From positions 33,894 to 97,893 of the forward strand of contig DATJMX010000030.1 in the NCBI GenBank assembly GCA_035508495.1: a stretch of DNA of 64,000 nt. The letters are read 5' to 3'. Below the pieces are notes generated by a model. That model was not told the DNA's origin. It was given only the letters and a program-made list of their open reading frames with translations, and ran no database searches. The position numbers were made by a program, and so were the translations under genes. The DNA comes from Candidatus Binataceae bacterium (GTDB lineage: Bacteria > Desulfobacterota > Binatia > Binatales > Binataceae). Positions 1 through 64,000 of the stretch are shown here, piece after piece (positions within the stretch are counted from its first letter, which is position 1; the number at the start of each line of letters is the position of its first letter).

Positions 1-797
1 TTCTTGCCGTCGGCGTCGGCGATGAGCAGGTTCGCCTCGGCGTGATAATTCGCGATGTACGCGAAGCGCTTATGGTCGGGCGACCAGCACGGCGTCTTGA
101 AGGGCGTGCGTCCGCTCGACAAGACCTTGACGACCCTCTGGCTGCTGGGCGTTACCGAAATCAGCGATACCTGTTCGGTGCGATCCGAGTTGAGGCCGAC
201 GGTATGTACCGCGACCTGGTCAGCGTCCGGACTCCAATCGAAATAAAGTGGCATCCCGGTCGTGACGATCCGTACCGGCGCGCCTTCCTTCACTTCCGCG
301 AGGATGAGGCTTAGCCCTTGCGGCTCGCCGAGGAGGAATGAGAGATGGCGTCCGTCGCTCAGCCAATCGACGTACACGATTCGCTGACTGCGGCTCTCGA
401 AGATCTGCGTCGCCTGATGCTTGGCGATGTCATAGACCCAGACGGCATAGGTCGAGCCGTCGGGCTTCTCATCGATTGACGAGTAGGCGATCTGTTTGCC
501 ATCGGGCGAGAACGTCGGCCATCCGTATTCGGTGTGCGATTCCTCGGGATGCTCGGCTTGGGCGAGATCGAACGCGGCGCGCAAGATGCCGGTCTCGCGC
601 TGGCGCATCACGTGAGCGCCTTCGCCTTTGCAGGTTATGCATTGCGGCTCGCCGCAGTTGCCGTCGCAATAGTAGATGTTGGAGTCGGTGCCGACGTAAA
701 CGATCGCGCCTGCGGGCGAAACGCTTGCCGCGATCGCACTGGAAATTGCGAACAAAAGCAGGGCCGTGGCGGCGGTCAGGATCGCACCAGCCGTCAT
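1..797 (-). CDS. TolB-like periplasmic beta-propeller (PD40 repeat) protein, N-terminal part; gene runs off the window start
   Basis: Minus-strand translation from ATG (complement 795-797; an upstream ATG sits at 823-825) gives a signal-peptide-like MTAGAILTAATALLLFAISSAIAA, then PD40-type repeats (WPTFSPDGKQIAYSS, TPCWSPDHKRFAYIAN). The reading frame continues to position 1, so the gene is partial and absent from the ORF track. Confidence 0.55.
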   Translation of the reverse strand, partial: MTAGAILTAATALLLFAISSAIAASVSPAGAIVYVGTDSNIYYCDGNCGEPQCITCKGEGAHVMRQRETGILRAAFDLAQAEHPEESHTEYGWPTFSPDGKQIAYSSIDEKPDGSTYAVWVYDIAKHQATQIFESRSQRIVYVDWLSDGRHLSFLLGEPQGLSLILAEVKEGAPVRIVTTGMPLYFDWSPDADQVAVHTVGLNSDRTEQVSLISVTPSSQRVVKVLSSGRTPFKTPCWSPDHKRFAYIANYHAEANLLIADADGK

Positions 798-937
798 CTT
801 CGAGCAGCGGAATCGTGATGCCATCGCAATCAGAATTGCGCGCGTGCGCCGAACAAGGCAAGAACGTATCCGATCCCTACGCCCCCGATACGTTTCGGCG
901 GTTGACTTAGTCGGCGCGGATCGGAAAGAGTGAGCTC

Positions 938-1369
938 ATGAAGCGAGCAGCGATGGTTATTGCCGCGGCGTTGTTTCTGCTGGCGCCGCAATTCGCTCAT
1001 GCGCAGAGCTTCGTCGAGGACCGGCAGCACCCTGACGACTACACCGACGAAGATTCCCAGCCGCTCGCGATTGCGAGCTACGTGCTCTATCCAATCGGAT
1101 GGGCGGTAGAGTGGGGTATCGCGCGGCCGCTGAAGTGGAGCGCCACCAAGGGTCCGCTATCGTTCATTTACAAGCCGGCGGATGCCGACGAGAACGGACC
1201 GCCGCCGCCGATCGCATACATCCCGGATAATTCGCTCACAGCCGAGAGCTCGAGCCCGATTCCCGCTCCGGTCTCCGGTGCGCCCACGGCGCGTCCGCGC
1301 TACGGCGTAGTCCAGGCTCCGGTTGAACAGCCGATAGCTCCTCCCTCGAGTCAGCCAGCACTTCATTAA
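938..1369 (+). CDS. hypothetical secreted protein (signal peptide, Pro-rich C-terminus)
   Basis: N-terminus MKRAAMVIAAALFLLAPQFAHAQ looks like a Sec signal; no recognisable domain. Confidence 0.4.
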   Translation: MKRAAMVIAAALFLLAPQFAHAQSFVEDRQHPDDYTDEDSQPLAIASYVLYPIGWAVEWGIARPLKWSATKGPLSFIYKPADADENGPPPPIAYIPDNSLTAESSSPIPAPVSGAPTARPRYGVVQAPVEQPIAPPSSQPALH

Positions 1370-1543
1370 GCCGCATCGAGCGGCAATTTTCTCTTCGATG
1401 CATCACGGCAAAATACCGCGGTGCATCGATTTGCCTTGAATCATCCACCCTTTTCCGTCATAGAATTTTCTCTAATCACATCCGTCCAATTCGATGAGGG
1501 CGATTGAAGTGGTTCGTCGCCAGATGGGAGGATTTCGGTTTAG

Positions 1544-2155
1544 ATGGCTGCTGCACCCAAACCTCAGATTCCGACCGACCCCGAAGAGCTCAAAAAGTGG
1601 CGCGAGGCCGAACAGGCTCGCGAGCGCTCCAAGCGCGACCGTGAAAAGGCCGAAATCGGCTCCCTGTGGAGCCGTCGCGACTTCCTGGGCAGGCTGGGAT
1701 GGGCGGGATTCGGCGTATTCTCGCTCGTCGGATTGCTAGCCGCGCTGCGCTCGGCGTTCCCGCGCGTGCTGTTCCTGCCGCCTTCGAAATTCAAGGCCGG
1801 TTATCCCGACGATTACGTAGTAGGCGAAGTCAGCGAGAAGTATAAGCAGGACTATCGTACCTGGATTATCCGCACCAAGGCGGGTTTCTACGCGATCTTC
1901 GCCAAGTGCACGCATCTCGGATGCACGCCGCGATGGCTCAAGGCGGAGCAGAAGTTCAAGTGCCCGTGCCACGGTTCGGGCTACTACATCAGCGGGCTGA
2001 ATTTCGAAGGCCCCGCGCCGCGCCCAATGGATCGGTTCAAGATTTACGTCGGCGACGACGGCCAACTCGTCGTGGACAAGTCAGTACTATATGAAATGGC
2101 GCCCGGCGTAGATCCCAACGTCCAGCATCCTGAGAGCATCCTGAAAATCGCCTGA
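1544..2155 (+). CDS. Rieske [2Fe-2S] iron-sulfur protein with twin-arginine-like leader
   Basis: Rieske boxes CTHLGC and CPCHGS about 17 aa apart; RRDFLGRLGWAG Tat-like motif; RBS GGGAGG upstream. Confidence 0.8.
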   Translation: MAAAPKPQIPTDPEELKKWREAEQARERSKRDREKAEIGSLWSRRDFLGRLGWAGFGVFSLVGLLAALRSAFPRVLFLPPSKFKAGYPDDYVVGEVSEKYKQDYRTWIIRTKAGFYAIFAKCTHLGCTPRWLKAEQKFKCPCHGSGYYISGLNFEGPAPRPMDRFKIYVGDDGQLVVDKSVLYEMAPGVDPNVQHPESILKIA

Positions 2156-2164
2156 GGCGGGCAA

Positions 2165-2255
2165 AGATCAGAAGCAGAAAAAGATCACCACGAAGACACT
2201 AAGAACCCAAAGCAATAGAATTTCTACGAGGCGGCGCTGCGCCGCCTCGCTTCGC
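2165..2255. repeat. dispersed repeat family D copy (GC hairpin AGGCGGCGCTGCGCCGCCTCGCTTCG with CACGAAGACACTAAG flank), between convergent gene ends
   Basis: Related copies at about 3352-3452, 6334-6490 and 60353-60470 share ACCA(A/C)AGGCACGAAGACACTAAG, the hairpin GAAGCGGCGCAGCGCCGCTTCG, and an inverted flank. Confidence 0.6.
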
Positions 2256-2290
2256 GCCTCAGCGATCCAATTCTTCCGCCTGCCCGCCGA

Positions 2291-3301
2291 TCATTGACGA
2301 CGCGGAGCCTCGGCCGGCGTTATTTCAAGGCTCACCTTCTCAGTACCGCGAATCAGCGTGATCGGAATCTTTGCGCCGATCTTCTCCGCCGTCAGCACAC
2401 GCTGCAGGTCGTCGATTCCCGCGATTGCGGTGCCGTCGAACTCGACCATCACGTCGCCTTCATGGATTCCGGCTTGCTGCGCGGGGCTGTTGGCTTCGAC
2501 GCCCGCGATTCGCACGGCGCTGTCCTTGGCGAAACGATAGAAGCGCACCATCCGGCGCGGCAGCACGACGTTGTGGCCCGCGATTCCGATATAGCCGCGG
2601 CTGATCTTGCCGTCCTTGATCAGATGGCCCGCGACGAGCTTCGCCGTGTTGATCGCGATCGCAAAGCAGATTCCCTGCGCCGGCAGGATGATCGCCGTGT
2701 TGACGCCGATCACGTCGCCGCGCGAGTTCACGAGCGGACCGCCGGAGTTGCCGGGGTTCAGCGCCGCGTCGGTTTGTATCACGTTGTCAACCAGCCGCCC
2801 GCTGTTCGTGCGCAGCGATCGTCCAAGTGCGCTCACGACACCTGCGGTCACCGTGTACTGGAAGCCGTACGGATTGCCGATCGCGATCGCAAGCTGGCCC
2901 ACGCGAATCGCCTGCGAATCGCCAAGCAACGCCGCCGAGAGACCCGGCGCACCGATCCTGATTACGGCGAGGTCCGTATCGGGATCGTCGCCCACTGGCT
3001 CGGCCGTCACGCGCCGCCCATCTGCGAGCGTCACGTTGATTCGCGTCGCGCCGTGCACGACGTGACTATTTGTCAGAATGTATCCATCGGGAGTGAACAC
3101 AAAACCCGATCCACTACCGCCATTTGCATCCTGACCGTGGCGCACCTCGATATATACGACCGCGGGGCTGACCGCATCGGCCGCGCCTGTGACTGCGTGC
3201 GAGTAAGCGTCGAGTAAAAGAGCTTCGCGATCATCGGAAATCGATGTCCGCGCCGCCGTGTTGAAATCATTGTTCGAAACGAGACGAATGCTTCGAGGCA
3301 T
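2291..3301 (-). CDS. HtrA/DegP-family trypsin-like serine protease with C-terminal PDZ domain
   Basis: GNSGGPLVNSRGDVIGVNTAI catalytic-serine motif with His and Asp blocks and a PDZ-like C-terminus. Start placed at the internal Met (MPRSIRL...) because the longer ORF to 3388 runs into a family D repeat. Confidence 0.75.
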   Translation of the reverse strand: MPRSIRLVSNNDFNTAARTSISDDREALLLDAYSHAVTGAADAVSPAVVYIEVRHGQDANGGSGSGFVFTPDGYILTNSHVVHGATRINVTLADGRRVTAEPVGDDPDTDLAVIRIGAPGLSAALLGDSQAIRVGQLAIAIGNPYGFQYTVTAGVVSALGRSLRTNSGRLVDNVIQTDAALNPGNSGGPLVNSRGDVIGVNTAIILPAQGICFAIAINTAKLVAGHLIKDGKISRGYIGIAGHNVVLPRRMVRFYRFAKDSAVRIAGVEANSPAQQAGIHEGDVMVEFDGTAIAGIDDLQRVLTAEKIGAKIPITLIRGTEKVSLEITPAEAPRRQ

Positions 3302-3351
3302 CTGACCTACACCACTCCTTGCTAACGAATGTAACCACGATCCGCGGACTG

Positions 3352-3452
3352 GAAAGCAGAAGGGAAAAAGATCGCCACAAAGGCACAAAGGACACTAAGG
3401 AAGATCCGCCGAAGCGGCGTCGCGCCGCTTCGCTTAGTGCCCTGGTGCCTAA
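3352..3452. repeat. dispersed repeat family D copy
   Basis: CACAAAGGCACAAAGGACACTAAGG ... GAAGCGGCGTCGCGCCGCTTCG ... CTTAGTGCCCTGGTGCCTAAG, an inverted-repeat architecture around a GC hairpin. Confidence 0.6.
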
Positions 3453-3627
3453 GAGCTTTTCACGGTTTGCCCGCTGAAGGCCTGCATTTTCCGAAAATGC
3501 TTGTCCAGGACAAGTATAAATAGTCGCCGCTTGGCGCGTTTTTCTGATTGGTTCGGCCAGAGAAGCTAGAATTAGATGACGGAAGGAAATCGCAACCGAA
3601 CGCGAATCGAGCAGGGGGCAGAGGGCG

Positions 3628-4380
3628 ATGAATGTAGAAGGGGCGGAGCGTGAAGAAGAGCTGATTCAATCACGTGTGCGTGCAGTCGTTCGCTCGAAGC
3701 ATTACGCGTACGAGAAAATCTGGTTCAATCCAGGCTACGTCTACCGGATTCAGGAACTCGAACGCGCGATACTGGCGGCACTCGGACGAACCGGCCATGC
3801 AAATATGGAAACTCTAACCGCACTCGATATCGGTTGCGGCAGCGGAGACTGGACGCGGCAACTGATAAATTGGGGCGCACAGCCTCAGAATCTATGCGGA
3901 GTCGACCTTGTCAAGGAGCGCGTCGACGCAGCGCGCCGGCTCTGCGCCCCGGGCGTGAGAATCGATTGCGGCAGCGCTCTGCAACTGCGCCATCCCGATC
4001 GCAGCTTCGATGTCGTGATATTGTTTTCGGTCTTCTGCATGATCCTCAATGACGACGTATGCCGCGGAATCGCGCGCGAGGCCATGCGCGTGCTCAAGCA
4101 TAACGGCGTGATTCTCTGGTGTGACTATCGGTATCACCCGCCAGGCGAGAAAGACGCCCGCGGGGTGAACCTGCGCCAGCTCCGGCAGTTCTTTCCCGGT
4201 GCCCGGATAACCGCCCGTCCGATTCATCCTCTGCCGCCGTTGCTGCGCAGGATCGGCCCATATGCGCCATTCATGTGCGGCATCGTCGGCCTCGTCCCGT
4301 TCGCCCGCACGCACTACTTTGCCACCATTGAGCACGCGGTGAGAGCAAAAGAGGTCGCCTTGTCTGAACTTGAGGGGTAG
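3628..4380 (+). CDS. class I SAM-dependent methyltransferase
   Basis: Motif I LDIGCGSGDWT, a later VVILFSVF acidic-loop region, and RVLKHNGVIL. Confidence 0.7.
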   Translation: MNVEGAEREEELIQSRVRAVVRSKHYAYEKIWFNPGYVYRIQELERAILAALGRTGHANMETLTALDIGCGSGDWTRQLINWGAQPQNLCGVDLVKERVDAARRLCAPGVRIDCGSALQLRHPDRSFDVVILFSVFCMILNDDVCRGIAREAMRVLKHNGVILWCDYRYHPPGEKDARGVNLRQLRQFFPGARITARPIHPLPPLLRRIGPYAPFMCGIVGLVPFARTHYFATIEHAVRAKEVALSELEG

Positions 4381-4440
4381 GCTAAGCACGTTCGCAGGGC
4401 GCGATTGGCATGCAGATGCGCCCGCAGGAGAGCAGCGGCT

Positions 4441-4653
4441 ATGGTGGAAAAGACGCTCGAGCTTACCGGAATCTCGGCCAACTCGGTTGAAGATGCCGTT
4501 CAGCTCGCGGTGACGCGCGCCGGGGTGACGATTTCAGGCATCCACAGCGTGCACGTCGAGGACATCGCGGCGGCTGTGGAAAACAACAAGGTCGTGCGCT
4601 GGAAGGTCAGAATCAAGGCCACCTTCCTGGTCAAGGACGAGTTGCACGAGTGA
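4441..4653 (+). CDS. dodecin-family flavin-binding protein
   Basis: About 70 aa: MVEKTLELTGISANSVEDAVQLAVTRAG...VRWKVRIKATFLVKDE, matching the dodecin pattern (VxExxGxSxxSxEDA...V.V...F). Confidence 0.6.
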   Translation: MVEKTLELTGISANSVEDAVQLAVTRAGVTISGIHSVHVEDIAAAVENNKVVRWKVRIKATFLVKDELHE

Positions 4654-4765
4654 GCGCGCCGCACCGCGCGTCACGCTACTTCCGCCTGCTCGCGGCTTAA
4701 GGCCGCGATCGATGCGGAGCGCGAGGATCTTTGGGTCCAGCGAAACCGAATCGGAGTGTTGAGCG

Positions 4766-5764
4766 ATGGCGTCCAAAGTCGTTGAGGTTCACCCGGGAAT
4801 CTACGAAATCTTCCTGCCGCTGCCGATGCGGCCCACGATCATCAACGTCTACCTGGTCGATTGTCACGGCGGGTGGGCGCTTGTTGACACGGGGATGAAT
4901 TCGCCCGAAAGCGTGGCGACGCTCGAAGAGGCGTTCGACCAGGTCGGGATGAAGGCCGAGGATCTCACGGTGATCATCGGCACGCATCATCACATTGATC
5001 ACTTCGGCGCATCCGGCGAGCTGCGGCGCAGGAGCCGCGCGATTGTGCATCTGCACGCGCTTGAGGCGGAGCGTGCAAACCGCATGATTGCGTTCGGCTC
5101 AATGGGTGGGCACGCCGAGCGGCCCGAATCGCGCGCGTTCTTTACGAGCCACGGCTTTCCGATCGAGCAGTTCAATCCGACCGGGATGCGCCCGGCGTGG
5201 ATGGGCACCTCGATGTACGATCCCGTCGTGACGCCGGATCGTTTCATAGGCGACGGCGATGTGATCAAGGTCGGCGATCGCGAGTTCGAAGTGATCTGGA
5301 CACCGGGTCATTCACCTGGTCACAACGTGATCTATCTGCGGCGCGAGAAAGTGATGATCGTAGGTGATCATCTGCTACCCAAGATAACTCCTCACGTCGG
5401 AATCTACCCTGATAGCAGCGGGATGAATCCGCTTGGCGATTTCATCAACTCGCAAAAGAAAGTGCAGAAATTCGATGTCGAGCTGGTGCTACCTGCCCAT
5501 GGTGGCGTCTACCATGACCATCGGCATCGCGCGAATCAGCTCATCGAGCATCATCGCTATCGCGAAGAGGAGATGCTCGATCTGACGCGCAAAAAACCTC
5601 AAACAGCTTTTGAAGTCGCGCATCAGATTTTTGGCGAGGAGCGCCCGATCTTCCATGTAATGGCGGCGACGTTCGAGACGTTGGCCCATCTGGAACTTGC
5701 CTATTTGGAAGGCCGTGCTAAAAAAATGGAACATGAGGCGCGAATTGTTTATCAGGCCTTATGA
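4766..5764 (+). CDS. MBL-fold metallo-hydrolase
   Basis: THHHIDHFG (HxHxDH) zinc-binding motif, then GHSPGH. Confidence 0.8.
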   Translation: MASKVVEVHPGIYEIFLPLPMRPTIINVYLVDCHGGWALVDTGMNSPESVATLEEAFDQVGMKAEDLTVIIGTHHHIDHFGASGELRRRSRAIVHLHALEAERANRMIAFGSMGGHAERPESRAFFTSHGFPIEQFNPTGMRPAWMGTSMYDPVVTPDRFIGDGDVIKVGDREFEVIWTPGHSPGHNVIYLRREKVMIVGDHLLPKITPHVGIYPDSSGMNPLGDFINSQKKVQKFDVELVLPAHGGVYHDHRHRANQLIEHHRYREEEMLDLTRKKPQTAFEVAHQIFGEERPIFHVMAATFETLAHLELAYLEGRAKKMEHEARIVYQAL

Positions 5765-5896
5765 ACAACCCTTGGATTATGCCGAGATTACAGGGGGTTT
5801 GCTAATTCTTTGAATCGGTGTATTTTGGCGCTGCTTTGACCTGCGCGGCGGTGACTTGTTAGATAGCGGAGGGGTCCAAGACTGAAGGAGGATGCC

Positions 5897-6274
5897 ATGA
5901 AACGCACAATAGGATTTGCGCTGGCCACAGGGCTGGCATTGCTGGTTGCCGGATGCGCCAGTCAGGGGGGAGGCGCAAGCAGCGGGGCAGCAGGCGGAGG
6001 GATGGCTGAGGCTCAGCCCGCCGCGGCCAGAAATTTCAATCTCGCGGTCAAGTGTCCGGGAGTTCACTATCTGAAGAAGAAGGGCTGGACCGATCAGCAG
6101 ATCATGGAGCAGGAGTCGCTGACCGAAGCGTCCGACATCCCTGCTTGCGAGGACTGGGTAGCGCATCAGCCCAAGGGCTACGTGCCTGCCGCACCTCCGG
6201 GATCGACTGCGGCGGCGGCTGTCAAGGCGTCTAACGCGCCTGGACCCAATGCTGCGCCGTCACCTGCGCAATAA
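5897..6274 (+). CDS. hypothetical lipoprotein
   Basis: MKRTIGFALATGLALLVAGCASQ: signal peptide plus lipobox LVAGC. Confidence 0.5.
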   Translation: MKRTIGFALATGLALLVAGCASQGGGASSGAAGGGMAEAQPAAARNFNLAVKCPGVHYLKKKGWTDQQIMEQESLTEASDIPACEDWVAHQPKGYVPAAPPGSTAAAAVKASNAPGPNAAPSPAQ

Positions 6275-6333
6275 GGTTCTGATCGAACAATCGGTCGCGC
6301 ACATCGCGTGACCGGCGCCGGCTCGGGGGAAAA

Positions 6334-6490
6334 CGAAGCGGCGCAGCGCTCATGGAAGCGCCGCGCCGCTTTTGTTCATTTGTGGCGAGCACAAAAGACT
6401 CACCGCAAAGACCCGAGGGCACAAAGCCAAGGGATCTTACTTCCCTTGGTGGCTTGGTGGTTGTCTGATTTTCTGCGGCGAAGCTTCGAC
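6334..6490. repeat. dispersed repeat family D-related copy (rearranged)
   Basis: ACGAAGCGGCGCAGCGC...GCGCCGCGCCGCTTT hairpin, then GGCACAAAGCCAAGGGATC and a second hairpin CCAAGGGATCTTACTTCCCTTGG. Confidence 0.45.
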
Positions 6491-6572
6491 GATCGCGACG
6501 GTCGTACCAGCGAAAAAGAAGCGCGGCGCCCAATGAGCGCCGCGCCTTCCTTACTTCTACGTAGATGCGAGC

Positions 6573-7007
6573 TTAGTTTGCGCGCGCGGCGCGCTTCGCT
6601 TCGCGATGCGCCGGGGCGCTGATACGCCCACTGCGGACCACCGGTGAACGGCGCGCGAGACGGCGCGTCGACACGCCGGCCAGCTGCTGGCTGCGCCATT
6701 CGCGCAGACCCTTGCGCAGGAACCCAGGCTCGATGCCGAGCGTTTCGCAAACCACCTCGAACGAGAACGGGCCTTCGCCGCCCTCGCCGCACAGCCACTG
6801 CTCGGCCTCATTGAACAGGCGCTTGCGGGCGCCAGTCTTCGCGTCGGCGTTATTCTGGAAGCATCGCAGCGCGTCCTCGAGAATCGCCATCATCAGCTTT
6901 TTGACGGGGCGGATCGAGCTATCGTCGCGCCGGCTGTCATAGAACTGCTCGGGCGTCAGAACGTCCGGAACAAAGAGATTCCCCAATGCGCTGTTTTCCC
7001 ATTCCAT
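6573..7007 (-). CDS. hypothetical protein with basic C-terminal tail
   Basis: Start placed at MEWENSALGNL (ATG complement 7005-7007, GGAAGG RBS). No recognisable domain. Its upstream region 7008-7377 is AT-richer and carries palindromes. Confidence 0.4.
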   Translation of the reverse strand: MEWENSALGNLFVPDVLTPEQFYDSRRDDSSIRPVKKLMMAILEDALRCFQNNADAKTGARKRLFNEAEQWLCGEGGEGPFSFEVVCETLGIEPGFLRKGLREWRSQQLAGVSTRRLARRSPVVRSGRISAPAHREAKRAARAN

Positions 7008-7197
7008 TGTCGTGTGCCTTCCCACTGACCCGGCTGTTAATCGAAGTGCTGCTCTCATGAGCCGCCGGGTTCTGAACTTAGACGCCAGTAGCTCAAGCAA
7101 TATTCATACCGCTGCCCAATTCAGCACCATCGAGCACGCGCAATCGAATGATCACATCAATCAAACACAAAATTAGTTCCGCTTTTCAGTGCGAATC

Positions 7198-7241
7198 GCG
7201 GAAATCATTAGGATTTCGCAAACGTATACGCAATTTGCGAA
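7198..7241. promoter_or_regulatory. two adjacent palindromes (GGAAATCATTAGGATTTCG and TTCGCAAACGTATACGCAATTTGCGAA), candidate operator upstream of the 6573-7007 gene
   Basis: Inverted arms GAAATC/GATTTC and TTCGCAAA/TTTGCGAA seen directly in an AT-rich promoter region. Confidence 0.3.
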
Positions 7242-7377
7242 GGTACTTCGGCGTCTCTAATCGTAACGGATCTGAGGCGATGTTGCCTCAGGTGCGGTCC
7301 ACATTTCGACGCGGTGTCACCCGATTGACGCCATCGCATCGATTGGGATGCATGCAATCGGCTTCGATGCCGCCTGG

Positions 7378-8031
7378 CTACTGCACCGTATCCGACCCGG
7401 GACCAGAGGATCCGCCCCGGCGGCGCTCTTCAAGCCGGAACGTCAAAACATCGATCAGGCAGTCGGCGCGGTTGCGTGTAGCTTCGAGCAGTGTCTGCTT
7501 TTCGATCGGGGTCACGTCGAGATGGAAGCACAGGAAGTTCACAAGGTCCGCGCCGCGCAGCCGCCGCTCCTCGACCATGGTCTTCCACGCTTCCAGCGCT
7601 GGCTCGCCGAGATAGCTGAACAGCACCTCGCGCAGACCCTCGATCGTCTCGTCGTCACATTCGCGTTCGGCTGGTGTTGCCGAATTCCACTCGATCTCGG
7701 CTTGGCGATACGAACGTTCGCGAATCTCGCGCCGCAAGCGGAACTCATCGATACCGTCGAGCACGATGTTATAGCGGCCGTCGGGTAGCTTGACGAGGTC
7801 GCTGATCTTGCCGGCGCATCCGACTTCGAAGATGTCAGGTTGGCCGTAGTACTGCTCCTGCCAGTCGCCCTTGAGTAGCGCCATCCCGATGATCCCGTGC
7901 GACGCCGACACTTCGGCTACCATCTCGCGATAGCGCGGCTCAAAGATTCGCAATGGAACGCTGACTCCCGGAAAGAGAACCAGGTTCGGTAACGGGAAGA
8001 GCGGGATTATGGACGGTAACTCTGTCGGCAT
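7378..8031 (-). CDS. LON N-terminal (substrate-binding) domain-containing protein
   Basis: PLFPLPNLVLFPGVSVPLRIFEPRYREMV is the classic Lon N-domain signature; no AAA or protease domains follow. Confidence 0.7.
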   Translation of the reverse strand: MPTELPSIIPLFPLPNLVLFPGVSVPLRIFEPRYREMVAEVSASHGIIGMALLKGDWQEQYYGQPDIFEVGCAGKISDLVKLPDGRYNIVLDGIDEFRLRREIRERSYRQAEIEWNSATPAERECDDETIEGLREVLFSYLGEPALEAWKTMVEERRLRGADLVNFLCFHLDVTPIEKQTLLEATRNRADCLIDVLTFRLEERRRGGSSGPGSDTVQ

Positions 8032-8180
8032 CGCCGCCTCGGCCCAGCCTAGGACCGTTGCAGTGGACCGGTCAAGATTGACTCTACCCGTATTCGCTTC
8101 GCCAAGTGGATTCGCTAGTCACGCGCGCATATAAGGCGATCAGACGTTAGCCTGCCGAGCACAGGCAGCCGGAGACAGCA

Positions 8181-9356
8181 ATGAATCAATCCGCGCGTCA
8201 ACTTGCAGACTGTATCGATCGCGTTCGACAGCTTGGCCCGACCATCACGGGACACGCCGCCGAGTCCGAGCGGCTCGGCCAACTCGCGCCAGCAATCGTC
8301 GACGCGTTTCACGATTCGCGCTTGTTCCGCGCTCTCTTACCGAAAGAACTGCACGGCTTCGGGCTGACGATTCCCGAGCAGAACGAAGTGATTGAGGAGG
8401 TCGCGAGCTTCGACGGCGCCGCCGGATGGAACTTCGCGATAGGCTCGGGCGGCCCTGCGATTGCAGGCTTCGTCGCGCGCGATGCATTCGAGGAAATCTT
8501 CTCCGACCCGCGCGCACTCGTCGCCGGATCGTTCAGCCCGATGGGCAATACCGCCGTGCGATGCGACGGCGGCCATCGCTTCACCGGCAAGTCCACCTTC
8601 GCCAGCGGCTCGGCCCAGGCGACCTGGCTCACGGCCAACGGCGTCGAGCTCATCGACGGCGCACCGCAAATCCAAAACGGCATTCCGCGCTTCAAGGCCG
8701 GGATGATGCCGATCAAGCAAGCGAAGATTCTCGACACCTGGTCAGTCTCCGGACTCTGCGGCACCGGCAGCAATGACGTGGTTTTCGAAAACGTCTTCAT
8801 TCCTGAAAAGTTCACCTTTGATTTTCCCAACGCCAAGCCCACCTGGCAGAAGGGCGCGCTCGCACAGATTCCCCTGATGGTGCAACTCGGCGGCGCGCTC
8901 GCGTCGGTATCATTAGGGATCGCGCGTCACGCGATCGAAGCGCTCAAGGAACTCGCGATCTCCAAGGTCCCCCTCGGCACGTTCGCCTCGCTGCGCGAGC
9001 GTCCCGTCGCGCAGCTTCAGTTAGGCGAGGCCGAAGGCACGCTGCAGGCGGCGCGCGCGTATCTGCATCAGAGCGTCAACGAGGTCTGGCGCAAAGGCGA
9101 AGCCGGCGAGCCGTTCGATCTGCCCACGCTCGCAGCCGCGCGCCTTGCGACGGTGACTGCGGGCAAGCTAGCCGCCCGCGCCGTTGACCTCATCTACGAC
9201 GCCGCCGGAATCAGCGCGATGCAGACCGCGCTGCCGATCGAGCGATGCTGGCGCGACGTACATGCAGTCACCCAGCACGTAACGATGAACACCGCCCGCT
9301 ACGAAGTAGTCGGCCGCATCCTGTTCGGCCTGCCGCCAACGACGCCGTTGGTTTAA
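8181..9356 (+). CDS. acyl-CoA dehydrogenase-fold flavoprotein (group D flavin-dependent monooxygenase-like)
   Basis: About 390 aa with an ACAD-like domain layout. It sits next to the aromatic catabolic genes. Confidence 0.55.
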   Translation: MNQSARQLADCIDRVRQLGPTITGHAAESERLGQLAPAIVDAFHDSRLFRALLPKELHGFGLTIPEQNEVIEEVASFDGAAGWNFAIGSGGPAIAGFVARDAFEEIFSDPRALVAGSFSPMGNTAVRCDGGHRFTGKSTFASGSAQATWLTANGVELIDGAPQIQNGIPRFKAGMMPIKQAKILDTWSVSGLCGTGSNDVVFENVFIPEKFTFDFPNAKPTWQKGALAQIPLMVQLGGALASVSLGIARHAIEALKELAISKVPLGTFASLRERPVAQLQLGEAEGTLQAARAYLHQSVNEVWRKGEAGEPFDLPTLAAARLATVTAGKLAARAVDLIYDAAGISAMQTALPIERCWRDVHAVTQHVTMNTARYEVVGRILFGLPPTTPLV

Positions 9357-9516
9357 GCGACACGCCCTGGAATGTGGCGTGAGCCGCGCGGCTACGTGTC
9401 CAACTGCGGGCAGGGACGCCCATAGGGACGCGCACCCCACAGATTCTTAGAGGCATATTGCGCCCGTTCATCAACAGTCACCGCCCAGCGACCATTCGTC
9501 ATGATCGAAAAATTCC

Positions 9517-9592
9517 GTCATCCCCAGCGAAGTCGAGGGATCTTGGAGGCCCCCAAAGGGGCCGGTGCCAAACATCGCGCGCAGCGCTTTCG
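9517..9592. repeat. dispersed repeat family C copy (GTCATCCCCAGCGAAGTCGAGGGATCTTGGAGGCCCCCAAAGGGGCCGGTGCCAAACATCGCGCGCAGCGCTTTCG)
   Basis: Near-identical units at 27101-27178 and 56821-56905, and a partial one at 28998-29013. It creates the spurious N-terminal extension of ORF 9501. Confidence 0.7.
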
Positions 9593-9659
9593 TTTGTTGC
9601 CTGTGAACCCCGCCGCAACATCCTGCCGCCCATCCCACATTCTGGTAAGGTCACGATCG

Positions 9660-11135
9660 ATGGAGACCCGGCTATTCATCAACGGCGCGTATGTCGATGC
9701 GGCGGGCGGCGCGCGCTTCCTTGATATCGAACCCGCAACCGAACGCGAGCTCGCCCAAATCGCGAGCTCCTCCGATGCCGACATCGACCGCGCCGTCGCC
9801 GCCGCGCGCGAAGCCGCCGATCGTGGTCCATGGCCGCGCATGAGCGCCGAGACGCGCGGCAAAATCCTCGGCCGCTTTGCCGATACGATCGAGCGCCACG
9901 CGCGCGAGCTCGGGATGCTCGAGGCGCGCGACGTCGGCAAGCCCGTCGCCGAATGCGTCAATCACGACGTCGCGCGCGCCGCGCGCAATATCCGCTTCTT
10001 CGCCGCCGCCGCCGAAACCTGGACCCAGGAAGCCGCCGCGAGCGAGGCGAAGTTCCTCAGCCGCGATCTGCATCTCGTCAACTTCACTGAGCGTCCGCCA
10101 CTCGGAGTCGGCGCGATCGTCATCCCGTGGAATTCGCCGATCATGCTCGGCACCTGGAACCTCGGCCCCTGCCTCGCCGCGGGCAACACCTGCGTGTTGA
10201 AGCCATCGGAGCTTGCGCCGCTCACGTCGATCGCCCTCGGCGCGATCGCCAATGAAGCGGGTCTGCCGCCCGGCGTGCTCAATATCGTGCCCGGCCTTGG
10301 CGATGCGGGCGCGGCACTCGTGGCGCATGCTGGAGTGCATGCGATCGCGTTCACGGGCGGTGTCGCCACCGGCAAGCGCGTGATGGCTGCGGCGGCCGAG
10401 TCGCTCAAGCGCGTTACGCTCGAGCTCGGCGGCAAGTCGCCGAACCTCGTCTTTGCCGACGCCGACCTGAAGCTCTCCGCCGCAGGCGTCGCGCGTTCGA
10501 TCTATCGCAGCCAGGGACAATCGTGCGTTGCGGGATCGCGCCTGCTCGTCGAGCGGCGCATTGCCGACGATTTTATTTCAAGGCTCATCGCGGAAATTCC
10601 CAAGCTCAAAATCGGTGACCCGCTCGTCGATGGCACCGAATATGGCCCTCTGATCTCGGGCGCCCATCGCGAGCGTGTCCACGCCTTCGTCGCCGAAGCG
10701 ATCGCATCGGGCGCGAAGCTGCTCGCGGGAGGCAAGGTTCCCGAATTGCCGCGCCCCGGGTTTTACTACGAGCCGACGCTTCTCGACGAAGTTGACGAGA
10801 AGTCGCACGCCGTCAACGAAGAGATATTCGGGCCCGTCCTGACGATCGAGCGCTTTGACGACGAGGACGGCGCAATCGCAAAGGCCAACGCCTCGCGCTA
10901 CGGCCTGGCGACGTACCTGTGGACCTCCAAAGTCGATCGCGCGTTGCGCGTAGCGTCGCGGATCAAAACCGGGATGGTCTGGGTCAACAGCTTTTTCCTG
11001 CGTGACCTGCGCACGCCCTTCGGCGGCGCCAAGCAGAGCGGCCTCGGCCGCCAGGGCGGCCGTTTCAGCCTCGAATTCTGGACCGAGCCGAAGCTCGTGT
11101 GCCTGGCCTATGGCGAGGAGGAGCGCGATGGGTGA
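9660..11135 (+). CDS. NAD(P)-dependent aldehyde dehydrogenase (semialdehyde dehydrogenase of a meta-cleavage pathway, HpaE-like)
   Basis: ALDH family hallmarks: ELGGKSP, a catalytic Cys region QGQSCVAGSR, and EEIFGPV. Start at METRLFINGAYVD; stop overlaps the next gene by 8 bp. Confidence 0.8.
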   Translation: METRLFINGAYVDAAGGARFLDIEPATERELAQIASSSDADIDRAVAAAREAADRGPWPRMSAETRGKILGRFADTIERHARELGMLEARDVGKPVAECVNHDVARAARNIRFFAAAAETWTQEAAASEAKFLSRDLHLVNFTERPPLGVGAIVIPWNSPIMLGTWNLGPCLAAGNTCVLKPSELAPLTSIALGAIANEAGLPPGVLNIVPGLGDAGAALVAHAGVHAIAFTGGVATGKRVMAAAAESLKRVTLELGGKSPNLVFADADLKLSAAGVARSIYRSQGQSCVAGSRLLVERRIADDFISRLIAEIPKLKIGDPLVDGTEYGPLISGAHRERVHAFVAEAIASGAKLLAGGKVPELPRPGFYYEPTLLDEVDEKSHAVNEEIFGPVLTIERFDDEDGAIAKANASRYGLATYLWTSKVDRALRVASRIKTGMVWVNSFFLRDLRTPFGGAKQSGLGRQGGRFSLEFWTEPKLVCLAYGEEERDG

Positions 11136-11994
11136 GATCAGGGCCGCGATTTTCACGACCCACGTGCCGCGCCTGATGATAATCGACCCCGCGGCGCGCC
11201 GGGCTTACATGGGCCGCAACGTCACGACCTTTTATGATGCGATGCCGCAGGTTGAGCGCGAGCGGCTGAGCTCCCTCCACTTCGACACCTTCGTGCTGAT
11301 CGATTCGCACTGGTTTACCACGCTCGAATACGTGATCAACGCGCACGAGCGCCTCGCCGGCGTGTACACCTCCGAGGAGTTGCCGGCGATGCTGCACGAT
11401 CTCGAATACGACTATCGCGGCGACCCCGAGCTGGCGCGCGCGATCGAGCAATCAGCTAAGGAGCATGGGATGCGCGCGCTCGCCTCGGCGCATCGCAATC
11501 TGCCGCTCCATTATCCGACCCTCAACGTGATGTACTATTTCAATCCCGGCGCGCGCCGCCGCGTCGTCTCGATGAGCGTGTGCCAGACAGCGTCAGTCAA
11601 AAACGACCTCGCGCTCGGCGCAGCAGTCGGCGACGCGATTCGCAAATCAGATCGGCGCGCGGTGATCGTCGCGTCGGGCGGCATGTCGCATCGCTTCTGG
11701 GACTACGATCGAGTCCTCGATCACGCGTCGGCCTCGCCCGAGGACATCAGCTCGACGGCCAATCGCCTCTACGACGAGCGCATCATGGAATGGTTCAAAG
11801 CGGGGCGGCACGACGAAGTGCTGAAGTGCGCCGACGATTTCCGCGCCCACTGCTCGCCCGAAGGCCGCTTCTCGCATTATCTCGTAATGGCCGGCGCGCT
11901 CGGCGCAGAAAAATGGAACTGGCGCGGGGAGCAATTCGGCCGCTACGAAGCCGCGATAGGCACGGGGCAGTCGATTTTCTACTTCGCGCCCTAA
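11128..11994 (+). CDS. LigB-family (class III) extradiol ring-cleavage dioxygenase, HpaD-like (3,4-dihydroxyphenylacetate 2,3-dioxygenase-like)
   Basis: Blocks DSHWF, AGVYTSEELP, YDYRGDPEL, ASGGMSHRF and TGQ near the C-terminus align with E. coli HpaD from memory. Translationally coupled to the aldehyde dehydrogenase. Confidence 0.7.
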   Translation: MGEIRAAIFTTHVPRLMIIDPAARRAYMGRNVTTFYDAMPQVERERLSSLHFDTFVLIDSHWFTTLEYVINAHERLAGVYTSEELPAMLHDLEYDYRGDPELARAIEQSAKEHGMRALASAHRNLPLHYPTLNVMYYFNPGARRRVVSMSVCQTASVKNDLALGAAVGDAIRKSDRRAVIVASGGMSHRFWDYDRVLDHASASPEDISSTANRLYDERIMEWFKAGRHDEVLKCADDFRAHCSPEGRFSHYLVMAGALGAEKWNWRGEQFGRYEAAIGTGQSIFYFAP

Positions 11995-12010
11995 CCTGGG
12001 TATCGAGGAT

Positions 12011-12041
12011 TTGACAGAAGAACGTAACTATATATAGTTAC
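12011..12041 (+). promoter_or_regulatory. near-consensus sigma70-like promoter (TTGACA-N16-TATAGT) overlapping an 18-bp perfect palindrome GTAACTATATATAGTTAC, candidate HicB operator
   Basis: TTGACA at 12011-12016; TATAGT at 12033-12038; the palindrome at 12024-12041 is its own reverse complement. Confidence 0.45.
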
Positions 12042-12044
12042 AAA

Positions 12045-12287
12045 TTGAACAAGCTAAGCAAGCTGCTGGCCGAGGCCCGAAACAATCCTGGTGGACTTTC
12101 CTTCAGCGACTTCGAAAGTTTGATGAATCAGGCCGGATGGAGATTTGATCGCCAGCGCGGCAGTCATCGCATCTGGTATTCCCCTGAGAGGTTGATGCTT
12201 TCAGTGCAACCCAGGCGCAACAAGGCAAAGAGCTATCAGGTCCGGCAGTTTCTGCAGATTTATGAAAAAGAAACCTCGAGTGGCTAA
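12045..12287 (+). CDS. hicA: HicA-family type II toxin (mRNA interferase)
   Basis: LSKLLAEARNNPGG...GWRFDRQRGSHRIWYSP...LSVQP matches the HicA/YcfA fold, including the conserved GSH. Start is non-ATG (TTG) and uncertain. Confidence 0.65.
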   Translation: MNKLSKLLAEARNNPGGLSFSDFESLMNQAGWRFDRQRGSHRIWYSPERLMLSVQPRRNKAKSYQVRQFLQIYEKETSSG

Positions 12288-12624
12288 GCAAGACCTGTTC
12301 GACGGATACGGCGTCGAACTCTTTATAGACGAGGACAACGACTGGCTCGCACATCTCACCGAGCTTCCTTCTATCTCCGCCTTCGGCTCATCGCCGCAGG
12401 CCGCGCTCAAGGAACTCGCTGCGGCGTGGGAACTCGCCAAGGAATCGTACGCCGCGAATGGCCTCGAAATTCCAGTCGCACCTGCGCGGCGGGAATATCG
12501 TGGCGTGTTTCAGGTGCGGATCGACAAGCGGGTCCATCGCGCGCTTGCAATCGAGGCCGAGCGAGCCGGAGTGAGCTTAAACGCGCTTGTCGCAGAGAAG
12601 CTCGCCAAGTCGACGGACATCTAG
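12262..12624 (+). CDS. hicB: HicB-family antitoxin with C-terminal ribbon-helix-helix DNA-binding domain
   Basis: N-terminal HicB-like YGVELFIDEDNDWLAHLTELPSISAFGSSPQAALKEL; C-terminal RHH-like RVHRALAIEAERAGVSLNALVAEKL. Overlaps the hicA 3' end. Confidence 0.65.
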   Translation: MKKKPRVAKQDLFDGYGVELFIDEDNDWLAHLTELPSISAFGSSPQAALKELAAAWELAKESYAANGLEIPVAPARREYRGVFQVRIDKRVHRALAIEAERAGVSLNALVAEKLAKSTDI

Positions 12625-12645
12625 CAGCTTCGGAGGAACGCACTG

Positions 12646-13533
12646 ATGAAACTCGTGCATGGAATTATTGCGATGCTGGTGACCCCGTTTCATGACGACT
12701 ACCGGCTTAATGAAGATGCATTGCGGGCCGAGGTCAGGTGGGCGCTCGACAATGGCGCCGAGGGTGTCGTCGCCGCGCCGAGTATCGGCGAGTTCCTGCA
12801 CTTGAACGAGGCCGAGCGCACTCGGGTCTTCGAGATCGTGATCGAAGAGGCGCGCAAGCGCAGCGGTGTCTCCGCACTCGCGATGACCTCCGGCGCGACC
12901 ACGCTCGAAACTCTGCACTACGCGAAGATCGCCGCGCGCCTCGGCTACGATGCGCAGCAGGTGATCGCGCCGTACTACTGGCGATGCGGCGAGACCGAAG
13001 TCGAGCATCATTTTCGCATGGTCGGTGAGGCGGGCGACCTGCCGGTTGTCATCTACCACAATCCCGCGCTCAGCAAGTTCAACATCTCGCCGCGCTTCGC
13101 CGGCCGCCTCGCGACGCTGCCGGGCGTCGTCGCGTTCAAGGAAGTGCTGACCGACTTGCAGCATCTCGAGGCGCTCTACGACGAGGTCGATGGCCGCGCG
13201 GATATCTACAACACCTTCCGCGTGCTGCTCGCAGGTCTCATGCTCGGCGCGGCGGGCGGCTTGATTAATATTTTCGCCGTGCCCGCTTCGGCCGCGCTGC
13301 TCCGCGCGTTCAAGGCCGGCGATTACAAGCGCGCCGAGGAAATCCAGCGCCGCCTTAATCGATGCTTCCCGCGCGGCGGCGAGGAAACTCTCGGTCATCT
13401 CGGCACAACCAAGGTGACAGCCTCCGTCGCGACCGGAATCGAGATGGGACCGGCGCGACCGCCGTACATGGCGCCGGCAGACGCCGCCGAGCGAATCAAG
13501 AAACGGCTGCCGCTGCTCAAGGAGATCCTCTGA
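12646..13533 (+). CDS. DapA/NAL-family class I (Schiff-base) aldolase/lyase
   Basis: TPF...GEFLHLNEAER, YHNP, a conserved Lys in VVAFKEV, and the TIM-barrel DHDPS-family layout. Confidence 0.7.
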   Translation: MKLVHGIIAMLVTPFHDDYRLNEDALRAEVRWALDNGAEGVVAAPSIGEFLHLNEAERTRVFEIVIEEARKRSGVSALAMTSGATTLETLHYAKIAARLGYDAQQVIAPYYWRCGETEVEHHFRMVGEAGDLPVVIYHNPALSKFNISPRFAGRLATLPGVVAFKEVLTDLQHLEALYDEVDGRADIYNTFRVLLAGLMLGAAGGLINIFAVPASAALLRAFKAGDYKRAEEIQRRLNRCFPRGGEETLGHLGTTKVTASVATGIEMGPARPPYMAPADAAERIKKRLPLLKEIL

Positions 13534-13534
13534 G

Positions 13535-14980
13535 ATGGGCGCGCGCTCGGGCAACAACTACCTGTCATCGATAAAGAAGCTGGGCGGCGAGATCTGGCTC
13601 GGCGGCGAGCGCGTCAAAGATCCGACTACGCATCCGGGCCTCATGCACGCGGCCCGCTCGCTCGCCTCGCTCTACGACATGCAGGCCGAGCGGCCCGAGG
13701 CGATGACGTTCCGCACCGAAGACGGCGGCCGCGCCGGAATCTCGTTCATGATTCCGAAGAGCGTCGACGACGTGCGCAAGCGCTCGCGGATGATGAAGGC
13801 GTGGGCCGATTACAGCGGCGGCATGATGGGCCGCACCCCCGACTATCTCAACGCGAGTATCGCGGCGATGGCGGCCGCGCGCGAGTTCTTCGCCGAGAGC
13901 GATCCACGCTTCGGCGACAATATCTGGAACTACTATTTGAGCGCGCGCGAGCATGACTGGTGCGCGACGCATACTCTCGTCAATCCGCGCGCGAGCCGTG
14001 CGCAGGGATGGGCGGGGCATACCGACGCCGACCTCGCACTCAAGCTCGTCGACAAGACGAACGAGGGAATCATCGTCAACGGAGCGCGGATGCTCGCGAC
14101 GCTCGCGCCGCTCTCGGAAGAACTGCTCGTGTTTCCATCGACGGTGCTTAGGGCGGAGTCTGCTGCGGAGCCGTTCGCGCTCTCGTTTGCGATCAACTGC
14201 AACGCCAAGGGCCTCAAGTTCCTGTGCCGCGAGACGTTTGACCTCGGACGCTCGCATTTCGATCATCCGCTCGCCTCGCGCTTCGAGGAGATGGACGCCG
14301 TTGTCATCTTCGAAAATGTGACGGTGCCTTGGGAGCGCGTATTCCTGTGCGGCGATGTCGCGCGATGCAACGCGCTCTACGGCGCGACCAATGCTGTCGT
14401 CCACATGATGCACCAGGTCGCGGTAAAGAACGTCGCCAAGAGCGAGTTTCTGCTCGGTCTCGCAACGCGAATCGCCGAGGTCGCCGATGCGATGCCACTG
14501 CAGCATGTGCGCGAGCGCCTGGCGGAGATGATCACGACGACCGAGACGATGCGCGCGTGCCTGCGCGCGTCGGAAGCCGATGCGTCCGTCGATAAATGGG
14601 GCGTATGCGTGCCGGCGCGGCCGCCGCTCGACACGGCGCGCAACCTGTTCCCGAAGCTCTATCCGCGGATGGTCGAGATCATCCAGCTCAACAGCTCGAG
14701 CTCGCTGATGGCGACGCCTGCGGCGAGCGATTTCGCTAATCCTGCCGAGTTGCCCGATATCGAGAAATACTTTGCATCTGTAGATGCGGCCGCGCGCGAG
14801 CGCGTCGCGCTCTATCGCCTCGCCTGGGACGTCGCATGCAGCGCATTCGCGGGCAGGCAGGTGTTATACGAGCGCTTCTTCTTCGGCGATCCGGTCAGGA
14901 TGGCTTCGGCGCTGGTCGATAATACCGACCTGAAGCCCTTGGTAGAGCGGGTAAAGCAATTCCTGAATCGTCCCACATGA
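13535..14980 (+). CDS. HpaB-family two-component flavin-dependent monooxygenase, oxygenase component (4-hydroxyphenylacetate 3-hydroxylase family)
   Basis: YLSSIKKLGGEIWLGGERVKDPTTHPGLMHAARSLASLYD aligns with the E. coli HpaB N-terminus YLKSLQDGREIYIYGERVKDVTTHP; RTPDYLNA and a C-terminal helical domain. 481 aa. Confidence 0.8.
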   Translation: MGARSGNNYLSSIKKLGGEIWLGGERVKDPTTHPGLMHAARSLASLYDMQAERPEAMTFRTEDGGRAGISFMIPKSVDDVRKRSRMMKAWADYSGGMMGRTPDYLNASIAAMAAAREFFAESDPRFGDNIWNYYLSAREHDWCATHTLVNPRASRAQGWAGHTDADLALKLVDKTNEGIIVNGARMLATLAPLSEELLVFPSTVLRAESAAEPFALSFAINCNAKGLKFLCRETFDLGRSHFDHPLASRFEEMDAVVIFENVTVPWERVFLCGDVARCNALYGATNAVVHMMHQVAVKNVAKSEFLLGLATRIAEVADAMPLQHVRERLAEMITTTETMRACLRASEADASVDKWGVCVPARPPLDTARNLFPKLYPRMVEIIQLNSSSSLMATPAASDFANPAELPDIEKYFASVDAAARERVALYRLAWDVACSAFAGRQVLYERFFFGDPVRMASALVDNTDLKPLVERVKQFLNRPT

Positions 14981-14996
14981 TGATTGCCGATCTCTT

Positions 14997-15048
14997 TGAA
15001 TAACCTCGCCTTGAATAACCTCTCCCGTTTTGCGGGCGAAATTATTCA
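14997..15048. repeat. collapsed remnant or solo inverted-repeat of MITE family A (TGAATAACCTCGCC + TTGAATAACCTCTCCCGTTTTGCGGGCGAAATTATTCAA)
   Basis: Matches the terminal inverted repeats of the 238-bp element at 44113-44350. Confidence 0.55.
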
Positions 15049-15198
15049 AACCAGGCAGAGCGAATGCATCGAGCGTTGTGCGGCTTGACTGTTGGAGGGC
15101 GCGACGATACTTTCGGCGCGTCACGTTTCGCGTGCTCCTATGAAGGCAACCTTCGCAGATATCCAAATCGTTTAGGGAAAATTCGAAACCTGACTTGT

Positions 15199-15240
15199 AA
15201 AAAGCCCCGGGCTTCGATGCCCGGGGCTTTTTCTTTTTCT
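15199..15240 (+). terminator. rho-independent terminator after the hpaB-family gene
   Basis: AAAAAGCCCCGGGCTTCGATGCCCGGGGCTTTTTCTTTTTCT: 9-bp GC stem, 6-nt loop, T-run. Confidence 0.6.
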
Positions 15241-15256
15241 GCTTTGAGGATTTGCG

Positions 15257-16567
15257 ATGGATATGCGTGAAGATTCTCGCGAGCGCGCCGAGGTGCGGGT
15301 GAGCCTGCTCCGGCGGCATCGCGATTTCCGCCGGCTGTGGACCGGCGAAACGATTTCCGTGTTCGGCACAAGGATGGGCGACGTTGCCGTGAGCTTCGCC
15401 GCTGTTATCGCGCTCGGTGCGACTCCACTCCAGATGGGAATGCTCGCGGCGGCGCGCCTGGTCCCTAAACTTATCTTCAGTCTCGTCGCCGGAGTGTGGG
15501 TCGATCGCGTCCGCCGGCGGCCGCTGATGATTGGCGCCGATCTTGGCCGCTTCGCGCTGCTGGCGACGATTCCGCTCGCCGCGATGCTCGGTCATCTCGA
15601 GATGAAGTACCTCTATCCAGTGATTCTCATCGTCGGGCTGCTCGATCTGCTGTTCGATGTCGCCTACGGCGCATATCTGCCGTCGCTCGTCGATGCGTCC
15701 GACGTGGTCGAGGCCAACAGTAAGTTGTCCGCGAGCTACGCCGCGGCCGAAGTGGGCGGCTTCGCAATAGCCGGATGGCTGGTGCAGATTCTCACTGCAC
15801 CCTACGCGATCCTCGTCGATGCGCTCTCGTTCATCGCGTCGGCGGTCGCGATTCGATCGATCGAAAAGCCCGAACTCGAGATTGCGCCGGGCCGTCGTCA
15901 ACGCAGTTTTTTTCACGAAGCGCGCGAGGGCATCGGAGTCATGGTCGCTGACCGGAGGCTGTACGCGTTGACCGCGATCAACGGAATCGCCGGACTCGGC
16001 TTCGCGACGTTCTCGACTTTGTACATGCTGTTCGTCGTCGATGAACTGCGCTTCCGACCAGGCCCGCTCGGTGTGATCTTCGCTGTTGGCGGCGTCAGCT
16101 CGCTTATCAGCTCGATCGCGGCGCCGAATATCATCAGGAGAATAGGCGAAGGGCGGGGCTTTGCGATCGGTCTCGCGCTGCAGGGCGCTTCATGGATATG
16201 CGTCCCCGCAGCGCGAGGTGCCACGATGCTCGCGGCCTTGCTGCTCATCGCGCAGCAGCTCTTTGGTGACGCGGGCGGCACAGTAGCGCTGATCAGTGGG
16301 CAGACGATCCTGCAGATCCTCGTGCCGACGCGGATGCTGGGACGAGTCAGGGCGACGATCTCGTTCGTGGCGCTGGCTTCAATGATCGTCGGCTCGATCG
16401 GCGCCGGTCTGCTCGCCGAGTTCGTTGGCATAAGACCGGTGATGTACGCGGGTGCGATCGGCCTCGCGCTCGCGGGCGCTTCGCTCGCTCTATCGTCTGT
16501 GTGGTCTGTTAGCGCTACCGATCGCGCGATTGCGTTGCCTGAGGAAGTGAAAGCGACGGCCGGGTGA
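15257..16567 (+). CDS. MFS transporter (EntS/MFS_3-like, 12 predicted TM helices)
   Basis: Hydrophobic profile with the RRLW motif near the N-terminus (RHRDFRRLWTGETIS) and the VDRVRRRPLM loop typical of this MFS subfamily. Confidence 0.75.
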   Translation: MDMREDSRERAEVRVSLLRRHRDFRRLWTGETISVFGTRMGDVAVSFAAVIALGATPLQMGMLAAARLVPKLIFSLVAGVWVDRVRRRPLMIGADLGRFALLATIPLAAMLGHLEMKYLYPVILIVGLLDLLFDVAYGAYLPSLVDASDVVEANSKLSASYAAAEVGGFAIAGWLVQILTAPYAILVDALSFIASAVAIRSIEKPELEIAPGRRQRSFFHEAREGIGVMVADRRLYALTAINGIAGLGFATFSTLYMLFVVDELRFRPGPLGVIFAVGGVSSLISSIAAPNIIRRIGEGRGFAIGLALQGASWICVPAARGATMLAALLLIAQQLFGDAGGTVALISGQTILQILVPTRMLGRVRATISFVALASMIVGSIGAGLLAEFVGIRPVMYAGAIGLALAGASLALSSVWSVSATDRAIALPEEVKATAG

Positions 16568-16640
16568 AAACCACCATATCGCGAGGTTCGGGTTGCGATG
16601 CTATTGTGCATCGCAGCCTCGACTTCCGATTCCTTCTGAA

Positions 16641-17660
16641 ATGCGACTGGCCGATCTCGATTACGAATTGCCCGAGGAACTGATTGCGCAGGAGCCGCTC
16701 GACCAGCGCGACTCGGTGCGCATGATGGTCGTCGATCGGCGCGCGAAGAGTGTCGAGAACTCGCGCTTCTATAAGATGCCGCGCCTTTTGCGCGAGGGCG
16801 ATTTGATCGTCCTCAACGATACGCGAGTGCTGCCGGCGCGCGTCTTTGCCAAGAAGGAATCAGGCGGCAAGGTAGAGCTGCTAATGATCCGCCCTGTCTC
16901 TGACGCGCCCGGCGGATGGCTCGCGATGATGCGGGCGCATCGCCCGCTCAAGGAAGGCGCGCGCCTGGAGCTCAGCGACGGTCACACGCTCGTTGTCGCG
17001 AAGTACGCGCGGCACGGCCGTCCGATTCTGATTGCCGAGGGCGAGCAATCCATCGAGCAGATTCTCAAAGCGTCGGGGACACTCGCGCTCCCGCACTATA
17101 TTCATCGCACGGTCGAGCCCGCCGACTTCGATGACTACCAGACTGTCTATGCTGAGAAGGAAGGCGCGATCGCGGCGCCGACCGCGGGACTTCATTTCAC
17201 CGAAGAGCTGTTCAAGGAGCTCGCCGACGCGGGAATCCGCACGGCGCGTGTGACTCTGCATATTGGACCGGGCACGTTCGCTCCGCTGCGCGCGCCCGAG
17301 GTCGAGCGGCATACGATGGAAGCAGAGTGGTTCACGATTCCGCCTGCGACGCAGGATGCGATCGCGCACGCGCATCGCGTGGGCGGGCGCGTGATCGCAG
17401 TCGGCACCAGCACGACGCGCTCGCTCGAATCGTGGGCGATCACGGGCGACGCCGAAGGCTTCACAGGCCTGTTCATTTATCCCGGCTTCCGCTTCAAGCT
17501 CATCGACGCGATGATCACGAATTTCCACATGCCGCGCACGACGGTACTTGCGATGGTAATGGCGCTGGCGGGGCGCGATCTGATCCTCCACGCGTATCGC
17601 GAAGCCGTGCGCCATCGATATCGCTTCCTCAGCTACGGCGATGCGATGCTGATCATCTAG
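16641..17660 (+). CDS. queA: S-adenosylmethionine:tRNA ribosyltransferase-isomerase
   Basis: MRLADLDYELPEELIAQEP...RDSVRMMVVDR is the canonical QueA N-terminus. Confidence 0.85.
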   Translation: MRLADLDYELPEELIAQEPLDQRDSVRMMVVDRRAKSVENSRFYKMPRLLREGDLIVLNDTRVLPARVFAKKESGGKVELLMIRPVSDAPGGWLAMMRAHRPLKEGARLELSDGHTLVVAKYARHGRPILIAEGEQSIEQILKASGTLALPHYIHRTVEPADFDDYQTVYAEKEGAIAAPTAGLHFTEELFKELADAGIRTARVTLHIGPGTFAPLRAPEVERHTMEAEWFTIPPATQDAIAHAHRVGGRVIAVGTSTTRSLESWAITGDAEGFTGLFIYPGFRFKLIDAMITNFHMPRTTVLAMVMALAGRDLILHAYREAVRHRYRFLSYGDAMLII

Positions 17661-18793
<1,133 letters not shown>

Positions 18794-18794
<1 letters not shown>

Positions 18795-19141
18795 TGTTTT
18801 TTGAAGGCGTTGCATGGGCGCAGGCTGCGGGCGGCGCGACGGCGGGTAGCACGGAGCAGACGATGCTCCAGACGGTGGTGCCGCTGGCGGCGATTTTCGC
18901 GGTCTTCTATTTCCTGTTGATTCGGCCGCAGACCAAGAAGGCGCAGGAGCACAGCAAGATGCTGGGCGAGCTCAAGCGCAACGACGAAGTGGTAACGACC
19001 GGCGGTATCGTCGGCAAGATCACCGAGCTCGGCGACAAGATCGTCACGGTGGAGATTGCGCCCAACGTGCGGATCCGCGTCGAGCGCTCGCAGATCTCGG
19101 GAATCTCCAACTACGGGAAGACCTCGTCAAAATCATCTTGA
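18794..19141 (+). CDS. yajC: preprotein translocase subunit YajC
   Basis: LAAIFAVFYFLLIRPQTKKAQEHSKMLGELKRNDEVVTTGGIVGKI; 1-nt overlap with the tgt stop. Confidence 0.8.
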
Positions 19142-19169
19142 ATTGAGCGAATTTGCGGCGCGCCTTTAA

Positions 19170-20846
19170 GTGGTGGCCGATTCGAGAAGCATAGTGGAAA
19201 ATCAAAGTTTCGCACCGATGTTGATGCTGCTGGCGCTGGTGGTAGCCTTCCTCTACCTGCATTTCTCGGGTGGCAGCGGGCTGACGCGGCTCTACGTCGC
19301 GGGGCTTCTGCTCGTCGCCTCGGCGCTTATCCTGATACCGAGTTTCGTCACTGATTTGCCCGACTGGTATTCGACGTGGCTCGGCGCGGCGAAGATCCAG
19401 CTCGGACTCGATCTGCAGGGAGGGACGCATCTGCTGTTGGGCGCCGATCTCGACTCTGCCGTGGTGACCCAGCTGCGACGCCGTGGCGACGATCTCAAGA
19501 GTCAGCTCAAGGCTGACAAGCCTCCGATCGATGTCGATATCACGCAGGACAAATCAGGGGCGCTGGTCGTAAAACTCAAGAACCCCAGCGATCGCTCCGC
19601 GTTCCTCGACCTGCTCTCGTCGGCCTTTACGGACCTCACCGTTAACACCTCGCCGACTGATAACGGCGGCCCGGCCTACACGCTGGCTTACAAGCCGCGC
19701 GAAGCTACCGAGATCCAAAAGAACGCGATGGACCAGGTGCTCGAGACGATCCGCAATCGTATCGACCAGCTCGGTGTTCGCGAGACGACCGTGGCGCAGG
19801 AAGGCAGCAATGAAATCCTGATTCAGCTCCCCGGTATCCAGGATCCCGAACGCGCCAAGGAGCTGATCGGCAGAACTGCGGTGCTGCAGTTCAAGCTGAT
19901 CGACGACTCGCACGACTTGCAGGACGCGATCAAAAACGGACCGCCTCCCGGAGACGATCTGCTCTACAGCTCCGATCGCCACACCCAGTACCTGGTCGAG
20001 TCTCCCGTGTTGCTCAGCGGCGATACGGTGACCGATGCGCGCGTGCGGCCCGGCGGGCGCCTCGAGGGACCGTATGTCGCGGTCGAGCTCGACCCGCGCG
20101 GCGCGGACATTTTCGATACGGTCACGGCCGAGAACGTCGGCAAGAAGCTCGCGATCATCCTGGACAACACCGTCTATTCCGACCCCGTCATCAAGGAGCG
20201 AATCCCGGGCGGGCACGTGCAGATTTCCGGGCGCTTCTCGATGGAGGAAGCGCACGACCTCGCGATCGTGCTGCGCTCAGGCGCGTTGAGCGCTCCTGTA
20301 TCGATCGAAGAGGAGCGCACCGTCGGTCCGACGCTCGGCCGCGAATCGATCCGCCAGGGTGAGATCTCTTTCGTGATCGGCGCGGGTGCGGTGCTGATCT
20401 TCATGGCGGTGTATTACAGCGGCGCGGGATTGCTTGCCGACTTTGGCCTCACGCTCAACATTATCTTGCTGCTGTGCGTGATGGCCGCGATGGGCGCGAC
20501 ACTCACGCTGCCGGGTATCGCGGGTATCGTGCTGACGCTCGGAATGTCGGTGGATGCAAACGTTCTCGTCAACGAGCGAATGCGCGAGGAACTGCGCAAC
20601 AACAAGTCGCCGCGCGAGGCGGTCAAGCTCGGCTATCAGCGCGCCTGGTCGGCGATTCGGGACTCGAATATCTCGACTTTCGTCGCCGGTCTCATCCTGT
20701 TTCAGTTTGGTACCGGGCCGGTTAAGGGTTTTGCGGTCACCCTGTGCGTCGGCGTGCTGACAGGCCTATTCTCATGTATCGTGGTGACGAGGGCGTGGTA
20801 CGACTATCGAATCATGGTGCGGCGTCTTGACAGGATTAGCGTGTAA
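19170..20846 (+). CDS. secD: protein translocase subunit SecD
   Basis: Periplasmic domain plus a C-terminal 6-TM bundle (GAGAVLIFMAVYY...GIAGIVLTLGMSVDANVLVNERMREEL). 558 aa, so SecD alone rather than a SecDF fusion. Confidence 0.85.
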   Translation: MVADSRSIVENQSFAPMLMLLALVVAFLYLHFSGGSGLTRLYVAGLLLVASALILIPSFVTDLPDWYSTWLGAAKIQLGLDLQGGTHLLLGADLDSAVVTQLRRRGDDLKSQLKADKPPIDVDITQDKSGALVVKLKNPSDRSAFLDLLSSAFTDLTVNTSPTDNGGPAYTLAYKPREATEIQKNAMDQVLETIRNRIDQLGVRETTVAQEGSNEILIQLPGIQDPERAKELIGRTAVLQFKLIDDSHDLQDAIKNGPPPGDDLLYSSDRHTQYLVESPVLLSGDTVTDARVRPGGRLEGPYVAVELDPRGADIFDTVTAENVGKKLAIILDNTVYSDPVIKERIPGGHVQISGRFSMEEAHDLAIVLRSGALSAPVSIEEERTVGPTLGRESIRQGEISFVIGAGAVLIFMAVYYSGAGLLADFGLTLNIILLLCVMAAMGATLTLPGIAGIVLTLGMSVDANVLVNERMREELRNNKSPREAVKLGYQRAWSAIRDSNISTFVAGLILFQFGTGPVKGFAVTLCVGVLTGLFSCIVVTRAWYDYRIMVRRLDRISV

Positions 20847-21053
20847 TAGCGATAGTAGGATTGCGTGAGGAATAGTTAACTCGTTGTTCATGGCAGAATA
20901 ATATCAACGCTAGCATCCGAGTCATGAGGCACGCAGCTCAATCAACAATCTACAGATTTCCGTGGCAGTTCCTTGACTTGTTCGACAACGGCGTATTAGA
21001 ACCGGCGACGCTCGAAACAATCCTGTAGAAAGGGCGTCTTGTTGGACTAAGAC

Positions 21054-21248
21054 ATGGCCGATAAAGACGACATCTTGTTGAATTCGCGTGAGGTCGCGTT
21101 TCTTCTGGACCTCAGTCCCGACACGGTCAATGAATTTGCCCGCCGGAATATTATTCCCGCCTTCAAGAAGGGCCGCCAATGGCGCTTTCGCAAGCGGGAC
21201 ATTACCTCAGTTAAACGACAGTTAAGGGGGATCAACGCTGCCGCTTGA
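21054..21248 (+). CDS. small HTH_17 / excisionase-family (MerR-like) DNA-binding protein
   Basis: LLNSREVAFLLDLSPDTVNEFARRNIIPAFKKGRQWRFRKRDI; a paralogue of 61632-61826 (LPAFKVGSDWRF). Lies in a visibly AT-richer stretch after secD. Confidence 0.5.
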   Translation: MADKDDILLNSREVAFLLDLSPDTVNEFARRNIIPAFKKGRQWRFRKRDITSVKRQLRGINAAA

Positions 21249-21352
21249 CGCCTGCTGAGATGGGATGTGCGGGGCGGTAGGCGGCAATCCTCGCCGTCGT
21301 CTGGCGCTCGGACCTCTCGCGTTGCGGTGCATTCTCAGGGAGTTCAAAACGA

Positions 21353-21964
21353 ATGGCAGAACCGCATGAGAGCCGAATCTATTCTGACCTGGCGCGCTTC
21401 TACGACCAGTTTTTCGGCCGCGCGTTTACCGATCACGAGCATGAGATAATCGAAGAGCTGAACCTGCGTCCCGAGCAGCAGGTGCTCGAGGTGGGCGTCG
21501 GAACCGGCATCGCGCTCGACGGCTATCCGCCCTACGTGCACGTCGTCGGCATCGATCCGTCGACCGACATGCTCGCGCAGGCCGTCAAGCGCGCCAATGA
21601 CAACGGATGGAAGCACGTCGAGCTCCGGACTGGCGACGCGCTCAATCTCGATATTCCCGATAATACTTTCGATTGCGTGACCTGCTTTCATGTGATCACC
21701 GTCGTTCCCGACCCATACAAGATGATGGCGGAGATGGTGCGCGTGTGTAAGCCGGGCGGCCGGATTGTGATCACGACGCACTTTCAGAGCGAGAATCCGG
21801 TGCTTTCGATTTTCGGCAACCTGCTCAATCCGATCACGCGCGTGCTCGGATGGACCTCGAAGCTCAAGAAGAGCAGGTTGCTCGAAGGCCAGCAGATCAG
21901 CGTCGTGACCGACAGCCCGTGCGGGCCTGTTCACCGCCTGTTGATTTTGCGCAAGACCGCCTAG
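21353..21964 (+). CDS. class I SAM-dependent methyltransferase (PmtA-like phospholipid N-methyltransferase candidate)
   Basis: Motif I VLEVGVGTGIAL and motif II FDCVTCFHVI; about 200 aa, like the small PmtA family. Confidence 0.55.
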   Translation: MAEPHESRIYSDLARFYDQFFGRAFTDHEHEIIEELNLRPEQQVLEVGVGTGIALDGYPPYVHVVGIDPSTDMLAQAVKRANDNGWKHVELRTGDALNLDIPDNTFDCVTCFHVITVVPDPYKMMAEMVRVCKPGGRIVITTHFQSENPVLSIFGNLLNPITRVLGWTSKLKKSRLLEGQQISVVTDSPCGPVHRLLILRKTA

Positions 21965-21979
21965 TTCCGTAGCCCTGAT

Positions 21980-23386
21980 TCAGACGGAACCTCGCCACTG
22001 GCCGTGGAAGCCCACGGGCACGCGATGGTCGAGGTGCGCCCGCGCGATCGGACCGCGCTCGATTTCGCTCGCATCGAAGATCGCAAGATGGCTCGCGTCC
22101 CGCGCCTCATCGTAGATGTTGGTCAGCAGGTAGCCGTCGCCCTCGGCGGCATCGTGCGATTCAGGCACGAAGACCGGTTCCGCAAGTGCGAACGCGGGAC
22201 CCGCGTTGTAGATGCGCATCTCGCGCGTCGAATGATCGAAGCGGCCGATGCCGCGATGGAATAGATCGTCGCTGCCAGGACCTCCAATGCATGCGACGTA
22301 GCCGTAGCGATAGGCGGCGCTCGTACGGCGCTCGTCGATACGCGGATACTCGCATTGCTCCTCGCACAGTCTCTCGATTGCGAACTTGCCGGGCTTGTCC
22401 CAATCGATCACCCATCGCGCGAGGCGCTGAGTCGCGAGTCGAGGTTCTGTCGGCGTTCCATCAGGATAGGGAAAAACCGCGGCGTCCTGTTCGCACACGT
22501 CGACGAAGATCCTGGAGTCGTTGCTGAAGGCATTCATCGAATGCCACGCCATCCGCGCTCCCGCCGCGAACCATCGGAAGTCTCCCGCGCCGCCATTGCG
22601 CGGTATCACGCCGATCTGCGTGCCATGGTTGGGCTCCCACGCGATCGCCGGAAGCCCCACCATCGCCCGTTTGATCGAAACGGTCACGGGACAGAACCAC
22701 ACCACGATAAAATCCTGCGTGATTGCGAAGTCATGAATCAGCGCCGGGATCGGACCGCGCATACTCATCGAGCGAACAATCTCGCCTGACGCGTTTGCGA
22801 CGTAGAGCTCAACGTCGCCGTTGAATCTGCCGCGAGGAAAGTTGGCGAAGAAAATCATCTCGCCCGTTTCACGATCGATCTTTGGATGCGCTGTCATGTT
22901 GCGCGGCAATCGATCGTTGAACGACCATCTACCGATCGTATCGAGCGAGTCGGGATCGATTTCGATCGGCGCGTGCCCTTCCTCTAGCGCGAGCATCTTT
23001 CTGCCGTGCCAGACGAGGTTGGTATTCGCGACGCCATCGGTGCGTATCGCGGCGACGCTTGGATCGGCATCGGAAGGATTTCCCGTCGTCGCGAAGAGGG
23101 CACGGCCAGCTTCGTTTTCGAGCTTCCACTGCTGCGTCCGCACCCATCGATTGCGATACGACACTCGTCCGCCGCGGATTCGAAACGCGTGTACCATCCC
23201 ATCGCCGCCGAGTGGATTGTAGATGCCGCACGGCGGAAATTGCGGATTCGGCCCGATGCGGTAAAACGTGCCATCGAGCGATTCCGGCACCTGACCTTCA
23301 ACGACCAGGTCCGCGTCGTCGTACTCAACCCGAACCGGCGCAAAACCCTTCGCCAGATATGGATTCGCTGCAACAGGCGTCGCCAT
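21980..23386 (-). CDS. carotenoid/stilbene cleavage oxygenase (RPE65/CCO family)
   Basis: The four His ligands are dispersed (e.g. MTAHPKID, HDFAITQ, HSMNAF, and a terminal FHGQW); seven-bladed propeller family. Start at MATPVAANPYL. Confidence 0.75.
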   Translation of the reverse strand: MATPVAANPYLAKGFAPVRVEYDDADLVVEGQVPESLDGTFYRIGPNPQFPPCGIYNPLGGDGMVHAFRIRGGRVSYRNRWVRTQQWKLENEAGRALFATTGNPSDADPSVAAIRTDGVANTNLVWHGRKMLALEEGHAPIEIDPDSLDTIGRWSFNDRLPRNMTAHPKIDRETGEMIFFANFPRGRFNGDVELYVANASGEIVRSMSMRGPIPALIHDFAITQDFIVVWFCPVTVSIKRAMVGLPAIAWEPNHGTQIGVIPRNGGAGDFRWFAAGARMAWHSMNAFSNDSRIFVDVCEQDAAVFPYPDGTPTEPRLATQRLARWVIDWDKPGKFAIERLCEEQCEYPRIDERRTSAAYRYGYVACIGGPGSDDLFHRGIGRFDHSTREMRIYNAGPAFALAEPVFVPESHDAAEGDGYLLTNIYDEARDASHLAIFDASEIERGPIARAHLDHRVPVGFHGQWRGSV

Positions 23387-23721
23387 AGGCACCTCCAACG
23401 ATTTCAAGCTGACAATCGCCGACGCTAGCAGCGCCTCAATATCCAAACAACACAAAAAGTCGCAAATTCACCGATTGTTGCTGACTTTGAGTTACCGGCG
23501 GAAAAGATTGTTTCTGTCAAGAGGATTCTGAGTCGGGAGAATATGATGGTTTTCCAGATTTTCAGGGGCAGAGGATTAATTGCTGCCGCTCGCATGCAGC
23601 CGCGTCCGATGAGCCGCTTATCACCAGCCCTGTGCATCAGCTTTCTCCGATCAATTGCCGTTGCCGCCGTGCTTTCGGATAATCGGCTTAGCGCCTGAGC
23701 CGAGAGGAGGGGCAGGTTTCG

Positions 23722-24261
23722 ATGCGATGTCCGCAGTGCGGGAGCGAACTGGCAGCCGGCGCGGCTTTTTGCTCGCGATGCGGCACGCGGCTCTACGTCC
23801 CAAAGCCGGCTGACGTTCGCGAGTACGCGCTCGCCAAGCTGCGGCCGTCGGCCTGGCAATTCGCGCACGCGTTCGTACTCGGCGCGATCATCATCGGCGG
23901 GGGTTCCTTCATCGTTTACAACAACCACGACGCCTGGCGGCCCGGCTTCGCGCTGGTCGCCTTCGGAATCCTCGTGATCACCTTCGCCGTGATCGCGGTG
24001 CGCGCCGTAAGTTGGAGTATCACTTCCGATCGCGTGATCGAGCGGCGCGGCTACCTCGCCTCGCGGCGGCGCGAGATGGAGCTGGCGGATATCCGCTCGG
24101 TCGAAGTGGATCGGCGCATCCTGCAGCGCCTGCTCGGACTCGGCAACGTGACGATCGCCTCGGCGGCGAGCGCCGATTTTGCGATCCAGCTCCGCGACAT
24201 CTATGATCCCGAGGCGGCGGCGGAAACGATCCGCAAGGCGCGCCTCAAACGCCTCGCCTGA
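23722..24261 (+). CDS. zinc-ribbon plus bacterial PH (bPH_2/YdbT-like) domain membrane protein
   Basis: MRCPQCGSELAAGAAFCSRCG zinc ribbon, two TM helices, then a PH-like module (ITSDRVIERRGYLASRRREMELADIRSVEV). Confidence 0.5.
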   Translation: MRCPQCGSELAAGAAFCSRCGTRLYVPKPADVREYALAKLRPSAWQFAHAFVLGAIIIGGGSFIVYNNHDAWRPGFALVAFGILVITFAVIAVRAVSWSITSDRVIERRGYLASRRREMELADIRSVEVDRRILQRLLGLGNVTIASAASADFAIQLRDIYDPEAAAETIRKARLKRLA

Positions 24262-24267
24262 ACGACG

Positions 24268-24918
24268 ATGTCGAAGCGACCTGACCTGCGCTACGAGCGC
24301 AAACTGTGGAAGACCGGAATCGAGGTCGTTGCCGGTGTCGATGAGGCGGGAGTCGGTCCGATGGCGGGGCCGGTGGTCGCGGCGGCGGTGATCTTCGCGC
24401 CGGAAAAATTTATCCGGGGTGTGCACGATTCCAAGCAGCTCACCGCTGAGCGGCGCGACGAGCTTCACGAACTGATTCGCACGGGAGCGCTGGCGATCGG
24501 TGTCGGAATCGCCGAGGTCGAGGAAATCGATCGGCTCAACATCTTCTGGGCGACGATGGCGGCGAGCCGGCGCGCGGTCACAGCGCTCGGCGTCGCGCCG
24601 CAGCACGTGCTGGTCGATGGCCGCAGGATTCCCGGCCTGGCGCACGAGCAGACGCGAATCGTCGGCGGCGATCGCAAGAGTTTCTGTATCGCGGCGGCGT
24701 CGATCATCGCCAAGGTCACACGCGATCGGATCATGGCCGAGCTCGACGCGCTCCATCCCGGTTACGGCTTCGCCCGGCACAAGGGCTACTGCACCGCGGA
24801 TCACTTCGACGCGCTTGAAAAGCTCGGTCCGTCGCCGATTCATCGCCGCTCATTCGCGCCCGTTGCCGAGAGCGCCCAACTCAGACTCTTCGTGGACGCC
24901 GATGACCTCGCGGACTGA
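24268..24918 (+). CDS. rnhB: ribonuclease HII
   Basis: VAGVDEAGVGPMAGPVVAAAV, DSKQL, GDRKSFCIAAASIIAKVTRDRIM. Confidence 0.9.
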   Translation: MSKRPDLRYERKLWKTGIEVVAGVDEAGVGPMAGPVVAAAVIFAPEKFIRGVHDSKQLTAERRDELHELIRTGALAIGVGIAEVEEIDRLNIFWATMAASRRAVTALGVAPQHVLVDGRRIPGLAHEQTRIVGGDRKSFCIAAASIIAKVTRDRIMAELDALHPGYGFARHKGYCTADHFDALEKLGPSPIHRRSFAPVAESAQLRLFVDADDLAD

Positions 24919-25642
24919 GCTGCTCGCGCTTTATCGAACTATCGGACTGGTCAGTCGATTCAACGGAAACGCAGACGTCGCGGCAGCGGCGGCGGTCCTG
25001 TGCGGCGCGCTTTCTCCGATGCGCGAAACTGACTGTATAGTCGCAAAGATTGATCGCGAAGTTCTGAAACTCGCGAACGAAGCGCCGCAGATCGCGACCG
25101 GCGGAATGCGCCACGCGCTCGAGCCGGCCTACACGGCACAGAATCGTAACCAACAGGCGATAGTCTGCTGCCTCTTTGATGACTCGATTCTGGCTGACGG
25201 CGAATTTCACGAGGCGATGAATGAAGCCGCCGTCGCCGCGCTACCGATCGTGTTCGTGTGCGAGAACAATTTCTACGGCCTTGGCACGCTGTTCGACGGC
25301 GCGAGCTGCCAGGAGGAGCTGTACCGTTTCGCCGCCGGCTACAAGATTCCGGCGTGGCGCGTCGACGGCGCCGACGTGCTGGAAGTCCGCGCCGCCGCGC
25401 TCGCGGCGGCAAATCACGCACGCGCCGGTGAGGGTCCCGCGCTCATCGATGCCGTCACGTATCATCCGCGCGGCGATTCGGCCGAGCCCGAGGGCTTCAA
25501 GCCGCCGCACGAGGAGATCATCCTGCATGAGCGCGAGCCCCACGCGACGTTGCGCGCGCGAATCGTTGCGGAGCATCCGGGCATTCAAACTGCCCTCGAT
25601 GAAATCGATCGCGAGTGCGGCTTTGCGCGCCATCGCGCTTAG
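24902..25642 (+). CDS. truncated/degenerate TPP-dependent 2-oxoacid dehydrogenase E1 alpha-like protein (possible gene remnant)
   Basis: Keeps the E1-alpha ends (ELLALYRTIGLVSRF; LPIVFVCENNFYGLGT; YHPRGDSAEPEG) but lacks the central GxHLYxGQEA, HRxHG and GKGGSMH blocks. About 246 aa, versus about 330 aa for a full E1 alpha. Confidence 0.45.
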   Translation: MTSRTELLALYRTIGLVSRFNGNADVAAAAAVLCGALSPMRETDCIVAKIDREVLKLANEAPQIATGGMRHALEPAYTAQNRNQQAIVCCLFDDSILADGEFHEAMNEAAVAALPIVFVCENNFYGLGTLFDGASCQEELYRFAAGYKIPAWRVDGADVLEVRAAALAAANHARAGEGPALIDAVTYHPRGDSAEPEGFKPPHEEIILHEREPHATLRARIVAEHPGIQTALDEIDRECGFARHRA

Positions 25643-25671
25643 GCCCAAAATGGTGATCGAGGATCTTCATC

Positions 25672-27084
25672 TTGGCGAACACACGTTACGACCTCGTGGT
25701 TATCGGCTCGGGACCCGGCGGATATGTCGCTGCGATCCGCGCGAGCCAGCTCAAAATGAAAGTCGCGGTTATCGAGCGCGATCGGCCCGGCGGCGTATGC
25801 CTTAACTGGGGATGTATCCCGTCGAAGGCGCTGCTCAACTCGGCCGAGACGATGGAGAAAATTCGTCACGCAGGGAAGGAGCACGGAATCGAGGTCGGCG
25901 AGATCAAGTTCGACTTCACTAAAGTGATCGCGCGCTCGCGCGGCGCCGCCGAGAAGCTCTCCAAGGGCGTGCTGTTTCTCCTCAAGAAAAACAAGATCGA
26001 TTTCTACCCGGCGAGCGCCTCGATCACCGGGCCTAATACCGTCGCACTCGCGCAGGCCGAAGGTCTGCCGGCACCAGCGGCGCCAGCGCTCGATGCGGAC
26101 AAAATTTTGATCGCCGCAGGATCGGGCGAGCGGCTTTTCCCCGGCATGAACGTCGGCGACGGCGTTGTGACGAGCAAGGAGGCTCTCGTGCTCGACAAGC
26201 TGCCCGCGAGCGTCATCGTCATTGGCGCCGGCGCAATCGGATGCGAGTTCGCATATTTCTACCAATCGTTCGGCGCCAAGGTGACGATGGTCGAGCTCGA
26301 AAAGCAGATGCTCCCCGGGATGGACGCCGAGGTCGCCGAGGAGCTGCGGCGCGCATTCGTGAAACGCGGCGTCGCCGTGATGCTCGGGCATGGCTACAAG
26401 TCGATGGCGAAGCACGGCGACCTGTGGTCGGTTACGCTCGATGCGTCAGGGACTGCGAAAACCCTCGAAGCCGAAGCTGTCCTCGTCGCGGTCGGGCGCA
26501 CGCCGCTCAGCCGCGACATGGGCCTCGAGAAACTCGGCATCGAGGTCGAGCGCGGCGGATTCATAAAGATTGATGAGTCATTCCGCACGGCCGTGCCGAG
26601 TATCTGCGCGATCGGCGACGTGGTGCGCCCGCCGTTGCTCGCTCATAAGGCGTCAGCCGAAGGCATCGCGGCCGTCGAAATCATGGCGGGAGTGCGCGAG
26701 CCGGGCTTCGATCTGCTGTCGATCCCCGGTTGTATTTATTGCATCCCAGAGGTCGCGACCGTGGGATTGAGCGAGGCCGACGCCAAGGCGCGCGGCCTCG
26801 AGGTGAAAGTCGGCAAGGTGCCGTTCCGCGCGATCGGCAAAGCGGTCGCGATCAACGAGGCGGAAGGCTTCGTGAAGATCGTCGCGACCACCCAATACAG
26901 CGAAGTCGTGGGATGCCAGATCATCGGCCACAACGCGACCGACATGATCTCCGAAGTGGTGCTGGGCAAGACCCTCGAAGCGACGACCGCCGAGCTCGGC
27001 CGCACCGTCCATCCGCATCCCACGATGTCCGAAGGTATAATGGAAGCCGCGCTGAACGCGGAAGGCGAGTCGATCAATTTTTGA
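25672..27084 (+). CDS. lpdA: dihydrolipoyl dehydrogenase (E3)
   Basis: YDLVVIGSGPGGYVAAIRA FAD motif, redox disulfide GGVCLNWGCIPSKALL, C-terminal HPHPTMSE. TTG start. Confidence 0.9.
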   Translation: MANTRYDLVVIGSGPGGYVAAIRASQLKMKVAVIERDRPGGVCLNWGCIPSKALLNSAETMEKIRHAGKEHGIEVGEIKFDFTKVIARSRGAAEKLSKGVLFLLKKNKIDFYPASASITGPNTVALAQAEGLPAPAAPALDADKILIAAGSGERLFPGMNVGDGVVTSKEALVLDKLPASVIVIGAGAIGCEFAYFYQSFGAKVTMVELEKQMLPGMDAEVAEELRRAFVKRGVAVMLGHGYKSMAKHGDLWSVTLDASGTAKTLEAEAVLVAVGRTPLSRDMGLEKLGIEVERGGFIKIDESFRTAVPSICAIGDVVRPPLLAHKASAEGIAAVEIMAGVREPGFDLLSIPGCIYCIPEVATVGLSEADAKARGLEVKVGKVPFRAIGKAVAINEAEGFVKIVATTQYSEVVGCQIIGHNATDMISEVVLGKTLEATTAELGRTVHPHPTMSEGIMEAALNAEGESINF

Positions 27085-27100
27085 TGATGAATGACTCTCT

Positions 27101-27270
27101 GTCATCCCGAGCGAAGTCGAGGGATCTTGGTGGTCCCGAAGGGACTGGTGCCAGACATCGCGCGCAGCGCTTTCATAATGAAAGGGCGCGGTCCCGCCCG
27201 CTGTCCGGAACCGGCCCCTTCGGGACGCTCCGAGATTCTTCGACTCCGCAGACTCCGCTTAGAATGACGG
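27101..27270. repeat. full-length palindromic MITE-like element of repeat family C (two inverted arms)
   Basis: Arm 1 TGTCATCCCGAGCGAAGTCGAGGGATCTTGGTGGTCCCGAAGGGACTGGTGCC...; the reverse complement of the 3' end (CCGTCATTCTAAGCGGAG...CCCGAAGGGGCCGG...) mirrors it. Confidence 0.6.
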
Positions 27271-27323
27271 AATAGATGGCAGCCAGTGATCGAGGGGACG
27301 ACAGGTAGTAGAGCGTAGTTTTT

Positions 27324-28028
27324 ATGAGCCCGCACAGATCACTCGATGTGGCGCGGCTGGGCGTCGTTCAGTATGAGACGGCGCTTACGCTGCAGACTGC
27401 GATGGTCGCGGCGCGTATCGAGGATCGTATCGGCGATACGCTCCTGCTCCTCGAGCATCCGCACGTGCTCACGCTCGGGCGCGGCGCTGACGAACGGTTT
27501 ATCGTCGATAACGGGGCGCATCTTCCGGTGTTTCGCGTCTCGCGCGGCGGCCAGGTCACGTATCATGGGCCCGGCCAGCTCGTTGCGTATCCGATTCTCA
27601 GGCTCGAAGGCGCGGCGCGCGACGTGGGTGCGTATCTCAGGAATCTCGAGCAGGTGATGATCGACGCGCTCAGCCGTTACGGAATAGTCGCCGAGCGGCG
27701 CAAGGGCCTCACCGGCGTATGGATCGGGACGCGCAAGATCGCATCGATTGGCGTGGGGCTCAAGCGCTGGGTGACTTATCACGGTCTCGCGATCAATGTT
27801 TCGACGGATCTGGATCGATTCGCCGCAATTGTTCCGTGCGGAATTGATGGATGTGAGATGGCATCAGTAGCCGGCGAAGGCCATCCGGAAGTCACGATGC
27901 GCGAGTTCGGCGACGCGCTCGCGATGGCGTTCGGCGCGGTGTTCGGCCACGACGTCATCACGACGATCGAAAGCGCGGCGCTGTGGCGGCTCGTTGATAC
28001 ATCCGCGAATATCCCGCAAGCTCGGTGA
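27324..28028 (+). CDS. lipB: lipoyl(octanoyl) transferase
   Basis: HPHVLTLGRGAD and RVSRGGQVTYHGPGQLVAYPIL, with a catalytic Lys region. Confidence 0.9.
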   Translation: MSPHRSLDVARLGVVQYETALTLQTAMVAARIEDRIGDTLLLLEHPHVLTLGRGADERFIVDNGAHLPVFRVSRGGQVTYHGPGQLVAYPILRLEGAARDVGAYLRNLEQVMIDALSRYGIVAERRKGLTGVWIGTRKIASIGVGLKRWVTYHGLAINVSTDLDRFAAIVPCGIDGCEMASVAGEGHPEVTMREFGDALAMAFGAVFGHDVITTIESAALWRLVDTSANIPQAR

Positions 28029-28897
28029 TCACGATGCCCGAGCGGAAACATCCCGATTGGATCAAGGTGCGCGCACCGGCGTCGCCGGAATTTTTCCGCA
28101 CCAAGCAGATCCTCGGTGAGCGCAAGCTTCACACCGTGTGCCAGGAGGCGTGTTGCCCGAATATCGGCGAATGCTTCTCGCATCGCACGGCGACTTTTAT
28201 GCTGATGGGCGACGTATGCACGCGCAATTGCCCGTACTGCGCGGTCGCTCACGGCAAGGTGCGGCCTCTGGATCCCGACGAGCCGCGCCGTATCGCCGAC
28301 GCCGTGCGTGAGTTGGGCTTGCAGCATGTCGTGGTCACGTCGGTCGATCGCGACGATCTTCCCGACGGCGGCGCGGGGCACTTTGCCGCGACCGCGCGCG
28401 CGATCAAGTCGATGCTGCCGAAGACACGCGTCGAAGTTCTGGTTCCCGACTTCCAGGGATTGCTCGCGGCGGTCAATACCGTCGTCGCCTCGCCGGTCGA
28501 CATCTACAATCACAATATCGAGACCGTCCCGAGCCTCTATCGCACGACGCGCCCGGGCGGGAAGTACGAACGATCGCTCGATGTGCTCCGCCATGCCAAG
28601 GAAACCGCGCGCGCGGCGCATAATCCGATGCTGACGAAGGCGGGAGTCATGCTCGGCCTCGGCGAGCAGCGCGACGAGTTGATCTCAGTGCTGCGCGATC
28701 TGGCTGAAATCGAGTGCGACATAATCACGCTCGGCCAGTATCTGCGCCCATCGAAGGATCATCTGCCGGTCGTGCGCTACGTGCCGCCGGCGGAGTTCGC
28801 CGAACTGAAAGTCGAAGCGCTGAAGCTAGGCTTTCGCCACGTCGAATCAGGCCCGCTTGTGCGCAGCTCCTACCACGCCTGGGAACACGTCAACTGA
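28025..28897 (+). CDS. lipA: lipoyl synthase (radical SAM)
   Basis: CQEACCPNIGEC and CTRNCPYC cysteine clusters. Confidence 0.9.
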   Translation: MITMPERKHPDWIKVRAPASPEFFRTKQILGERKLHTVCQEACCPNIGECFSHRTATFMLMGDVCTRNCPYCAVAHGKVRPLDPDEPRRIADAVRELGLQHVVVTSVDRDDLPDGGAGHFAATARAIKSMLPKTRVEVLVPDFQGLLAAVNTVVASPVDIYNHNIETVPSLYRTTRPGGKYERSLDVLRHAKETARAAHNPMLTKAGVMLGLGEQRDELISVLRDLAEIECDIITLGQYLRPSKDHLPVVRYVPPAEFAELKVEALKLGFRHVESGPLVRSSYHAWEHVN

Positions 28898-29406
28898 TTC
28901 GGCCCGAACGAATTCAGTGGGACGTCCACCCTACTATTTTTCGAACAGCACCATTGCTCACTGTTTGTCGTGCTGAATGGTTGGCTGCTATCAACTCCGT
29001 CATCCAGAGCGGGCCGCCACGAGCCACCTGCCAGCGTCTTCGATGAAAAGCTCCTTCCACTCGTGTTCTGCCTCCTCATTTCACTCACGAGCACAGGGGC
29101 TGCCGTGCGGAAACTGGAACGAAGTTTCAATACTTTACCGTTTCGGCCCGCTGCGGTTGAAAATGATTTTGCGGGAGGCGATCTATGAAAAAACGCTGGA
29201 CACCTTGGGGCAGTGGTGATGGACACCAGGGTACCGTTCCAGTGGATATCGAAATAGACAATTCGGAAGAAGCTCGCACAAACTTGCAAGCATTCGCTGA
29301 GGTGGGTGTTTCAGCTCTTTATAAAGATCAGCTCTCGTTTTTCAAGAAGCCGCCGGAGCGTGTTGACATAACGAGAGGTCGCTCGACACTTCGACCTTCT
29401 GCGCTT

Positions 29407-29754
29407 TCAGTCCGTCAGGTCCAGCACTTCTTTGATCGCTTCGCCGATTTTAGCCATCAGCGGAGCGTCGAACGTTACCAGCGGCCCTTCGATGAGGCGG
29501 CGGTTGTCGATTGCGCGCATCTGGTCGATGAGCAAATCGGAGCGCTCGCGCAGCTTTCCCGCGGGCAACATCCCGATGCGAAGCGGTTCCGCACCCGGGA
29601 TGGTGTTGGTGGTCAAGGGAATGATTAGTGTCGAGGGATAGGATTCGTCGAGCAGGACTTGAGCCTGAACGATCAGGACGGGGCGAAGCTTGGCCGGCTC
29701 GGCGCCGCGTTTGGGGTTCAGATTCGCGAGCCACACTTCGCCGCGATTAGGCAT
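29407..29754 (-). CDS. mazF: MazF/PemK-family type II toxin endoribonuclease
   Basis: MPNRGEVWLANLNPKRGAEPAKLRPVLIVQ is the classic MazF/PemK N-terminus. Confidence 0.8.
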   Translation of the reverse strand: MPNRGEVWLANLNPKRGAEPAKLRPVLIVQAQVLLDESYPSTLIIPLTTNTIPGAEPLRIGMLPAGKLRERSDLLIDQMRAIDNRRLIEGPLVTFDAPLMAKIGEAIKEVLDLTD

Positions 29755-29983
29755 CGGGGTTACGCTCGGCCGCCTCGAACTCGGCGCTTACGCGCATGTT
29801 CTCCTTGCGGACTTTGCGCGAGGCGCTCACCAGTCGATCGGCTCGAAGCCTTGCCTCGGTATCGCGGTTCATCCGCTCGATCGCTTGCCGGATGTATTCG
29901 GCGCGGGCGAGCCCGAGCGCGCGGGCATTTCGTTCGCTACGCTCGAGAGTGCCTTGGGGCAACTTGAGGGAAATGGCTTCCAT
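29747..29983 (-). CDS. ribbon-helix-helix (CopG/MazE-like) antitoxin
   Basis: 78 aa, RHH-like (AEYIRQAIERMNRD); overlaps the mazF start by 8 bp. Confidence 0.6.
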   Translation of the reverse strand: MEAISLKLPQGTLERSERNARALGLARAEYIRQAIERMNRDTEARLRADRLVSASRKVRKENMRVSAEFEAAERNPDA

Positions 29984-30080
29984 CGATGTCTAGATTAGAT
30001 ATCTCTTGAGAATATTTCCAGGCCACAAAAAAACCCCCGGCGGGTGCCGAGGGCTTCTGAAAATCGTCTTTCGACTTCTG

Positions 30081-30617
30081 TTACTCGATACCCAATCGTT
30101 CGCGGGCTTCGGGCGTGATCATTTGCGGCGTCCAAGGCGGATCCCATACCAGATCGACATCGGCTTCCGACACGCTCGGCAGGCCCATCAGTTTCTGCTT
30201 GGCATCGTATGCGATCGATGCGCCCATGCCGCATCCCTGCGCCGTCAGCGTCATCTTGACCTCGATGCGCTTGGTGCCGTCGTCCTGGTCCTTGATCTCC
30301 ATGCCGTAGATGAGGCCGAGGTCAACGATATTCACCGGGATTTCCGGGTCGTAGCAGCTCTTGAGCTGCTCCCACACCATCGCTTCGAGATCGCCGCCCT
30401 GCGCGGCTATGCTCCCCGCGTCCTCGGGCTTCTTGCCGACGGCGTCGGCGTCCTTGCCCGCGATGCGATACAAGCCGCCGTAGGCAGGAACCTGGATGGT
30501 GAACGTCCCGCCGAGCGACTGGGTGATGTAAGCCTCCAGTCCTTTCTCGAGCGTGACCTTGGTGCCGGCCGGGATCTGTACGGCCTCGCACTCGCGGGAA
30601 ATCTCAACGCGTTCCAT
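30081..30617 (-). CDS. DUF59/MIP18-family Fe-S cluster assembly protein (SufT-like)
   Basis: IVDLGLIYGMEI...VKMTLTAQGCGMGASIAYDAKQKL...VDLVWDPPWTPQM matches the DUF59 pattern; about 178 aa as for SufT. Confidence 0.5.
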   Translation of the reverse strand: MERVEISRECEAVQIPAGTKVTLEKGLEAYITQSLGGTFTIQVPAYGGLYRIAGKDADAVGKKPEDAGSIAAQGGDLEAMVWEQLKSCYDPEIPVNIVDLGLIYGMEIKDQDDGTKRIEVKMTLTAQGCGMGASIAYDAKQKLMGLPSVSEADVDLVWDPPWTPQMITPEARERLGIE

Positions 30618-30758
30618 CTGCCAATACCTTCCTTATCAGACCCACTATTGTACTTTGCGCGCCCGAGGCTCGCCATAGCGCGATTGCGAGCAGATTGAGA
30701 CATAGCCGCAAAGCGCGCCGAGTGGGATAGTCGCCGCATCAGCTAAAGGAGTGTTGCG

Positions 30759-31061
30759 ATGGCCAACTACGTTATCTTTTTCCATATCACTCATCAGGGT
30801 CTAGACCATCTCAAAGGCGGGCCGGAACGGATCGAAGCGATCCGCCAGGACTTCGACAAACACGGCGCGAAGGTCAAGGATTTCTACGCCTTCATGGGGC
30901 ATCCGACCTACGACACGATGTTTCTGGTCGAGGCGCCGAGCGACGAGGCGATCTCGCAGCTCGTCTTGAAGATCGAGGCGGCAGGCAACGTGCGCAGCGA
31001 AACCCATCGCGCATTCAACTTCGACGAGTGGAAGAAGCTCGTCGCTGGCGTAGGCAAGTAA
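30759..31061 (+). CDS. GYD domain-containing protein
   Basis: MANYVIFFHITHQGLDHLKGGPERIEA...FMGHPTYDTMFLVEAPSDEAI...GNVRSETHRAF matches the GYD family layout. Confidence 0.65.
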   Translation: MANYVIFFHITHQGLDHLKGGPERIEAIRQDFDKHGAKVKDFYAFMGHPTYDTMFLVEAPSDEAISQLVLKIEAAGNVRSETHRAFNFDEWKKLVAGVGK

Positions 31062-31087
31062 GCTTTTGCCGGATGATGCGTTCGACC

Positions 31088-31200
31088 AAATTCCCGTGCG
31101 GGAAGGGAAAGAGAGTTAGTTTTTTTCTGGATTCGGCTTGAGTAAAAAATCCAGAAACGACCTAAACCCCTAGCCCCTTCCGGCACGGGAAGGGGAACCG
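31088..31200. repeat. MITE-like palindromic element, repeat family B (TTCCCGTGCGGGAAGGGAAAGAGAGTTAG ... spacer hairpin ... ACGACCTAAACCCCTAGCCCCTTCCGGCACGGGAAGGGGA)
   Basis: Inverted arms with an internal TCTGGATT/AATCCAGA hairpin. Related copies at 58364-58471 (full) and 41921-41962 (single arm). Confidence 0.65.
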
Positions 31201-31973
31201 GAAACGGAGCGGCGGCCCGGGCGGGCAAGATGCTTTGAGGCTTCGGCGATGCTTAGGTTCGAGAGGCGCTTTTCGTTGCGTTTGATGAAGGCGCCGACGG
31301 CGCGAGGATCGCTTTTGCTGTATTCGCGCAGGGCCCATCCAATTGCCTTGCGGATGAAGAATTCCTTCTCATGAGCGCGGCGCAGGCAATGAGCGAATAG
31401 CTGCCGCGCGTCGGTCTCGTGCTTGTGCTTCAGATGCGCTATCAGCGCGGTGCGTCGAATCCACATGTCGTCGTCGTCGATCCACTGCTCGATGATCGGC
31501 CTCACTTCTTTGCGATTGGCGCTAAGTACGTTGCCGACGAGATGCGCCGCGATTTCATCGACGAAGTCCCACCACGCTCCCTCGCGAACCATCCGCTCGT
31601 ACAGCGCGAGCGATTCGAGCGCGATGAAATCGCGATGCTGCCGCGCGTAGGCGATCGCGATGTACTGTTCTTCGCGGTGCGGCAACTTCCACAACGCGAG
31701 CACGCCGCTTTCGTATGACTTGCGATCCGTCGGCGCGAATCTGGTGCGTATTTCCTTGATGATCGGTGCGCGCAGCGGCGTCGGCACGCCATAGAAGGTC
31801 TGCGACGTTTTCATATAGGCGGCCATCTGCACGGCCTTCTCAGGATCGGCGAGCCGCTTCAGCTCTGCCGTGACGAATCGCGCGAGCGCGGCGCTCTGGT
31901 CGGTCGATTTCACAGCCTGTTGACTAGCATCCGAGAGCATCCGTGAGCGAGCTTCCGGCTTGCCCGCCAACAT
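31170..31973 (-). CDS. DNA alkylation repair protein (AlkD-like HEAT-repeat glycosylase family)
   Basis: All-helical, with WWDFVDEIAAHLVGNVL, HLKHKHETDARQLF and RKAIGWALREYSKSDP matching the PF08713 pattern. Its last 10 or so codons and its stop lie inside the family B element. Confidence 0.65.
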   Translation of the reverse strand: MLAGKPEARSRMLSDASQQAVKSTDQSAALARFVTAELKRLADPEKAVQMAAYMKTSQTFYGVPTPLRAPIIKEIRTRFAPTDRKSYESGVLALWKLPHREEQYIAIAYARQHRDFIALESLALYERMVREGAWWDFVDEIAAHLVGNVLSANRKEVRPIIEQWIDDDDMWIRRTALIAHLKHKHETDARQLFAHCLRRAHEKEFFIRKAIGWALREYSKSDPRAVGAFIKRNEKRLSNLSIAEASKHLARPGRRSVSGSPSRAGRG

Positions 31974-32020
31974 CTGTGGGAGTTAAATCCACCAGAGCTC
32001 ACGAGCGACGCTCTTTCTCT

Positions 32021-32180
32021 GCCCCTCTCTCTGAGCAGGGAGAGGGCAAGGGTGAGGGTATTCTGGGTTTTGATCTCGCGGGGATCAGCGCAGAGTCAGG
32101 CGACCCTCACCCGGCGCCGGGGTGCGGCGCCGATCTCTCCCTGGTCAGGGACAGGGATTTTGAGCGAGAGGCGGTCGCGA
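32021..32180. repeat. composite palindromic repeat, family E (CCCCTCTC(T/C)CTG(A/G)(G/T)CAGGGAG...GGGATTTT), with internal GGGTGAGGG/CCCTCACCC inverted repeat
   Basis: CTCTCCCTGGTCAGGGACAGGGATTTTGAG at about 32144 matches CCTCTCCCTGGTCAGGGAGCGGGATTTTCGG at 48957-48988; a related half-copy sits at 32021-32078. Confidence 0.55.
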
Positions 32181-32201
32181 AGCTCTAGCGAGGAGGGGAC
32201 G

Positions 32202-34115
32202 GTGGAGGGAGACGCGGCATCGGCAGGCGCGCATCAGCGCCATTTCGGCGAATCGATCAGGCAGAAGCTCTACGCCTATCTCGAGGCGCGCCCGGCGGGT
32301 GCCGATGCGCGCGAGCTGGTCGGACTGCTGCTGAGCGGTGCGGGCAACGATCCCGAGCTCGGCGCGCGGCTCGTGCGCGGGCTGCTCGACGGCGATCCCA
32401 ATTTCATTTTCGATCAGGCGACGAGTCTCTGGCGCCTCAGCAAGAGCGAACGCCTGCGCGTGCCGCTGGACGAGGCCGAATTCGTCGTCGTCGATCTCGA
32501 GACCACCGGCGGGCGGCCCGGCCCCGGTGGCATTATCGAAATCGGTGCATGGCGGATGGTTGGGCGGCGGCTGGTCGAATCGTTCCAGACGCTGGTGCGG
32601 CCGCAAGGCGTGATTCCGCGCTTCGTGATGGGACTCACGTCGATCACCAATGAGATGGTGCGCGAGGCGCCGCCGATCGAAGCCGTGCTGCCGGCATTTC
32701 GCGACTTCCTGCGCGATCGCGTGATGGTCGCGCACAACGCCGCGTTCGATTTTTCATTTCTCGATTTCGAGTTCAGGCGCCTATTTGGGCTGGGCCTCAG
32801 AAATCCGGTGCTGTGCACGCTTCGGATGTCGCGGAGGTTCGTGCCTTCGCTCAAGCGCCGGCGGCTCGACCTGCTGGCCGAGCATTTCGGGCTTTCGACC
32901 GAAGGACGCCATCGCGGACTCGGCGACGCGCGGATGGCGGCCGAGATTCTCAGCATCTTTCTCGATATCGCGATGAAGATGGGCGTCGCGCGGCTCGACC
33001 GCCTGCTCGACGATCATCAGCGCGGGGCGGCGGGTCGCAGGATCGAGCGTCATGTGCCGCCCGAGGAAATCGCGGCACTGCCCGTGGCGCCCGGTGTGTA
33101 CATCATGCGCAACGAGCGCGGCGATATCCTATATGTCGGCAAGGCGCGTCGGCTCAAGGATCGCCTCGGCTCGTATTTCAATTCCAACGTCAGCGCGAAG
33201 ACGGCGGAGCTTATCAGTCACGTTTATAAAATCGAGACGCGCGTGACGCGATCGTCGCTCGAAGCGGCGCTCGACGAGGCGCGGCTGATTCGCGAGCTCA
33301 AGCCGGCGTACAACAGGATGCTCAAGTCGGCCGCGCCGGCGTATTTCATCAAGCTCGACATGATGGAGGATTTTCCGCGCATCGCGGTCGCGCAGAAACT
33401 TTCGGCCAAGCGCGGCGCGATGCATCTTGGACCGTTTGTCGGCCGCGCCAATCTCGAAAAGTCGGTGAATGCGCTCTCGCGGATACTTGGCCTGCGCACC
33501 TGTGCCGGCAAGCTCGCGCTCGACGAGGATTTCTCGCCGTGCATGTACGGCCAGATCGGCCACTGCACGGCGCCCTGCAATCTGAGTATCGGCGAGGAAG
33601 CCTACGCGGACCGCGTGCGGCAGGCGCTCGCATTCATGCGCGGAAGAACTGGTCCGATACTCGGCGCTCTCGTGAGGGCGCGCGATCAAGCCGCATCGAG
33701 TCTGCGCTACGAGGAAGCGGGGCGTATCCGCCGCGATTTGGAGGCGCTGACGACGCTCGCGCATCGCGCGACCCGCCTGAGCCAGGTCGTGACCGAGAAC
33801 AATGTCGTCATCGTGACGGGCGAGGGCAGCGATCGCGTGGCGCATATCGTCCTCAGCGGCAGGCTCGCGCTGAGCCGCGCGCTCGACAGGCCCGAAGCGG
33901 CGGCCGAGGTGGCGTCGTTCGTCGGCAGCAACTACGAGCGTATGAAATTGAAAGCAGTAGAGCGCCCCGAGCTCGAAGCGATGGCGATCGTGGCGCGATG
34001 GCTGAAAGAGCGCCGCCCCAACGAAGGCCAGGTGATCAATCTACGTGGCGCGCATCTCGACCAGCGGTTATTGGAAAGCAACGCAACGAACGCTGTTGGC
34101 TGCGAAGAAACCTGA
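32202..34115 (+). CDS. DEDDh 3'-5' exonuclease (DnaQ-like) fused to a GIY-YIG (UvrC N-terminal-like) nuclease domain
   Basis: Exo motifs FVVVDLETTG, HNAAFDFSFL and HRGLGDARMAAEI; GIY-YIG GVYIMRNERGDILYVGKARRLKDRLGSY...EARLIRELKPAYNR. Start placed at GTG 32202 (RBS GAGGAGG 6 nt upstream), because the ATG at 32052 lies inside the family E repeat. Confidence 0.75.
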   Translation: MEGDAASAGAHQRHFGESIRQKLYAYLEARPAGADARELVGLLLSGAGNDPELGARLVRGLLDGDPNFIFDQATSLWRLSKSERLRVPLDEAEFVVVDLETTGGRPGPGGIIEIGAWRMVGRRLVESFQTLVRPQGVIPRFVMGLTSITNEMVREAPPIEAVLPAFRDFLRDRVMVAHNAAFDFSFLDFEFRRLFGLGLRNPVLCTLRMSRRFVPSLKRRRLDLLAEHFGLSTEGRHRGLGDARMAAEILSIFLDIAMKMGVARLDRLLDDHQRGAAGRRIERHVPPEEIAALPVAPGVYIMRNERGDILYVGKARRLKDRLGSYFNSNVSAKTAELISHVYKIETRVTRSSLEAALDEARLIRELKPAYNRMLKSAAPAYFIKLDMMEDFPRIAVAQKLSAKRGAMHLGPFVGRANLEKSVNALSRILGLRTCAGKLALDEDFSPCMYGQIGHCTAPCNLSIGEEAYADRVRQALAFMRGRTGPILGALVRARDQAASSLRYEEAGRIRRDLEALTTLAHRATRLSQVVTENNVVIVTGEGSDRVAHIVLSGRLALSRALDRPEAAAEVASFVGSNYERMKLKAVERPELEAMAIVARWLKERRPNEGQVINLRGAHLDQRLLESNATNAVGCEET

Positions 34116-34196
34116 CGATACCTGTACGATAAGCACCACCGCTAAGCACGCTTGGGGGAGCTTCTGAGGTACGCGCTCATCTGATAATCAGATAAT

Positions 34197-34463
34197 ATGA
34201 CCAAGCGAATATCGGCCACCGAGGCTGCGCGAAATTTTTCTGACCTCCTCAATCGAGTTGCATACCGGCACGAGTCTTTTGTGGTCGAGCGCGGCGGCGA
34301 GCCTTTCTGCGAAATAGTGCCGCCGCAACCGAAGCTCGCTTACGGCCGGGACCTCATCGACTTGATCGAAAAAGCACCTCGACCCGATAAGCGCTACCTG
34401 GATTTGGTGGAAGAACTCGTAAGGCGCCAACCTAAGATTGCTAAGTCGCCATGGCAGCGCTGA
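34197..34463 (+). CDS. Phd/YefM-family type II antitoxin
   Basis: MTKRISATEAARNFSDLLNRVAYRHESFVVERGGEPFCEIVP is a Phd/YefM N-terminal fold. Confidence 0.65.
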   Translation: MTKRISATEAARNFSDLLNRVAYRHESFVVERGGEPFCEIVPPQPKLAYGRDLIDLIEKAPRPDKRYLDLVEELVRRQPKIAKSPWQR

Positions 34464-34851
34464 TCGATTCAAGCATCTTGATCGCCGCAGAACGTGCGGT
34501 ATTCGACTTGCAGGTATTATTCGCGCAGCGCCCCGACGACCAGTTTGGGATCTCCGCGATTACCGCTGCCGAGTTACTGCACGGTGTCATGCGGGCAAGG
34601 ACCGCGAAGCTGCGGGAGAGGCGACAGGATTTTGTGGAAGCGTCTTCGCGCGTCTGCCGGTGCTTCCGTTCGATCTCCATGTAGCACGCGTTCACGCTGG
34701 TTTGTGGGCCGATCTCGCGAACAAGGGCGCGCTCGTTGGTGAGCGAGATCTGATGATCGCTGCGACCGCAATCGCCCACGACCTTCAAGTTATGACCCTC
34801 GACCTGAGAAGCTTCCCAAGAGTCCCCGGCCTCAGCACCATCAGAGCCTAG
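34451..34851 (+). pseudogene. vapC: PIN-domain VapC toxin disrupted by a 1-nt frameshift near 34640-34650
   Basis: Frame 1 gives MAALIDSSILIAAERA...AAELLHGVMRARTAKLRERRQDFVEA, then a stop. Frame 2 continues FARLPVLPFDLHVARVHAGLWADLANKGALVGERDLMIAATAIAHDLQVMTLD, the VapC C-terminal half. Confidence 0.6.
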
Positions 34852-34879
34852 CCGTTCAGCAGTCGCGCATCTCGCGCCT

Positions 34880-35854
34880 TCACTCCGCGGCGGCGATTGG
34901 GATGAAGCCGACGGTGCCGGTTCGCAGGCGCACTTGCAAGTAGTTGCCGGCGATGCCGGTTACGTGGACGTATTTGTTGGCGCGCACCTGGGCGACGACG
35001 GCGCTCGCGTTATCGGGATTCTGATAGACGGGTGAATTTTTCGTCAGCAGGAACAGCTTGTTGAGCGGCTTGATCTTCACCGGCGCTGCGGCGGCGGCAG
35101 TCGGCATTGCTGGCATCGGCGGCGACGGTGCTGCGGCTGGGGTCATCGCGGCAGCCTCGCTCGGCGCGGCCGACGGCGCCGCTGCCGGTGCTACAGTCGC
35201 GGCCGCTTCGGGCGTCGATTCCGCATTCTCCGGCGCGGGTCCCGTCAGCTTCGGATCAAGCGCACGCGCCTGCTCGTATTCGGTCTGCGCCTCGGCCTGG
35301 CGATTCGGAATCGTGTTGAGCAGATTCGCGAGCGCGTAGTGGGCCTGCGCGTTCTTCGGATCGAGACCGAGCGCGGTGCGAATCTGATCTTCGGCGGCGT
35401 CGAGCTTGTTTTGTTTAATTAGCGCCTGCGACAGATCGAGGTGATAAGCGGGCCGCTCGGGCTCGAGCGCGACCGCGGCGCGATACTGATTCTCCGCCAG
35501 CGGATACTGGCTCTGATCCATGTAGAGGTTGCCGAGCGCGACGTGGGTCGCGGCATTCTTGGGATCGAGGTCGAGGACCTTCATGAACTCGGCCTGCGCC
35601 TGCGCGGTCTTATGCTCGAAGATGTAGAGATTGCCCAGCGCGATATGCGTGCGCGGATCGTTGGGCGCGGCTTTGATCGCTTCGTTGTAGTCGCTCTCTG
35701 CTTCCCCGAGCTGATTGGTCTGCATCGCGGAGTCGCCGGCTGCAAGATCGTCGTCAACCGAACGATGATGACATCCACCGAGAAAGAGGATGGCCGCGCC
35801 AAGCGCTGCGAGCGCAGTTAGCGACGGGTAGAGGTGGCGGATTGTCTTGAGCAT
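34880..35854 (-). CDS. TPR-repeat lipoprotein with C-terminal SH3b-like domain
   Basis: Start MLKTIRHLYPSLTALAALGAAILFLGGCHH (lipobox LGGC; RBS AAGGAG). Repeated TPR units (ALGNLYIFEHKTAQAQAEFMKVLDLDPKNAATHVALGNLYMDQSQY...), a Pro/Ala linker, then YVHVTGIAGNYLQVRLRTGTVGFIP. Confidence 0.6.
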   Translation of the reverse strand: MLKTIRHLYPSLTALAALGAAILFLGGCHHRSVDDDLAAGDSAMQTNQLGEAESDYNEAIKAAPNDPRTHIALGNLYIFEHKTAQAQAEFMKVLDLDPKNAATHVALGNLYMDQSQYPLAENQYRAAVALEPERPAYHLDLSQALIKQNKLDAAEDQIRTALGLDPKNAQAHYALANLLNTIPNRQAEAQTEYEQARALDPKLTGPAPENAESTPEAAATVAPAAAPSAAPSEAAAMTPAAAPSPPMPAMPTAAAAAPVKIKPLNKLFLLTKNSPVYQNPDNASAVVAQVRANKYVHVTGIAGNYLQVRLRTGTVGFIPIAAAE

Positions 35855-35920
35855 CGAGGGGCTCCTTTCCAGGAAGAGGAAAATGGTGCGTCGCGCTGAA
35901 TAGTTGTCGGCAGACAACAG

Positions 35921-36751
35921 TTGAATATGTTGGAGACGCAATCGGAACGATGTCAAGCTGAGTCCATGGCAGCCCTCGAATCCGGCGTAATCACCGTGCA
36001 ACAAAGGCCGACTCGCGTGTGGCGCGGAGGCACTGGTGATGCGCTCCTGCTGCTTCATGCGGCCGGCGGCGACGCCTATACCGGATGGCATTGGATCTGG
36101 GACGATCTGGCGCGCGATTTCACCGTTATCGCACCCGATTGGCCCGGCTTTGGCCAATCGCAAGCGATGCCGATCTCGCAGGTCAATCTGTCGAGTCTGG
36201 CCGGCTGGGTTGAGGACCTGCGCGAGGTATTGGGCCTTGAGAAATTGTCAATCGTCGGAAATTCCTTCGGAGGAACATCGGCACGGCTCTACGCTGCTCA
36301 GTATCCCGCGCGGGTCGAGCGGCTGGCGGTGATTAACGGCGCCGGTCTGCCGGCCCCCGGCGCTCCGCTGCCGGCGATCGCCGAGATTGTTGCGTCGGGA
36401 AAAGTTTCTGGTCCCGACGATGTCGCGCGCGAGGTGCTGAAGCTAATGTTTCATGATCAGAATCTGCTCACGCCGCAACTCATGGCGGAGTTGAGCGCGG
36501 ACATGCTGACAATCATGTCGATCCTCGGCAAGTTGGGAGCGAGCCCACTGCCGCAACACACGATGCCGAAAGCGCCTACGCTCGTGCTGTGGGGCGAAGG
36601 CGATCGCTTCGCGCCGCCTACGGTCGGTCAAGCGCTTGCCGCAGAACTACCGAAGGCCACGTTCAAGGGCTTGCCAAACGCGGGTCACCTGCCACAAATT
36701 GAGCAGCCCGCCGCGGTGGTGGCCGCATTGCGACAATTCCTGCTGGATTGA
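35921..36751 (+). CDS. alpha/beta-fold hydrolase
   Basis: LLLHAAGGDAY and VIAPDWPGFGQS; nucleophile elbow GNSFGG; C-terminal GHLPQIEQP. Confidence 0.75.
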   Translation: MNMLETQSERCQAESMAALESGVITVQQRPTRVWRGGTGDALLLLHAAGGDAYTGWHWIWDDLARDFTVIAPDWPGFGQSQAMPISQVNLSSLAGWVEDLREVLGLEKLSIVGNSFGGTSARLYAAQYPARVERLAVINGAGLPAPGAPLPAIAEIVASGKVSGPDDVAREVLKLMFHDQNLLTPQLMAELSADMLTIMSILGKLGASPLPQHTMPKAPTLVLWGEGDRFAPPTVGQALAAELPKATFKGLPNAGHLPQIEQPAAVVAALRQFLLD

Positions 36752-36824
36752 TTCTGCGAGGCGACTTTTAAGCGGATGCTGCCGGCGTTGGATGCTTTTG
36801 GATGGTAGGTTATAAAGAATCGCC

Positions 36825-37472
36825 GTGCGTTCGATTCTGATTGCCGCCAAGGAACTCGATCACGCCAAGACGCGGCTTGCGCCCGCATTGCCGCCAGGAG
36901 AGCGGCGCGTCCTGGCCGAGGCGATGTTCCGCGACGTGCTCGCAGCGTCGCTGGCTTCGCGCGTGGCCGACCAGGTTGCAGTGATCACATCGGATCGATT
37001 GCTGCTCGAAGTTGCGCGCGCGGCCGGCGCGTACACGATCGATGAGGAATATCCGCGCGGGCTTAATGTTGCGGTTGGGATAGGGACGGCCCATCTCGCC
37101 AACCTCGGCGCGGATACGGTCTGTACGGTGCTGTCAGATATCCCGATGATCACTGGCGACGATATCGACGACGCCTTCCACGCGATGCCGCCCGCCGGGG
37201 CGGGCGTGGTGCTGGTGCCGTCGCGCGATTTCTCAGGGACCAACGTGATCGTGCGATCGCCCGCGGGCGTGGTGCGCACCCGCTTTGGCCGGATGAGCCT
37301 CGTCAAGCATCGCGAGGACTGCCGCAATCGCGGCGTTCCCTGCGAAGTTTTGCGCCTGATGCGGCCGGCGCTGGACCTTGACCTGACGACCGATCTCGCG
37401 GAGTTTGTACGTGCCGGCACGACGACGCATACGCACAACCATCTTGCCCGCCTCGGAATTGCCCATCACTGA
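36825..37472 (+). CDS. cofC: 2-phospho-L-lactate guanylyltransferase (coenzyme F420 biosynthesis, CofC/FbiD family)
   Basis: ILIAAKELDHAKTRLAPAL corresponds to FbiD IIAVKRLAAAKTRLAP; FSGTNVIV, RFGRMSLVKH and DLDLTTDL also correspond to the family blocks (from memory). Confidence 0.7.
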   Translation: MRSILIAAKELDHAKTRLAPALPPGERRVLAEAMFRDVLAASLASRVADQVAVITSDRLLLEVARAAGAYTIDEEYPRGLNVAVGIGTAHLANLGADTVCTVLSDIPMITGDDIDDAFHAMPPAGAGVVLVPSRDFSGTNVIVRSPAGVVRTRFGRMSLVKHREDCRNRGVPCEVLRLMRPALDLDLTTDLAEFVRAGTTTHTHNHLARLGIAHH

Positions 37473-37494
37473 TATTCAAACCGGACCGATATCG

Positions 37495-38265
37495 ATGGTT
37501 GGACTGATCGAGCGCCTCGGCGCCCTGATAATAGATGGGATTCTGGATCTCGGTTATTTCGTACTTTTCCTCGTTTACTCATTGCTGAATATCTTCCTGC
37601 CGCCCTACAAGCCGCGGCTGTGGATTCGCCAGATTCGCATCATCGGCGCCGACTCGACGATGCTGATCGTTCTTATCGGCACCTTCACCGGGATGGTGCT
37701 CGGGCTGCAGGGCTACAACACGCTCAATCGTTTCGGTGCTGCCGGCGCGCTCGGCACGCTCGTCGCGCTCGCGCTCGTGCGCGAGCTGGGTCCCGTGCTC
37801 GCGGCCCTTATGATCGCGGCGCGTTCGGGCTCGGCGATGGCGGCGGAGCTGGGCTCGATGCAGGTGACCGAGCAGGTCGACGCGCTTACCGTGATGGCGA
37901 TCAACCCGGTCCAGTACCTGGTATCACCGCGGATGCTCGCCGGGCTCATAAGCTTTCCGCTTCTCACGACGATATTCGACGTGGTCGGAATCTACGGCGG
38001 CTACCTTGTCGGCGTGAAGCTGATGGGCGCGCCGCGGGGACCGTACTTCAGCGGAATCTCGTCCAACATGGACCTGCATGATATCGCGACCGGTTTCTGG
38101 AAGTCGGTGGTGTTCGGCGTAATCGTGATGTGGGTCTGCTGCTACAAAGGCTACAACGCCGAACGGATGGCGACCGGGGTGAGCCGCGCCACCACCGAGG
38201 CGGTAGTCCTATCAAGTGTGCTGATCCTCGCGTTTGATTATGTTATAGGCGCTATCCTCATCTGA
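37495..38265 (+). CDS. mlaE: phospholipid ABC transporter permease MlaE
   Basis: MlaE/YrbE signature RQIRIIGADSTMLIVLIGTFTGMVLGLQGY...ELGPVLAALMIAARSGSAMAAELGSM. Confidence 0.85.
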   Translation: MVGLIERLGALIIDGILDLGYFVLFLVYSLLNIFLPPYKPRLWIRQIRIIGADSTMLIVLIGTFTGMVLGLQGYNTLNRFGAAGALGTLVALALVRELGPVLAALMIAARSGSAMAAELGSMQVTEQVDALTVMAINPVQYLVSPRMLAGLISFPLLTTIFDVVGIYGGYLVGVKLMGAPRGPYFSGISSNMDLHDIATGFWKSVVFGVIVMWVCCYKGYNAERMATGVSRATTEAVVLSSVLILAFDYVIGAILI

Positions 38266-38266
38266 T

Positions 38267-39076
38267 ATGAGCGGCGGAACCACAAACGGGACCTTTCAGA
38301 ATGGCGCAGTCAGCAACGCGATCGAGGTTCGCGAGCTCTGCCGGCACTTCGGCCGTCAGCAGGTGCTCGATCACCTGTCGCTGGACATTCCCGAAGGCCA
38401 GATCACGACGATCGTGGGACCCTCAGGATGCGGCAAAACCGTGCTGCTCAAGCATCTGAACATGTTGCTGGTCCCCGATTCCGGTACAATTACGATTTAC
38501 GGAACCGACGTGACGCGGCTCGGGAATCGCGGGCGCGACGCGGTCCGCGAAAACCTCGGCATGCTGTTCCAGGCGGGAGCGCTGTTCGATTCGATGACAG
38601 TTTACGACAACGTTTCGTTCCCGCTGGTCGAGAAAACGCGGCTGCCTGAAAACGAGATCCGCAGCCGTGTCGGCGAGACCCTCGCCGCTGTCGGCCTCGA
38701 AGGGATGGAGAACAAGTTCCCCTCGGAAATGAGCGGCGGGATGCAGAAGCGTGCGGCGCTCGCGCGTGCACTCGTGCGGCGGCCCAAAATCCTGATGCTC
38801 GACGAGCCCACTACGGGGCTCGATCCCACACGCACCGGCGCGATCCACGAACTGATCCGCGAAACGCAAAAGAAGTTCAACCTTACGGCCGTGATGGTCA
38901 GTCACGACGTGCCGGCGGTGTTCCAGGTCTCCGATCGCGTCGCGTTTCTCAATCACGGCAAGACTCATCTGAATGGAACCGTCGCGGAGGTGATGGCCGC
39001 CGACGACGCGGTCTTCAAGCGGTTCCTCGCCGGACGTGCCGCCGGCGACGACGACGGCGCCTCGCTCGGGGGCTGA
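38267..39076 (+). CDS. mlaF: phospholipid ABC transporter ATP-binding protein MlaF
   Basis: Walker A GPSGCGKT, signature MSGGMQKRAALARAL, Walker B ILMLDEPTTGLD. Confidence 0.85.
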   Translation: MSGGTTNGTFQNGAVSNAIEVRELCRHFGRQQVLDHLSLDIPEGQITTIVGPSGCGKTVLLKHLNMLLVPDSGTITIYGTDVTRLGNRGRDAVRENLGMLFQAGALFDSMTVYDNVSFPLVEKTRLPENEIRSRVGETLAAVGLEGMENKFPSEMSGGMQKRAALARALVRRPKILMLDEPTTGLDPTRTGAIHELIRETQKKFNLTAVMVSHDVPAVFQVSDRVAFLNHGKTHLNGTVAEVMAADDAVFKRFLAGRAAGDDDGASLGG

Positions 39077-39088
39077 AAAACCATAATC

Positions 39089-39565
39089 ATGTACGCGAGC
39101 CGCACTACTAAAATCCTGGTCACGATTTTCGCACTTGCGGGATTAGCTGCGCTCGTCGTGCTGACGACATCGCTCCGCGGCGTCGCGATCTTCGAGCCGT
39201 CGGGCTACGTGCTCTATACGACCCTTGATCAAGACGCGTCAGGCCTAAAGGCGAACAATCCTGTCGAGTTGAATGGCGTGCTCGTCGGCAAGGTTCTCTC
39301 GGTTCGCCTCAAAGACCTGCGTACGCATCTGGCGCTCCTTATCGACGATGGTGTTCGGATCAATCGGTGCGCAACGGTGAGTCTCAAGACGGAAGACAGC
39401 GTGTTAGTGACGAAGTTCGTTTCGATCGAAAGCCAATCGAACGGGCCGCCACTTATGGCGCACGATACGATCGGCGGGTGTCACGGGCCCGTTGTACTGG
39501 AGCAGGCGATCGGCGCCTATGGGCCCCACGTTGAGCAACATTCGAGCCTGCGACGCGATAGCTAG
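39089..39565 (+). CDS. divergent MlaD paralogue (MCE-domain protein), upstream copy of a tandem duplication
   Basis: Shares MYASRTT...IFALAGLAAL and the MCE-domain N-half with the next gene. The first 21 nt of the two genes are identical (ATGTACGCGAGCCGCACTAC) and the C-terminus has diverged. Confidence 0.55.
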   Translation: MYASRTTKILVTIFALAGLAALVVLTTSLRGVAIFEPSGYVLYTTLDQDASGLKANNPVELNGVLVGKVLSVRLKDLRTHLALLIDDGVRINRCATVSLKTEDSVLVTKFVSIESQSNGPPLMAHDTIGGCHGPVVLEQAIGAYGPHVEQHSSLRRDS

Positions 39566-39583
39566 AGGACGGAACCTACCCTA

Positions 39584-40186
39584 ATGTACGCGAGCCGCAC
39601 TACACAGTTCCTGGTTGGGATCTTCGCGCTGATCGGAGTCGCGGCGCTTATTGTGCTGTCGATCACGCTCGGCAAGGTGCAGATCTTCGCGCCGCCGGGC
39701 TACGTTCTCTATGCCAACTTCGACAATATCTCGGGGCTCAAGGTCGGCGATTCGGTGGACCTTGCCGGCGTGCATATCGGCAAGGTCGCAAGTGTCAGGC
39801 TGAAGGATTTGCGCGCACACGTGACGCTGTTTATCGACCGCGGCGTCGACATCGATAAGGACGCGATCGCCGGCATCAAGACCGAAGGTCTGCTCGGCAA
39901 CAAATACGTATCGATCGCGCTCGGGCCGAGCGACAAGATGCTGACCGATCACGATACGATCCGGCAGACCGAATCAGCCTTCGTGCTCGAGGATGCGATT
40001 GGAACATTGATCAACAACCTCGGTTCGGGCGGGAGCAAGGACTGCAAGGACAAGGATTCCGACAAGCAGGCGAGCAGCGGCGGCCCGGCGTCGGGCGACG
40101 ATATCAGCCTGCCACCCGGCGTCGCCGATTCCAAACCTTCGCCCGCGGCCAAGCCGTCTGCGGCGTCGAAGCCCGGCCAGAAGTGA
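39584..40186 (+). CDS. mlaD: MlaD (MCE-domain periplasmic substrate-binding component) with Lys/Pro/Ala-rich tail
   Basis: MCE domain with GLKVGDSVDLAGVHIGKVASVRL...IKTEGLLGNKYVSIALG. Confidence 0.8.
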   Translation: MYASRTTQFLVGIFALIGVAALIVLSITLGKVQIFAPPGYVLYANFDNISGLKVGDSVDLAGVHIGKVASVRLKDLRAHVTLFIDRGVDIDKDAIAGIKTEGLLGNKYVSIALGPSDKMLTDHDTIRQTESAFVLEDAIGTLINNLGSGGSKDCKDKDSDKQASSGGPASGDDISLPPGVADSKPSPAAKPSAASKPGQK

Positions 40187-40205
40187 GATAACAGCGAGAT
40201 TACAA

Positions 40206-40874
40206 ATGACCAACTTAATGATGAGCGATAAATCTTCGGTTTCACGGCTCCGAGCGATGGTGCGCGTTGCCGCCCTCGCGCTTTGTGCAACGATCCTTGG
40301 AGCCGGCGCGAACACACCAGCCCGGGCCGACGAGCCGATGAGCGTGGTGCAAACCACCGTCAACCAGGCGCTCGAGGTGCTGCGCAACAAATCGATTCCG
40401 CTCCCGCAGCGCCAGGATCAGCTGCGCAAGATCGTCGACGCGACCTTTGACTTCAAGGAAATGGCACGCTCGGCGCTGGGATACCATTGGCGGCAGATCA
40501 CGCCCGACCAACAGCAGGAGTTCACCGACGCCTTCGTCGCGTTCATCCAGGATTCCTACCTCGGCAAGATCAACGAATACACCAACCAGCAGGTGCAGTT
40601 CGTGACGACCAAGAGCCTTGGGCAAGGTTATGCGCAGGTAAACACCGATATAGTCAAGCCGAGCGGCAATGGAGACGCGATTAAGGTCAATTATCTGCTC
40701 GAGCAGGAAGGCTCGAGTTGGAAAATCTACGACGTGACGGTTGACGCGATCAGCATTATCGCGAATTATCGCAACCAATTTAATCGCGTCATGAACAACC
40801 AAGGATACGATACGCTCATCAAGGATCTGAAGAGCAAACAAGCAGCGCTGGCTGCGTCCCTTGCCAACCATTGA
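40206..40874 (+). CDS. mlaC: MlaC (Ttg2D-like periplasmic phospholipid-binding protein)
   Basis: Signal peptide, then QQEFTDAFVAFIQDSYLGKINEYTNQQVQFV...VNYLLEQEGSSWKIYDVTVDAISII. Confidence 0.8.
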   Translation: MTNLMMSDKSSVSRLRAMVRVAALALCATILGAGANTPARADEPMSVVQTTVNQALEVLRNKSIPLPQRQDQLRKIVDATFDFKEMARSALGYHWRQITPDQQQEFTDAFVAFIQDSYLGKINEYTNQQVQFVTTKSLGQGYAQVNTDIVKPSGNGDAIKVNYLLEQEGSSWKIYDVTVDAISIIANYRNQFNRVMNNQGYDTLIKDLKSKQAALAASLANH

Positions 40875-40967
40875 TGGATTCAAGGTGCGCGCCGCGCTAT
40901 GCTGCGGGGTCTGAAATCGGTGGTGGTTGACGCCGACGGTCCTCCATTCAAGGAGAATAGAGCCAAG

Positions 40968-41807
40968 ATGGAACGAGCTGCCAAACTCGCCAAGGGATCC
41001 GCCGCGCTTCGCGCGCTGGTCACCTCGGCATTCGTTGCAGGACTGTTCTGCGCGTCGTCTGCATTCTGCCAGGATGCCGCTCCGATCGCGCAAAACCCCA
41101 CCGCGCAGTCGGCGGCTCAGGCCAAGCCGCTGCCCCCGGGCGAGAACGGAGGACCTCCGGGCGAGAACATGAGCGTGCGCGCCGATCCGCTCGAACCGTT
41201 CAACAGCGCGATGTTTAAATTCAACCTCAAGCTCGACGACTGGGTGCTCCATCCGGTTGCATCGGGCTACGCCTTCATCGCGCCCGAGCCGGTGCGCAAA
41301 AGCGTCGGTCACTTCTTCAACAACGTCGACGTGATCCCACGCCTGGCCAACAATCTCTTCCAGTTGAAGATGGCTGAGGCGGGTGTCGAGGTGGCGCGCT
41401 TCGGAATCAACAGCACACTTGGCGTGGCGGGATTTTTCGATCCAGCCAAGGACTGGTTCGGACTTGACCAGCATGACAACGACTTCGGACTGACGCTGCG
41501 CTACTGGGGCGCGCCGACTGGTCCGTACCTGATGCTGCCGTTTTTTGGTCCATCGACGATCGGCGACACCATCGGCAAAGTCGCCGACGGTGCAATGAAT
41601 CCCATGGACTACTTGCTGCCGTGGTACGTATACATACCGGCGAACGCTGGATGGCGCATTGGCGAGGCGGTGAACTATCGCTCGATGCATCTGAACCAGT
41701 TCGAAGAGGCCGACCGCTATGCGATCGATCTCTACGGCGCGGTGCAGGATGCGTACATGCAGCAGCGCGACAACACGGTGAAGAAGCTCCACGAAGAAGA
41801 GTGGTAA
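40968..41807 (+). CDS. mlaA: MlaA/VacJ-family lipoprotein
   Basis: DPLEPFNSAMFKFNLKLDDWVLHPVASGY and GFFDPAKDWFGLDQHDNDFGLTLRYWG. Start at MERAAKLAKG with AAGGAGAA RBS. Confidence 0.8.
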   Translation: MERAAKLAKGSAALRALVTSAFVAGLFCASSAFCQDAAPIAQNPTAQSAAQAKPLPPGENGGPPGENMSVRADPLEPFNSAMFKFNLKLDDWVLHPVASGYAFIAPEPVRKSVGHFFNNVDVIPRLANNLFQLKMAEAGVEVARFGINSTLGVAGFFDPAKDWFGLDQHDNDFGLTLRYWGAPTGPYLMLPFFGPSTIGDTIGKVADGAMNPMDYLLPWYVYIPANAGWRIGEAVNYRSMHLNQFEEADRYAIDLYGAVQDAYMQQRDNTVKKLHEEEW

Positions 41808-41920
41808 GCTGAATTAGTTTCGACGCTGGCGCGCCGCGAGCGATATGCTCGCGGCGCGCTGTTTTTGGCTCTGCCTCGTATTCGACATGCTCGGAATCAA
41901 CGCCGCCGCCTGGCCAAGGT

Positions 41921-41962
41921 TTCCCTTCCCGGTGCGGGAAGGGGACAGGGGTTAGGTCGTCT
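41921..41962. repeat. single-arm copy of repeat family B (TTCCCTTCCCGGTGCGGGAAGGGGACAGGGGTTAGGTCGTCT)
   Basis: Matches the arms of the elements at 31088-31200 and 58364-58471. Confidence 0.55.
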
Positions 41963-42023
41963 GTCTTGATTCTGACGGAAGGAAGACTCTCGGATTAGTC
42001 CGCTGACAAAGGGAGGCCGTCAA

Positions 42024-42221
42024 ATGAAGACCCTCGGAATCATCATTGTGTTGGCCGGTGTGATGCTCTGCGGCGTTACCGTGCTGCTCGCCGCTCGCGC
42101 CACCGGCGAGAATCAGGTTGCATCAGTCGCCGTATCGTTGGCCTCGATCGGCACGGTGATGGCGGGCGCGGTCGTAATCTGGGCCGCTCGCGGCGGAATT
42201 GACCGCCCACGGTCGGCATAA
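42024..42221 (+). CDS. small hypothetical membrane protein (2 predicted TM helices)
   Basis: 65 aa, hydrophobic, with a possible GGAGG-like RBS (AAGGGAGG); no homology recognised. Confidence 0.3.
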   Translation: MKTLGIIIVLAGVMLCGVTVLLAARATGENQVASVAVSLASIGTVMAGAVVIWAARGGIDRPRSA

Positions 42222-42264
42222 GCGACTGAAACTGGTAGCCAATAATCGCGAAGCCACGCCGCAT

Positions 42265-42292
42265 TGACAGGCTCGGCGCGCTCGGATACTTA
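42265..42292 (+). promoter_or_regulatory. candidate sigma70-like promoter for rplU-rpmA (TTGACA-N16-TACTTA)
   Basis: TTGACA at 42265-42270; a weak -10 follows. Confidence 0.3.
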
Positions 42293-42311
42293 AATTTGTT
42301 CCGGTAGAGAA

Positions 42312-42686
42312 ATGTTTGCAATCGTAAAGACAGGCGGAAAGCAGTATCGCGTCGGCGTCGGCGACCAGATAACGGTCGAGCGGCTCGAGGGTGACGTCGG
42401 CGCTCAAGTTTCCTTGAATGAAGTTCTGGCAGTCGGCGGCGACGCACCTAAGATCGGTACGCCGATCGTTGATGGTGCATCGGTGACGGCGAAGATTGTC
42501 CAGCAGCCGCGCGGCACCAAGGTTATCGTCTTCAAGAAGAAGCGGCGCAAAAATTATCGCCGCAAGCGCGGTCATCGCCAGGAACTTACCGTGCTCAAGA
42601 TCCAGTCGATCTCGGCCGACGGTTCCGAACCGGTCGCATCGAGCTCGAACGAACCCGCGGCTGAAACGCCGCCGAATCAGGAGTAA
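42312..42686 (+). CDS. rplU: 50S ribosomal protein L21
   Basis: [20 protein letters not shown]...VLAVGGD. Confidence 0.9.
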
Positions 42687-42690
42687 CGCC

Positions 42691-42975
42691 GTGGCTCACA
42701 AGAAAGGCCAAGGCTCTACGCGCAACGGCCGCGACAGTCCCGGACAACGCCGCGGTATCAAGATTTACGACGGCCAGACCGTCAAGGCCGGCAATATCCT
42801 CGTGCGCCAGTGCGGCACCCGGATCCATCCCGGACGCAACGTCGGTCTAGGGCGCGACTACACGATTTACGCGCGCGTCGATGGTGTGGTTAAGTACGAA
42901 CCGCGCGGCGAGAAGCGGCAGGTGAGCGTCGAACCGCTCCCGACCAGCGCCGGAGCAGCCGGGGCCGATGCGTAG
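42691..42975 (+). CDS. rpmA: 50S ribosomal protein L27
   Basis: GTG start, [48 protein letters not shown]. Confidence 0.9.
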
Positions 42976-43008
42976 CGCTTAAGCCGCATCGTAATTTCGA
43001 TCGTCATA

Positions 43009-43040
43009 AGCCCCGCGCACTCCGCGGGGCTTTTCATTTT
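43009..43040 (+). terminator. rho-independent terminator after rpmA
   Basis: AAGCCCCGCGCACTCCGCGGGGCTTTTCATTTT. Confidence 0.55.
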
Positions 43041-43061
43041 CAGACGCCGGAGGATTTCATC

Positions 43062-44087
43062 ATGCGACTCGGTCTCGTTACCGGATATTCAGGTGCCCAG
43101 ATGGGCATGCCGATGGACGTCATTCTCGAGGCGGAAAAATGCGGCTTCGATTCGGTGTGGACCGCGGAGGCCTACGGCTCCGACGCGATCGTGCCGCTCT
43201 CGTGGATCGCCGCGCTCACCAAGAAGATCAAGCTCGGCACCGCGATCATGCAGATGCCGGCGCGCACGCCCGCAATGACAGCCATGACCGCGATGACCCT
43301 CGACGCGCTCTCGGGCGGCCGCTTTATCCTCGGTATCGGCCCATCGGGACCGCAGGTGGTCGAAGGATGGCACGGCGTGCCCTACGGCAAGCCGCTCCAG
43401 CGCACCCGCGAATACATCGATATCGTGCGTATGGTGCTGGCGCGTCAAGTGCCCGTCGAGCATCACGGCAGCGAGTTCCGCATCCCCTATGACGGCCCCG
43501 GCGCGAGCGGCCTCGGCAAGCCGCTCAAAAGCATCCTGCACGGCCGCAAGGACATGCCGATCTACACCGCATCGATCAGCCCCAAGGGAATCGCGCTGGC
43601 GGCTGAGATCGCCGACGGTGTGATCCCGGTCTGGATGAATCCCGAGCGCTTCGATCTTTACGACGGGCCGCTCAAGGAAGGCTTCGCGAAGTCGGGCGGT
43701 AAGAAGTCGATGGCCAACTTCGAGGTCGCGCCGTTCGTGACCTGCGTGATGGGCAACGACGTCGAGAAATGCCGGATGCCGGTGAAGTCGATGCTCGCGC
43801 TGTACATCGGCGGGATGGGCGCGCGCAAAAAGAATTTCTACAACGACTACGCCAAGCGCCTCAACTACGAAGGCGAGGCAGTGGAGATCCAGGACCTGTA
43901 CCTGACCGGCAAAAGAAACGAAGCAATCGCGCTAGTGCCGGACAAGCTTGTCGACGAAGTCGCCTTGGTCGGTCCCAAAGAAAGAATCAAAGAGCGCCTC
44001 GCCGCGTGGAAAGCCTCCCCAGTAAAAAGCATCCTGATCGGGAGCGGCTCGATCGACACGGTGCGAGCGCTCGCGGAGATGGTATAG
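43062..44087 (+). CDS. LLM-class (luciferase-like) F420-dependent oxidoreductase
   Basis: TIM-barrel luciferase-like family with VWTAEAYGSDAIVPLSWIAALTKKIKLGTAIMQMP and RFILGIGPSG; GGAGGA RBS. Confidence 0.7.
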   Translation: MRLGLVTGYSGAQMGMPMDVILEAEKCGFDSVWTAEAYGSDAIVPLSWIAALTKKIKLGTAIMQMPARTPAMTAMTAMTLDALSGGRFILGIGPSGPQVVEGWHGVPYGKPLQRTREYIDIVRMVLARQVPVEHHGSEFRIPYDGPGASGLGKPLKSILHGRKDMPIYTASISPKGIALAAEIADGVIPVWMNPERFDLYDGPLKEGFAKSGGKKSMANFEVAPFVTCVMGNDVEKCRMPVKSMLALYIGGMGARKKNFYNDYAKRLNYEGEAVEIQDLYLTGKRNEAIALVPDKLVDEVALVGPKERIKERLAAWKASPVKSILIGSGSIDTVRALAEMV

Positions 44088-44112
44088 CGACCCAAGTCGC
44101 GAGCGCTCGATC

Positions 44113-44350
44113 TGAATAACCTCGCCCGCAAAGCGGGAGAGGTCGGATGGCGAGGAGCTTGAGATGTCTGAGTTCAAGCTGCTTGCCATCCGGGCGAGGG
44201 TGCAGCGGCGGGAGCGTGCAGGAACTTCTCGCTGCTAACATTCTGCCAGCTTCGAACGCCGCACCCTCACCCGCACGTCACGGCGCATGCGAAAAAAACG
44301 CAACCGCTGCGCCGCGCGACCTCTCCCGCGATGCGGGCGAGGTTATTTGG
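44113..44350. mobile_element. 238-bp MITE-like element (family A) with about 33-bp terminal inverted repeats, inserted between the LLM oxidoreductase and obg
   Basis: Left end TGAATAACCTCGCCCGCAAAGCGGGAGAGGTCG; right end CGACCTCTCCCGCGATGCGGGCGAGGTTATTTGG, whose reverse complement is CCAAATAACCTCGCCCGCATCGCGGGAGAGGTCG. A collapsed copy sits at 14997-15048. Confidence 0.65.
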
Positions 44351-44401
44351 GAAATCGGAGAGGCCCCATACACTCGCAGCAACTATATTGTTCGAACCGC
44401 C

Positions 44402-45415
44402 ATGCGATTTATTGATGAAACTCGGGTTTTTGTTAAGGCCGGCAACGGTGGCAATGGGGCGATTGCGTTCCTGCGCGAGAAATATCGCCCCTTCGGCGGG
44501 CCCTCGGGCGGCGATGGCGGCAATGGCGGCAGCGTCATTATCGAAGTCGATGAGGGCCTCTCGACGCTGCTCGATTTCAAGTACCAGCCGCGCCTTATCG
44601 CGCGCGACGGCGAGTCCGGCCGCGGCAAGCAGCAATACGGCCACTCCGCCGACGATCTCGTCGTGCGCGTGCCGCCTGGCACGATCGCCTTCGACGATGA
44701 AACCGGCGAAGTGCTCGCCGATGTTGTGATGCCCGGCTCGCGCGCCGTGATCGCCGAGGGCGGCAAAGGCGGCGCTGGCAATATGCATTTCGCGACCTCC
44801 ACTCGCCGCGCGCCGCGTATCGCGACTCCCGGCACGGCGGGTGTCCAGCGATGGGTGCGGCTCGAGCTGCGCCTGGTCGCGGAAGTCGGCCTCGTCGGCC
44901 TGCCCAACGCTGGCAAATCGACTCTGCTGCGCGCGCTCACCGCCGCGCGGCCCAAGGTCGCGTCGTATCCGTTCACGACGCTGACGCCGAATCTCGGCCG
45001 CGTGCATATCACTGATGAGGAGAGCTTCTCGATCGCCGATATCCCGGGACTTATCGAAGGTGCGCATCTCGGGCACGGCCTCGGAATCCGATTCCTGAAG
45101 CATCTGTCGCGTACCCGCGTCCTGCTTTACGTTCTCGATATTGCAGACAAGCCTGACGAGGCGTTCAAGACCGTGCGCGGCGAGCTCGAAGCCTTCGACG
45201 CGTCCCTGCTCGGGCGTCCCGCGCTCGTCGCACTCAACAAGATCGATCTCCTGGGCGAAGAAGACATTGCGCGTGCGACGCGCGAGGTTGTATCCGCAAC
45301 GAAACTCGAAGTGGTGACGATCTCCGCCGACAAAAAACTGGGACTCGAACCGCTCGTTGCGCGGCTCGCCACGATGCTGCATGAGTTCGATCAGCCCGCC
45401 ACATGTCCCACCTGA
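44402..45415 (+). CDS. obg: GTPase Obg/CgtA
   Basis: MRFIDETRVFVKAGNGGNGAIAFLREKYRPFGGPSGGDGGNGGSV Obg fold; G-domain GLVGLPNAGKST and DIPGLIEGA. Confidence 0.9.
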   Translation: MRFIDETRVFVKAGNGGNGAIAFLREKYRPFGGPSGGDGGNGGSVIIEVDEGLSTLLDFKYQPRLIARDGESGRGKQQYGHSADDLVVRVPPGTIAFDDETGEVLADVVMPGSRAVIAEGGKGGAGNMHFATSTRRAPRIATPGTAGVQRWVRLELRLVAEVGLVGLPNAGKSTLLRALTAARPKVASYPFTTLTPNLGRVHITDEESFSIADIPGLIEGAHLGHGLGIRFLKHLSRTRVLLYVLDIADKPDEAFKTVRGELEAFDASLLGRPALVALNKIDLLGEEDIARATREVVSATKLEVVTISADKKLGLEPLVARLATMLHEFDQPATCPT

Positions 45416-46548
45416 GCTACAAGGCGGAAATCGTCGCCCGCGCGCGCCGCGTCGTGATCAAAGTCGGCAGCGCCGTGCTTTCCGATGCTGACGGACTGCG
45501 TGCCGACGTAATCGATCAGTTAGCATCGCAAGTCGAGGATGCCGTTCGCGCGGAACTCGAAATCGTGATCGTAAGCTCGGGCGCCGTCGCCGCCGGCCGC
45601 GCGAAACTCGGCAAACTCGGCGGCGCGACGATCGCGGCGCGCCAGGCCGCCGCAGCCGCGGGGCAGATCGAGCTGATGTCCGCATGGGCGCGCTCCTTTG
45701 CGGCTCATGGCAGAACCGTCGGGCAGATTCTGCTGACGCATCAGGATGTTGCCGAGCGTAAGCGCAGGGCCAACGCGAATCAGACGATCTCGGAATTGCT
45801 CGGAGCGGGCGTGATTCCGATCGTCAACGAAAACGACACGGTCGCGGTCGAGGAAATCCGCCTCGGCGACAACGACGAGCTGTCGTCGCTGGTCGCAAGC
45901 CTCGTGCAGGCCGAGTTGCTGATAATCCTGAGCGACGTGCCGGGCGTGCTCACCGGCGATCCGCGCAAGCGTCCCGACGCGAGTCTCGTCCCCGTCATCA
46001 CCGATCCTGAAGCCGGGATGCGCGGGCTGGTCGCCGAAAGCGCGGGTCCGCTTGGCAGCGGCGGGATGGCGACCAAGCTCAAGTCGGCGCGGCAGGCCGC
46101 GCGCGCGGGTATCGCGACGATTATCGCCCCGGGCCGTGAGCCCGGCACGATCACGGCCGCGCTCGATCCGGCGCGCGAAGTCGGCACGCTCATCGTTCCC
46201 GCCAGTATCCGGATGAAAAGCCGCAAGCATTGGATCGCCTTCGCGCTCAGGCCCACGGGCGAGCTAGCAGTCGATCGCGGCGCGGCCGAGGCGCTCAAGA
46301 CCAAGGGCCGCAGCCTGCTCGCCTCCGGAATCCGCGAAGTGCGAGGAGAGTTCGGCGGCGGCGACTGCGTGAGCCTGCGCGATCCCGACGGCGTCGAGTT
46401 CGGGCGCGGCCTCGTCAACTATCCGGCCGCCGACGTAATGAAAGTGGCGGGGCGCCGCTCCGCCGAGATCGCATCTTTGCTTGGCTACAAGGTTGCCGAC
46501 GAGATCATACATCGGGATAATTTTGTCTTGCTCAAGGAACTTGAATGA
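45403..46548 (+). CDS. proB: glutamate 5-kinase (with C-terminal PUA domain)
   Basis: VIKVGSAVL, IVSSGAVAAG and IPIVNENDTVAV. Confidence 0.9.
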   Translation: MSHLSYKAEIVARARRVVIKVGSAVLSDADGLRADVIDQLASQVEDAVRAELEIVIVSSGAVAAGRAKLGKLGGATIAARQAAAAAGQIELMSAWARSFAAHGRTVGQILLTHQDVAERKRRANANQTISELLGAGVIPIVNENDTVAVEEIRLGDNDELSSLVASLVQAELLIILSDVPGVLTGDPRKRPDASLVPVITDPEAGMRGLVAESAGPLGSGGMATKLKSARQAARAGIATIIAPGREPGTITAALDPAREVGTLIVPASIRMKSRKHWIAFALRPTGELAVDRGAAEALKTKGRSLLASGIREVRGEFGGGDCVSLRDPDGVEFGRGLVNYPAADVMKVAGRRSAEIASLLGYKVADEIIHRDNFVLLKELE

Positions 46549-47801
46549 GTCTCGAAGCTGAAGTAATTGGCGCGCTCGAGCGTGCCCGCGCCGCCGCGCA
46601 TCCGATGTCGCTCGCGACCACGGAGCAGAAGAACGCGGCGCTGCGCGCGCTCGCCACCTCGATTCGCGCAAACTGCGAGGCGATCGTCGCCGCCAACTCA
46701 AAAGACTTGAAGCGCGCGCGCGACGATGGCCGCACGGGAGCGTTTATCGAGCGACTCACGCTGAATGCGTCACGAATCGAGACGATGGCGAAGTCGGTCG
46801 AGGAGGTCGCCGCCTTGCCCGATCCGGTCGGCGGCGTACTCGAGGAATTCACGCGTCCCAACGGTCTCACGATCAGAAAGGTGCGCGTGCCGCTCGGCGT
46901 GATCGCGATCATTTACGAGTCGCGGCCCAACGTGACGATCGATGCGGGCGCCCTCGGATTCAAGTCCGGCAATGCGATCGTACTGCGCGGCGGCAAGGAA
47001 GCGCTCGAGGCCAACTGCTGTCTCGCCGATCTCATCATCGCGGCGATCCAAGGCGTGGGTCTCAATGCCGACGCGGTCACGCTGATTCGAAATCCCGACC
47101 GCGAAGCGATTCAGATCATGAAGCGGCAGACCACGCTGATCGATTTGATAATCCCGCGCGGCGGCAACGCGCTGAAAGACGCGCTCGCGGGATCCGCGGT
47201 GCCGCTGCTGCCGCATTTCGACGGCCTCTGCAACACCTACGTCGATCGCGCCGCCGATCTGAAGATGGCCGAGGAGATCTGCTTCAACGCGAAGTGCTCG
47301 CGGCCCTCGGTCTGCAACGCGATGGAGAACATGGTCGTTCACTCGGCCGTTGCGGAGCAATTCTTGCCCGCGATCGCGTCGCGATTGATCGCGGCCGGCG
47401 TCGAGTTGCGCGGCGACGAGCGCGTTTGCAGAATCGTTCCGCAAGCGAAGCCCGCTGCACTGAGCGAGTTCGATACCGAATATCTCGACATGATTCTTTC
47501 GATTGCGATCGTCGACTCGCTCGACCAGGCGATCGCCTTCGTCGAGCGTCACAGCTCGCATCTGGCCGATGCGATCGTGACCGGGGATCCGGCCGCGGCC
47601 GCGCGCTTTGAACGCGAGGTCGATTCGGCTACCGTTTACGTCAACGCGTCAACCCGCTTCACTGACGGCTTCGAGTTCGGGTTTGGCGCCGAAACCGGCA
47701 TTTCAACGAACCGCCTGCACGCGCGCGGTCCGATGGGACTCAACGAGCTGACCACTTACAAGTACGTGATTGAGGGCACCGGGCAGGTAAGGATCGTTTA
47801 G
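46545..47801 (+). CDS. proA: gamma-glutamyl phosphate reductase
   Basis: ALDH-like fold with IPRGGNAL, the catalytic Cys region FNAKCSRPSVCNAME, and NASTRFTDGFEFGFGAE. Confidence 0.9.
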   Translation: MSLEAEVIGALERARAAAHPMSLATTEQKNAALRALATSIRANCEAIVAANSKDLKRARDDGRTGAFIERLTLNASRIETMAKSVEEVAALPDPVGGVLEEFTRPNGLTIRKVRVPLGVIAIIYESRPNVTIDAGALGFKSGNAIVLRGGKEALEANCCLADLIIAAIQGVGLNADAVTLIRNPDREAIQIMKRQTTLIDLIIPRGGNALKDALAGSAVPLLPHFDGLCNTYVDRAADLKMAEEICFNAKCSRPSVCNAMENMVVHSAVAEQFLPAIASRLIAAGVELRGDERVCRIVPQAKPAALSEFDTEYLDMILSIAIVDSLDQAIAFVERHSSHLADAIVTGDPAAAARFEREVDSATVYVNASTRFTDGFEFGFGAETGISTNRLHARGPMGLNELTTYKYVIEGTGQVRIV

Positions 47802-47818
47802 GCCGCAGTCTTTGGGGT

Positions 47819-48463
47819 TTGCAGGTGCGGGTAGGACTGTTCGGCGGAAGTTTCAATCCCATTCATCTCGGACACTTGCGCTCGGCTGAGGAAGTGCGCG
47901 AGGCGCTGAAGCTCGACCTGATTTATTTCATCCCGGCCGCCTCGCCGCCGCATAAGGCGGAGGGCGATCTCGCCCCCGCCGAGCATCGCCTGGCGATGGT
48001 GCGCCTCGCGACCAAGGGCAATCGCCATTTCATGGTCTCGGATATCGAGGTGCGGCGCATGGGGCGCTCGTTCACGATCGAGACCGTCCGCTACTTCAAC
48101 TCGACGCTCCGTCAGCCCGCGCCGCTCTACCTTATGATGGGGATGGATCAGTTCAACGAATTCGACACCTGGCGCGAGGCCGACGAGCTCGTGCGGCTGT
48201 GCAATCTCGCCGTTCACACAAGATTAAACGAGGAGCAGGACGGGCCGTCGCGAATTTCGGTTGCCACGCTCGATCGCTTTGGCTACAGTCGCAGTGACGA
48301 TCACTACGTGCATCCGAGCGGAAACACGCTTTCTTTCGTTCAAACCACTTTCCTTCCTATTTCTGCCACCGCGATCCGCCACAAGCTCCAGCAAGGCGAG
48401 TCGATCAACTATCTCGTGCCCGGCGATGTCGTCGATTATATCAAGCGCCACGCGCTCTACTGA
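47819..48463 (+). CDS. nadD: nicotinate-nucleotide adenylyltransferase
   Basis: GLFGGSFNPIHLGHL (HxGH nucleotidyltransferase motif). Confidence 0.85.
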   Translation: MQVRVGLFGGSFNPIHLGHLRSAEEVREALKLDLIYFIPAASPPHKAEGDLAPAEHRLAMVRLATKGNRHFMVSDIEVRRMGRSFTIETVRYFNSTLRQPAPLYLMMGMDQFNEFDTWREADELVRLCNLAVHTRLNEEQDGPSRISVATLDRFGYSRSDDHYVHPSGNTLSFVQTTFLPISATAIRHKLQQGESINYLVPGDVVDYIKRHALY

Positions 48464-48544
48464 GGTTTAGGAACTGGGTATTCCCCGCCAATCCGTATCA
48501 GCCCTACATACCGCCGCGGCACGCAGCCGCAGCGAGAGGAAGCA

Positions 48545-48934
48545 GTGACAGCAATCGAAAAAGCCTATGCTGCCGTCGAGGCGGCACTGGACAAGAAAGG
48601 CTATGACCTGGGCGTGTTCGAAGCCGAGCATCTGAAATCGGTCGCCGACTATTTCATGGTCGTGACGGGACGCTCGGACGTTCAATGCCAGGCGATTGCG
48701 CGCGGAATCGAGGAACGCCTCGCCACCGCAGGCGCTCGCCCGCTTGCGATCGAAGGCTTTCAGCATGCGCACTGGATCCTGCTCGACTACGACGACGTCG
48801 TGGTCCACGTCTTCTACGAACCGGCAAGAGAATTCTACAGACTGGAGACCAACTGGCTCGACGCAAACGCAGTCCCGCTCCCGGAGCCTCTCAGCCGGCA
48901 AGCGAAGGAACTGCGTCTACACGCCAGCGGCTGA
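48545..48934 (+). CDS. rsfS: ribosome silencing factor RsfS (Iojap family)
   Basis: KKGYDLGVFEAEHLKSVADYFMVVTGRSDVQCQAIARGIEE...WILLDYDDVVVHVF; GTG start. Confidence 0.8.
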   Translation: MTAIEKAYAAVEAALDKKGYDLGVFEAEHLKSVADYFMVVTGRSDVQCQAIARGIEERLATAGARPLAIEGFQHAHWILLDYDDVVVHVFYEPAREFYRLETNWLDANAVPLPEPLSRQAKELRLHASG

Positions 48935-48956
48935 TTCCTGTCCCCGATCCTTCAAC

Positions 48957-48988
48957 CCCTCTCCCTGGTCAGGGAGCGGGATTTTCGG
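48957..48988. repeat. repeat family E copy (CCCCTCTCCCTGGTCAGGGAGCGGGATTTTCGG)
   Basis: Matches 32137-32175. Confidence 0.5.
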
Positions 48989-49077
48989 ACCTGGCGAAAG
49001 TGGGCCGGTTGTTCCGCGATGCGCGGGTCTGTTAGATGAATCCTTAGCGTTGTATCGAACGGGTCTGGGCGAAAATC

Positions 49078-50106
49078 GTGGATCATCATGAAATGGGCGC
49101 CAGCGCGGGCGACGTGACCGCGCCTTCTGCCGCCTTCGCCACCGGCTATGATGCCGCGACGAAGGCCGCAGGCGTGCGCGTGATGCGCGAGCGGATGGTC
49201 GTGCGCGTGGTCGGCGACGATCGCGTCTCGTTCTTTCACGGGATGTGCAGCGCCGATGTGAAAGGCGCATCGGCGGGATCGATACTGCCCGCGCTCTTTC
49301 TCACCGAGCATGCTCATGTGATCGCTGATCTCTTTATCTGGGTGACGGATGATTCGCTCCTGCTCGAAATCGACTCTGGTGCATGGCAACGTACGCGAGA
49401 GCATCTCGAACGACTGCTCGTCGCAGACGATGTTGAGTTCGAGGATACAGACCTTGCCGTCATCGACGTCGAGGGTCCGCGATCATCCGATACTGCCGCG
49501 CTCCTCGGCGCTCGCGATGCATCGTCGCCGCAATCATGGCGCTATCTGCCAGTTAACGAATTGCTGATCGGCAACCTGCCGCGGGTTGGATCTCCTGCGT
49601 TCACGATTCTCGCGCCTGTGGAGCGTGCGGATTCGATCGCCGCGAAAATCATTGCGGCGATTCCGGGCGCGGCCGCGATCGATGATGCCGTCGTCGAAAC
49701 GCTACGCATCGAAAACGGTCTCGCGCGTGCCGGCGTCGATACTGGCGAGAAGACGCTCGCGCTCGAGGCTCGCCTCAATCGCGCGATCTCATTCAACAAG
49801 GGATGCTACCTGGGCCAGGAAACGATCGAACGTGCGACCGCGCGTGGAGCATTGAAAAAGCAGCTCTTTGTGCTTAAGTTTCCCGCCGGAAAGATTCCGC
49901 CCGCGGGCGCGGCGCTGATGCTCGACGGCAAGGAAGTTGGGCGTGTGACGAGTACGGCGATTTCGCCGCGCGCAGGCACAATTGGCCTCGCGATACTCCA
50001 TCACAGCGCATGGGCCGCGGGTACGAAACTCAGCCTCGACGGCGACGGCGACGCCGCGATCGTTGGTGACATCCCCTCGCAATCGAGCGGACGAATGTTA
50101 GATTGA
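49078..50106 (+). CDS. ygfZ: folate-binding Fe-S cluster repair/tRNA-modification protein YgfZ (GcvT-like)
   Basis: NKGCYLGQETIERATARG matches the YgfZ KGC(Y/F)xGQE signature. Confidence 0.7.
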   Translation: MDHHEMGASAGDVTAPSAAFATGYDAATKAAGVRVMRERMVVRVVGDDRVSFFHGMCSADVKGASAGSILPALFLTEHAHVIADLFIWVTDDSLLLEIDSGAWQRTREHLERLLVADDVEFEDTDLAVIDVEGPRSSDTAALLGARDASSPQSWRYLPVNELLIGNLPRVGSPAFTILAPVERADSIAAKIIAAIPGAAAIDDAVVETLRIENGLARAGVDTGEKTLALEARLNRAISFNKGCYLGQETIERATARGALKKQLFVLKFPAGKIPPAGAALMLDGKEVGRVTSTAISPRAGTIGLAILHHSAWAAGTKLSLDGDGDAAIVGDIPSQSSGRMLD

Positions 50107-50150
50107 ATCATGCTTTCACGCCGCCAGCGTGAAAACAGGGAGTTGAAAAG

Positions 50151-50294
50151 ATGGCTAACACTCTTGGAAAGCGATACATGTGCGAGAAGTGCGGTACCGA
50201 GGTACTCTGCAACAAGGCCGGCACCGGCGAGTTCGAGTGTTGTGAAGTGCAGATGAAGATCAAGGAGGCCAAGCCGCTTCCATCTTCCGACTGA
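50151..50294 (+). CDS. desulforedoxin-like small metal-binding protein (47 aa; below the ORF-track threshold)
   Basis: MANTLGKRYMCEKCGTEVLCNKAGTGEFECCEVQM fits the desulforedoxin pattern VYxCxxCGxxV...GGTLxCCGxxM (CxxCG ... CC); AGGGAG RBS 8 nt upstream. Confidence 0.55.
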   Translation: MANTLGKRYMCEKCGTEVLCNKAGTGEFECCEVQMKIKEAKPLPSSD

Positions 50295-50333
50295 CGTAGT
50301 GGAACCGCCCGCGTAATGCGGACGGCGTGGTGA

Positions 50334-51899
50334 TTGCCGCAAGTGACATCGACGCCTGGGAAGGCCGACCTGGTGCTGCATGAGGGCGTGGTCCTGGGAC
50401 ATCCAGGCAGCGACTCGGTAGCACTCGGCGGCGGATTTATCACGGCTCACGGCTCGTACTCGGATCTAAAGTCGGTGGTGGGTCCTCGCACCCACCTCAT
50501 CAAGCTCGCTGGCCGCGTCGTGGCGCCAGGTCTCGTCGATTCGCATCTGCATTTCTTCGAGGCCGCAGCGGTCACGACCGGAGTCTCGATTCAGCGCTGC
50601 CAGACGATCAAGGACCTCCTCGCGGACCTGCGCGTGGCTGCGGGCCGCACTCCGCCCGGCAATTGGCTGCGCGCCTTCGGATGCGATGAGGCGCTGCTCG
50701 CCGAGAAACGCGGACCGACGCGCGCCGAGCTCGACCTCGCGATTCCGAAAAATCCCATTCGCCTGCGCCATCAGACGCTCCACGCCTCGTGGCTCAATTC
50801 CCGCGCGATCAATCTGCTCGGCCTCGAAGCTCCGGGCTTCGCGCCGCCCGAGGGTGCGACGATCTACACCGATGCTGCGGGGAAGCCGAGCGGCCTCGTG
50901 CTCGGGATGGAAGAATGGATCACGCGGCATCTGCCGCTGGTGACCAAAGCCGAGGCTGAGGCACGCGCGCGCACGATGAGCCGCGAGCTATCCGCCGCCG
51001 GCGTGACCGCGTTCACCGATGCGACCTCGCGCAACAGTGCCGTCGAGGTGGAAGCGTTTGCGAAGTACGTGCAATCGGGCTCGATCTGCCAGCGCGTTGG
51101 CGTGATGATCGGCGCGCCGCATCTCGATTCGGCTGAGCAAGCGTCCGCACTCGCAAACGCCGCCGGCATGCGGCTGGCGGGCGCCAAGTTCATGCCGGGC
51201 GCGGGCTACGATGGTGAGGCCACTGTCTCTTTGACAGCGCAGGCAGCGACGATGGGCCTCGACTGCGCGTATCACGTCACCGAAGTCGAAGAACTCGAGC
51301 AGGCGCTCCTGGCGATTGAAGCGACCCGGCCGACGCTCACCGAAGCGCAGATGCCGGTTTTTAGAATCGAGCACGGCGGCACGATTCCGCCGAACTATAT
51401 CGATCGAATCACCGCCAGCGGCGCGTGGGTGGTGACAAATCCCGGCTTCGTTTATTTTCGCGGCGCCAAGTATCTCGCCGATCCCGGCATGGTGCCTCAT
51501 CTCTATCGCGCCGAGAGCCTGCGCAAGGCTGCGATTCATCTCGCGGGCGCGACAGATGCGCCTGTCACTCCGGCGCGCCCGCTGGCCGCGATCGCCGCCG
51601 CGATCTCGCGCACGACGGTGCAGGGCAAGGAGTTCGGGCCTAACGAAAAGATTGCGCCCGACGAGGCTTTCGCGATGTTCACCCGCGCGGGCGCTCGCTT
51701 GGCGCGGCTTCGCGCAGGTGTGATCGAGCCGGACAATCTTGCGGACTTGATCGTCCTGCCGCGCGACCCGACGACGCTCAAGCCCGCCGACCTGATGAAC
51801 ATGCAGGTCGATCTGACGATCGTCGGTGGACGCGTTGTCTATGAGCGCGGCCGTCCTGCGGTCGCCAATAGCGACAGCGCCGATCTCCATTCAGCCTGA
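50334..51899 (+). CDS. amidohydrolase-family metal-dependent hydrolase
   Basis: PGLVDSHLHFFEAA (HxH) and downstream His/Asp ligands; Amidohydro_3-like length. Confidence 0.7.
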   Translation: MPQVTSTPGKADLVLHEGVVLGHPGSDSVALGGGFITAHGSYSDLKSVVGPRTHLIKLAGRVVAPGLVDSHLHFFEAAAVTTGVSIQRCQTIKDLLADLRVAAGRTPPGNWLRAFGCDEALLAEKRGPTRAELDLAIPKNPIRLRHQTLHASWLNSRAINLLGLEAPGFAPPEGATIYTDAAGKPSGLVLGMEEWITRHLPLVTKAEAEARARTMSRELSAAGVTAFTDATSRNSAVEVEAFAKYVQSGSICQRVGVMIGAPHLDSAEQASALANAAGMRLAGAKFMPGAGYDGEATVSLTAQAATMGLDCAYHVTEVEELEQALLAIEATRPTLTEAQMPVFRIEHGGTIPPNYIDRITASGAWVVTNPGFVYFRGAKYLADPGMVPHLYRAESLRKAAIHLAGATDAPVTPARPLAAIAAAISRTTVQGKEFGPNEKIAPDEAFAMFTRAGARLARLRAGVIEPDNLADLIVLPRDPTTLKPADLMNMQVDLTIVGGRVVYERGRPAVANSDSADLHSA

Positions 51900-52645
51900 T
51901 GCCGGAATCATCCGCCGACGCGGTTCTCTATGAGAAGCGCGGCCCCATCGCATGGGTCACGCTCAACCGCCCCAAGCAGTACAACGCTTACAACGTAGCG
52001 ATGCGCGACGCGCTGTTCGGCGCGCTCAACGCCGTTCACGACGACCATGAAGTCCGCGCGATGGTGCTCTGCGGCGCGGGCTCGGCGTTCTCGACCGGCG
52101 GCGACCTCGCCGAGTTCGGATCCGCGCCGTCGCCGACCGTCGCGCGATGGGTCCGCTTTCGCCGCGACGTGTGGGGCACGATGCGCTCGTTGCCGATCCC
52201 GACGATCGCCGCGATTCACGGCTTTACGGTAGGCGGCGGGCTCGAGATGGCGCTCATTTGCGACTTTGCCATAGCTGCCGACGATACGCGGATTTGTCTG
52301 CCCGAAACCGGCTCGGGAATGATCCCCGGCGTCGCGGGAACGCAGACCGCCTCGCGCCGGCTCGGGCTCAGCCGCGCTCTCGATCTCTGCATCACCGGCC
52401 GTTGGATTGACGCGCAAGACGCGTTACTTGTAGGTTTGGTCGCCGACGTGGTGCCGCTCCCGGACCTCGAGCGCCGCGCCCTCGAAATGGCGCACGCGGT
52501 GGGTCGCCTGCCCCGCGAAACCTCCGCAATGTTGAAGCTTGCGGTGTGGGGTGGGCTGGAGTTGCCGATGCGGGACGGCCTCGAACTCGAACGGCATCTG
52601 GCGAAACGCCTTGAACAGATTACGGCGCGGGTTGCCCGCGGCTGA
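51899..52645 (+). CDS. enoyl-CoA hydratase/isomerase (crotonase) family protein
   Basis: ITLNRPKQYNAYN...RAMVLCGAGSAFSTGGDLAEF...GFTVGGGLEMALICDFAIAADDTRICLPE. Confidence 0.8.
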   Translation: MPESSADAVLYEKRGPIAWVTLNRPKQYNAYNVAMRDALFGALNAVHDDHEVRAMVLCGAGSAFSTGGDLAEFGSAPSPTVARWVRFRRDVWGTMRSLPIPTIAAIHGFTVGGGLEMALICDFAIAADDTRICLPETGSGMIPGVAGTQTASRRLGLSRALDLCITGRWIDAQDALLVGLVADVVPLPDLERRALEMAHAVGRLPRETSAMLKLAVWGGLELPMRDGLELERHLAKRLEQITARVARG

Positions 52646-52701
52646 AATCCGTTCGCCTCGCCATTGGATTGAATTGAAGCGCTCAGGAGGCTTCGCGGTT
52701 A

Positions 52702-54249
52702 GTGAACACGGTTAACTTCGTAACGATTCCGTCCGCTATCGTACCCGACCAGGAAATCCTGGTTTTCGGCGAAAAGCGGCTTAACTTTGCAGAGCTTGCC
52801 GAGCGAGTGGGGCGTCTTTCCACCGCTTTCAAGCAGTTCGGACTCGGCCAGCGCGACGTGGTTGCCGTGCTGGACACCAACTCGGACCTCTATATCTCGT
52901 GCTACTACGGCGCGGCCAAGGCGGGACTAACGTTCCTGCCGCTAAACTACCGGGCCAAGGAAGCCGAGCTCGAGTACATGATCAATACCGCGGCCGCCAA
53001 GGTCCTGCTGGTCGGCGATCGCTATCTCGATCTCGTTGCGAAGCTCCAGCCCAAGCTCAAGGTCGAGCAGATCGTGGCGATGGGCGACGGCCGGAACGGC
53101 ATGCCGCGAATCGGCGAGATCATTGCGAAGTCGGATCCCGACGAGGGCGAAGCAGAAGTCGATGACGAGGACACCTCGATCCTGATGTACACGAGCGGTA
53201 CCACGTCGCTGCCCAAGGGCGTGATGCTCTCGTTCCACGACTTCACCGCCTACGTGACGGCGAATGTCGATATGGCCGACGGCACCGATCGCGGCACGGC
53301 GCTCGTGTGCGTGCCTTTTTACCATATCGCCGGGACCACGGCGTACATGTCGAATGTCTGGACCGGCAGGCGCCTCGTTATTATGCCGCAGTTCGATGCG
53401 AAGACGTGGCTCGATCTCGTTCAGAAGGAGCACGTCACGCATGCCTTCGTCGTCCCGACGATGATGAAACAGCTTATCGACGATCCCGCCTTCGCCAAGA
53501 CCGATCTCACGAGCCTGACCAACGTCGCCTACGGCGGCGCGCCGATGCCGGTGCAGGTAATCCGTCGCGCGATCGAGGTCTTTCCCAAGACTGTCGGGTT
53601 CGTGAACGCATATGGCCAGACTGAGACGACCTCCTCGCTGACGGTGCTCGGCCCCGACGACCATCGGATTCAGGGCACGCCCGAGGAAGTCGAGCTGAAG
53701 CTGAAGCGCCTCAATTCGATCGGCAAGCCGCTCCCCGACGTCGAGATTCGCGTGCGCGACGATGACGGCGCGTTCCTCGATATCGGCAAGATCGGCGAAA
53801 TCGTGATTCGTACGCCGCGCATCATGAAGGGCTACGCTGGGCGCGAGGATGACGCCAAGCTCGCCGACGGATGGCGCGCGACCGGCGATCGCGGCTGGAT
53901 CGACGACGACGGCTACGTGTTCTTCGCCGGCCGCAAGGACGACATGATCATCCGTGGCGGCGAGAATATCGCGCCCGCCGAAATCGAGTCGGTGCTGATG
54001 AGCCATCCGGGTGTCGATGAGTGCGCGGTCATCGGTATCCCGTCGGTGGAATGGGGTCAGACGGTCAAGGCCTTCGTCGTTCCTCGCAAAGGCGCGAAAG
54101 TTACCGAGGAAGATCTCAGCGAGTATTGCCGCAGCCGTCTTTCGAGCTTCAAGCGGCCCGAAACGATCGAGTTTATCGACGAGCTGCCGAAGAATCCGCT
54201 CGGCAAGATCCTGCGCAAAGATCTGCGCGCCGCTTCCGGAGAGATCTGA
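52702..54249 (+). CDS. AMP-dependent acyl-CoA synthetase/ligase
   Basis: AMP-binding motif ILMYTSGTTSLPKGVML, YGQTETT, GWRATGDRGWIDDDGYVFFAGRKDDMIIRGGENI, and a C-terminal lysine region. GTG start with AGGAGG RBS. Confidence 0.85.
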   Translation: MNTVNFVTIPSAIVPDQEILVFGEKRLNFAELAERVGRLSTAFKQFGLGQRDVVAVLDTNSDLYISCYYGAAKAGLTFLPLNYRAKEAELEYMINTAAAKVLLVGDRYLDLVAKLQPKLKVEQIVAMGDGRNGMPRIGEIIAKSDPDEGEAEVDDEDTSILMYTSGTTSLPKGVMLSFHDFTAYVTANVDMADGTDRGTALVCVPFYHIAGTTAYMSNVWTGRRLVIMPQFDAKTWLDLVQKEHVTHAFVVPTMMKQLIDDPAFAKTDLTSLTNVAYGGAPMPVQVIRRAIEVFPKTVGFVNAYGQTETTSSLTVLGPDDHRIQGTPEEVELKLKRLNSIGKPLPDVEIRVRDDDGAFLDIGKIGEIVIRTPRIMKGYAGREDDAKLADGWRATGDRGWIDDDGYVFFAGRKDDMIIRGGENIAPAEIESVLMSHPGVDECAVIGIPSVEWGQTVKAFVVPRKGAKVTEEDLSEYCRSRLSSFKRPETIEFIDELPKNPLGKILRKDLRAASGEI

Positions 54250-54299
54250 CGCCGCGCCGAGCTAAAGCCGCCGCAAAGCGGAAAACTCGCCCAACCACC

Positions 54300-55034
54300 G
54301 TGGCCGGTGCGGTCGAGGTCGCACTCGCCAACGGATGCGTAACGGCGACGCTCAACTTCGGCGACGCGCGCGCAATCCTCGACGAGACGATGGCTGCTTC
54401 GCTGCTCGAGGTCTTCGAGCAGGTCGAGGACGATGACGACATCCGGATGCTCGCGATCACGGGCAGCGGCGCGAATTTCTGCCGCGGCTTCGAGCGCAAT
54501 TGCGATGCGCGCCTGGTCGAATCGCTCGCGGTTATCTCGAAACCTACCGTCGCGATTATCAACGGCTTTGCGATTGACGAGGGCCTCGAGCTCGCGATGG
54601 CGGCTGATATCCGCATCGCGCTTGGCGCTGCGCGCCTGGCGATGACGCAGCTGAATCGAGGCGAGCTGCCGCGCTTCGGTGGCACGCAGCGACTGCCAAG
54701 GCTCGCGGGTGCTGCGAATGCGCTCCGCATGATGCTCACGTCGGCCTCGATCGACGGAAACGAGGCGGCGCGAATCGGCCTCGTCAGTTACCTCGCCAAC
54801 GGCCATGTGCAGCTCGCTCAGATCTCAGCGCAGGTCGCTCAGGCTATAATAAGTCGTGCGCCCGTCGCGGCGCGGCTGGTCAAGGATGCCGTCCTCAAGG
54901 GCTACGACATGACGCTCGACCAGGGCATCAGGCTTGAGGAAGATCTCTATGCCCTGCTACAAACGACAGCCGACCGCGCCGAGGGCGTGCGGGCGTTCCT
55001 GGAAAAACGCAAGCCGCTCTTTCGCGGCGCGTGA
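54300..55034 (+). CDS. enoyl-CoA hydratase/isomerase family protein (second copy)
   Basis: GSGANFCRGFE, KPTVAIINGFAIDEGLELAMAADIRIA and RAFLEKRKPLF. GTG start chosen at 54300 to avoid overlapping the ligase; start uncertain. Confidence 0.65.
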   Translation: MAGAVEVALANGCVTATLNFGDARAILDETMAASLLEVFEQVEDDDDIRMLAITGSGANFCRGFERNCDARLVESLAVISKPTVAIINGFAIDEGLELAMAADIRIALGAARLAMTQLNRGELPRFGGTQRLPRLAGAANALRMMLTSASIDGNEAARIGLVSYLANGHVQLAQISAQVAQAIISRAPVAARLVKDAVLKGYDMTLDQGIRLEEDLYALLQTTADRAEGVRAFLEKRKPLFRGA

Positions 55035-55073
55035 TCGATGATTACTACATTCCTGAAGGAGTTCCGGTTCACG

Positions 55074-55193
55074 ATGCCTAATCAGCTTGGAAAAGTTTAT
55101 ATCTGCGGCAAATGCGGCTCGCAGGTAATTGTCACCAAGGGCGGCACCGGCGCACTCAAGTGCTGCGGCGCCCCGATGGAACAGAAGAAATAG
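55074..55193 (+). CDS. desulforedoxin-like small metal-binding protein (39 aa; below the ORF-track threshold)
   Basis: MPNQLGKVYICGKCGSQVIVTKGGTGALKCCGAPMEQKK; compare D. gigas desulforedoxin [30 protein letters not shown] from memory. GAAGGAG upstream. Confidence 0.6.
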   Translation: MPNQLGKVYICGKCGSQVIVTKGGTGALKCCGAPMEQKK

Positions 55194-55211
55194 GCGAGCA
55201 GGAGGCGCTGC

Positions 55212-55871
55212 ATGGACGCTGAAGCTTTCGTCCGGCAATTGGTCTCCGAAAATGACGAAATCCTGCGCCGACTCGCGCCTGCCCAGGCCCTCAAGGCCGA
55301 AAGCGGCGGCGACCTGAATCCGCAGCGGCTGCTGCGTATCGCGCTCAAGAACGAGATCGAAGCGAGCGAGATCGCCGCGCTCTGGATGCCGCACGCTGCT
55401 GGCGCCGAGCTGAAGCTCGCGCTCGCGCGGCAGGCGGGTGACGAGGCGCGGCACTATCGGCTTATCGAAGAGCGCCTCCATGCGCTCGGCGACGATCTGG
55501 CGGGCTACGATCCGCTCGCGCCGGGCTACAGCCCGATGTTCCAGTTTCTCGCGGGGCTCAAGTCCGACGTTGAGCGCGTCGCGGCGGGTCAGTTCACGCG
55601 CGAGGCGATCGCACTCGCGCGTAACGCGCAGTTCATCGAACTATGCGATATGACCGGAGACCACCAGACGGCGCGCCTCTACCGCGACGTGATCCAGCCC
55701 GACGAGCGCTTCCATCATGAGCTCGGTGTGCGCTTCCTGGAGCGGCTGGCGACCGGCGACGAGGCGCAGGCGCTCGCGCAAGGCGCGCGGGCGCGCACGA
55801 TCGAACTGGCCGAGGAACTGCAGACGCTCGCCTTCAAGCGCAGCGGGATTCATCACGCTCCCGGCTGTTGA
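55212..55871 (+). CDS. ferritin-like superfamily protein with putative di-iron carboxylate site
   Basis: All-helical, with paired E...ExxH motifs (EIEASE...DEARHY and REAIA...ERFHHE) spaced as in di-iron four-helix bundles. Confidence 0.5.
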   Translation: MDAEAFVRQLVSENDEILRRLAPAQALKAESGGDLNPQRLLRIALKNEIEASEIAALWMPHAAGAELKLALARQAGDEARHYRLIEERLHALGDDLAGYDPLAPGYSPMFQFLAGLKSDVERVAAGQFTREAIALARNAQFIELCDMTGDHQTARLYRDVIQPDERFHHELGVRFLERLATGDEAQALAQGARARTIELAEELQTLAFKRSGIHHAPGC

Positions 55872-55901
55872 TCGCGGGCCGACCGGCGCGAGTTAACCGC
55901 G

Positions 55902-56507
55902 ATGGAAAACGTCCACGACAACAGCACCATAATCAGCGAAGTATTCACTGCGCTATGCGCGAGCGATCTCAGAAAGGCGCGCTTCACGATCAAGGACAAG
56001 TACGAGTTCCAGCTCGTGACGCCCGCGACGCGTGTATACAGCGAGGTCGAGCTGCTCTCGGTCTTCATGCGCGACGGCTTTATCGATCGCTACTCGCCCA
56101 ATCGCCAGCGCCTGATGTTCCCGGGAGTCCTGCGGCTGCTGTCACATTTCATGCCCGATTTGTTCCCCTTCGATCCGCATTGGAAACTCTCCGAATGCCA
56201 TATCGCCTACTGGGAGCTGATGCCGACGATTGACCATCGCGTGCCGGTCGCGCGCGGGGGCGTCGATGCGGAATCGAACTGGATCACGACCTCGCAGATT
56301 CGCAACAGCGCCAAGGGCGCGTGGACACTCGAGGAACTCGGATGGAAAGAGCAGCCGCCCGGAAACCTCGCCGAATGGGACGGGCTGATGGCGGCATTCG
56401 TCGATTACTTCGACAAGAACCCGCCGCTCGCCGAGGAGCCCTCCCTGAAAACGTGGCGCGATGCGGTCGCCGCATGCGAAACCAATCGCGCCAAACAACC
56501 CGCCTGA
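55902..56507 (+). CDS. HNH (His-Me finger) nuclease-like protein
   Basis: CHIAYWELMPTIDHRVPVARGGVDAESNWITTSQIRNSAKG resembles an HNH motif (DH...GG...N...N). Confidence 0.4.
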   Translation: MENVHDNSTIISEVFTALCASDLRKARFTIKDKYEFQLVTPATRVYSEVELLSVFMRDGFIDRYSPNRQRLMFPGVLRLLSHFMPDLFPFDPHWKLSECHIAYWELMPTIDHRVPVARGGVDAESNWITTSQIRNSAKGAWTLEELGWKEQPPGNLAEWDGLMAAFVDYFDKNPPLAEEPSLKTWRDAVAACETNRAKQPA

Positions 56508-56526
56508 GACAGCAGCCGGAGAATCG

Positions 56527-56760
56527 ATGATCGCAACAATAGTGATCGGTCTCGTCGCAGGATGGCTCGCCGGCATCCTGATGCGCGGCAGCGGCTACGG
56601 AATGTTCGTCGACATCCTGCTTGGCCTGATCGGCGCAGTGATCGGCCGCTGGATCTTCGCAACGCTCGGAATCGCCGCAGTAGGCGGCCTCGGCTACCTC
56701 GCGATGTCCACGGTAGGCGCCGTGGTTCTGGTAGCGATCACGCATCTGTTCCATCGCTAG
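56527..56760 (+). CDS. GlsB/YeaQ/YmgE-family small stress-response membrane protein
   Basis: MIATIVIGLVAGWLAGILMRGSGYGMFVDILLGLIGAVIGRWIF matches this family. Confidence 0.7.
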   Translation: MIATIVIGLVAGWLAGILMRGSGYGMFVDILLGLIGAVIGRWIFATLGIAAVGGLGYLAMSTVGAVVLVAITHLFHR

Positions 56761-56820
56761 CGATGCGGAGGCTCCGAGCCTTTCCGTCGCCCATTTAAAT
56801 CGTTGGCCGCGATCGAGTCC

Positions 56821-56930
56821 GTCATCCAGAGCGGTGACCGCGAAGGATCTCGGAGGCCCCGAAGGGGCCGGCACCGGTAAGCGCGCGAAGCGCTTTCCTT
56901 AAGCGCGATCTATCGCGAGAAAACGCTTAA
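56821..56930. repeat. repeat family C copy (CGTCATCCAGAGCGGTGACCGCGAAGGATCTCGGAGGCCCCGAAGGGGCCGGCACCGG...) with CTTAAGCG/CGCTTAAG inverted tail
   Basis: Matches 9517-9592 and 27101-27270; its 5' end matches the partial copy at 28998-29013. Confidence 0.6.
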
Positions 56931-57023
56931 GGGTTGGACGCGAACAAGAAAGCTCGAACTGATCCAAACAACCAACCCGGCGATGGCCGATCTCAGTCCC
57001 GCATTGGCATAGAATACTGGACG

Positions 57024-58286
57024 ATGCGGTTTCACTTCGTGCACGCACGAATCTTTCTTGCACTCGCGATCGTGGTGGCGTTCTCAATCGCGCCCGCACC
57101 AGCGCACGCCGACACCCTCGCGGATCGCGCGGGGCAGCTTGCCGATGCTGCGTTTGTGATGCTCAATTCGCTCAACAATGCGGAGGCCGGCAAGTACAGC
57201 GGCGGGCCGCTGCTTGCGCCTACCGCTGAACTCGCGAGCAATGCGCAGGCGCTCGCTTCGGCAGTGAAATCCGGCGATACCTCGGGAGCGCGGCATGCGA
57301 TGGCCGCGATCGTTCGCGACCAGGGCACGATTGAGCCGCTCACCAATGGCATATCGCCCACAATTCTCGCCGAATGGGGTTCGCTGAAGACCCAGATCGC
57401 GTTGGTACAGAAAGAGGTGCCGCCCGAGCAGGGTGCGCCGCCTTCGATTCCGGCTGCATCTGAACCTCCTGCCGAATCACCGCCGCCGGTCGGCTCGGCG
57501 CCGGTATCGAGTCACGCCAGCGCACCGCAAATCGTGATCGACAAGCGCACTTCAAATCCCGAAGACGATTCGCTGACCGTGCATGGCTTTATCCAGGGCA
57601 CCGATCTCAAGGACGCCGGGATCTATCAGGGTGGCCGCAAGCTCAAGGATATCGAGGTCGCGAGCGTGCACGGTGAGCAGCGCCTCAACTTTACCTTCAA
57701 GATCAATGATCCCGAGCCCGACCAGTACATCAGTGCGACGGATATCGAGGGCCGCCAGGCGAGCGCCAGTATCACGGGCGATTCGAGCGCCCCGTCATTA
57801 GCACCGCCAGCGAGCGAAGCGGGCGGTGCGTCCGAAGCGGGAGTCGCACCCGAAGCGGGAGAGGCGCCGACGATCGGAGGCTCGGACAGCAGCACGGCCG
57901 AGATTTCACCGTCGGGCGGTCCCGAGCTTTCACCCGAGCCCACCCGCCGCCTGACTGAGCTTGGCAACGTGCAAATCAATATCGCGATGATCCGGCGCTC
58001 GCCGACCGCGACCAATGAGTACGAAGTGAGCGGCCAGATCGTTGGCAACGTGACGCGCGCCGGAATCTACGCCGGCGGCCGCATGATCAAGCAAATCCCG
58101 CTGATCCCCGGCGGCTTCAGCAACTTCGACGTGACCTTCTCACGACTCGGCCGCAAGAATATCGCGATTCGCGCCTACGGACCCGGCAGCGACTTCGTCG
58201 AGCAGCCTCTCGCCCCGGGCGCCGGTATCTCGACCTTCAGCAACGCCCGCCCGTCGAGTCCATATCCTTACGGTGCCGCCCCCTAA
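57024..58286 (+). CDS. secreted protein with Pro/Ala/Ser-rich linkers and two internally repeated beta-domain modules
   Basis: Signal MRFHFVHARIFLALAIVVAFSIAPAPAHA. Repeats HGFIQGTDLKDAGIYQGGRKLKDIEV...FTFKI and SGQIVGNVTRAGIYAGGRMIKQIPL...FDVTF. Confidence 0.5.
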   Translation: MRFHFVHARIFLALAIVVAFSIAPAPAHADTLADRAGQLADAAFVMLNSLNNAEAGKYSGGPLLAPTAELASNAQALASAVKSGDTSGARHAMAAIVRDQGTIEPLTNGISPTILAEWGSLKTQIALVQKEVPPEQGAPPSIPAASEPPAESPPPVGSAPVSSHASAPQIVIDKRTSNPEDDSLTVHGFIQGTDLKDAGIYQGGRKLKDIEVASVHGEQRLNFTFKINDPEPDQYISATDIEGRQASASITGDSSAPSLAPPASEAGGASEAGVAPEAGEAPTIGGSDSSTAEISPSGGPELSPEPTRRLTELGNVQINIAMIRRSPTATNEYEVSGQIVGNVTRAGIYAGGRMIKQIPLIPGGFSNFDVTFSRLGRKNIAIRAYGPGSDFVEQPLAPGAGISTFSNARPSSPYPYGAAP

Positions 58287-58363
58287 ACTGCGCGCGACGA
58301 CAAATCAGCGGCGGCGTGGATTTACACAACAATCGCCCGGGGCAGAGAACGCGGGCGATCGAA

Positions 58364-58471
58364 CTTCCCTTCCAGTGCAGGAAGGGAAAGAGGGTTAGGT
58401 CGTCTCTTTTTCTGAAAAGATCTCAGACAAACGACCTAACCCCCAGCCCCTTCCCGCATCAGGACGGGGGG
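58364..58471. repeat. MITE-like palindromic element, repeat family B, full copy
   Basis: CTTCCCTTCCAGTGCAGGAAGGGAAAGAGGGTTAGGTCGTCT, a spacer, then ACGACCTAACCCCCAGCCCCTTCCCGCATCAGGACGGGGGGG. Confidence 0.65.
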
Positions 58472-58515
58472 GCAGGCGCAGTCCTGCGACTACCCTGATC
58501 ATTCGCGGAGCAGCC

Positions 58516-58543
58516 TTGCTGCGTCCATCGGCTGTGGTAAAAT
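58516..58543 (+). promoter_or_regulatory. candidate sigma70-like promoter for efp (TTGCTG-N16-TAAAAT)
   Basis: Seen directly at 58516-58521 and 58538-58543. Confidence 0.35.
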
Positions 58544-58576
58544 TGGCTACTTAACCTTCACGAGAGTATTTCGACA

Positions 58577-59140
58577 ATGCAGATTCAAGCGACGCAACTC
58601 CGCGCCGGTATGGTGCTCGAGTACAACAAGGATCTATGGCGCGTGATGAGCGTCACTCACATCACACCCGGCAACTGGCGCGGGATGGTGCAGACCAAAC
58701 TGCGCAACATCAAGAGCGGCTCGCAGACAGAAAATCGCTTCCGCTCTGAAGACCGCGTCGAGCGCGTCATCCTGAACCAGCATACGATGCAGTTCCTCTA
58801 CCAGGATGGCGACGACTATCACTTCATGAACACCGAGAACTACGAGCAGATCACGATTCCCAAGGATCTGATCGAAGACGTCGTCGGCTACCTCACGCCC
58901 AACCTCGAAGTCGAAGTCGAGTTCTACGAGACCACGCCGCTCAACGTCACTCCGCCCAAAACGATCACGCTCAAGGTGATCGCGGCCGACCCGGGTCTCA
59001 AGACCGCCGCTGTCACCAACACGCTCAAGAATGCCACGGTCGAAACCGGGATGGTCGTGCAGGTGCCGCACTTCGTCAACGAAGGCGATACCATCACGCT
59101 CAACACCGAAACCGGCGAATATCTCTCGCGGAACAAGTAG
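58577..59140 (+). CDS. efp: elongation factor P
   Basis: MQIQATQLRAGMVLEYNKDLWRV...KLRNIKSGSQTENRFRSEDRVERV...PHFVNEGDTITLNTETGEYLSRNK. Confidence 0.9.
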   Translation: MQIQATQLRAGMVLEYNKDLWRVMSVTHITPGNWRGMVQTKLRNIKSGSQTENRFRSEDRVERVILNQHTMQFLYQDGDDYHFMNTENYEQITIPKDLIEDVVGYLTPNLEVEVEFYETTPLNVTPPKTITLKVIAADPGLKTAAVTNTLKNATVETGMVVQVPHFVNEGDTITLNTETGEYLSRNK

Positions 59141-60352
59141 GTGCAGACGCCTGGCGGCAAGCGTGCGCCCGCGCGCGGCCGCGCTAATGCGCCCACGGAC
59201 ACCAGCCGGCCGCGAGGTCCACGGCGCGCGCCGCGTCCTGAGCGCGAGTCGCCCGCGCCGCTGCGGCTCGTGCCGGGGCTCTACTCGGCATATACGCAGC
59301 CTGGATTCGAGGTGATCGCGGCGAACGAAATTGCCGCCCGGATCGCAGGCGCGCGCGAAGTCGCTCGGCGTTCGATTCCGGATCGCGCCGGGGTCACGAT
59401 CTTCTCCGCAAGGAACGCGGCCGATGCGCTCGCACGGCTGCGAACTACCGAAGACATCTTCACGGTTGCCGGCTATCGCGCGGGCCTTGGTATCGAGCCG
59501 CCGACGCTCGACAAGGTGCGAGGCGTATCGCGCGATGCGCCCTTTGTCGAAGCCGCCCTGCACGATCGCGCTACGATGACGCCCGGCTCGCGCGCGGGCC
59601 GCCGATTGCGCTATCGCGTCGTGGCGCGCCTGGTCGGCGATCACCAGTTTCGCCGCGTCGATCTCCAGCACGCCGTCGAACGTGGAATCGCCGAGCGCGA
59701 GGACCATACCTGGCGCCTTGACGAGGAAGCCGACGTCGAGTTCTGGGCCACAATGAACGCGGGCGAATTAGTGCTGGAAGTGCGGCTCACCGACGAGCGC
59801 ATGCGCCATCGCGAGTACAAGGCGGCGCATCGAATCGCGGCGCTCAGGCCGTCGGTCGCAGGCGCGCTCGCATGGCTCTCGGAGCCCGAGGAATCCGACG
59901 TAGTGCTGGATCCGTTCTGCGGCACGGGTACGATTCTCATCGAGCGGGCGCATCTGGGACGCTATGCGATGCTCTACGGCAGCGATCGCGATCCCGCGGC
60001 GCTCGAAGCGGCGCGCGCCAACGTCGGTCCGCGCTACAAACCGATCCAGCTCGAGCGATGGGACGCGGCTGCCCTTCCAATCGAACCCGCGAGCGTGTCG
60101 AAAATCGTGACCAACCTGCCGTGGGGCAAGACCTACGGCACGCACGGCGAGAATCGCCGCCTCTATCCAAAGTGGTTCGCTGAGTTCAGCCGCGTGCTCA
60201 GGAAGGACGGCCGAGTCGTCGCGCTCACCTCCGAATGGCGCCTGATGCGCGAGCTCGAAGAGCGCGGCATCTTCAAAGCCGACAAAGTCTTCCGCGTGTC
60301 GATCCTCGGCGCCTCAGCCGCAGTGTACGTCGGCCGCAATCGCGCTCAGTAA
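59141..60352 (+). CDS. THUMP-domain class I SAM-dependent RNA (m2G-type) methyltransferase
   Basis: Motif I LDPFCGTGTILIE and catalytic NLPWG (NPPY-type), with an upstream THUMP-like region. The first 40 or so codons are Arg/Pro-rich; an in-frame GTG at 59270 (VPGLYSAYTQPGFE) may be the real start. Confidence 0.7.
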   Translation: MQTPGGKRAPARGRANAPTDTSRPRGPRRAPRPERESPAPLRLVPGLYSAYTQPGFEVIAANEIAARIAGAREVARRSIPDRAGVTIFSARNAADALARLRTTEDIFTVAGYRAGLGIEPPTLDKVRGVSRDAPFVEAALHDRATMTPGSRAGRRLRYRVVARLVGDHQFRRVDLQHAVERGIAEREDHTWRLDEEADVEFWATMNAGELVLEVRLTDERMRHREYKAAHRIAALRPSVAGALAWLSEPEESDVVLDPFCGTGTILIERAHLGRYAMLYGSDRDPAALEAARANVGPRYKPIQLERWDAAALPIEPASVSKIVTNLPWGKTYGTHGENRRLYPKWFAEFSRVLRKDGRVVALTSEWRLMRELEERGIFKADKVFRVSILGASAAVYVGRNRAQ

Positions 60353-60470
60353 AAAAGCAGAAGCAGTTACCACCAAGGCACGAAGACACTAAGCGAAGCG
60401 GCGCAGCGCCGCTTCGTTTATTACCTTACTGACTTTCTGCCTTCGTGCCTTTGTGGTTCTCTGCCTGCCT
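60353..60470. repeat. dispersed repeat family D, best-preserved copy (ACCAAGGCACGAAGACACTAAG + GCGAAGCGGCGCAGCGCCGCTTCG + inverted CCTTCGTGCCTTTGTGGTT)
   Basis: Inverted flanks around a 10-bp GC stem, located at the 3' end of the methyltransferase gene. Confidence 0.6.
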
Positions 60471-60493
60471 GACTTTGTGCTAAATCCCGTCGC

Positions 60494-61336
60494 ATGAAAT
60501 TCGGATTATTCGGAATCAATAACGGCGCTTGCGCATTTCCCAAGACTGCCGCGGCCGTGGCGCGCGCGGCTGAAGCGGCAGGCTTCGAAAGCTTGTGGAC
60601 GGGTGAGCACGTGATCCTGCCCGACCCGCAGGTGGCGCCGTCTCCCGTCGCTCCCGATTATCCGATGCTCGACCCTGCGGTATCGCTCGCCTTTATCGCG
60701 GCGCATACGACGAAGGTGAAGCTCGGCACGGGGATTATCATCCTGCCGCAGCGCAATCCTGTAGTGCTCGCGAAGGAACTCGCCTCGACGGACACGCTGT
60801 CCGGTGGGCGGCTCATTTTCGGTATCGGAATCGGCTATCTCAAGCCGGAGTTCGAGGCGATCGGCGCGCCGTTCGATCACAAGGGCCCGCGTACCGAGGA
60901 GTTCCTCGCCGCGATGATCGCGTTGTGGACGATGGAGAAGCCCGAGTTTCACGGCAAGTGGGTGAACTTCAAGGGCGTCAATGCGATGCCGCGGCCGGCC
61001 TCGAAGCCTCATCCTGAGATCGTCTTCGGGGGCCATACCGCCGACGCCTACAGCCGCGCGGCGCGCCTCGCCAAGGGATGGTATGGGTTTGCGCTCGACG
61101 TTGACGGCGCGAAGAAGTGTATCGATGGCGTCAGGGAAGCATGCGCGAAGGCCGGCCGCAATTTCGCCGACGTTGAGATCAGCGTGACGCCGCGCGTGCC
61201 CATTGATCGTGATACGGCCAAGCGCTTCGCCGATCTCGGCGTGCATCGGTTGATCCTGCTGCAGCGCGCGCAGGACGAGGCCGGGATCCTGAAGCAGGTT
61301 GGCGAGGTCGAGCGGGAGCTTATCGGAAAGATCTAG
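60494..61336 (+). CDS. LLM-class F420-dependent oxidoreductase (Rv2161c-like subfamily)
   Basis: MKFGLFGINNGACAFPKTAAAVARAAEAAGFESLWTGEHV...RLIFGIGIGY is the typical N-terminus of this subfamily. Confidence 0.7.
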   Translation: MKFGLFGINNGACAFPKTAAAVARAAEAAGFESLWTGEHVILPDPQVAPSPVAPDYPMLDPAVSLAFIAAHTTKVKLGTGIIILPQRNPVVLAKELASTDTLSGGRLIFGIGIGYLKPEFEAIGAPFDHKGPRTEEFLAAMIALWTMEKPEFHGKWVNFKGVNAMPRPASKPHPEIVFGGHTADAYSRAARLAKGWYGFALDVDGAKKCIDGVREACAKAGRNFADVEISVTPRVPIDRDTAKRFADLGVHRLILLQRAQDEAGILKQVGEVERELIGKI

Positions 61337-61631
61337 GTTCGCTGACGGCTTGTTTAGTTAGTCTGCTTTCGTCCCGACTTGGGACAGAGCGTCCGCGATA
61401 GGACGAGGATGCCGCACGGCTGCGGAAATCGGCCAAGAGGTCGTTTTCGTGGCCTGATCGTCAATTTTGCGTCGCCCCGCCAAAAACATATCGACTGAGG
61501 CCATCCTTTTTTTGCCATCTTTCGCTACGATGCGTGATTTTTCCGAGCGCATTCTCCGGCACGCCGCTTGCGAGGTACGCAAACAAGTCTTGAATCGGCG
61601 AGCAAACGGTGGGAATGAGGAGGTTTGCGTA

Positions 61632-61826
61632 ATGGTGAAGAACGAAAGCAGTCGTGTCCTGACGGTCAAAGAACTGTCTGATTATTTGAAAGTGCATCCA
61701 TCGACGATCTACCGGCAGCTCAAGCGTGGTCGTCTTCCGGCGTTCAAAGTCGGCAGTGACTGGCGGTTTAATATCGAATCGATCGATCGCTGGCGCCTGG
61801 AACAGGACAGCTTCAAGGCGCTGTAA
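61632..61826 (+). CDS. small HTH_17 / excisionase-family DNA-binding protein (paralogue of 21054-21248)
   Basis: LTVKELSDYLKVHPSTIYRQLKRGRLPAFKVGSDWRFNIESIDRW; GAGGAGG RBS. Confidence 0.55.
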   Translation: MVKNESSRVLTVKELSDYLKVHPSTIYRQLKRGRLPAFKVGSDWRFNIESIDRWRLEQDSFKAL

Positions 61827-61867
61827 ACTGCGGGGCTGGGGTGAAGGGGGATGTGGCAAAGGGGAGT

Positions 61868-61920
61868 GTGGCCACGCGCGGGGTGCGGATGACGCTCCCC
61901 GCCGCGGCCACCGTTTTTTC
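61868..61920 (+). terminator. terminator-like imperfect GC hairpin plus T-run after the HTH gene
   Basis: GTGGCCACGCGCGGGG...CCCCGCCGCGGCCACCGTTTTTTC. Confidence 0.4.
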
Positions 61921-62118
61921 TGCAAGGAAGCGCGGCGGAAGCGCGAAGCGGTCCGAGGTGATTTGGCCCCCAAAAACCCCTTTTTTGCCCTAAACCATGT
62001 TGAGGGTATCGCCAGTCATTTGAAGTGATTGGCTGCGACTTACTCCGAGCCTTCGCGGCAGCCGCTCAGGATGACGGATTCGATCGCAGCGATAGGATCA
62101 GACGATAGAGTCATCTCC

Positions 62119-62192
62119 AAAAAAATACAGTGGGGTGGGCGTCCCTGCCCGCCATTAAGATGGCGCGCTGCGCGCCTTCGATGGCTGTGAAA
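62119..62192. repeat. repeat family F copy 1 (GGTGGGCGTCCCTGCCCGCCATTAAGATGGCGCGCTGCGCGCCTTCGATGGCTGTGAAA)
   Basis: About 75-bp direct repeat with two internal palindromes (GGGCGTCCCTGCCC; GGCGCGCTGCGCGCC). The second copy is at 62871-62946. Confidence 0.6.
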
Positions 62193-62361
62193 TCTAGCGC
62201 GAAGACGACCGCGCTCGATCAACGGCCACCCAAGGCCGCACCCGCTAACGGTCTTCCTCAACCTCGTCAGCGAGCTTTAGGAGCGATGGGCTTAGGCTGA
62301 ATTGACGTAGAAAGGGCAGTTTACTAACTGACGGCATTAGCTCACACGCTGGAGGGGGAAC

Positions 62362-62865
62362 ATGTCAAAACCAGGTGCCCTAATGTTGGTAGCACTTGCC
62401 GTTGGTGGAATTGCATTTACACCGATCGCTCATGCCCAGACCGACGGTGACAAGGCGGCGGTCAAGACACTCAACCAACAGATCATGGCCGGCTTCAACC
62501 ATCACGACGCCTCAGCAATCATGGCTTTCTACTCCAATGACCCGGACGCGATCTTCTTCGAGGACACTATCCCACTTCAGTTCAACAAGGCGGCGCTAAT
62601 CAAGGTTACTACGGACTTCTTCAAGTCCGCATCCGATTTTCAGGCCACCATGGACTCGTACGATTCGGTCGTAAGCGGCGACCTGGCCGCCGTGCATTAC
62701 GTCATTCGGAACAGTTGGACCGACAAGAACGGTAAGCATTCGCAAACCAGCCGCTACACGCAGATTGATAAGAAGGAGGGCGGCAAGTGGCTCGTATGGC
62801 ATGAGCATTATTCCGTGCCGTTCGACCCTGCGACCGGCAAAGCTGTGTTCAACGCAGCGCCGTAG
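62362..62865 (+). CDS. secreted SnoaL-like/DUF4440 (NTF2-fold) protein
   Basis: Signal peptide MSKPGALMLVALAVGGIAFTPIAHAQ, then NTF2-like GDKAAVKTLNQQIMAGFNHHDASAIMAFYSNDPDAIFFED...GKWLVWHEHYS. Visibly lower GC than its surroundings. Confidence 0.55.
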   Translation: MSKPGALMLVALAVGGIAFTPIAHAQTDGDKAAVKTLNQQIMAGFNHHDASAIMAFYSNDPDAIFFEDTIPLQFNKAALIKVTTDFFKSASDFQATMDSYDSVVSGDLAAVHYVIRNSWTDKNGKHSQTSRYTQIDKKEGGKWLVWHEHYSVPFDPATGKAVFNAAP

Positions 62866-62870
62866 TTCTG

Positions 62871-62946
62871 AAAAATCGGTGGGGCGGGCGTCCCTGCCCG
62901 CGGTTAAGATGGCGCGCTGCGCCGCCTTCCATGGCTGTGAAAAAAG
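62871..62946. repeat. repeat family F copy 2
   Basis: GGTGGGGCGGGCGTCCCTGCCCGCGGTTAAGATGGCGCGCTGCGCCGCCTTCCATGGCTGTGAAAAAA, a direct repeat of 62119-62192. Confidence 0.6.
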
Positions 62947-63050
62947 GTCGCGCCGAGAGGACTCCGCGCAATCAGTGGCCGGCTAGGATGCCCGCCCTAC
63001 TAGATTTTGAAAGCATCAGAAGCTGCGAACGACGCGATGCAAATTCGATG

Positions 63051-64000
63051 CTACGGCGCGCGACGCGCCTCTCGATCTCCCACGCCTATATAGTCAAATG
63101 CCAGCCAGCCGCGCAGCGGATCTACGCGGCTTACCTGCACGAGGATCTCCGCCTGGTTCGATAGCGATGGAGCGTTGTGCAGTGTGCCGCGGACTGCGTA
63201 GTCAATTAGCTCGGCGCTGGCGCCATCGCGCGTGGCCCAGGCCTTGAGCGGCACTCCGATGCTGTTTTCTTCGAGATAGCGCAGCGTCCAGTAGCGTTTT
63301 GCGCGGCGCTCAAGTTCGCGGAATGAATCCTCGGCGCTCTCGGCGCCTGCGAGCACCGCCAGCAATTCGTCGGCGTTGTATGGCGCCGGCTCGCCCGCCA
63401 GCGCGGCCAGGATTTGGCGCTGCAGCACCAGGTCGGCGTAGCGCCGAATCGGCGAGCTGAGCTGGGCGTAGTAATCGAGTCCGATTCCCGCGTGATATTC
63501 GGGATAGAGCGATAGCCGCGGCCGCTGCATCGCATAGTCGAGCCCGGTTTGCGGCTGGACGCGGTAAATGATCGGGATGCGATTCTCTGCCGCATAGCGG
63601 GCCGCGACGAAATTGCTAAGCACCATGAACTCCGCGACCAGCACGCGCGCGGGCGATCCGGAGTCGAGGATCTGAATTTCGATCTCGCGCCCGTTGCGAA
63701 CGCGAATCTTGGACTCGCGCCGCTGCGTGAGCATCGCTCCCGCGCGCCGCCGAATCTCCCGCATCTGCATCGCCATGCTGAACAGGCGCCGCACGGCGCC
63801 AGCCGCGTTCGAGTTCTCACCCTCGTTGGCGAGCATCGCATTGGCGCGGTCGTAGTCGACACGCTCGACGATCGGAATCGTTGCCGGATAGATCGACGAT
63901 TTCAGCAGTTCGCCTTCAGGCGAAAGCGTCACGTCGGTCGTCAGCACCGGCCGCTCCCGCCCCGCGAGCAGACTGGCAGTGTCGCAGCCGAGGACGTCGG
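63051..64000 (-). CDS. RNB-domain 3'-5' exoribonuclease (RNase R / RNase II family), C-terminal part; gene continues beyond the window end
   Basis: Minus-strand ORF open to position 64000. RNB signature SSPIRRYADLVLQRQ and a downstream S1-like tail. Confidence 0.75.
   Translation of the reverse strand, partial: DVLGCDTASLLAGRERPVLTTDVTLSPEGELLKSSIYPATIPIVERVDYDRANAMLANEGENSNAAGAVRRLFSMAMQMREIRRRAGAMLTQRRESKIRVRNGREIEIQILDSGSPARVLVAEFMVLSNFVAARYAAENRIPIIYRVQPQTGLDYAMQRPRLSLYPEYHAGIGLDYYAQLSSPIRRYADLVLQRQILAALAGEPAPYNADELLAVLAGAESAEDSFRELERRAKRYWTLRYLEENSIGVPLKAWATRDGASAELIDYAVRGTLHNAPSLSNQAEILVQVSRVDPLRGWLAFDYIGVGDREARRAP

Follow-up and report, generated by a model that had tools for sequence, protein, structure and literature searches.

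A predicted compact 4-hydroxyphenylacetate-type meta-cleavage operon with a class I lyase in Candidatus Binataceae

Described pathways and the Binataceae locus

The homoprotocatechuate pathway is encoded by hpaBC and hpaGEDFHI in E. coli W and C and in Klebsiella, and by the pDGEO01 cluster of Deinococcus geothermalis. It has a two-component HpaB hydroxylase, an extradiol dioxygenase, the semialdehyde dehydrogenase HpaE and, as the last enzyme, a lyase that releases pyruvate. Counterparts of all four are encoded in the locus described here, which lies in a 64 kb window (the whole stretch of DNA analysed) from an uncultured soil bacterium of Candidatus Binataceae. In contrast to the hpa clusters, the window has no linked hpaC, HpaF isomerase, FAH-type HpaG or HpaH hydratase, and no hpa-type regulator or transporter. 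Its aldolase belongs to the class I DHDPS family and not to the class II HpcH/HpaI fold.

Two described groups resemble this aldolase. A DapA-family stand-in for HpaI has a bioinformatic precedent in the NCBIfam model TIGR02313 ("HpaI-NOT-DapA"), which covers DapA-family proteins from the operons for 4-hydroxyphenylacetate (4-HPA) in Thermus thermophilus and Oceanobacillus iheyensis; these operons presumably keep the FAH-type steps. The window likewise has a DHDPS-fold Schiff-base enzyme that adjoins an HpaB-1-type hydroxylase and may stand in for HpaI. The other group is the trans-o-hydroxybenzylidenepyruvate hydratase-aldolases NahE and PhdJ, a class I subgroup of the NAL family with a role in aromatic catabolism that includes pyruvate release, as is predicted for the window lyase. 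The predicted substrate of the window lyase is an aliphatic tricarboxylate or dicarboxylate rather than an aryl-substituted enone, and its hydratase activity is putative.

The gene order is ACAD, ALDH, LigB, hicA, hicB, DHDPS and HpaB, all on the + strand. Profile scans (Pfam and NCBIfam) gave each of the seven intact ORFs a strong family match, which confirms the gene content of the original prediction. The predicted translational coupling of dioxygenase and dehydrogenase is also borne out: the ALDH stop codon (TGA, 11133-11135) and the LigB start (ATG, 11128) give an 8 nt overlap, and a ribosome-binding site, GAGGAGGAG, precedes the LigB ATG. Only 1 nt separates the DHDPS stop (13531-13533) from the HpaB ATG at 13535. 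A single intrinsic terminator (15199..15232, + strand), a strong one with a 14-bp stem and a T run, closes the operon 3' of HpaB. Although the open frame of ALDH formally extends back to 9501, the starts of its homologues match the ATG at 9660. The functional unit is a four-gene operon, ALDH-LigB-DHDPS-HpaB, at 9660-14980 with the terminator at 15199-15232.

Enzymes of the conserved operon

The HpaB gene (13535..14980, + strand) encodes an HpaB-1 type oxygenase component of a two-component 4-HPA 3-monooxygenase (Pfam HpaB_N E 6e-87, HpaB E 9e-64). It scores 570.5 bits on the NCBIfam model TIGR02309, above the cut-off of 480.2, and matches PDB 9lft (E 1e-144) and the Thermus HpaB (E 4e-133). 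All five residues that contact 4-HPA in TtHpaB are kept, three at the phenol hydroxyl (R100, Y104, H142) and two at the carboxylate (S197, T198), and all five are conserved in 53 of 53 HpaB orthologues. The protein groups with genuine 4-HPA hydroxylases.

The ALDH gene (9660..11135, + strand; Pfam Aldedh E 2.7e-157) encodes an NAD(P)-dependent aldehyde dehydrogenase nearest to the HpaE and 2-hydroxymuconate-semialdehyde dehydrogenase (HMSD) type. Its NCBIfam scores are 516.6 bits for HpaE, which is below the cut-off of 638, and 491 bits for HMSD. The protein is 43% identical to the NAH7 HMSD and 32% identical to NahF, and the catalytic motifs ELGGKSP and GQSCVAG are readable. The next gene (11128..11994, + strand; Pfam LigB E 2.8e-36) encodes a single-subunit LigB-type (class III) extradiol ring-cleavage dioxygenase. 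Its best characterised relative is 3,4-dihydroxyphenylacetate 2,3-dioxygenase (PDB 8iq8, E 6e-33), with which the THVP, DSHW, SHRF and EG motifs align, and it reaches 179.8 bits on HpaD_Fe against a cut-off of 316. LigB, ALDH and the lyase all score below the cut-offs of their models (HpaD_Fe, HpaE and TIGR02313), and the catechol substrate may differ from homoprotocatechuate.

The DHDPS gene (12646..13533, + strand; Pfam DHDPS E 4.5e-45) encodes a pyruvate lyase of the class I (Schiff-base) type, from a discrete subfamily of the DHDPS/NAL proteins. It passes none of the NCBIfam cut-offs for NanA, DapA, TIGR02313 and KdgD. Its match to TIGR02313 (E 7.5e-28) scores 97 bits where the cut-off is 397, and the NanA model scores higher; therefore, the lyase lies outside TIGR02313, in a separate subfamily. 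This subfamily is small, discrete and strongly conserved, with identities of 56-97% across phyla, and an E-value of 1e-30 or better to the lyase is reached by only 41 of 1.84 billion cluster representatives. The AF2 model (pLDDT 91.9) has the TIM-barrel NAL/DHDPS fold that is shared with NahE and PhdJ. The Schiff-base Lys165 and the catalytic Tyr137 are conserved, as they are in those enzymes, and the specificity residues of NAL for sialic acid and of DHDPS for aspartate-semialdehyde are absent.

Likeness to NahE is mixed. A Foldseek comparison of the model did not favour NahE, the two proteins are only 25% identical, the window lyase is about 35 residues shorter, and NanA scores better. NahE W224 is not conserved, and N281 of NahE aligns with His251 of the lyase. 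On the other side, the lyase has the NahE-like motif Y-x-N-P and not Y-N-x-P, and its W112 corresponds to NahE W128. At the C terminus, an FPRG...GP.RPPY motif can be aligned with NahE but not with NanA. In GXXGE, the second X is hydrophobic both in the lyase (PSIGE) and in NahE (GTFGE; PMC10150532). The lyase is proposed as the terminal aldolase or hydratase-aldolase of the pathway.

Conservation, proposed route and alternatives

About 50 species of Binataceae have the four genes at the same place in the chromosome, also without hpaC and hpaFGHI, and the operon is passed on vertically at this site. All four are present in the same order in 34 of 47 informative Binataceae loci, beside the same LON-domain, MBL and hypothetical genes. 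ALDH is missing in ten species, LigB in two and both in one, and DHDPS-HpaB is retained in all of them. The loci were gathered via the lyase, so the apparent invariance of this gene is partly an ascertainment effect. In L092 the identical site has no cluster whatsoever. An orthologous three-gene module, DHDPS-ALDH-LigB, is found again in other soil phyla, with a di-iron oxygenase instead of HpaB. It forms a tight operon in L089 (DHDPS-ALDH-di-iron oxygenase-LigB) and is similar in L086 and L087; identities to the window in these three loci are 58-63% for DHDPS, 48-50% for ALDH and 57-61% for LigB. In one acidobacterial group the neighbours of the lyase are a gentisate-type bicupin dioxygenase and a 2-hydroxyacid dehydrogenase instead of LigB and ALDH.

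Absence of the remaining hpa genes was checked over the 64 kb of the Binataceae genome and about 20 kb per relative. Pfam scans of about 50 ORFs and six-frame tblastn with Deinococcus geothermalis FAH, HpaH and HpaI as queries found no flavin reductase, FAH, hydratase, CHM isomerase or class II aldolase in the 64 kb, so the predicted lack of hpaC and hpaFGHI holds within the window. About 55 Binataceae loci and 6 loci of other lineages had no canonical lower-pathway gene within some 10 kb; FAH, hydratase and isomerase were found within this distance in 0 of about 60 loci, which cover at least four lineages and three operon architectures. The reduced gene set is the ancestral condition of the Binataceae lineage, and the "partial" state of the cluster does not reflect a loss. 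The predicted non-canonical downstream route, in which a Schiff-base lyase takes the part of HpaI, gains from the recurrence of the four-gene set without the missing genes in about 50 Binataceae, and of the module in other phyla.

Family assignments, residue conservation and gene context point to a compact 4-HPA-type meta-cleavage pathway. HpaB, supplied with reduced flavin by a non-dedicated reductase from another locus, would ortho-hydroxylate 4-HPA or a close para-substituted phenolic acid to a catechol, and the LigB-type enzyme would open the ring by extradiol cleavage. The HpaE-like dehydrogenase would then oxidize the ring-fission semialdehyde to a 2-hydroxymuconate-type acid, and the lyase would form a Schiff base via Lys165 at the 2-oxo group and release pyruvate. 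The class I aldolase at the end of the pathway is possibly a NahE-like hydratase-aldolase. Such an enzyme would add water to the 2-oxo-3-ene tautomer, which is 5-oxopent-3-ene-1,2,5-tricarboxylate in the homoprotocatechuate case; a retro-aldol step would then give pyruvate and formylsuccinate, and loss of CO2 from the latter would, speculatively, give succinic semialdehyde. This mechanism seems the most economical because the module has no isomerase, decarboxylase or hydratase in any lineage and the lyase has NahE-like features. The whole reading, a vertically inherited four-gene operon of the 4-HPA meta-cleavage type with a class I lyase at its end, a recent hicAB cassette and an ACAD neighbour, is the one we favour with moderate confidence. 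However, the DHDPS-HpaB loci without ALDH and/or LigB are not accounted for by a strictly linear pathway of four steps.

The genes could instead belong to an ordinary homoprotocatechuate pathway that is scattered in the genome, with the lyase as a class I substitute for HpaI that cleaves 4-hydroxy-2-oxoheptanedioate and with the reductase, isomerase, decarboxylase and hydratase encoded elsewhere. TIGR02313 models exactly such a substitution, but the lyase match to it, significant by E-value, is far below the cut-off and beneath the NanA score. HpaB-type oxygenases can receive flavin from unlinked reductases, the Deinococcus hpa cluster also has no annotated hpaC, and the DNA covered leaves room for hpaC, hpaF, hpaG and hpaH elsewhere. 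Yet FAH, hpaH and hpaI adjoin hpaB in the Deinococcus HpaB-1 cluster, whereas none of the roughly 60 loci has FAH, hydratase or isomerase nearby, and a scattered pathway appears less likely. A different substrate or step order is improbable. The lyase could act first, as a NahE-like hydratase-aldolase on a 4-aryl-2-oxobut-3-enoate, followed by ALDH on the aromatic aldehyde, HpaB on the phenolic acid and LigB on the ring, or the substrate could be a para-substituted phenol of another kind, for example a derivative of tyrosine, DOPA or hydroxyphenylpropionate. The NahE-like motifs, the LigB and ALDH scores under the HpaD and HpaE cut-offs and the 13 Binataceae loci without ALDH and/or LigB are consistent with this, as are three loci (L041, L042, L088) that have no intact LigB but keep ALDH-HpaB-DHDPS or DHDPS-HpaB, as if the ring-cleavage enzyme were replaceable; L042 has an intradiol dioxygenase nearby. 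However, L042 still has a LigB remnant, and DHDPS, ALDH and LigB co-travel in other phyla. ALDH is also nearer to the ring-fission semialdehyde dehydrogenases than to NahF, and the two residues of HpaB that bind the carboxylate, which are specific for 4-HPA, are retained.

It is very improbable that the cluster is a decaying, non-functional hpa remnant, first deprived of its lower-pathway genes and later split by the insertion of a toxin-antitoxin pair. The missing hpaC and hpaFGHI, the variable presence of ALDH and LigB, the split genes in some relatives and the foreign cargo accumulating at the site would fit decay. In contrast, the four ORFs are full length with intact catalytic residues, the insertion is intergenic, and translational coupling and ribosome-binding sites are kept. 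Identities of 72-96% among the proteins of about 50 species, and of 56-63% for the lyase between phyla, indicate purifying selection. Most of the split genes come from long-read "MFD" assemblies, and frameshift errors in these assemblies are a likely cause.

The hicAB cassette and the ACAD neighbour

Type II hicAB modules have hicA before hicB with overlapping ORFs, and the window has the same arrangement in an inserted cassette of about 640 bp (11992..12631, + strand) that replaces a short LigB-DHDPS spacer. The toxin gene hicA (12045..12287, + strand) starts with TTG and encodes 80 aa with a GSH motif (Pfam HicA_toxin 38.1 bits, cut-off 27); it overlaps by 26 nt the antitoxin gene hicB (12262..12624, + strand), which encodes 120 aa with an RHH-type HicB domain (43.5 bits, cut-off 21). 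As predicted, the pair has its own strong promoter between dioxygenase and lyase, a sigma-70-like TTGACA-16-TATAGT (12011..12038, + strand) with 11 of 12 matching positions. There is no other strong promoter-like site in the 7.5 kb at 7900-15400. Direct reading of the sequence found a perfect 18-bp palindrome, GTAACTATATATAGTTAC, over the -10 box (12024..12041); it is probably the HicB operator, as in antitoxin autoregulation. The cassette differs from known modules in a 20-residue N-terminal extension of HicA, in a TTG start only 6 nt past the -10 box, and in its co-oriented position within a catabolic operon with no terminator ahead of DHDPS.

A relative whose proteins are 91-96% identical (L001) has a spacer of about 100 bp at this site, without hicAB; its homology to the window stops at TTCGCGCC (about 11991) and restarts at GGAGGAAC (12632). 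No hicAB was found in this or any other locus compared. The GC content is 55% in the cassette and 63-66% in the genes on either side of it; GC3 is 62-69% and 80-81%, respectively. Because it is confined to the window, absent from the close relative, low in GC and intergenic, it is a recent cassette that disrupts nothing. The suggestion of a cluster disrupted by the insertion fails, as no ORF is broken and the DHDPS ribosome-binding site is kept. The newly acquired, self-promoted cassette would probably have added a HicB-controlled promoter upstream of DHDPS-HpaB. A remnant of a related hicB is found at another position in L008, and the same intergenic gaps hold different toxin-antitoxin modules or cargo in other species.

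The ACAD gene (8181..9356, + strand; Pfam Acyl-CoA_dh_2 E 3e-28), 300 bp ahead of ALDH, encodes an ACAD-fold (group D) flavin-dependent monooxygenase that is HsaA/C2-like. It shares the ACAD-type fold and the C-terminal Acyl-CoA_dh_2 domain with HsaA, the Acinetobacter baumannii HPA hydroxylase C2, Rv3094c and IacA, and its best PDB (Rv3094c, HsaA) and NCBIfam matches are oxygenases, not true acyl-CoA dehydrogenases. Unlike these enzymes, it has no partner reductase in the window and is far below every equivalog cut-off (HsaA 168 bits against 450, C2 134 bits against 650). The original prediction counted it as a cluster member, but it adjoins the cluster in only 2 of 48 loci, the window and L001, and orthologues with 70-76% identity lie in other, unrelated gene contexts. 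It is a lineage-specific accessory neighbour outside the conserved operon.

Just 3' of HpaB is a small REP-like hairpin element, GAATAACCTCTCCCGTTTTGCGGGCGAAATTATTC (15013..15048), which is 91% identical to a hairpin in the LigB-DHDPS spacer of L001. A related core is also present at 44125-44137.

Gene content of the operon, and the enzymes HpaB, LigB and ALDH

The region contains seven intact ORFs on the + strand, which encode an ACAD-fold flavin monooxygenase (8181-9356), an aldehyde dehydrogenase (ALDH, 9660-11135), a LigB-type dioxygenase (11128-11994), HicA (12045-12287), HicB (12262-12624), a DHDPS/NAL-family lyase (12646-13533) and HpaB (13535-14980), in that order. Families were assigned by Pfam and NCBIfam profile scans, and the matches agree with the gene inventory of the original prediction. 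The 3' end of the ALDH gene and the 5' end of the LigB gene have 8 nt in common, in line with the proposed coupling of dehydrogenase and dioxygenase, and HpaB starts 1 nt past the lyase stop. The ALDH ORF also reaches 53 codons 5' of the conserved start at 9660 (9501-9659); this stretch is missing from the homologues (491 aa) and so is probably untranslated. A terminator with a 14-bp stem is located 3' of HpaB (15199-15232). LON-domain, MBL-fold and further housekeeping-type genes form the upstream border of the cluster; on the downstream side there is an MFS exporter, followed by queA-tgt-yajC-secD. A role as HpaX-like transporter was considered for the MFS gene (15257-16567) and rejected, since the gene follows the terminator, encodes an exporter of the EntS/DHA3 type and, apart from the window, occurs only in L001, the nearest relative.

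HpaB scores 570.5 bits against an equivalog cut-off of 480.2 (TIGR02309) and so passes as HpaB-1. It matches solved 4-hydroxyphenylacetate (4-HPA) 3-monooxygenases with E values of 1e-144 and 4e-133. In the Thermus HpaB, R100, Y104 and H142 bind the phenol OH of 4-HPA and S197 and T198 bind its carboxylate (review, PMC10537072). All five residues are identical in the aligned window protein, and the set is identical in 53/53 HpaB orthologues. The window HpaB is therefore classed by its profile score as an HpaB-1 type oxygenase component, with a predicted 4-HPA 3-monooxygenase activity. The exact window HpaB sequence has no database record, and its context is drawn from relatives. In the plasmid collection, HpaB matched only the Deinococcus reference cluster and an orphan hpaB in Peribacillus; a query rebuilt from the Thermus HpaB gave 47 matches there, with no Thermus record among them.

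LigB and the ALDH fall below the cut-offs of their best models. The LigB protein fails the HpaD_Fe model (TIGR02298; 179.8 bits, cut-off 315.95), although this is its best family match. It has the LigB fold (Pfam LigB E 2.8e-36), and its THVP, DSHW, SHRF and EG motifs align with 8iq8, a 3,4-dihydroxyphenylacetate 2,3-dioxygenase that is also its nearest solved relative (E 6e-33). The ALDH fails the HpaE model (TIGR02299; 516.6 bits, cut-off 638.35), yet HpaE is the top-scoring ALDH model. It shares 43% identity with the 2-hydroxymuconate-semialdehyde dehydrogenase of NAH7 and 32% with NahF, an aromatic aldehyde dehydrogenase.

The ACAD-fold protein matches Acyl-CoA_dh_2 (Pfam); its nearest NCBIfam models are HsaA and the Acinetobacter HPA hydroxylase C2, both far below cut-off. 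Just two of 48 loci, the window and L001, have the gene beside the cluster. Its orthologues (70-76% identity) lie elsewhere, adjoining lpd-lipB-lipA without hpa genes at one locus (L092) and among unrelated oxidoreductases at another (L091). The flavoprotein, considered as a second pathway hydroxylase, was therefore rejected as a conserved member of the cluster.

The reported lack of hpaC and hpaFGHI holds for the window. Pfam scans of about 50 ORFs in the 64 kb revealed no flavin reductase, FAA_hydrolase, CHM isomerase, hydratase or HpcH/HpaI aldolase, and tblastn with the FAH, HpaH, HpaI and VOC-type HpaD of Deinococcus geothermalis matched neither the window nor any of about 55 related loci. 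The canonical lower pathway (HpaF, HpaG, HpaH and class II HpaI) is absent in and near the cluster. By comparison, the reference HpaB-1 cluster of D. geothermalis, whose HpaB is 44% identical to that of the window, has FAH, hpaE, hpaB, hpaD, hpaH and hpaI side by side. No HpaC is encoded nearby either, as the 64 kb contain no protein of the Flavin_Reduct family. A nearby flavin reductase does not strictly define HpaB; reductases are able to act in trans.

The hicAB insertion and other cargo

HicA (HicA_toxin, 38.1 bits, cut-off 27) and HicB (43.5 bits, cut-off 21) both score above their Pfam cut-offs. They lie side by side in the same orientation with an ORF overlap of 26 nt, as in type II hicAB toxin-antitoxin pairs. 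Among the Binataceae loci compared, the pair is found solely in the window. L001 has the same gene order and proteins 91-96% identical to those of the window, with a LigB-lyase gap of only about 100 bp. Homology to L001 breaks off at about 11991 and returns at the ribosome-binding site of the lyase gene (GGAGGAAC, 12632). The insert of about 640 bp has a GC content of 55%, compared with 63-66% in its neighbours. It interrupts no ORF, and the LigB C-terminus is three residues shorter than in L001. The pair was described as having its own strong promoter, and a sigma-70-like site at 12011-12038 (11/12 positions matched) is indeed the only strong one in 7.5 kb. A perfect 18-bp palindrome overlaps its -10 box and is operator-like. 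No terminator was found between hicAB and the lyase gene.

The original prediction allowed that the cluster had been disrupted by the toxin-antitoxin insertion. Because the cassette is missing from L001, has mapped junctions, a low GC content and its own promoter, and leaves all ORFs intact, it is instead a recent, strain-level insertion and does not count as evidence that the cluster was disrupted. A toxin-antitoxin pair within an operon can thus be a recent neutral hitch-hiker rather than a sign of disruption. A terminator-like hairpin within hicB (12297-12319) was discounted, since such sites are as many as chance predicts. Ahead of the HicA domain a single start codon lies in frame, a TTG at 12045, 6 nt past the -10 box (12011-12047). 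This position implies that the hicA mRNA may be leaderless or nearly so with a TTG start, which would be unusual.

The LON|ALDH, LigB|DHDPS and DHDPS|HpaB gaps are a hot spot in Binataceae, where different species have different cargo. Toxin-antitoxin cargo includes phd/parE (L003, 9314-9917), a PIN toxin with a small partner (L017, 6703-7476; L018, about 6679-7452) and a hicB remnant (L008, 6171-6608). Further cargo is found in L035 (5852-7127), L046 (5737-7219), L033 (7917-9565) and L048 (8485-9171). The non-toxin cargo of the Binataceae loci comprises ArsR, AHSA1 and glyoxalase genes, nitrile hydratase alpha and beta, alpha/beta hydrolases and a vWA protein.

A REP-like hairpin (GAATAACCTCTCCCGYTTTGCGGGCGA..TTATTC) is present in intergenic DNA of both the window (15013-15048 and 44125-44137) and L001 (9935-9969 and 12566-12600). 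Both loci have it 3' of HpaB, and L001 has a further copy in the LigB-DHDPS spacer. Its 13-nt core has 2 matches in the window against 0.18 expected.

Conservation of the operon and its lower module

Loci were fetched around the lyase gene and their gene order was mapped; the constancy of the lyase is thus partly by construction. The lyase homologues carry the names Candidatus Binataceae or Binatus. The order ALDH-LigB-DHDPS-HpaB is present at the same site in 34/47 informative Binataceae loci, where it lies beside the same MBL, two hypothetical and LON-domain genes. The ALDH is missing in 10/47 loci, LigB in 2/47 and both in one (L003), and DHDPS and HpaB are adjacent in every Binataceae locus. 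L092 has the same chromosomal site with no cluster. In several long-read 'MFD' MAGs (L019, L027, L030, L038, L043, L048, L051 and L052) at least one of the four operon genes is split across frames, either by homopolymer sequencing errors or as true pseudogenes.

The lyase, ALDH and LigB genes also occur together in other lineages. L089 has a tight operon of lyase, ALDH, a di-iron oxygenase and LigB (9001-13422), and L086 has a similar arrangement (9001-13492). L087 encodes a PaaA-like protein, lyase, ALDH, a di-iron protein, a ferredoxin and LigB (8178-13784). Identities to the window in these three loci are 58-63% for the lyase, 48-50% for ALDH and 57-61% for LigB, which forms a subfamily of its own. 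By these identities, the three genes make up an orthologous lower module with an exchangeable hydroxylase. The di-iron protein of these Eremiobacterota-like and other MAGs is single, 285-334 aa long, and has a weak or faint Phenol_Hydrox Pfam match and no NCBIfam match; it represents an uncharacterised type of oxygenase.

A deeper Binatia group (L041, L042 and L088) has the order ALDH-HpaB-lyase. In L042, from a MAG labelled Methylomirabilota, the interval between HpaB and the lyase still contains 71 C-terminal residues of LigB as a remnant (48% identical; 9669-9881), and a divergent intradiol (catechol 1,2-type) dioxygenase is encoded at 5553-6416. No FAH, hydratase, tautomerase or class II aldolase was found in L041, L042 or L086-L089. 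One acidobacterial group pairs the lyase instead with a gentisate-type bicupin dioxygenase and a 2-hydroxyacid dehydrogenase.

The class I lyase and the proposed lower pathway

The lyase belongs to the DHDPS/NAL class I superfamily (Pfam DHDPS E 4.5e-45), with a TIM-barrel, a Schiff-base K165 and a catalytic Y137; both residues are invariant throughout its subfamily. Its AF2 model (pLDDT 91.9) has Foldseek TM-scores of 0.83-0.87 to NAL and DHDPS structures. In Binatia, Acidobacteriota, Eremiobacterota-like and Chloroflexota-labelled MAGs, the lyases share 56-97% identity and have long invariant motifs. Only 41 of 1.84 billion cluster representatives reach E 1e-30 with the lyase as query; full-length clusters at 190-370 bits number about a dozen, and below them the scores fall to a generic DHDPS background of about 130 bits. 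These scores indicate a small and discrete subfamily. The plasmid collection holds no lyase relative above 32% identity.

The named functions of the superfamily do not fit. NanA is rejected by score (121-123 bits against 281-382) and because the sugar-binding D191, E192 and S208 positions are R, a gap and N. DapA is rejected by score (108 bits against 206), by the motif PSIGE and by the lack of an Arg five residues past the catalytic Tyr; the DapA signature comprises Thr44 in GTTGE and Arg138. The KdgD cut-off is also not reached. The lyase resembles TIGR02313 ('HpaI-NOT-DapA'), the model of a DapA-family 2,4-dihydroxyhept-2-ene-1,7-dioate aldolase, in its place in an HpaB-type operon directly ahead of HpaB, but it scores only 97.1 bits against 396.7. 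Across the operon, the proteins fail HpaD_Fe, HpaE, TIGR02313, NanA and DapA, and pass only HpaB-1, the DHDPS superfamily and hicAB.

The remaining comparison is with NahE of plasmid NAH7, and it points both ways. The two proteins have in common Y-x-N-P, the equivalent of NahE W128 and a C-terminal FPRG...GP.RPPY. LeVieux et al. 2018 reportedly assign roles to NahE N157, N281 and W128. In the lyase, the second X of GXXGE is hydrophobic as well, which is an NahE-type trait (motif position from PMC10150532). These motifs, and the absence of the intermediate enzymes in every architecture, favour a hydratase-aldolase. The identity to NahE of only 25% (E 1e-13), the lack of conservation of NahE W224 and N281 and the result of Foldseek weaken it; the lyase model gave generic NAL/DHDPS matches in the PDB at 22-28% identity, which did not discriminate function or prefer NahE. 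A hydratase-aldolase activity of the lyase is speculative.

The gene set is coupled and conserved, the canonical lower genes are absent nearby and HpaB preserves its 4-HPA-binding residues. The system probably works like the homoprotocatechuate pathway, and the steps would be hydroxylation, extradiol cleavage, dehydrogenation and a Schiff-base cleavage releasing pyruvate. In the fullest form of the hydratase-aldolase reading, the lyase subfamily would be bifunctional and act on the 2-oxo-3-ene tautomer of the oxidised ring-fission product, replacing the isomerase, decarboxylase, hydratase and class II aldolase of the homoprotocatechuate lower pathway. Four enzymes would then convert a phenolic acid to pyruvate and a C4 aldehyde acid, with lyase, ALDH and LigB as a portable unit joined to different hydroxylases in uncultured soil phyla (Binatota, Eremiobacterota and others). 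This combined proposal is tentative and, taken as a whole, rather unlikely. The cluster is best seen as a compact and conserved operon for meta-cleavage, carried by uncultured soil bacteria, with a class I lyase that is uncharacterised and an incidental toxin-antitoxin insertion.

Should the lyase really shorten the lower part of meta-cleavage, a textbook route in the catabolism of aromatics would acquire a new reaction. The operon would then be a compact four-gene cassette converting lignin- or tyrosine-derived phenolic acids to central metabolites, and a strongly conserved protein family of abundant uncultured soil bacteria (Binataceae, Eremiobacterota) would gain a function. The novelty is tempered by TIGR02313, a bioinformatic precedent for a DapA-family HpaI substitute. 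Literature searches on Binatota and hydroxyphenylacetate, on a DHDPS-type HpaI and on class I aldolases in meta-cleavage yielded no relevant work.

Several other genes of the window were also noted. Four ORFs of 201-516 aa had no Pfam family at E<=0.001 (40242-41792, -; 56934-58286, +; 30006-30698, +; 55902-56507, +). A gene of the RPE65/carotenoid-cleavage oxygenase family (E 9e-129; 21980-23455, -) is followed by an overlapping 472-aa ORF without a Pfam match (23425-24843, -). The window also encodes a CofC-like guanylyltransferase of F420 biosynthesis (36825-37472) and two luciferase-like monooxygenases (43062-44087 and 60494-61336), which hint at F420-dependent chemistry in this genome.

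Follow-up and report, generated by a model that had tools for sequence, protein, structure and literature searches.

CGTC-tagged REPs (families CGTC-1 to CGTC-4) were described from five phyla, and include the Neisseria repeat dRS3 (CGTC-1) and the Rickettsia elements RPE-4 and RPE-6 (Di Nocera, De Gregorio & Rocco 2013, BMC Genomics 14:522; PMC3733652). They carry an unpaired CGTC tag, often TGTC and with CCTC tolerated, followed by a stem of 8–9 bp that starts with an A-T and then a T-A pair, a loop of 4–5 nt and a 3-nt tail that is usually CCA (PMC3733652). Dimers mostly have their tags outside and are separated by spacers of 20–100 bp, which can form stem-loops of their own (PMC3733652). 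The repeats are placed after genes and, unlike the GTAG REPs, have no dedicated transposase (PMC3733652). In the NIMEs of Neisseria, the 20-bp dRS3 flanks more than 100 families of cargo sequences of 50–150 bp, and dRS3 is also known as a phage integration site (PMC1797815).

A repeat family, hereafter family C, was studied in a 64,000-nt stretch of DNA from Candidatus Binataceae bacterium (GenBank contig DATJMX010000030.1), which is referred to as the window and to which all positions apply unless a locus number (L) is given. Judged by its sequence, family C appears best filed under the CGTC-tagged REP superfamily, in a phylum (Binatota) that had not been described for that kind of repeat before.

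Copies of family C in the window

Four full units of about 85 nt and two head-only fragments were found in the window (Table 1). A 40-nt degenerate core pattern matched exactly the three plus-strand units and had no match in 100 dinucleotide-preserving shuffles, and a profile HMM trained on 15 units of the window and a related JGI metagenome recovered the four arms with E-values of 2e-21 to 1e-20. Run over 81 kb of the 117.9-kb ENA metagenome contig ERZ27256562 k141_1080140, the HMM found no copies besides four arms and two head fragments. The public contig (L121, L125, L128) was 99.67–99.94% identical to the window, with small indels, for example near 9493–9510. A LipB identical to that of the window is recorded at NCBI under a Candidatus Binataceae bacterium.

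Table 1. Positions and composition of family C copies and of further small repeats in the window.
Feature	Position	Strand	Full unit or head fragment	Tag	E-value	Other parts	Site
C1 one-armed full unit	9513–9597	+	9513–9597	CGTC, 9516–9519	2e-21	head hairpin; GGCCCCC-AAA-GGGGCC hairpin; GCGCGCAGCGC mini-hairpin	between ACAD gene (8181–9356) and ALDH gene (9660–11135)
Left arm of two-armed element, subtype C1	27098–27178	+	27098–27178	TGTC, 27100–27103	3e-21	head hairpin 27104–27125; hairpin 2 about 27127–27154; mini-hairpin 3 27160–27170	starts 16 nt past the lpdA stop codon
Right arm, inverted, subtype C2, long-loop head	27181–27286	−	27181–27272	reverse complement (GACG), 27266–27269	8e-21	outer extension GAATAGATGGCAGCCAG 27270–27286	
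C2 one-armed full unit	56803–56902	+	56817–56902	CGTC, 56820–56823	1e-20	5' extension 56803–56819; extended apical stem GCGG-TGA-CCGC in the head	between Transgly_assoc gene and 420-aa ORF
Truncated copy	28981–29012	+	28994–29012	CGTC, at 28996	0.002	5' extension, tag and 5' half of the head only	84 nt downstream of lipA, adjoining the PemK/MazF toxin-antitoxin insertion
Head-only copy	62050–62093	−	62050–62093	reverse complement, at 62075	5e-5	with 5' extension; without hairpins 2 and 3	between HTH_17 gene and SnoaL gene, antisense to both
Further small repeats, first group	2227–2267, 3410–3450, 60394–60434						
Further small repeats, second group	31091–31128, 41927–41964, 58370–58468						
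Further small repeats, third group	9408–9450, 62122–62173, 62871–62922						

Family C is a genuine repeat in the window. The original prediction, made from the letters of the window, had placed units at 9517, 27101 and 56821, where they were indeed found, but the identity of more than 80% that it gave for all three holds only between 9517 and 27101 (81%). The unit at 56821 is about 60% identical overall and 78% within the 40-nt core, its lower overall value being due to the longer loop in its head. The partial copy suspected at 28998 was recovered as a truncated head (E = 0.002), and the four loci that had been named were all present, but a fifth, the head-only copy at 62050–62093 on the minus strand, had been missed. 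Chance similarity or a purely local duplication, for which nothing speaks beyond the small copy number in one window, is refuted: besides the empty shuffle control, ten further loci were present in metagenome Ga0335073 and the exact head occurs at at least 120 loci. The local-duplication alternative that had been attached to the original prediction thereby falls.

Together, the two arms at 27100–27286 make up a heterodimer with its tags outward (HH), which measures about 170 nt tag to tag. That a second, inverted arm follows the first at 27101–27270 was borne out by the 81% complementarity of segments 27133–27164 and 27195–27226 and by the predicted fold of the lpdA-lipB spacer (27085–27323), which has a free energy of −114 kcal/mol (z = −5.8). 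Outside the head, 15–17 nt with the consensus TTGGCyGCnATCnAnTC are conserved in the right arm and in the copies at 56821, 28998 and 62075; since this C2 extension reaches beyond the tag, the element does not physically end at its tag in every case. The extra bases outside the C2 tag are comparable to the 41-bp palindrome in which the CGTC-1 dimers of Halothiobacillus are embedded (PMC3733652). A coding origin of the extension, considered for its seeming variation at every third base, was rejected: it lies outside called genes and occurs on either strand, the compensatory y:r change in the head would swap Leu/Pro and Lys/Arg, and flanks compared across phyla carry no information.

Small repeats abound in the Binataceae source genome. 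The window has at least three further small intergenic families (CGAAGCGGCGCAGCGCCGCTTCG plus CACTAAG, TTCCCGTGCGGGAAGGG.. and GGGCAGGGACGCCC; positions of further small repeats in Table 1). A second two-armed repeat, of 234 nt, lies at 44115–44347 (hairpin ACCTCTCCCGC..GCGGGCGAGGT) and also at 15018–15048; a repeat of this type follows lipA in a relative (L142, 1964–2197) with 84% identity.

Structure of the unit

Each unit consists of a 29-nt head, tcCGTC-ATCCyGAGCG..CGArGGAT-CT, and two further hairpins. The head (tcCGTC-ATCCyGAGCG-(3 to 24 nt)-CGArGGAT-CT) runs from the unpaired tag through a 5-bp stem, a tandem G.A/A.G and a GC/CG step to a GNA loop, so that its stem comprises five Watson-Crick pairs, the tandem G.A and one or two more Watson-Crick pairs, 8–9 positions in all. 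The sequences GCGAAGC and GCGCAGC are classic, very stable DNA mini-hairpins. Hairpin 2 has the form TyGG-a-GGCCCC-gaa-GGGGCC-ggtn-CCrG, and hairpin 3 is a second mini-hairpin, GCGC-gna-GCGC, which is followed by TTTC.

The three hairpins of the arms are kept paired by compensatory changes. Over the 15 units, 94.9% of the cells were paired in the three-hairpin fold, vs. 32–55% when the partners were slid, and two-sided changes were found in five pairs, values that none of 500 shuffles reached. One pair in the lower stem of hairpin 2, for example, is C-G in eight sequences and U-A in seven, and of the 125 heads among the matches listed, 76 have T-A at the y:r pair, 44 have C-G and 5 have another combination. 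In the stems of the tag strand, 11 G.T pairs stood against 2 A.C pairs, a weak hint that this may be the strand that folds; the excess would equally fit selection on an RNA. The variable segment of the head measured 3–4 nt in 104 of the 125 heads among the matches listed and 5–23 nt, often self-paired, in the other 21, which include the window copies at 56821 and 27270.

With the CGTC-tagged REPs, family C shares a CGTC or TGTC tag and a stem that opens with A-T and T-A (pair 17-74 was A-U in 13 of 14 sequences, pair 18-73 U-A in all 14). Its stem numbers 8–9 positions, counting the tandem G.A, and its loop is short in most heads. Shared as well are the prevalence of HH dimers, the structured spacers of 20–100 bp, the intergenic position mainly after genes and the lack of a linked transposase. 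It differs from them in the make-up of the stem (ATCCyGAG../..CGArGGAT with a tandem G.A and a GNA mini-hairpin) and in its tail, which is CTy rather than CCA: CTT or CTC was found in all window copies, and C was the commonest base directly after GGATCT (61%) across phyla among the matches listed. It also differs in that a subset of family C-type heads has structured loops of 11–23 nt, and in that the Binataceae head is fused to two more hairpins in a unit of about 85 nt, with subtype C2 reaching 15–17 nt beyond the tag. Binatota and most of the roughly 16 phyla recorded here lie outside the five phyla reported in 2013.

Orthologous junctions and copying between loci

Comparison with relatives showed that the sites of family C are occupied in some genomes and empty in others. 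The lpdA-lipB spacer, which measures 239 nt with the element, has 13 nt in L142 and L143 (LipB 81% identical) and 4 nt in L146 and L147 (74%). In L140 and L144 the same spot is occupied by different repeat families, and hairpins related to the 44115–44347 repeat occupy the spacer there (L140, 100–160; L144, 3100–3280). Because several repeat families fill this spacer, it can be regarded as an insertion hotspot. The unit between the ACAD and ALDH genes is common to the window and its closest relative L150, at the same site (ALDH 91% identical), and is absent from L151 (ALDH 85%) and L152 (84%), where the ribosome-binding region and start codon are conserved.

The whole C1-left/C2-right heterodimer was found again in metagenome Ga0335073 (L135) with 80% identity over 173 nt, at an unrelated, non-syntenic locus; other dimers were present in L131 and L133. 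The two-armed element is thus evidently copied as a block. Two short-read contigs from other samples (L123, L124) begin exactly at 27101, as is expected of a high-copy repeat. Taken together, the mixed orientation of the copies (see below), the empty orthologous sites, the copying as a block and the assembly breaks rule out a gene-specific leader and a local duplication.

Gene context and orientation

In the Binataceae contigs, copies were located between genes only and never within called genes. The neighbours first named from the sequence (ACAD/ALDH, lpdA/lipB and lipA/PemK) proved correct, and so did the suspicion that the coding extension of ORF 9501 is spurious, as the ALDH start is placed at the ATG at 9660 both in the public annotation and in orthologues without the unit. 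Whether the unit always lies sense to the downstream gene had been put forward as the check that would tell an RNA leader from a mobile repeat. Orientation was mixed: between co-directional genes of the Binataceae set, three copies were sense (9517, 56821, L139) and three antisense (L130, L136, 62075), and of the 52 heads between co-directional genes across phyla, 27 were sense and 25 antisense (matches listed; crude gene calls), which speaks against a leader.

A leader, terminator or mRNA stabiliser that acts in cis as RNA and is selected at particular genes would account for the covarying hairpins, for the preponderance of G.T over A.C on the tag strand, for copies shortly past stop codons, and for heads being rarer between divergent (9) than convergent (17) genes (matches listed; crude gene calls). 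We consider it very unlikely, as sense and antisense copies are equally frequent in both sets, the neighbouring genes are unrelated to each other and the unit is absent at orthologous junctions of relatives. Moreover, a terminator scan detected no sense-strand hairpin with a U-tract in the arm. Rfam 15 at the gathering score returned no match in the window and only one unrelated tRNA in 31 other head-bearing loci, and a search of 27050–27330 with an E-value threshold gave only a chance match to PhotoRC-I (E = 9). As a side effect a role in RNA is plausible, but it would not explain why the family exists.

Several other readings of the sequence were tried and rejected. A promoter-like match within the left arm was single and not conserved in the other copies; a hammerhead or K-turn interpretation of CUGA/GAUGA failed as the core motifs do not fit; and the signal of GC skew was too weak for inferring the replication strand. 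Two genes for HTH_17 (excisionase-like) proteins of 64 aa each were noted at 21054–21248 and 61611–61805, one of them just upstream of the head-only copy at 62050–62093. A PemK/MazF toxin gene and its small upstream partner (29407–29983, minus strand) lie between lipA and an FeS-assembly gene; this pair looks degraded in L146 and is absent from L140 and L144, and the truncated head at 28981–29012 is located beside the pair of the window.

Distribution of the head across phyla

In a collection with one genome per species, the exact head pattern (25 specified bases) occurred at at least 120 loci in about 16 phyla, whereas the pattern of head plus hairpin 2 had no match in the same collection; the full unit is therefore lineage-specific. 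Hosts of the head comprised Alpha-, Beta- and Gammaproteobacteria, Bdellovibrionota, 'delta' lineages, Acidobacteriota, Planctomycetota, Verrucomicrobiota, Omnitrophota, Gemmatimonadota, Chloroflexota, Armatimonadota, Bacteroidota, Bacillota, Actinomycetota, Patescibacteria, Binatota and candidate division FCPU426. Isolates were represented among the matches listed by Vineibacter terrae (12 loci), Reyranella, Bifidobacterium aquikefiri and Gordonibacter, and megabase long-read contigs were also among the carriers. Among the matches listed, the flanks beyond the head carried essentially no information across loci. Of the 125 heads listed, 50 had an HH partner (median span 87 nt), 12 a TT partner, 26 a tandem partner and 51 none. 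Partial matches on ten plasmids (cyanobacteria, Granulicella and others) and two viral contigs with the head give no sign of a plasmid or phage carrier in these collections. Nothing relevant to the exact head sequence was found in the searchable literature.

Different cargos stand behind one head in different lineages, and the NIME (dRS3-RS-dRS3) is the closest architectural parallel to this head-cargo-head arrangement, by analogy of a short GC-rich palindromic head that flanks many cargo families of 50–150 bp in an intergenic mosaic. The head sequences differ, being ATTCCC-N8-GGGAAT in the NIME and ATCCy-N13-rGGAT in family C, which does not fit the dRS3 consensus. NIMEs, in addition, form long arrays near surface-protein genes, whereas family C occurs in the window as dispersed singles and one dimer near housekeeping genes.

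Were the heads recombination or attachment sites, as dRS3 is in Neisseria, for a site-specific recombinase or an integrating phage, cargo would be shuffled rather than transposed. The dRS3-RS-dRS3 layout, the classification of dRS3 as CGTC-1 (PMC3733652, PMC1797815), the exchange of cargo behind one head by lineage and the array forms of Peptoniphilus (described below) would agree with this. It is nevertheless unlikely, given that no recombinase or prophage adjoined the heads, that the window has dispersed single units and no arrays, and that viral contigs with the head numbered only two.

A Peptoniphilus MAG (37% GC) contained mosaic arrays repeated in tandem every 370 nt or so (L016, 2540–4500; L107, 3300–6000), in which many short- and long-loop CGTC heads are interleaved with long terminator-like hairpins. 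These arrays have no Rfam match and bear a likeness to the NIME arrays of Neisseria or to arrays of small transcription units. In several loci (e.g. L027, L030, L057, L088 and L089), a tandem repeat of the head's 5' half, CGTCATCCyGAG, precedes a complete head by about 20 nt, which might be a scar left by slippage or by several rounds of nicking and rejoining. On plasmids of Planktothrix agardhii, near-complete heads were located under annotated MmeI-type and BREX PglX methyltransferase genes, and may represent intragenic REP insertions like those reported for CGTC REPs.

Search for a partner enzyme

The ORFs of the head-bearing loci (at least 120) were clustered all against all, and Pfam families were assigned to 130 immediate neighbours. 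No clusters emerged beyond the usual large families (ABC transporters, two-component systems, SDR, acyl-CoA enzymes and others), and no recurring transposase was found among the ORFs of the 120 head loci listed. Among the 130 immediate neighbours no Pfam family occurred more than three times, and the families that they shared included no transposase or integrase. An autonomous IS with these terminal repeats was likewise not found in the 120 head-bearing loci listed, and no transposase was called in 81 kb of the source contig. The inverted heads at 56806–56849 and 62047–62090 had been considered as ends of a 5.2-kb composite transposon, which was rejected as the interval contains no transposase, its contents being EF-P, a methyltransferase, a luciferase-like oxidoreductase and an HTH gene.

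These results bear on the possibility that family C is a classical MITE, i.e. a deletion derivative of an IS with a DDE transposase, whose terminal inverted repeats serve its movement by cut-and-paste. The ends of the two-armed copy are inverted, other genomes commonly carry HH pairs and presence or absence varies at orthologous sites; a size of 80–180 bp and an intergenic position are further likenesses to bacterial MITEs such as Correia and Nezha. However, no target-site duplication was seen at the 27100/27286 borders or at HH dimers elsewhere, the empty sites being too diverged to give the exact junction, and no parent IS was found in the loci examined. The presumed TIR is itself a covarying hairpin with apical insertions of 3–24 nt. 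The ends of family C would be recognised as hairpins, unlike the duplex TIRs of MITEs. About 40% of the heads among the matches listed are single, single arms are as common as pairs, and no transposase recurs near the heads of the 120 loci listed. A classical MITE is accordingly improbable in our estimation. Of the two readings in the original prediction, MITE and RNA leader, a mobile repeat is favoured, but the strict MITE is unsupported because the terminal repeat is a covarying hairpin, singles are as common as pairs, and neither a target-site duplication nor an IS with such ends was found. Family C is better placed with REP/BIME-type repeats, and specifically with the CGTC-tagged class, than with strict MITEs.

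REPINs and the BIMEs of E. coli, which are mobilised by RAYT (TnpA-REP), resemble family C in that two inverted imperfect palindromes make up one long hairpin and singlets are remnants, and in being non-autonomous, intergenic and of high copy number. The foot of family C, however, is CGTC or TGTC in place of the guide tetranucleotide GT[AG]G, and the 81 kb read of the source contig showed no RAYT gene. REPIN-RAYT pairs are, furthermore, lineage-specific and vertically inherited, whereas the CGTC head is common to several phyla.

Proposed mode of spread

On balance, family C is probably a mobile CGTC-type REP/NIME-like mosaic element, a reading in which we have moderate confidence; we infer its mobility from comparative presence and absence. 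It would be a lineage-specific mosaic repeat of the Binataceae genome, built on a CGTC-tagged REP head and two cargo hairpins. The HH heterodimer at 27100–27286 would be its REPIN/BIME/NIME-like form, copied as a block, and the one-armed units and head-only pieces would be halves or decayed copies of it. Spread would be non-autonomous: once extruded in single-stranded DNA, the head hairpin could be the substrate of an enzyme from another locus that cuts and rejoins it or recombines it. An HUH/Y1 RAYT-like nuclease and a Piv/IS110-like recombinase, as acts on Neisseria dRS3, are the candidates suggested by two precedents. Where transcribed, the very stable hairpins would probably be incidental 3'-end protectors or insulators between genes, for instance lpdA and lipB. 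Against this explanation stand the CTy tail, the two non-Watson-Crick positions of the stem, the long loops of some heads, the C2 extension and the G.T excess.

A wider reading concerns the 29-nt head itself (TCCGTCATCCyGAGCG-nAG-CGArGGATCT), which is near-invariant in at least 16 phylum-level groups and has sharp borders and lineage-specific cargo. It is possible, and we propose it tentatively, that the head is recognised and spread or recombined by a widespread trans-acting enzyme or by a universal host machine.

Implications

For annotation, it is relevant that the units give rise to spurious antisense ORFs and N-terminal extensions, one example being the 53 codons added to the ALDH gene, and that they break short-read assemblies. 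The lpdA-lipB junction, which holds three different repeat families among the relatives and is empty in others, is a natural place to study landing sites. With family C, the CGTC-tagged REPs, a class without a known mobilising enzyme, gain both a further phylum and a composite form that is new to them. The occurrence of the exact head in roughly 16 phyla provides a handle for phylogenetic profiling, in which head presence is compared with gene families and which could identify that enzyme. If the wider reading of the head is true, family C of the Binataceae would be one cargo class of a pan-bacterial mobile system without a known transposase.

Follow-up and report, generated by a model that had tools for sequence, protein, structure and literature searches.

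What are the palindromic elements that lie between genes in this Candidatus Binataceae genome, how did they come to be there, and does any enzyme accompany them? A sequence-only reading of one 64,000-nucleotide stretch of its DNA (the window) had proposed a family of palindromes of about 110 bp at three intergenic loci, including a solo arm at 41921-41962. Our results bear this out. Family B, as we call it, is represented in the window by four intact arms and one degenerate arm, at 31090-31195, 58364-58469 and 41923-41960 (the solo arm), and the flanking ORFs place all three loci between genes. Copy 1 lies between the convergent genes for GYD (30759-31061, plus strand) and AlkD (31170-31973, minus strand), and copy 2 between an ORF for a secreted protein (56934-58286, plus strand) and efp (58577-59140, plus strand). 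The solo arm, which is also present in a contig of the same strain (L120), stands 3′ of mlaA (40899-41807, plus strand) and of mlaA's own canonical terminator. The parts of these elements, together with those of a related doublet near copy 1, are as follows.

31090..31119, plus strand: left arm of copy 1, degenerate; outer stem mutated, with AAATTCCC in place of CCCCTTCCC, and third block truncated at ...GAGAGTTAG
31120..31156, no strand assigned: spacer of copy 1, with its own small hairpin TTTCTGGATT...AATCCAGAAA
31157..31195, minus strand: right arm of copy 1, reading CCCCTTCC-CGTGCC-GGAAGGGG-CTA-GGGGTTTAGGTCGT on that strand; profile E=1.4e-6
31170..31220, minus strand: non-conserved C-terminal extension of AlkD, PGRRSVSGSPSRAGRG*, its last 9-10 codons and stop supplied by the arm and its flank
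32023..32058, plus strand: left arm of the sister doublet, CCCTCTCTC-TGAGCA-GGGAGAGGG-CAA-GGGTGAGGG, differing from the E. coli TMECO consensus by a single mismatch
32103..32157, minus strand: right arm of the sister doublet, third block ACCCTCACCC (as read on the plus strand) and hairpin TCTCTCCCTGGTCAGGGACAGGGA
41923..41960, plus strand: solo arm, CCCTTCCCG-GTG-CGGGAAGGG-GACA-GGGGTTAGGTCGT; profile E=1.6e-10
58364..58403, plus strand: left arm of copy 2, CTTCCCTTCC-AGTGCA-GGAAGGGAA-AGA-GGGTTAGGTCGT; profile E=3e-6
58404..58430, no strand assigned: spacer of copy 2, 27 nt, with small hairpin TCTGA...TCAGA
58431..58469, minus strand: right arm of copy 2, reading CCCCGTCC-TGATGCG-GGAAGGGG-CTG-GGGGTTAGGTCGT on that strand; profile E=1.2e-8

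All five window arms of family B can be aligned with one another. Each is a hairpin with a stem of 7-9 bp, in which CCC(C)TTCC(C) and (G)GGAAGGG(G) enclose a 3-7-nt loop, and is followed after a linker of 3-5 nt by the G-rich sequence GGGGTT(T)AGGTCGT. If up to 3 mismatches are allowed, the pattern GGAAGGGN5GGGTTAGGTCGT matches the window four times, against 0.01 matches expected from shuffled sequences, and the stem pattern four times against 0.13 expected. An nhmmer arm profile, used for diverged arms since a fuzzy regular expression was too permissive, recovered only the four full arms from the window (E=1e-6 to 1e-10), the degenerate left arm of copy 1 falling below threshold. In both doublets the G-rich ends point inwards across a spacer of 27-37 nt that has its own small hairpin, and the doublets form much more stable folds than shuffled sequence does (z=-4 to -8). 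The inverted arms and the spacer hairpin of the earlier description therefore stand, whereas its third element, a G-rich mirror block, had been overlooked; likewise, the arm consensus given there fits the left arms, but the right arms read GGGGCTRGGGGTT(T)AGGTCGT instead. Two familiar kinds of palindromic DNA can be set aside. In integron attC sites, which come in cassette arrays, an imperfect palindrome is bounded first by R'' (RYYYAAC) and then by R' (GTTRRRY); the doublets show GTTAGGT before ACCTAAC, the reverse order, and come with neither an array nor an integrase. CRISPR was ruled out on geometry and on the missing arrays.

The window also contains repeats of other kinds. Another dispersed family has copies at 9514-9591, 27098-27174 (with an inverted partner at 27195-27249), 56806-56897 and 62047-62090, which are 78-90% identical and read TCCGTCATCCC.AGCGAAGTCGAGGGATCT...GGCCCC.AAGGGGCC...CGCGCGCAGCGCTTTC. 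A third family, at 2177-2267, 3364-3450 and 60376-60434, has GAAAAAGATC.CCAC.AAG.CAC.AAG and then a hairpin, CGAAGCGGCG..GCGCCGCTTCG. An inverted pair built on AATAACCTCGCCCGCAAAGCGGGAGAGGT (44115-44161 and 44301-44347, 81% complementary, 139 nt apart) has a further copy 29 kb off, at 15018-15048, and two 52-nt copies of AAAA.ACAGTGGGGTGGGCGTCCCTGCCCGCC.TTAAGATGGCGCGCTGCGC (62122-62173 and 62871-62922, 88% identical) flank a 167-aa ORF. Two small overlapping minus-strand ORFs at 29407-29983 would, judged by their translation, encode a putative PemK/MazF-type toxin (MPNRGEVWLANLNPKRG...) and an antitoxin; a PemK_toxin gene is found near the FeS-assembly gene of one relative (L123).

Comparison with relatives tells how the elements came to occupy their sites. 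The window's coding DNA is 77-81% identical to that of Binatia-like metagenome-assembled genomes (MAGs), and three of the relatives compared are syntenic around copy 1 (L119, L122 and L123), with the gene order uvrC-like, AlkD, GYD, FeS-assembly. AlkD and GYD are 4, 11 and 15 bp apart in these three and about 150 bp apart in the window, and the arm motif is found at that junction in none of them. Similarly, the gap between AlkD and the uvrC-like gene is 92-96 bp in the relatives and about 245 bp in the window. Upstream of efp, more distant relatives (L126-L128) have a gap of 79-110 bp and no element, and the closest relative, L124, whose EF-P is 98% identical, has at the very site of copy 2 a doublet of the sister subfamily, CCCTCTCCC...GGGAGAGGG-CTA-GGGTGAGGG. 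A same-protein look-up with EF-P gave no match. Since the elements are missing from the short gaps of syntenic relatives, the window copies represent insertions, and from these alignments we are confident that they are non-coding and were inserted in this lineage. No target-site duplication was seen at the element junctions.

In one case the insertion reached into a gene. The ORF at 31170-31973 encodes a DNA-alkylation-repair protein (PF08713), and a changed C-terminus had been proposed for it at copy 1. The comparison with orthologues confirms the change. The orthologues, several of them named Candidatus Binatus or Binataceae, stop 2-4 residues past SKHLAR, whereas the window protein has about 14 residues more, runs into the arm and ends ...GSPSRAGRG*, its TAG stop lying in the 3-nt linker of the right arm (linker CTA plus the next G). 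Thus, the insertion of copy 1 rewrote the end of AlkD. On the other side of the same gene, in the divergent region between the starts of AlkD and the uvrC-like gene, we found a related inverted doublet (32023-32157) that had been missed before. Its right arm has an extra small GC palindrome between the third block and the hairpin and is about 80% similar to the element that precedes efp in L124. Together with copy 1, this doublet means that triplex-type repeats flank AlkD on either side.

To what class do these repeats belong? Each arm consists of three blocks, namely pyrimidine CCCCTTCCC, complementary purine GGGAAGGGG and G-rich GGGGTT(A)GG, the last of which mirrors the purine side of the stem. 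Scored by the purine-motif triplex rule (an antiparallel third strand with G*G, A*T or A*A), 100 of 127 arms reach 8/8 allowed triplets if one base is bulged out, whereas tails that had been shuffled reach 5.2/8 on average; in the arm alignment the loop is 3-7 nt and the linker 3 nt. By its sequence, the mirror block would be able to pair with the purine strand as the third strand of a triplex. The TT-variant arm, written as a single-strand oligonucleotide, is CCCCTTCCCGGTGCGGGAAGGGGACAGGGGTTAGG. This build is that of the BoxC or PIT (potential intrastrand triplex) elements, which in E. coli also go by the name of TM or TMECO triplex motifs and of which Bergler in 1992 and Hoyne in 2000 reportedly gave earlier accounts. 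The TMECO consensus is CCCTCNCCC N3-6 GGGNGAGGG N3 GGGNGAGGG, with TTA or CCG as second loops; E. coli MG1655 has 23 copies, strictly intergenic and on both strands, five inverted pairs among them, and triplex motifs are known from more than 260 genomes, notably of Enterobacteria and Cyanobacteria (Holder et al. 2015, PMC4666352). The TMECO triplex formed in vitro and was undetected in vivo (PMC4666352). Family B arms do not match the TMECO consensus, having TT/AA where it has TCN/NGA. However, the sister arm differs from it by one mismatch and exact matches occur in Binatia (L124, L059, L005, L022 and L108), which makes family B a TT/AA sequence variant of the class. We are confident that family B arms are repeats of the BoxC/PIT class. 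A literature search with the arm sequence string returned primers only.

Family B is dispersed well beyond its source genome. A single scan of 185,579 species genomes with an exact 19-base pattern, the source genome being outside these representatives, yielded 113 loci, where about 4-10 would be expected by chance; as the pattern was exact, copies per genome are underestimated. The loci span Binatia (including MAGs labelled 'delta proteobacterium MFD'), Chloroflexota (many matches; Thermomicrobiales, Dehalococcoidia, Anaerolineae and Ktedonobacterales), Nostoc and Armatimonadota (Chthonomonadaceae). Nearly all 113 have the 5′ half-stem, which is outside the search pattern, and conservation ends sharply after GGTCGT. 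A profile search of these loci found 197 non-overlapping copies. By the heuristic calls of a crude GC3-based gene caller, the copies are mostly intergenic, with no strong strand bias (orientation 54 vs 41). Doublets of both geometries occur, outward-facing pairs with conserved cores dominating in Thermomicrobiales and some Binatia, and there are also arm clusters and tandem hairpin modules. According to the same gene calls, the G-rich arm end often abuts a stop codon, and in 14 cases the neighbouring ORF ends ACG ACC TAA within the arm.

Some of these loci are of interest in their own right. One IMG/VR contig (L116) has five arms and tandem arm-like hairpin modules of about 42 nt, at 2195-2413 and 3823-4071. 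Filed as viral, it looks like Binatia chromosomal DNA, not phage; viral contigs gave only 3 matches, and L116 leaves phage carriage unsupported. In several Chloroflexota loci (L017, L020, L027, L037 and L086), GTAG-type REPs, GTAGGGGCG...CGCCCCTAC, directly adjoin triplex-type arms, forming BIME-like mosaics of two repeat classes. IS1595-family genes sit in arm hairpins of two unrelated Binatia loci (L040 2276-3226 and L209 972-1901), so that arms do serve as insertion targets.

The finding that small genes for DUF559 (Vsr-fold) nucleases are flanked by arms is new here. ORFs from the 113 motif-selected loci were grouped by similarity, and the larger clusters, searched against Pfam, were mostly large housekeeping families. 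One cluster proved to be a small DUF559 protein (PF04480, E=7e-33) from three loci of different lineages, each arm-flanked. A DUF559 profile run on the motif-selected loci picked out seven ORFs, two of them damaged or partial; all seven adjoin arms or variant arms, and several of the frames end inside the downstream arm. In about 94% of the motif-selected loci, the arms have no DUF559 in their vicinity. With an alignment of these DUF559 proteins, an independent set of 80 metagenome loci was fetched by protein similarity alone, and 44 of the 80 have a motif match immediately beside the DUF559 gene. A perfect pyrimidine/purine (CT/GA) hairpin lies at most 170 nt upstream of the gene in 51 of 67 testable loci, at its stop in 29 of 76, and on at least one side in 57 of 65 (on neither side in 8/65), whereas far from the gene such hairpins occur at a background rate of 0.12 per kb. 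In this set, 14 of 78 DUF559 genes end ACC TAA CCC. A recurrent layout is [TT-type arm][TCT-type arm], DUF559, [TT-type arm][TCT-type arm].

The cassettes of Binatus come closest to what is seen in the window. In Binatus, the DUF559 proteins P0312 and P0343 are encoded in two gene contexts, DUF507/CyaY and FeS-assembly/FAD-oxidase, with one and the same layout: hairpin and G-block, about 22 nt, ATG...DUF559...AAC CTA ACC CCT AA, hairpin. The protein is about 127 aa long, with its last codons in the downstream arm and its stop codon in the 3-nt linker of that arm. The arms face inwards as in the window doublets, and the gene stands where the 27-nt spacer of the window copy stands. This order of arm, gene and inverted arm makes the window doublets look like gene-less versions, and gene-less they are, given that the 64-kb window contains no DUF559 ORF. 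The window spacers and the gene flanks of the Binatus cassettes share no sequence similarity. Around DUF559 the arms face inwards in Binatus and are direct or outward in Chloroflexota and many metagenome loci; because orientation differs between lineages, there is no single clean 'element end' geometry.

The association extends to E. coli K-12. Its annotated DUF559 gene, ycjD (in locus L223, NC_000913.3 1351205-1351760), is followed on the same strand, after 168 nt, by an exact TMECO; with 23 TMECO copies in 4.6 Mb, the chance of finding one within ±200 nt is about 0.002. The gene ends ...SPSP* in CACCCTCTCCCTGA, where its last codons fall within a pyrimidine block that is degenerate, and the ycjD start overlaps with an inverted repeat of 17 nt that is perfect. 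As for the protein family, the DUF559 profile matches PDB 3hrl (7.5e-29), the catalytic domain of the homing endonuclease I-Bth0305I (3r3p, 1.8e-4) and the NCBIfam YcjD model, and DUF559 proteins keep the catalytic pattern E..D..H (E..DG..H; ELDGG.H). Surveys group DUF559 with Vsr and EDxHD homing endonucleases. Among the publications consulted that mention DUF559, none appears from its title and abstract to concern DNA repeats, and Holder et al. (PMC4666352) mention neither DUF559 nor ycjD.

In our view, the window doublets are probably gene-less counterparts, of the BoxC/PIT type, of the DUF559 cassette, with a nuclease encoded elsewhere in the genome acting on their arms. They are non-coding, non-autonomous repeat DNA that was inserted where the gaps between genes are very short, and would represent either deletion derivatives of the nuclease cassette or sites left unoccupied by it. 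A nick or cut made by such a nuclease at the structured arm, followed by repair-mediated copying, could lead to the spread or turnover of arms. We infer here both that DUF559 recognises or cuts the arms and how copies would reach new sites. The overlap of gene stops with arms and the cross-phylum identity of the 40-nt sequence weigh for a functional tie. On the other hand, a simple transposon model is made less likely by the inconsistent arm orientation and by the fact that we know of no joining or strand-transfer activity of a Vsr-fold nuclease alone. A broader proposal, which we make tentatively as a possibility, is that BoxC/PIT repeats are the cognate DNA of small DUF559 Vsr-fold nucleases (YcjD and its kin), with the window doublets as non-autonomous copies. 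By analogy, such a partnership may resemble that of REP and RAYT, a PD-(D/E)XK nuclease replacing the HUH transposase and the two being carried together across phyla.

Could the arms do without a dedicated enzyme altogether? They might be BoxC/PIT repeats that arise and turn over by replication or recombination errors at non-B DNA, and DUF559 genes might be selfish, homing-endonuclease-like genes that insert into them, the repeat being a target and not a partner. Homing into pre-existing repeats would give equal linkage. It would also sit well with the inconsistent arm orientation around DUF559, with the large majority of motif-selected loci that have no such gene nearby and with the IS1595-family transposases lodged in arm hairpins in L040 and L209. 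Moreover, rearrangement between strains is commoner at TMECO loci, which have no transposase or integrase in their neighbourhood (Holder et al., PMC4666352). What this explanation leaves unaccounted for, however, is the near-identity of a 40-nt sequence over four phyla and the appearance of new copies in gaps of 4-15 bp. In addition, the DUF559 frame ends within the arm in many lineages (ACC TAA CCC or linker stop), which points to an old, co-inherited arrangement. We regard an enzyme-less origin as unlikely.

Three further explanations have much less in their favour. That the doublets are REPINs, that is, REP pairs mobilised by a RAYT (HUH Y1) transposase, is suggested by their singlets and inverted doublets, intergenic placement, clusters and IS insertions in hairpins, all of which resemble REP/BIME (PMC3116915, PMC3733652). 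Yet the arm alignment has no GTAG or CGTC tag abutting the stem (tags as in PMC3733652), and in Chloroflexota classical GTAG REPs stand beside the arms as separate modules. Nor did the window and about 0.9 Mb of loci contain a Y1/RAYT-like ORF, either in phmmer searches with IS200 TnpA and with a provisional E. coli RayT sequence or by an HUH...Y regular expression; we consider REPINs very unlikely. If the elements were instead MITEs of a DDE-transposase insertion sequence, the arm would be a terminal inverted repeat of about 40 bp, in keeping with the outward-facing doublets of Thermomicrobiales and Binatia (conserved cores of 53 or about 93 nt) and with the sharp break in conservation past GGTCGT. 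But in the window doublets the geometry is reversed, with the supposed termini inwards, target-site duplications were not seen, and in none of the loci does a transposase lie between paired arms. Pairs 0.3-2.3 kb apart hold ordinary genes, e.g. a luciferase-like monooxygenase or a VWA protein, and the sole transposase seen in the search for a parent IS was the IS1595-like ORF in L040, which lies inside an arm and is not bounded by arms. A MITE origin is accordingly hard to credit. In the last explanation the arms would be under selection as cis-acting signals in RNA or transcription, for instance as terminators or as stabilisers of mRNA 3′ ends; the sequence-only reading had named transcription termination as something to test. 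The arms do lie 3′ of gene ends and fold strongly. Nevertheless, they lack a T-run and drew no call in a terminator scan, mlaA has a canonical terminator of its own upstream of the solo arm, copies occur in both orientations, the sister doublet at 32023-32157 lies between divergent gene starts, and the elements are absent at orthologous sites of relatives. A search of the elements against Rfam gave nothing at the gathering threshold and, at permissive E-values, only generic microRNA-type hairpin noise, and in E. coli PIT elements have neither promoter nor terminator activity (PMC4666352). We therefore do not favour termination, and a cis-acting role in general seems most improbable.

For the window itself the result is modest: a known class of repeats, BoxC/PIT, is placed in Binatota as a sequence variant, and its copies went in by clean insertions, in one case making a DNA-repair protein longer. 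Of wider interest are the origin and spread of BoxC/PIT repeats. To our knowledge, their function and origin have gone without explanation since the 1990s. They have been reported without an associated mobility function (Holder et al., PMC4666352), and the cross-phylum linkage to DUF559, which includes E. coli ycjD, makes the question of their origin experimentally accessible in a model organism. The linkage also offers a possible role for DUF559, a large family of unknown function.

How does family B compare with known systems? Like REPs and REPINs (Bertels & Rainey 2011, PMC3116915; Di Nocera 2013, PMC3733652), it consists of short hairpin repeats with a conserved unpaired flank, found as singlets, as inverted doublets that fold into a long hairpin and in mosaic clusters, with IS elements in the hairpin; in both systems a nuclease gene is flanked by the repeats and most copies are gene-less. 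In family B, however, the flanked gene encodes a PD-(D/E)XK Vsr-fold DUF559 protein and not an HUH Y1 transposase, and the conserved flank mirrors the stem, with no GTAG/CGTC tag. Like the Correia, RUP and Nezha MITEs, it consists of non-coding palindromes, about 100-270 bp long and bounded by inverted ends, that have been inserted beside genes and have in some cases altered gene ends; it differs in that its 'ends' face inwards or outwards and in that neither a DDE parent nor a target duplication was found. DUF559 itself shares its fold family and the E..D..H pattern with I-Bth0305I (Taylor 2011, PMC3239194; PMC3384342) and, being small, compact and present in varied genomic contexts, is like free-standing homing endonuclease genes. 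Its genes nonetheless lie outside introns and inteins, lack the N-terminal DNA-binding domains of I-Bth0305I and are flanked by a dispersed repeat instead of a conserved host gene. The closest likeness in the repeat itself is to BoxC/PIT. Both have three blocks with loops N3-6 and N3 and a total of about 35-40 nt, second loops of TTA or CCG type, and multiple intergenic copies on either strand, often in inverted pairs, at loci that vary between close relatives. What sets family B apart are its blocks, CCCCTTCCC/GGGAAGGGG/GGGGTT(A)GG against CCCTCNCCC/GGGNGAGGG/GGGNGAGGG in TMECO, the one bulged base in its third block, the conserved sequence that runs on to ...GGTCGT, and its hosts, which are Binatota, with relatives in Chloroflexota and Armatimonadota.

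Follow-up and report, generated by a model that had tools for sequence, protein, structure and literature searches.

A 238-bp nested-palindrome repeat upstream of obg in a Candidatus Binataceae bacterium is probably one copy of a dispersed BoxC-type family

Between a luciferase-like oxidoreductase gene (43062–44087; Pfam Bac_luciferase) and obg, a Candidatus Binataceae bacterium (assembly GCA_035508495.1, contig DATJMX010000030.1) carries a 238-bp segment with inverted ends (44113–44350). The window that we analysed, that is, the whole 64,000-nt stretch from position 33,894 to 97,893 of that contig, has here the gene order rplU–rpmA–oxidoreductase–(element)–obg–proB–proA–nadD–rsfS, and the true start of obg is the ATG at 44402 (MRFIDE...). 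Among metagenomes, the window is matched by the 118-kb ENA contig k141_1080140, and its Obg is 71–76% identical to that of Candidatus Binataceae, to which all named proteins among the best 120 homologues listed belong; these homologues speak against an alphaproteobacterial host, which the gene order and the matches of a genome scan had suggested. What kind of DNA is this segment, and how did it come to lie in this spacer? A first-pass annotation had taken it for a complete MITE that is, or was, mobilised in this genome. Our analysis indicates that it is probably one member of a non-coding family of nested palindromes dispersed in Candidatus Binataceae, built as a BoxC-type inverted dimer, and that it entered the spacer by insertion; it would behave as a non-autonomous selfish element, MITE-like in form, and as such would be a fairly ordinary kind of selfish intergenic DNA.

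The element, which we assign to 'subfamily 1' of the family on the basis of its sequence, its folds and its full-length homologues at unrelated loci, is a set of palindromes within palindromes (the features below have no strand unless one is given). Its left terminal inverted repeat (44113–44145), TGAATAACCTCGCCCGCAAAGCGGGAGAGGTCG, comprises an outer end TGAATAA, a hairpin H1 (44120–44142; CCTCGCCCGC-AAA-GCGGGAGAGG, with one G·A mismatch) and a TCG junction, and leads into a long L-arm hairpin, H2 (44144–44192), with an 18-bp stem and a conserved loop GAGATGTCTGAGT. The G-rich segment GGGCGAGGG that follows on the plus strand (44192–44200) lies at the position of the 'third strand' in BoxC/TM repeats and is also the 5' half of a central stem. 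This central stem-loop, GAGGGTGCAGCGGCG ... CGCCGCACCCTC around a variable centre (44196–44269), had been pointed out in the first-pass annotation as an internal inverted repeat, and it is real, with a 3-nt bulge. On its other side, the right-arm third-strand segment CCCTCACCC (44264–44272), which reads GGGTGAGGG on the minus strand, adjoins an R-arm hairpin GCGGCGCATGCG-AAAAAAA-CGCAACCGCTGCGCCGC (44273–44319) that is conserved in sequence among family copies and unlike the L-arm hairpin, and the right terminal inverted repeat (44317–44350) completes the element with a CGA junction, H1' (44320–44342) and the outer end TTATTTGG. Read from the outside in, each arm consists of an outer end (T/C)GAA(A)TAA, a G·A-mismatch hairpin CCTCGCCC-GC-loop-GC-GGGAGAGG, TCG, an arm-specific long hairpin and GGGYGAGGG.

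The near-complementarity of the ends, as first reported, holds at 29 of 31 positions, with the mismatching positions in the hairpin loop, and in a repeat search the inverted arms could be extended further, reaching 47 nt with 81% complementarity. The unit is asymmetric, and because the fixed G·A mismatch of H1 is mirrored in the opposite arm, the ends represent genuine inverted copies of it. The hairpin core motif is found three times in the window, where 0.07 occurrences would be expected. That each terminal repeat is also a hairpin was likewise upheld: folded alone as DNA, the left and right H1 reach −11 and −10 kcal/mol (z −4.6 and −4.0 respectively), and the L-arm H2 reaches −18.5 kcal/mol (z −7.5); the R-arm hairpin alone folds weakly (z −1.0). 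For the whole 238 nt the predicted energy is −86.2 kcal/mol as DNA (z −9.6) and −152.6 kcal/mol as RNA (z −11.8), well below the level of shuffled sequence, and the predicted shape is a four-way junction, because the GGGYGAGGG and CCCTCRCCC segments of a single strand pair with each other as the central stem. The segment is non-coding, in agreement with the first reading: its sole internal ORF ends after 24 codons in the window but continues in one homologue (L043), and is thus not conserved. Its sequence is identical in two independent assemblies (ENA and Logan), of which the Logan contig begins 4 nt inside the left end; independent assemblies break inside repeats of this family.

To find relatives, we scanned metagenomes with a 19-base hairpin pattern, which gave 105 loci, and then used BLAST with the whole element against these soil-metagenome loci. 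Eight full-length homologues were 77–85% identical over positions 1–238 (L043, L054, L084, L057, L126, L083, L097 and L038), and eight more were partial, cut by contig ends. Flanks differ among all family copies, and in an all-against-all comparison host sequence was common to a single pair of loci, L043 and L104, where the copies occupy different positions and where the L arms are identical (53/53) while the shared IDH gene is only 87% identical. All nine copies, the one in the window included, are intergenic, often 20–60 nt past a stop codon, and their orientation relative to the flanking genes is evenly split (four versus five). The whole 238-bp unit has therefore been copied to many unrelated intergenic sites. 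Because the interiors of the arms are long and arm-specific, each copy is identifiable as deriving from the 238-bp unit as a whole, and this is direct evidence for the spread of a BoxC-type dimer in one piece. One family-bearing contig could be assigned to Candidatus Binataceae: a protein neighbouring the copy on L043 has a 100% identical counterpart in a Candidatus Binataceae MAG at NCBI. From the metagenomes we infer that single genomes hold multiple copies. Mobilisation in this particular genome, as claimed in the first-pass annotation, was not borne out, the ~81 kb of the window contig having one full copy plus one solo hairpin; and given that copies differ by 15–23%, the family may be old and now immobile. 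We found no description of this Binataceae repeat family in the literature on MITEs in Alphaproteobacteria, RIME or Binatia; full-text matches to GGGTGAGGGTGA and similar strings were telomere primers only.

The family has a GAAATAACCTCGCCCGC end, and its L and R arms are separately conserved with unlike hairpins, the R arm having ...TTGCGATTCTTTTTCGCAA.... The third-strand segment in the other copies is GGGTGAGGG, as compared with GGGCGAGGG in the L arm of the window copy, which has a C at one triplet position where the others have T. RNAalifold on eight copies returned the four-way junction with 87 pairs, 13 of them with compensatory changes that fall mostly in the L-arm hairpin, and six L-arm H2 stem pairs have changed on both sides among the eight copies, showing that the arm hairpins are under structural constraint.

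The closest known relative of the element, which had been absent from the earlier reading, is a repeat of E. coli known as BoxC, PIT (potential intrastrand triplex) or TM_ECO, reportedly the subject of work by Bachellier and colleagues in the 1990s and by Hoyne and Maher in 2000 and 2002. To our knowledge, these repeats are abundant but without known function, origin or means of spread. Holder et al. (2015) equate the three names, give the pattern as CCCTCNCCC-N3-6-GGGNGAGGG-N3-GGGNGAGGG with one mismatch allowed, and report 3610 copies in 262 proteobacterial genomes, always intergenic, without strand bias and never found with transposases; the repeat forms a stable intrastrand purine-motif triplex in vitro that was undetected in vivo (PMC4666352). 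[quoted passage not shown]

Judged by its sequence, the 238-bp element is a dimer in which two unlike units of this BoxC/TM_ECO/PIT type stand in inverted orientation, each a CCTCKCCC...GGGMGAGG hairpin plus GGGYGAGGG. The order of modules is common to both (a C-rich stem CC(C)TCNCCC, a loop, GGGNGAGG(G), a loop and GGGNGAGGG), and the window hairpin has the same G·A mismatch as E. coli type 'A mm'. Moreover, the hrpB–mrcB BoxC pair of E. coli K-12, H1-CCG-GGGTGAGGG-16 nt-CCCTCACCC-TAA-H1', has the layout of the window elements, H1–loop–GGGTGAGGG–centre–CCCTCACCC–loop–H1', and in both systems the two members of an inverted pair are of unlike type and flank a short centre; the pairs are strictly intergenic, show no strand bias, have not been found with a transposase and appear locally unstable, a hairpin surviving partial deletion. 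The two systems also differ: stems in Binataceae are of 8 nt plus a 2-bp GC clamp, as against 9 nt in BoxC; the 3-nt second loop is replaced by TCG and a 46-nt arm-specific hairpin; the units have conserved AT-rich outer ends (GAAATAA); and the whole measures 238 bp, compared with ~85 bp for the E. coli pair. In its strict published form the TM pattern is matched nowhere in the window, and a fit to the 238-bp element's arms requires relaxing it (8-nt stems, GC clamp, and a second loop of 49–51 nt with a hairpin). The stems do follow one another as in TM, pyrimidine, then purine, then G-rich third stem, and compatibility with full triplets (G·G:C, T·A:T and A·A:T) is 6/8 for the L arm, 7/8 for the R arm and 9/10 for E. 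coli type A mm. The hosts also differ, Binataceae here and the 262 proteobacterial genomes for TM_ECO, and conservation of the whole unit at many loci argues for a copy-and-paste spread in Binataceae that has not been shown for BoxC. A BoxC/TM-type repeat is thus now seen in Binataceae, in a form that is larger than the E. coli BoxC or triplex motif and doubled, and the family offers a trackable model for asking what mobilises BoxC-type elements.

Could the element be a classical MITE, that is, a deletion derivative of a DDE-transposase insertion sequence (for example IS630/Tc1-like and TA-duplicating) mobilised in trans through its terminal inverted repeats? Prokaryotic MITEs are defined structurally as non-coding sequences of 50–800 bp with terminal inverted repeats of at least 10–15 bp, dispersed copies and a 2–10-bp target-site duplication (PMC11602168). 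The parts of the MITE reading that stand are those of form: a small (238 bp), non-coding repeat with ~31-nt terminal inverted repeats and many dispersed whole copies fits this structural definition, the element is absent from two orthologous spacers, and in five of nine copies TA flanks ACCTC...GAGGT on both sides. TA is self-complementary, however, which makes it inseparable from the inverted repeat, and conservation continues past it (GAAA-TA / TA-TTTC), so that it reads as part of the inverted repeat; apart from it, no target-site duplication of at least 3 bp was found at any consistent offset, at most two of the nine aligned copies showing one. As for the expected partner, no transposase or insertion sequence with matching ends was found in ~130 fetched loci, between distant inverted ends or, by BLAST, in 72,556 plasmids, where neither the window element nor an alphaproteobacterial copy (see below) had a match; nor has any transposase been reported for the related BoxC/TM class (PMC4666352). 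Inverted ends lying 1.3–3.9 kb apart, examined as possible autonomous elements, turned out either to belong to separate elements lying side by side or to have ordinary genes between them (a VIT/ferritin-like protein, a MoxR ATPase), and a 930-bp stretch in L007 considered as a transposase carrier held other nested repeats and no transposase. A scan of viral contigs gave one match, from another subfamily, and so no evidence for a phage vector. Bacterial MITEs built as long imperfect palindromes include Correia/NEMIS of Neisseria, ERIC/IRU of enterobacteria, RUP and RPE; for Correia and RUP, a plausible partner transposase is known and the target TA is duplicated. The Binataceae element resembles all of these in being intergenic, non-coding and in the range of 100–250 bp, with terminal inverted repeats, many copies and a long RNA hairpin, but differs from Correia and RUP in having no demonstrable duplication and no partner found. 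On balance we regard a classical MITE as unlikely.

A scan of genomes with a terminal 26-mer pattern extended the comparison beyond Binataceae. All 14 matches, at 13 loci (L003–L015), came from Alphaproteobacteria MAGs (Acetobacteraceae, Rhizomicrobium and others), and these loci hold further copies, up to three elements per 8 kb, of a sister family for which we found no published name. Its layout is AATAA-H1-TCG-H2-GGGTGAGGGTGATCGGG...-centre-...CCCGATCACCCTCACCC-H2'-CGA-H1'-TTA. Apart from the loop, its terminal module, AATAACCTC(T/G)CCCGC-nnn-GCGGGAGAGGTCG, does not differ from that in Binataceae, the order H1-TCG-H2-GGGTGAGGG ... CCCTCACCC-H2'-CGA-H1' is the same, and the two arms of every complete element again carry unlike H2 hairpins; by contrast, sister-family elements measure 130–190 bp, their H1 is a perfect palindrome and their H2 is a short hairpin of 4–5 bp with a GNA loop. 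These H2 loops are GNA triloops in GCGNAGC, a context in which such triloops form very stable DNA mini-hairpins. In 28 sister-family arms H1 never covaries and three of five H2 pairs change on both sides, a score reached by none of 500 shuffles, and the consensus is compatible with full triplets at 8/8 positions. Compensatory changes in palindromes, as a general matter, can also come from intra-element gene conversion and not from selection. About 33 further metagenome matches belong to other subfamilies with an H1-TCG-...-GGGWGAGGG module.

The near-identity of the terminal module in Binataceae and Alphaproteobacteria points to a common recognition target. An enzyme acting in trans may recognise the invariant terminal hairpin and TCG module and so propagate the element, and such recognition would probably take place on folded single-stranded DNA. 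A bolder form of this proposal holds that BoxC/TM-type repeats are truly mobile, a structure-specific enzyme recognising the hairpin–TCG module on folded single-stranded DNA, copying whole dimers without target-site duplication, and being itself shared or exchanged between phyla (Binataceae, Alphaproteobacteria and enterobacteria). We consider this rather improbable; were it true, single hairpins with both outer ends would be footprints of excision or collapse.

Movement as folded single-stranded DNA is also the essence of another alternative, a REPIN-like doublet of REP hairpins moved by a RAYT (IS200/IS605-type Y1/HUH) transposase, with solos as immobile REP singlets. Like REPs and REPINs, the Binataceae repeats are short GC-rich hairpins (~23 nt), found both alone and as inverted pairs, with no target-site duplication seen; their hairpins are kept through compensatory changes, and the alphaproteobacterial H2 has GNA triloops in GCGNAGC. 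Yet the element lacks the GTAG or CGTC tag, its inner junction being CGAC (GGTCG on the other strand) and its outer end TAA, and in the absence of the defining tag we rejected membership in the GTAG and CGTC REP superfamilies. At 238 bp it is also far longer than a REPIN, and its two unlike arms each contain a long, specific internal hairpin and a G-rich third segment. CGTC REPs, which are mostly head-to-head dimers, have no dedicated transposase (PMC3733652). No RAYT gene was seen in any fetched locus, and we judge a REPIN quite improbable. Given that no duplication of 3 bp or more, transposase, plasmid match or REP tag was found, a non-autonomous, structure-recognised selfish repeat of BoxC type is the reading that we favour, MITE and REPIN being its main rivals.

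The history of the oxidoreductase–obg spacer in relatives bears on whether the element serves the host at this site. The orthologous spacer is empty in two relatives with the same gene order, at 26 bp in L019 and 25 bp in L021 (82% and 80% Obg identity respectively). In L016 and L020 (89% and 92%) it holds a different but related element, of another subfamily, and apparently also the decayed remains of a right hairpin of window type; in L017 (83%) it has a decayed copy of the L016/L020-type element, and in L022 and L023 (both 80%) an unrelated GTCATCCTGAGCG-type repeat. Since the spacer is empty or otherwise filled in these relatives, the 238-bp segment is an insertion and not a conserved leader RNA, and the data show repeated colonisation of this spacer, with different repeats arriving in different lineages. 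None of these comparisons gave a clean filled-versus-empty pair: the L019 and L021 spacers differ from that of the window by more than the element, and at another locus, L129, compared with L043 and with L104, divergence runs past the junctions.

A host function at the obg site, as an mRNA-stabilising or processing hairpin, as an attenuator between the ribosomal-protein/oxidoreductase genes and obg, or as a terminator, might be suspected because the element lies inside a co-directional gene row and has a very stable structure, and because copies often follow stop codons by 20–60 nt, with outer ends that give T-rich tails (TTATTT). If the oxidoreductase gene and obg are co-transcribed, the element would indeed add a very stable structure to the transcript. 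Against such a role, the element is absent from L019 and L021, the family occurs in either orientation, and terminator and promoter scans called no terminator at the element and no promoter-like site facing obg; likewise, PIT/BoxC had neither promoter nor terminator activity in E. coli (PMC4666352). We therefore hold a host function to be very doubtful and the element at this site to be most likely a passenger. Finally, the idea of a locus-specific structured RNA of obg (leader, riboswitch or sRNA), which the strong predicted structure directly upstream of obg could suggest, is effectively refuted by the empty orthologous sites and other repeats in relatives, by homologous copies that adjoin unrelated genes, and by Rfam searches, where the window had no match at the gathering threshold and, at a relaxed E-value, weak generic long-hairpin (miRNA-precursor) matches only. 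Passenger or not, repeats of this family break metagenome assemblies and can make gene callers extend obg upstream.

If the favoured BoxC-type reading is right, the element should share the structural instability of E. coli BoxC/TM loci, and its collapse would yield single-hairpin solos. One such derivative (14996–15049) lies in the window 15 nt past the stop codon of hpaB (13535–14980). It had been described as a deletion derivative at 14997–15048, in which a 14-bp fragment of the left end is followed by the right end, and the site itself is confirmed, as 15018–15048 shares 28 of 31 positions with the terminal repeat, the first 14 nt of which are repeated exactly at 14997–15010. We read it differently, however, with 15011–15049 as a complete single-hairpin unit, TTGAATAA-hairpin-TTATTCAA, that has both outer ends, preceded at 14996–15010 by a 15-bp tandem duplicate of the solo's left edge (14/15 identical). 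The family has further collapsed forms: solos of this kind, with both outer ends, are present at L039, L090, L099 and L104. One conceivable source of solos is simple recombination between the two terminal hairpins, from which a hairpin without mismatch would result in most crossovers. The mismatch is kept in all solos seen, three of four of which had been picked with a pattern that requires it.

A related element of a second type ('subfamily 2'; 32023–32156) lies between divergent genes elsewhere in the window. It pairs an arm with a 3-nt loop to an arm that has a hairpin in the second loop, and the former (32023–32058) conforms to the published TM_ECO/BoxC pattern if up to one mismatch is allowed in each stem. 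A solo hairpin of this subfamily follows rsfS (48957–48980), and L016, the relative with 89% Obg identity, has a full element at the orthologous site.

Besides the 238-bp BoxC/TM_ECO-like repeat in the oxidoreductase-obg spacer (44113-44350), the window carries an akin palindromic element at 32023-32156, between an exonuclease/GIY-YIG gene and a DNA-alkylation-repair gene that is divergent from it. When up to one mismatch is tolerated in each stem, one arm matches the TM_ECO/BoxC pattern published for E. coli; the remaining arm contains a hairpin in its second loop. The solo, or single-hairpin derivative, of this subfamily lies 3' of rsfS at 48957-48980 (CCCTCTCCCTG-GT-CAGGGAGCGGG). At the orthologous site of the relative L016 (6877-7004), whose Obg is 89% identical to that of the window, we found a complete two-armed element with both flanks matching. 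The two sites constitute a solo-versus-full difference at a single locus.

In L074 (2198-2400), the unit H1-TCG-GCGCCGCAGGCGCC-GGGTGAGGG, where H1 is the terminal hairpin of a repeat arm and TCG the junction inward of it, occurs three times head to tail, repeating every ~86 bp, so that this array comprises the same H1-TCG module as the repeat family but in tandem instead of inverted orientation. In the Binataceae contig L129, a ParE/RelB toxin-antitoxin pair is located 3' of the IDH gene (3962-4536), a position that in the related contig L104 (1040-1144) holds only a solo repeat hairpin. In L007, an alphaproteobacterial copy of the repeat has a centre (2280-3080) that holds no gene but ~800 bp of nested small repeats of other kinds; among them are two inverted copies flanking CGAATCACGGAAGACTCGGAATTCG and a palindrome of the GTCATGGCCGGGCTTGACCCGGCCATCCATG type. 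In L022 (4711-5000) and L023, which belong to another Binataceae lineage, the oxidoreductase-obg spacer itself is occupied by a distinct repeat that is likewise widespread (GTCATCCTGAGCGCAGCGAG...GAAGGATC plus the inverse form).

In the window, the obg-frame ORF (44147-45415) reaches back across the 238-bp element up to an ATG at 44147, yielding 422 aa, whereas translation from the MRFIDE start at 44402 gives 337 aa. Automated gene calling could erroneously extend obg into the repeat.

A strong intrinsic-terminator-like hairpin with a T tail follows rpmA (43008-43032), and another lies at 15199-15232, ~150 nt downstream of the solo located just 3' of the hpaB stop (14996-15049). Given this downstream hairpin, the solo itself is not the hpaB terminator. 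Three further hairpins, which read (T)TCCCTTCC-loop-GGAAGGG(AA) and lie at 31174-31195, 41921-41945 and 58365-58388, resemble the repeat hairpins but differ in the stem, and may represent a separate small repeat family or terminators.

Around obg, the window and the ENA record k141_1080140 (L131) are identical, and from ~54659 to the window end SNPs and a net 20-nt indel offset were observed. The window therefore derives from a sequence that is nearly, but not fully, the same as this record: a variant strain or a different assembly.
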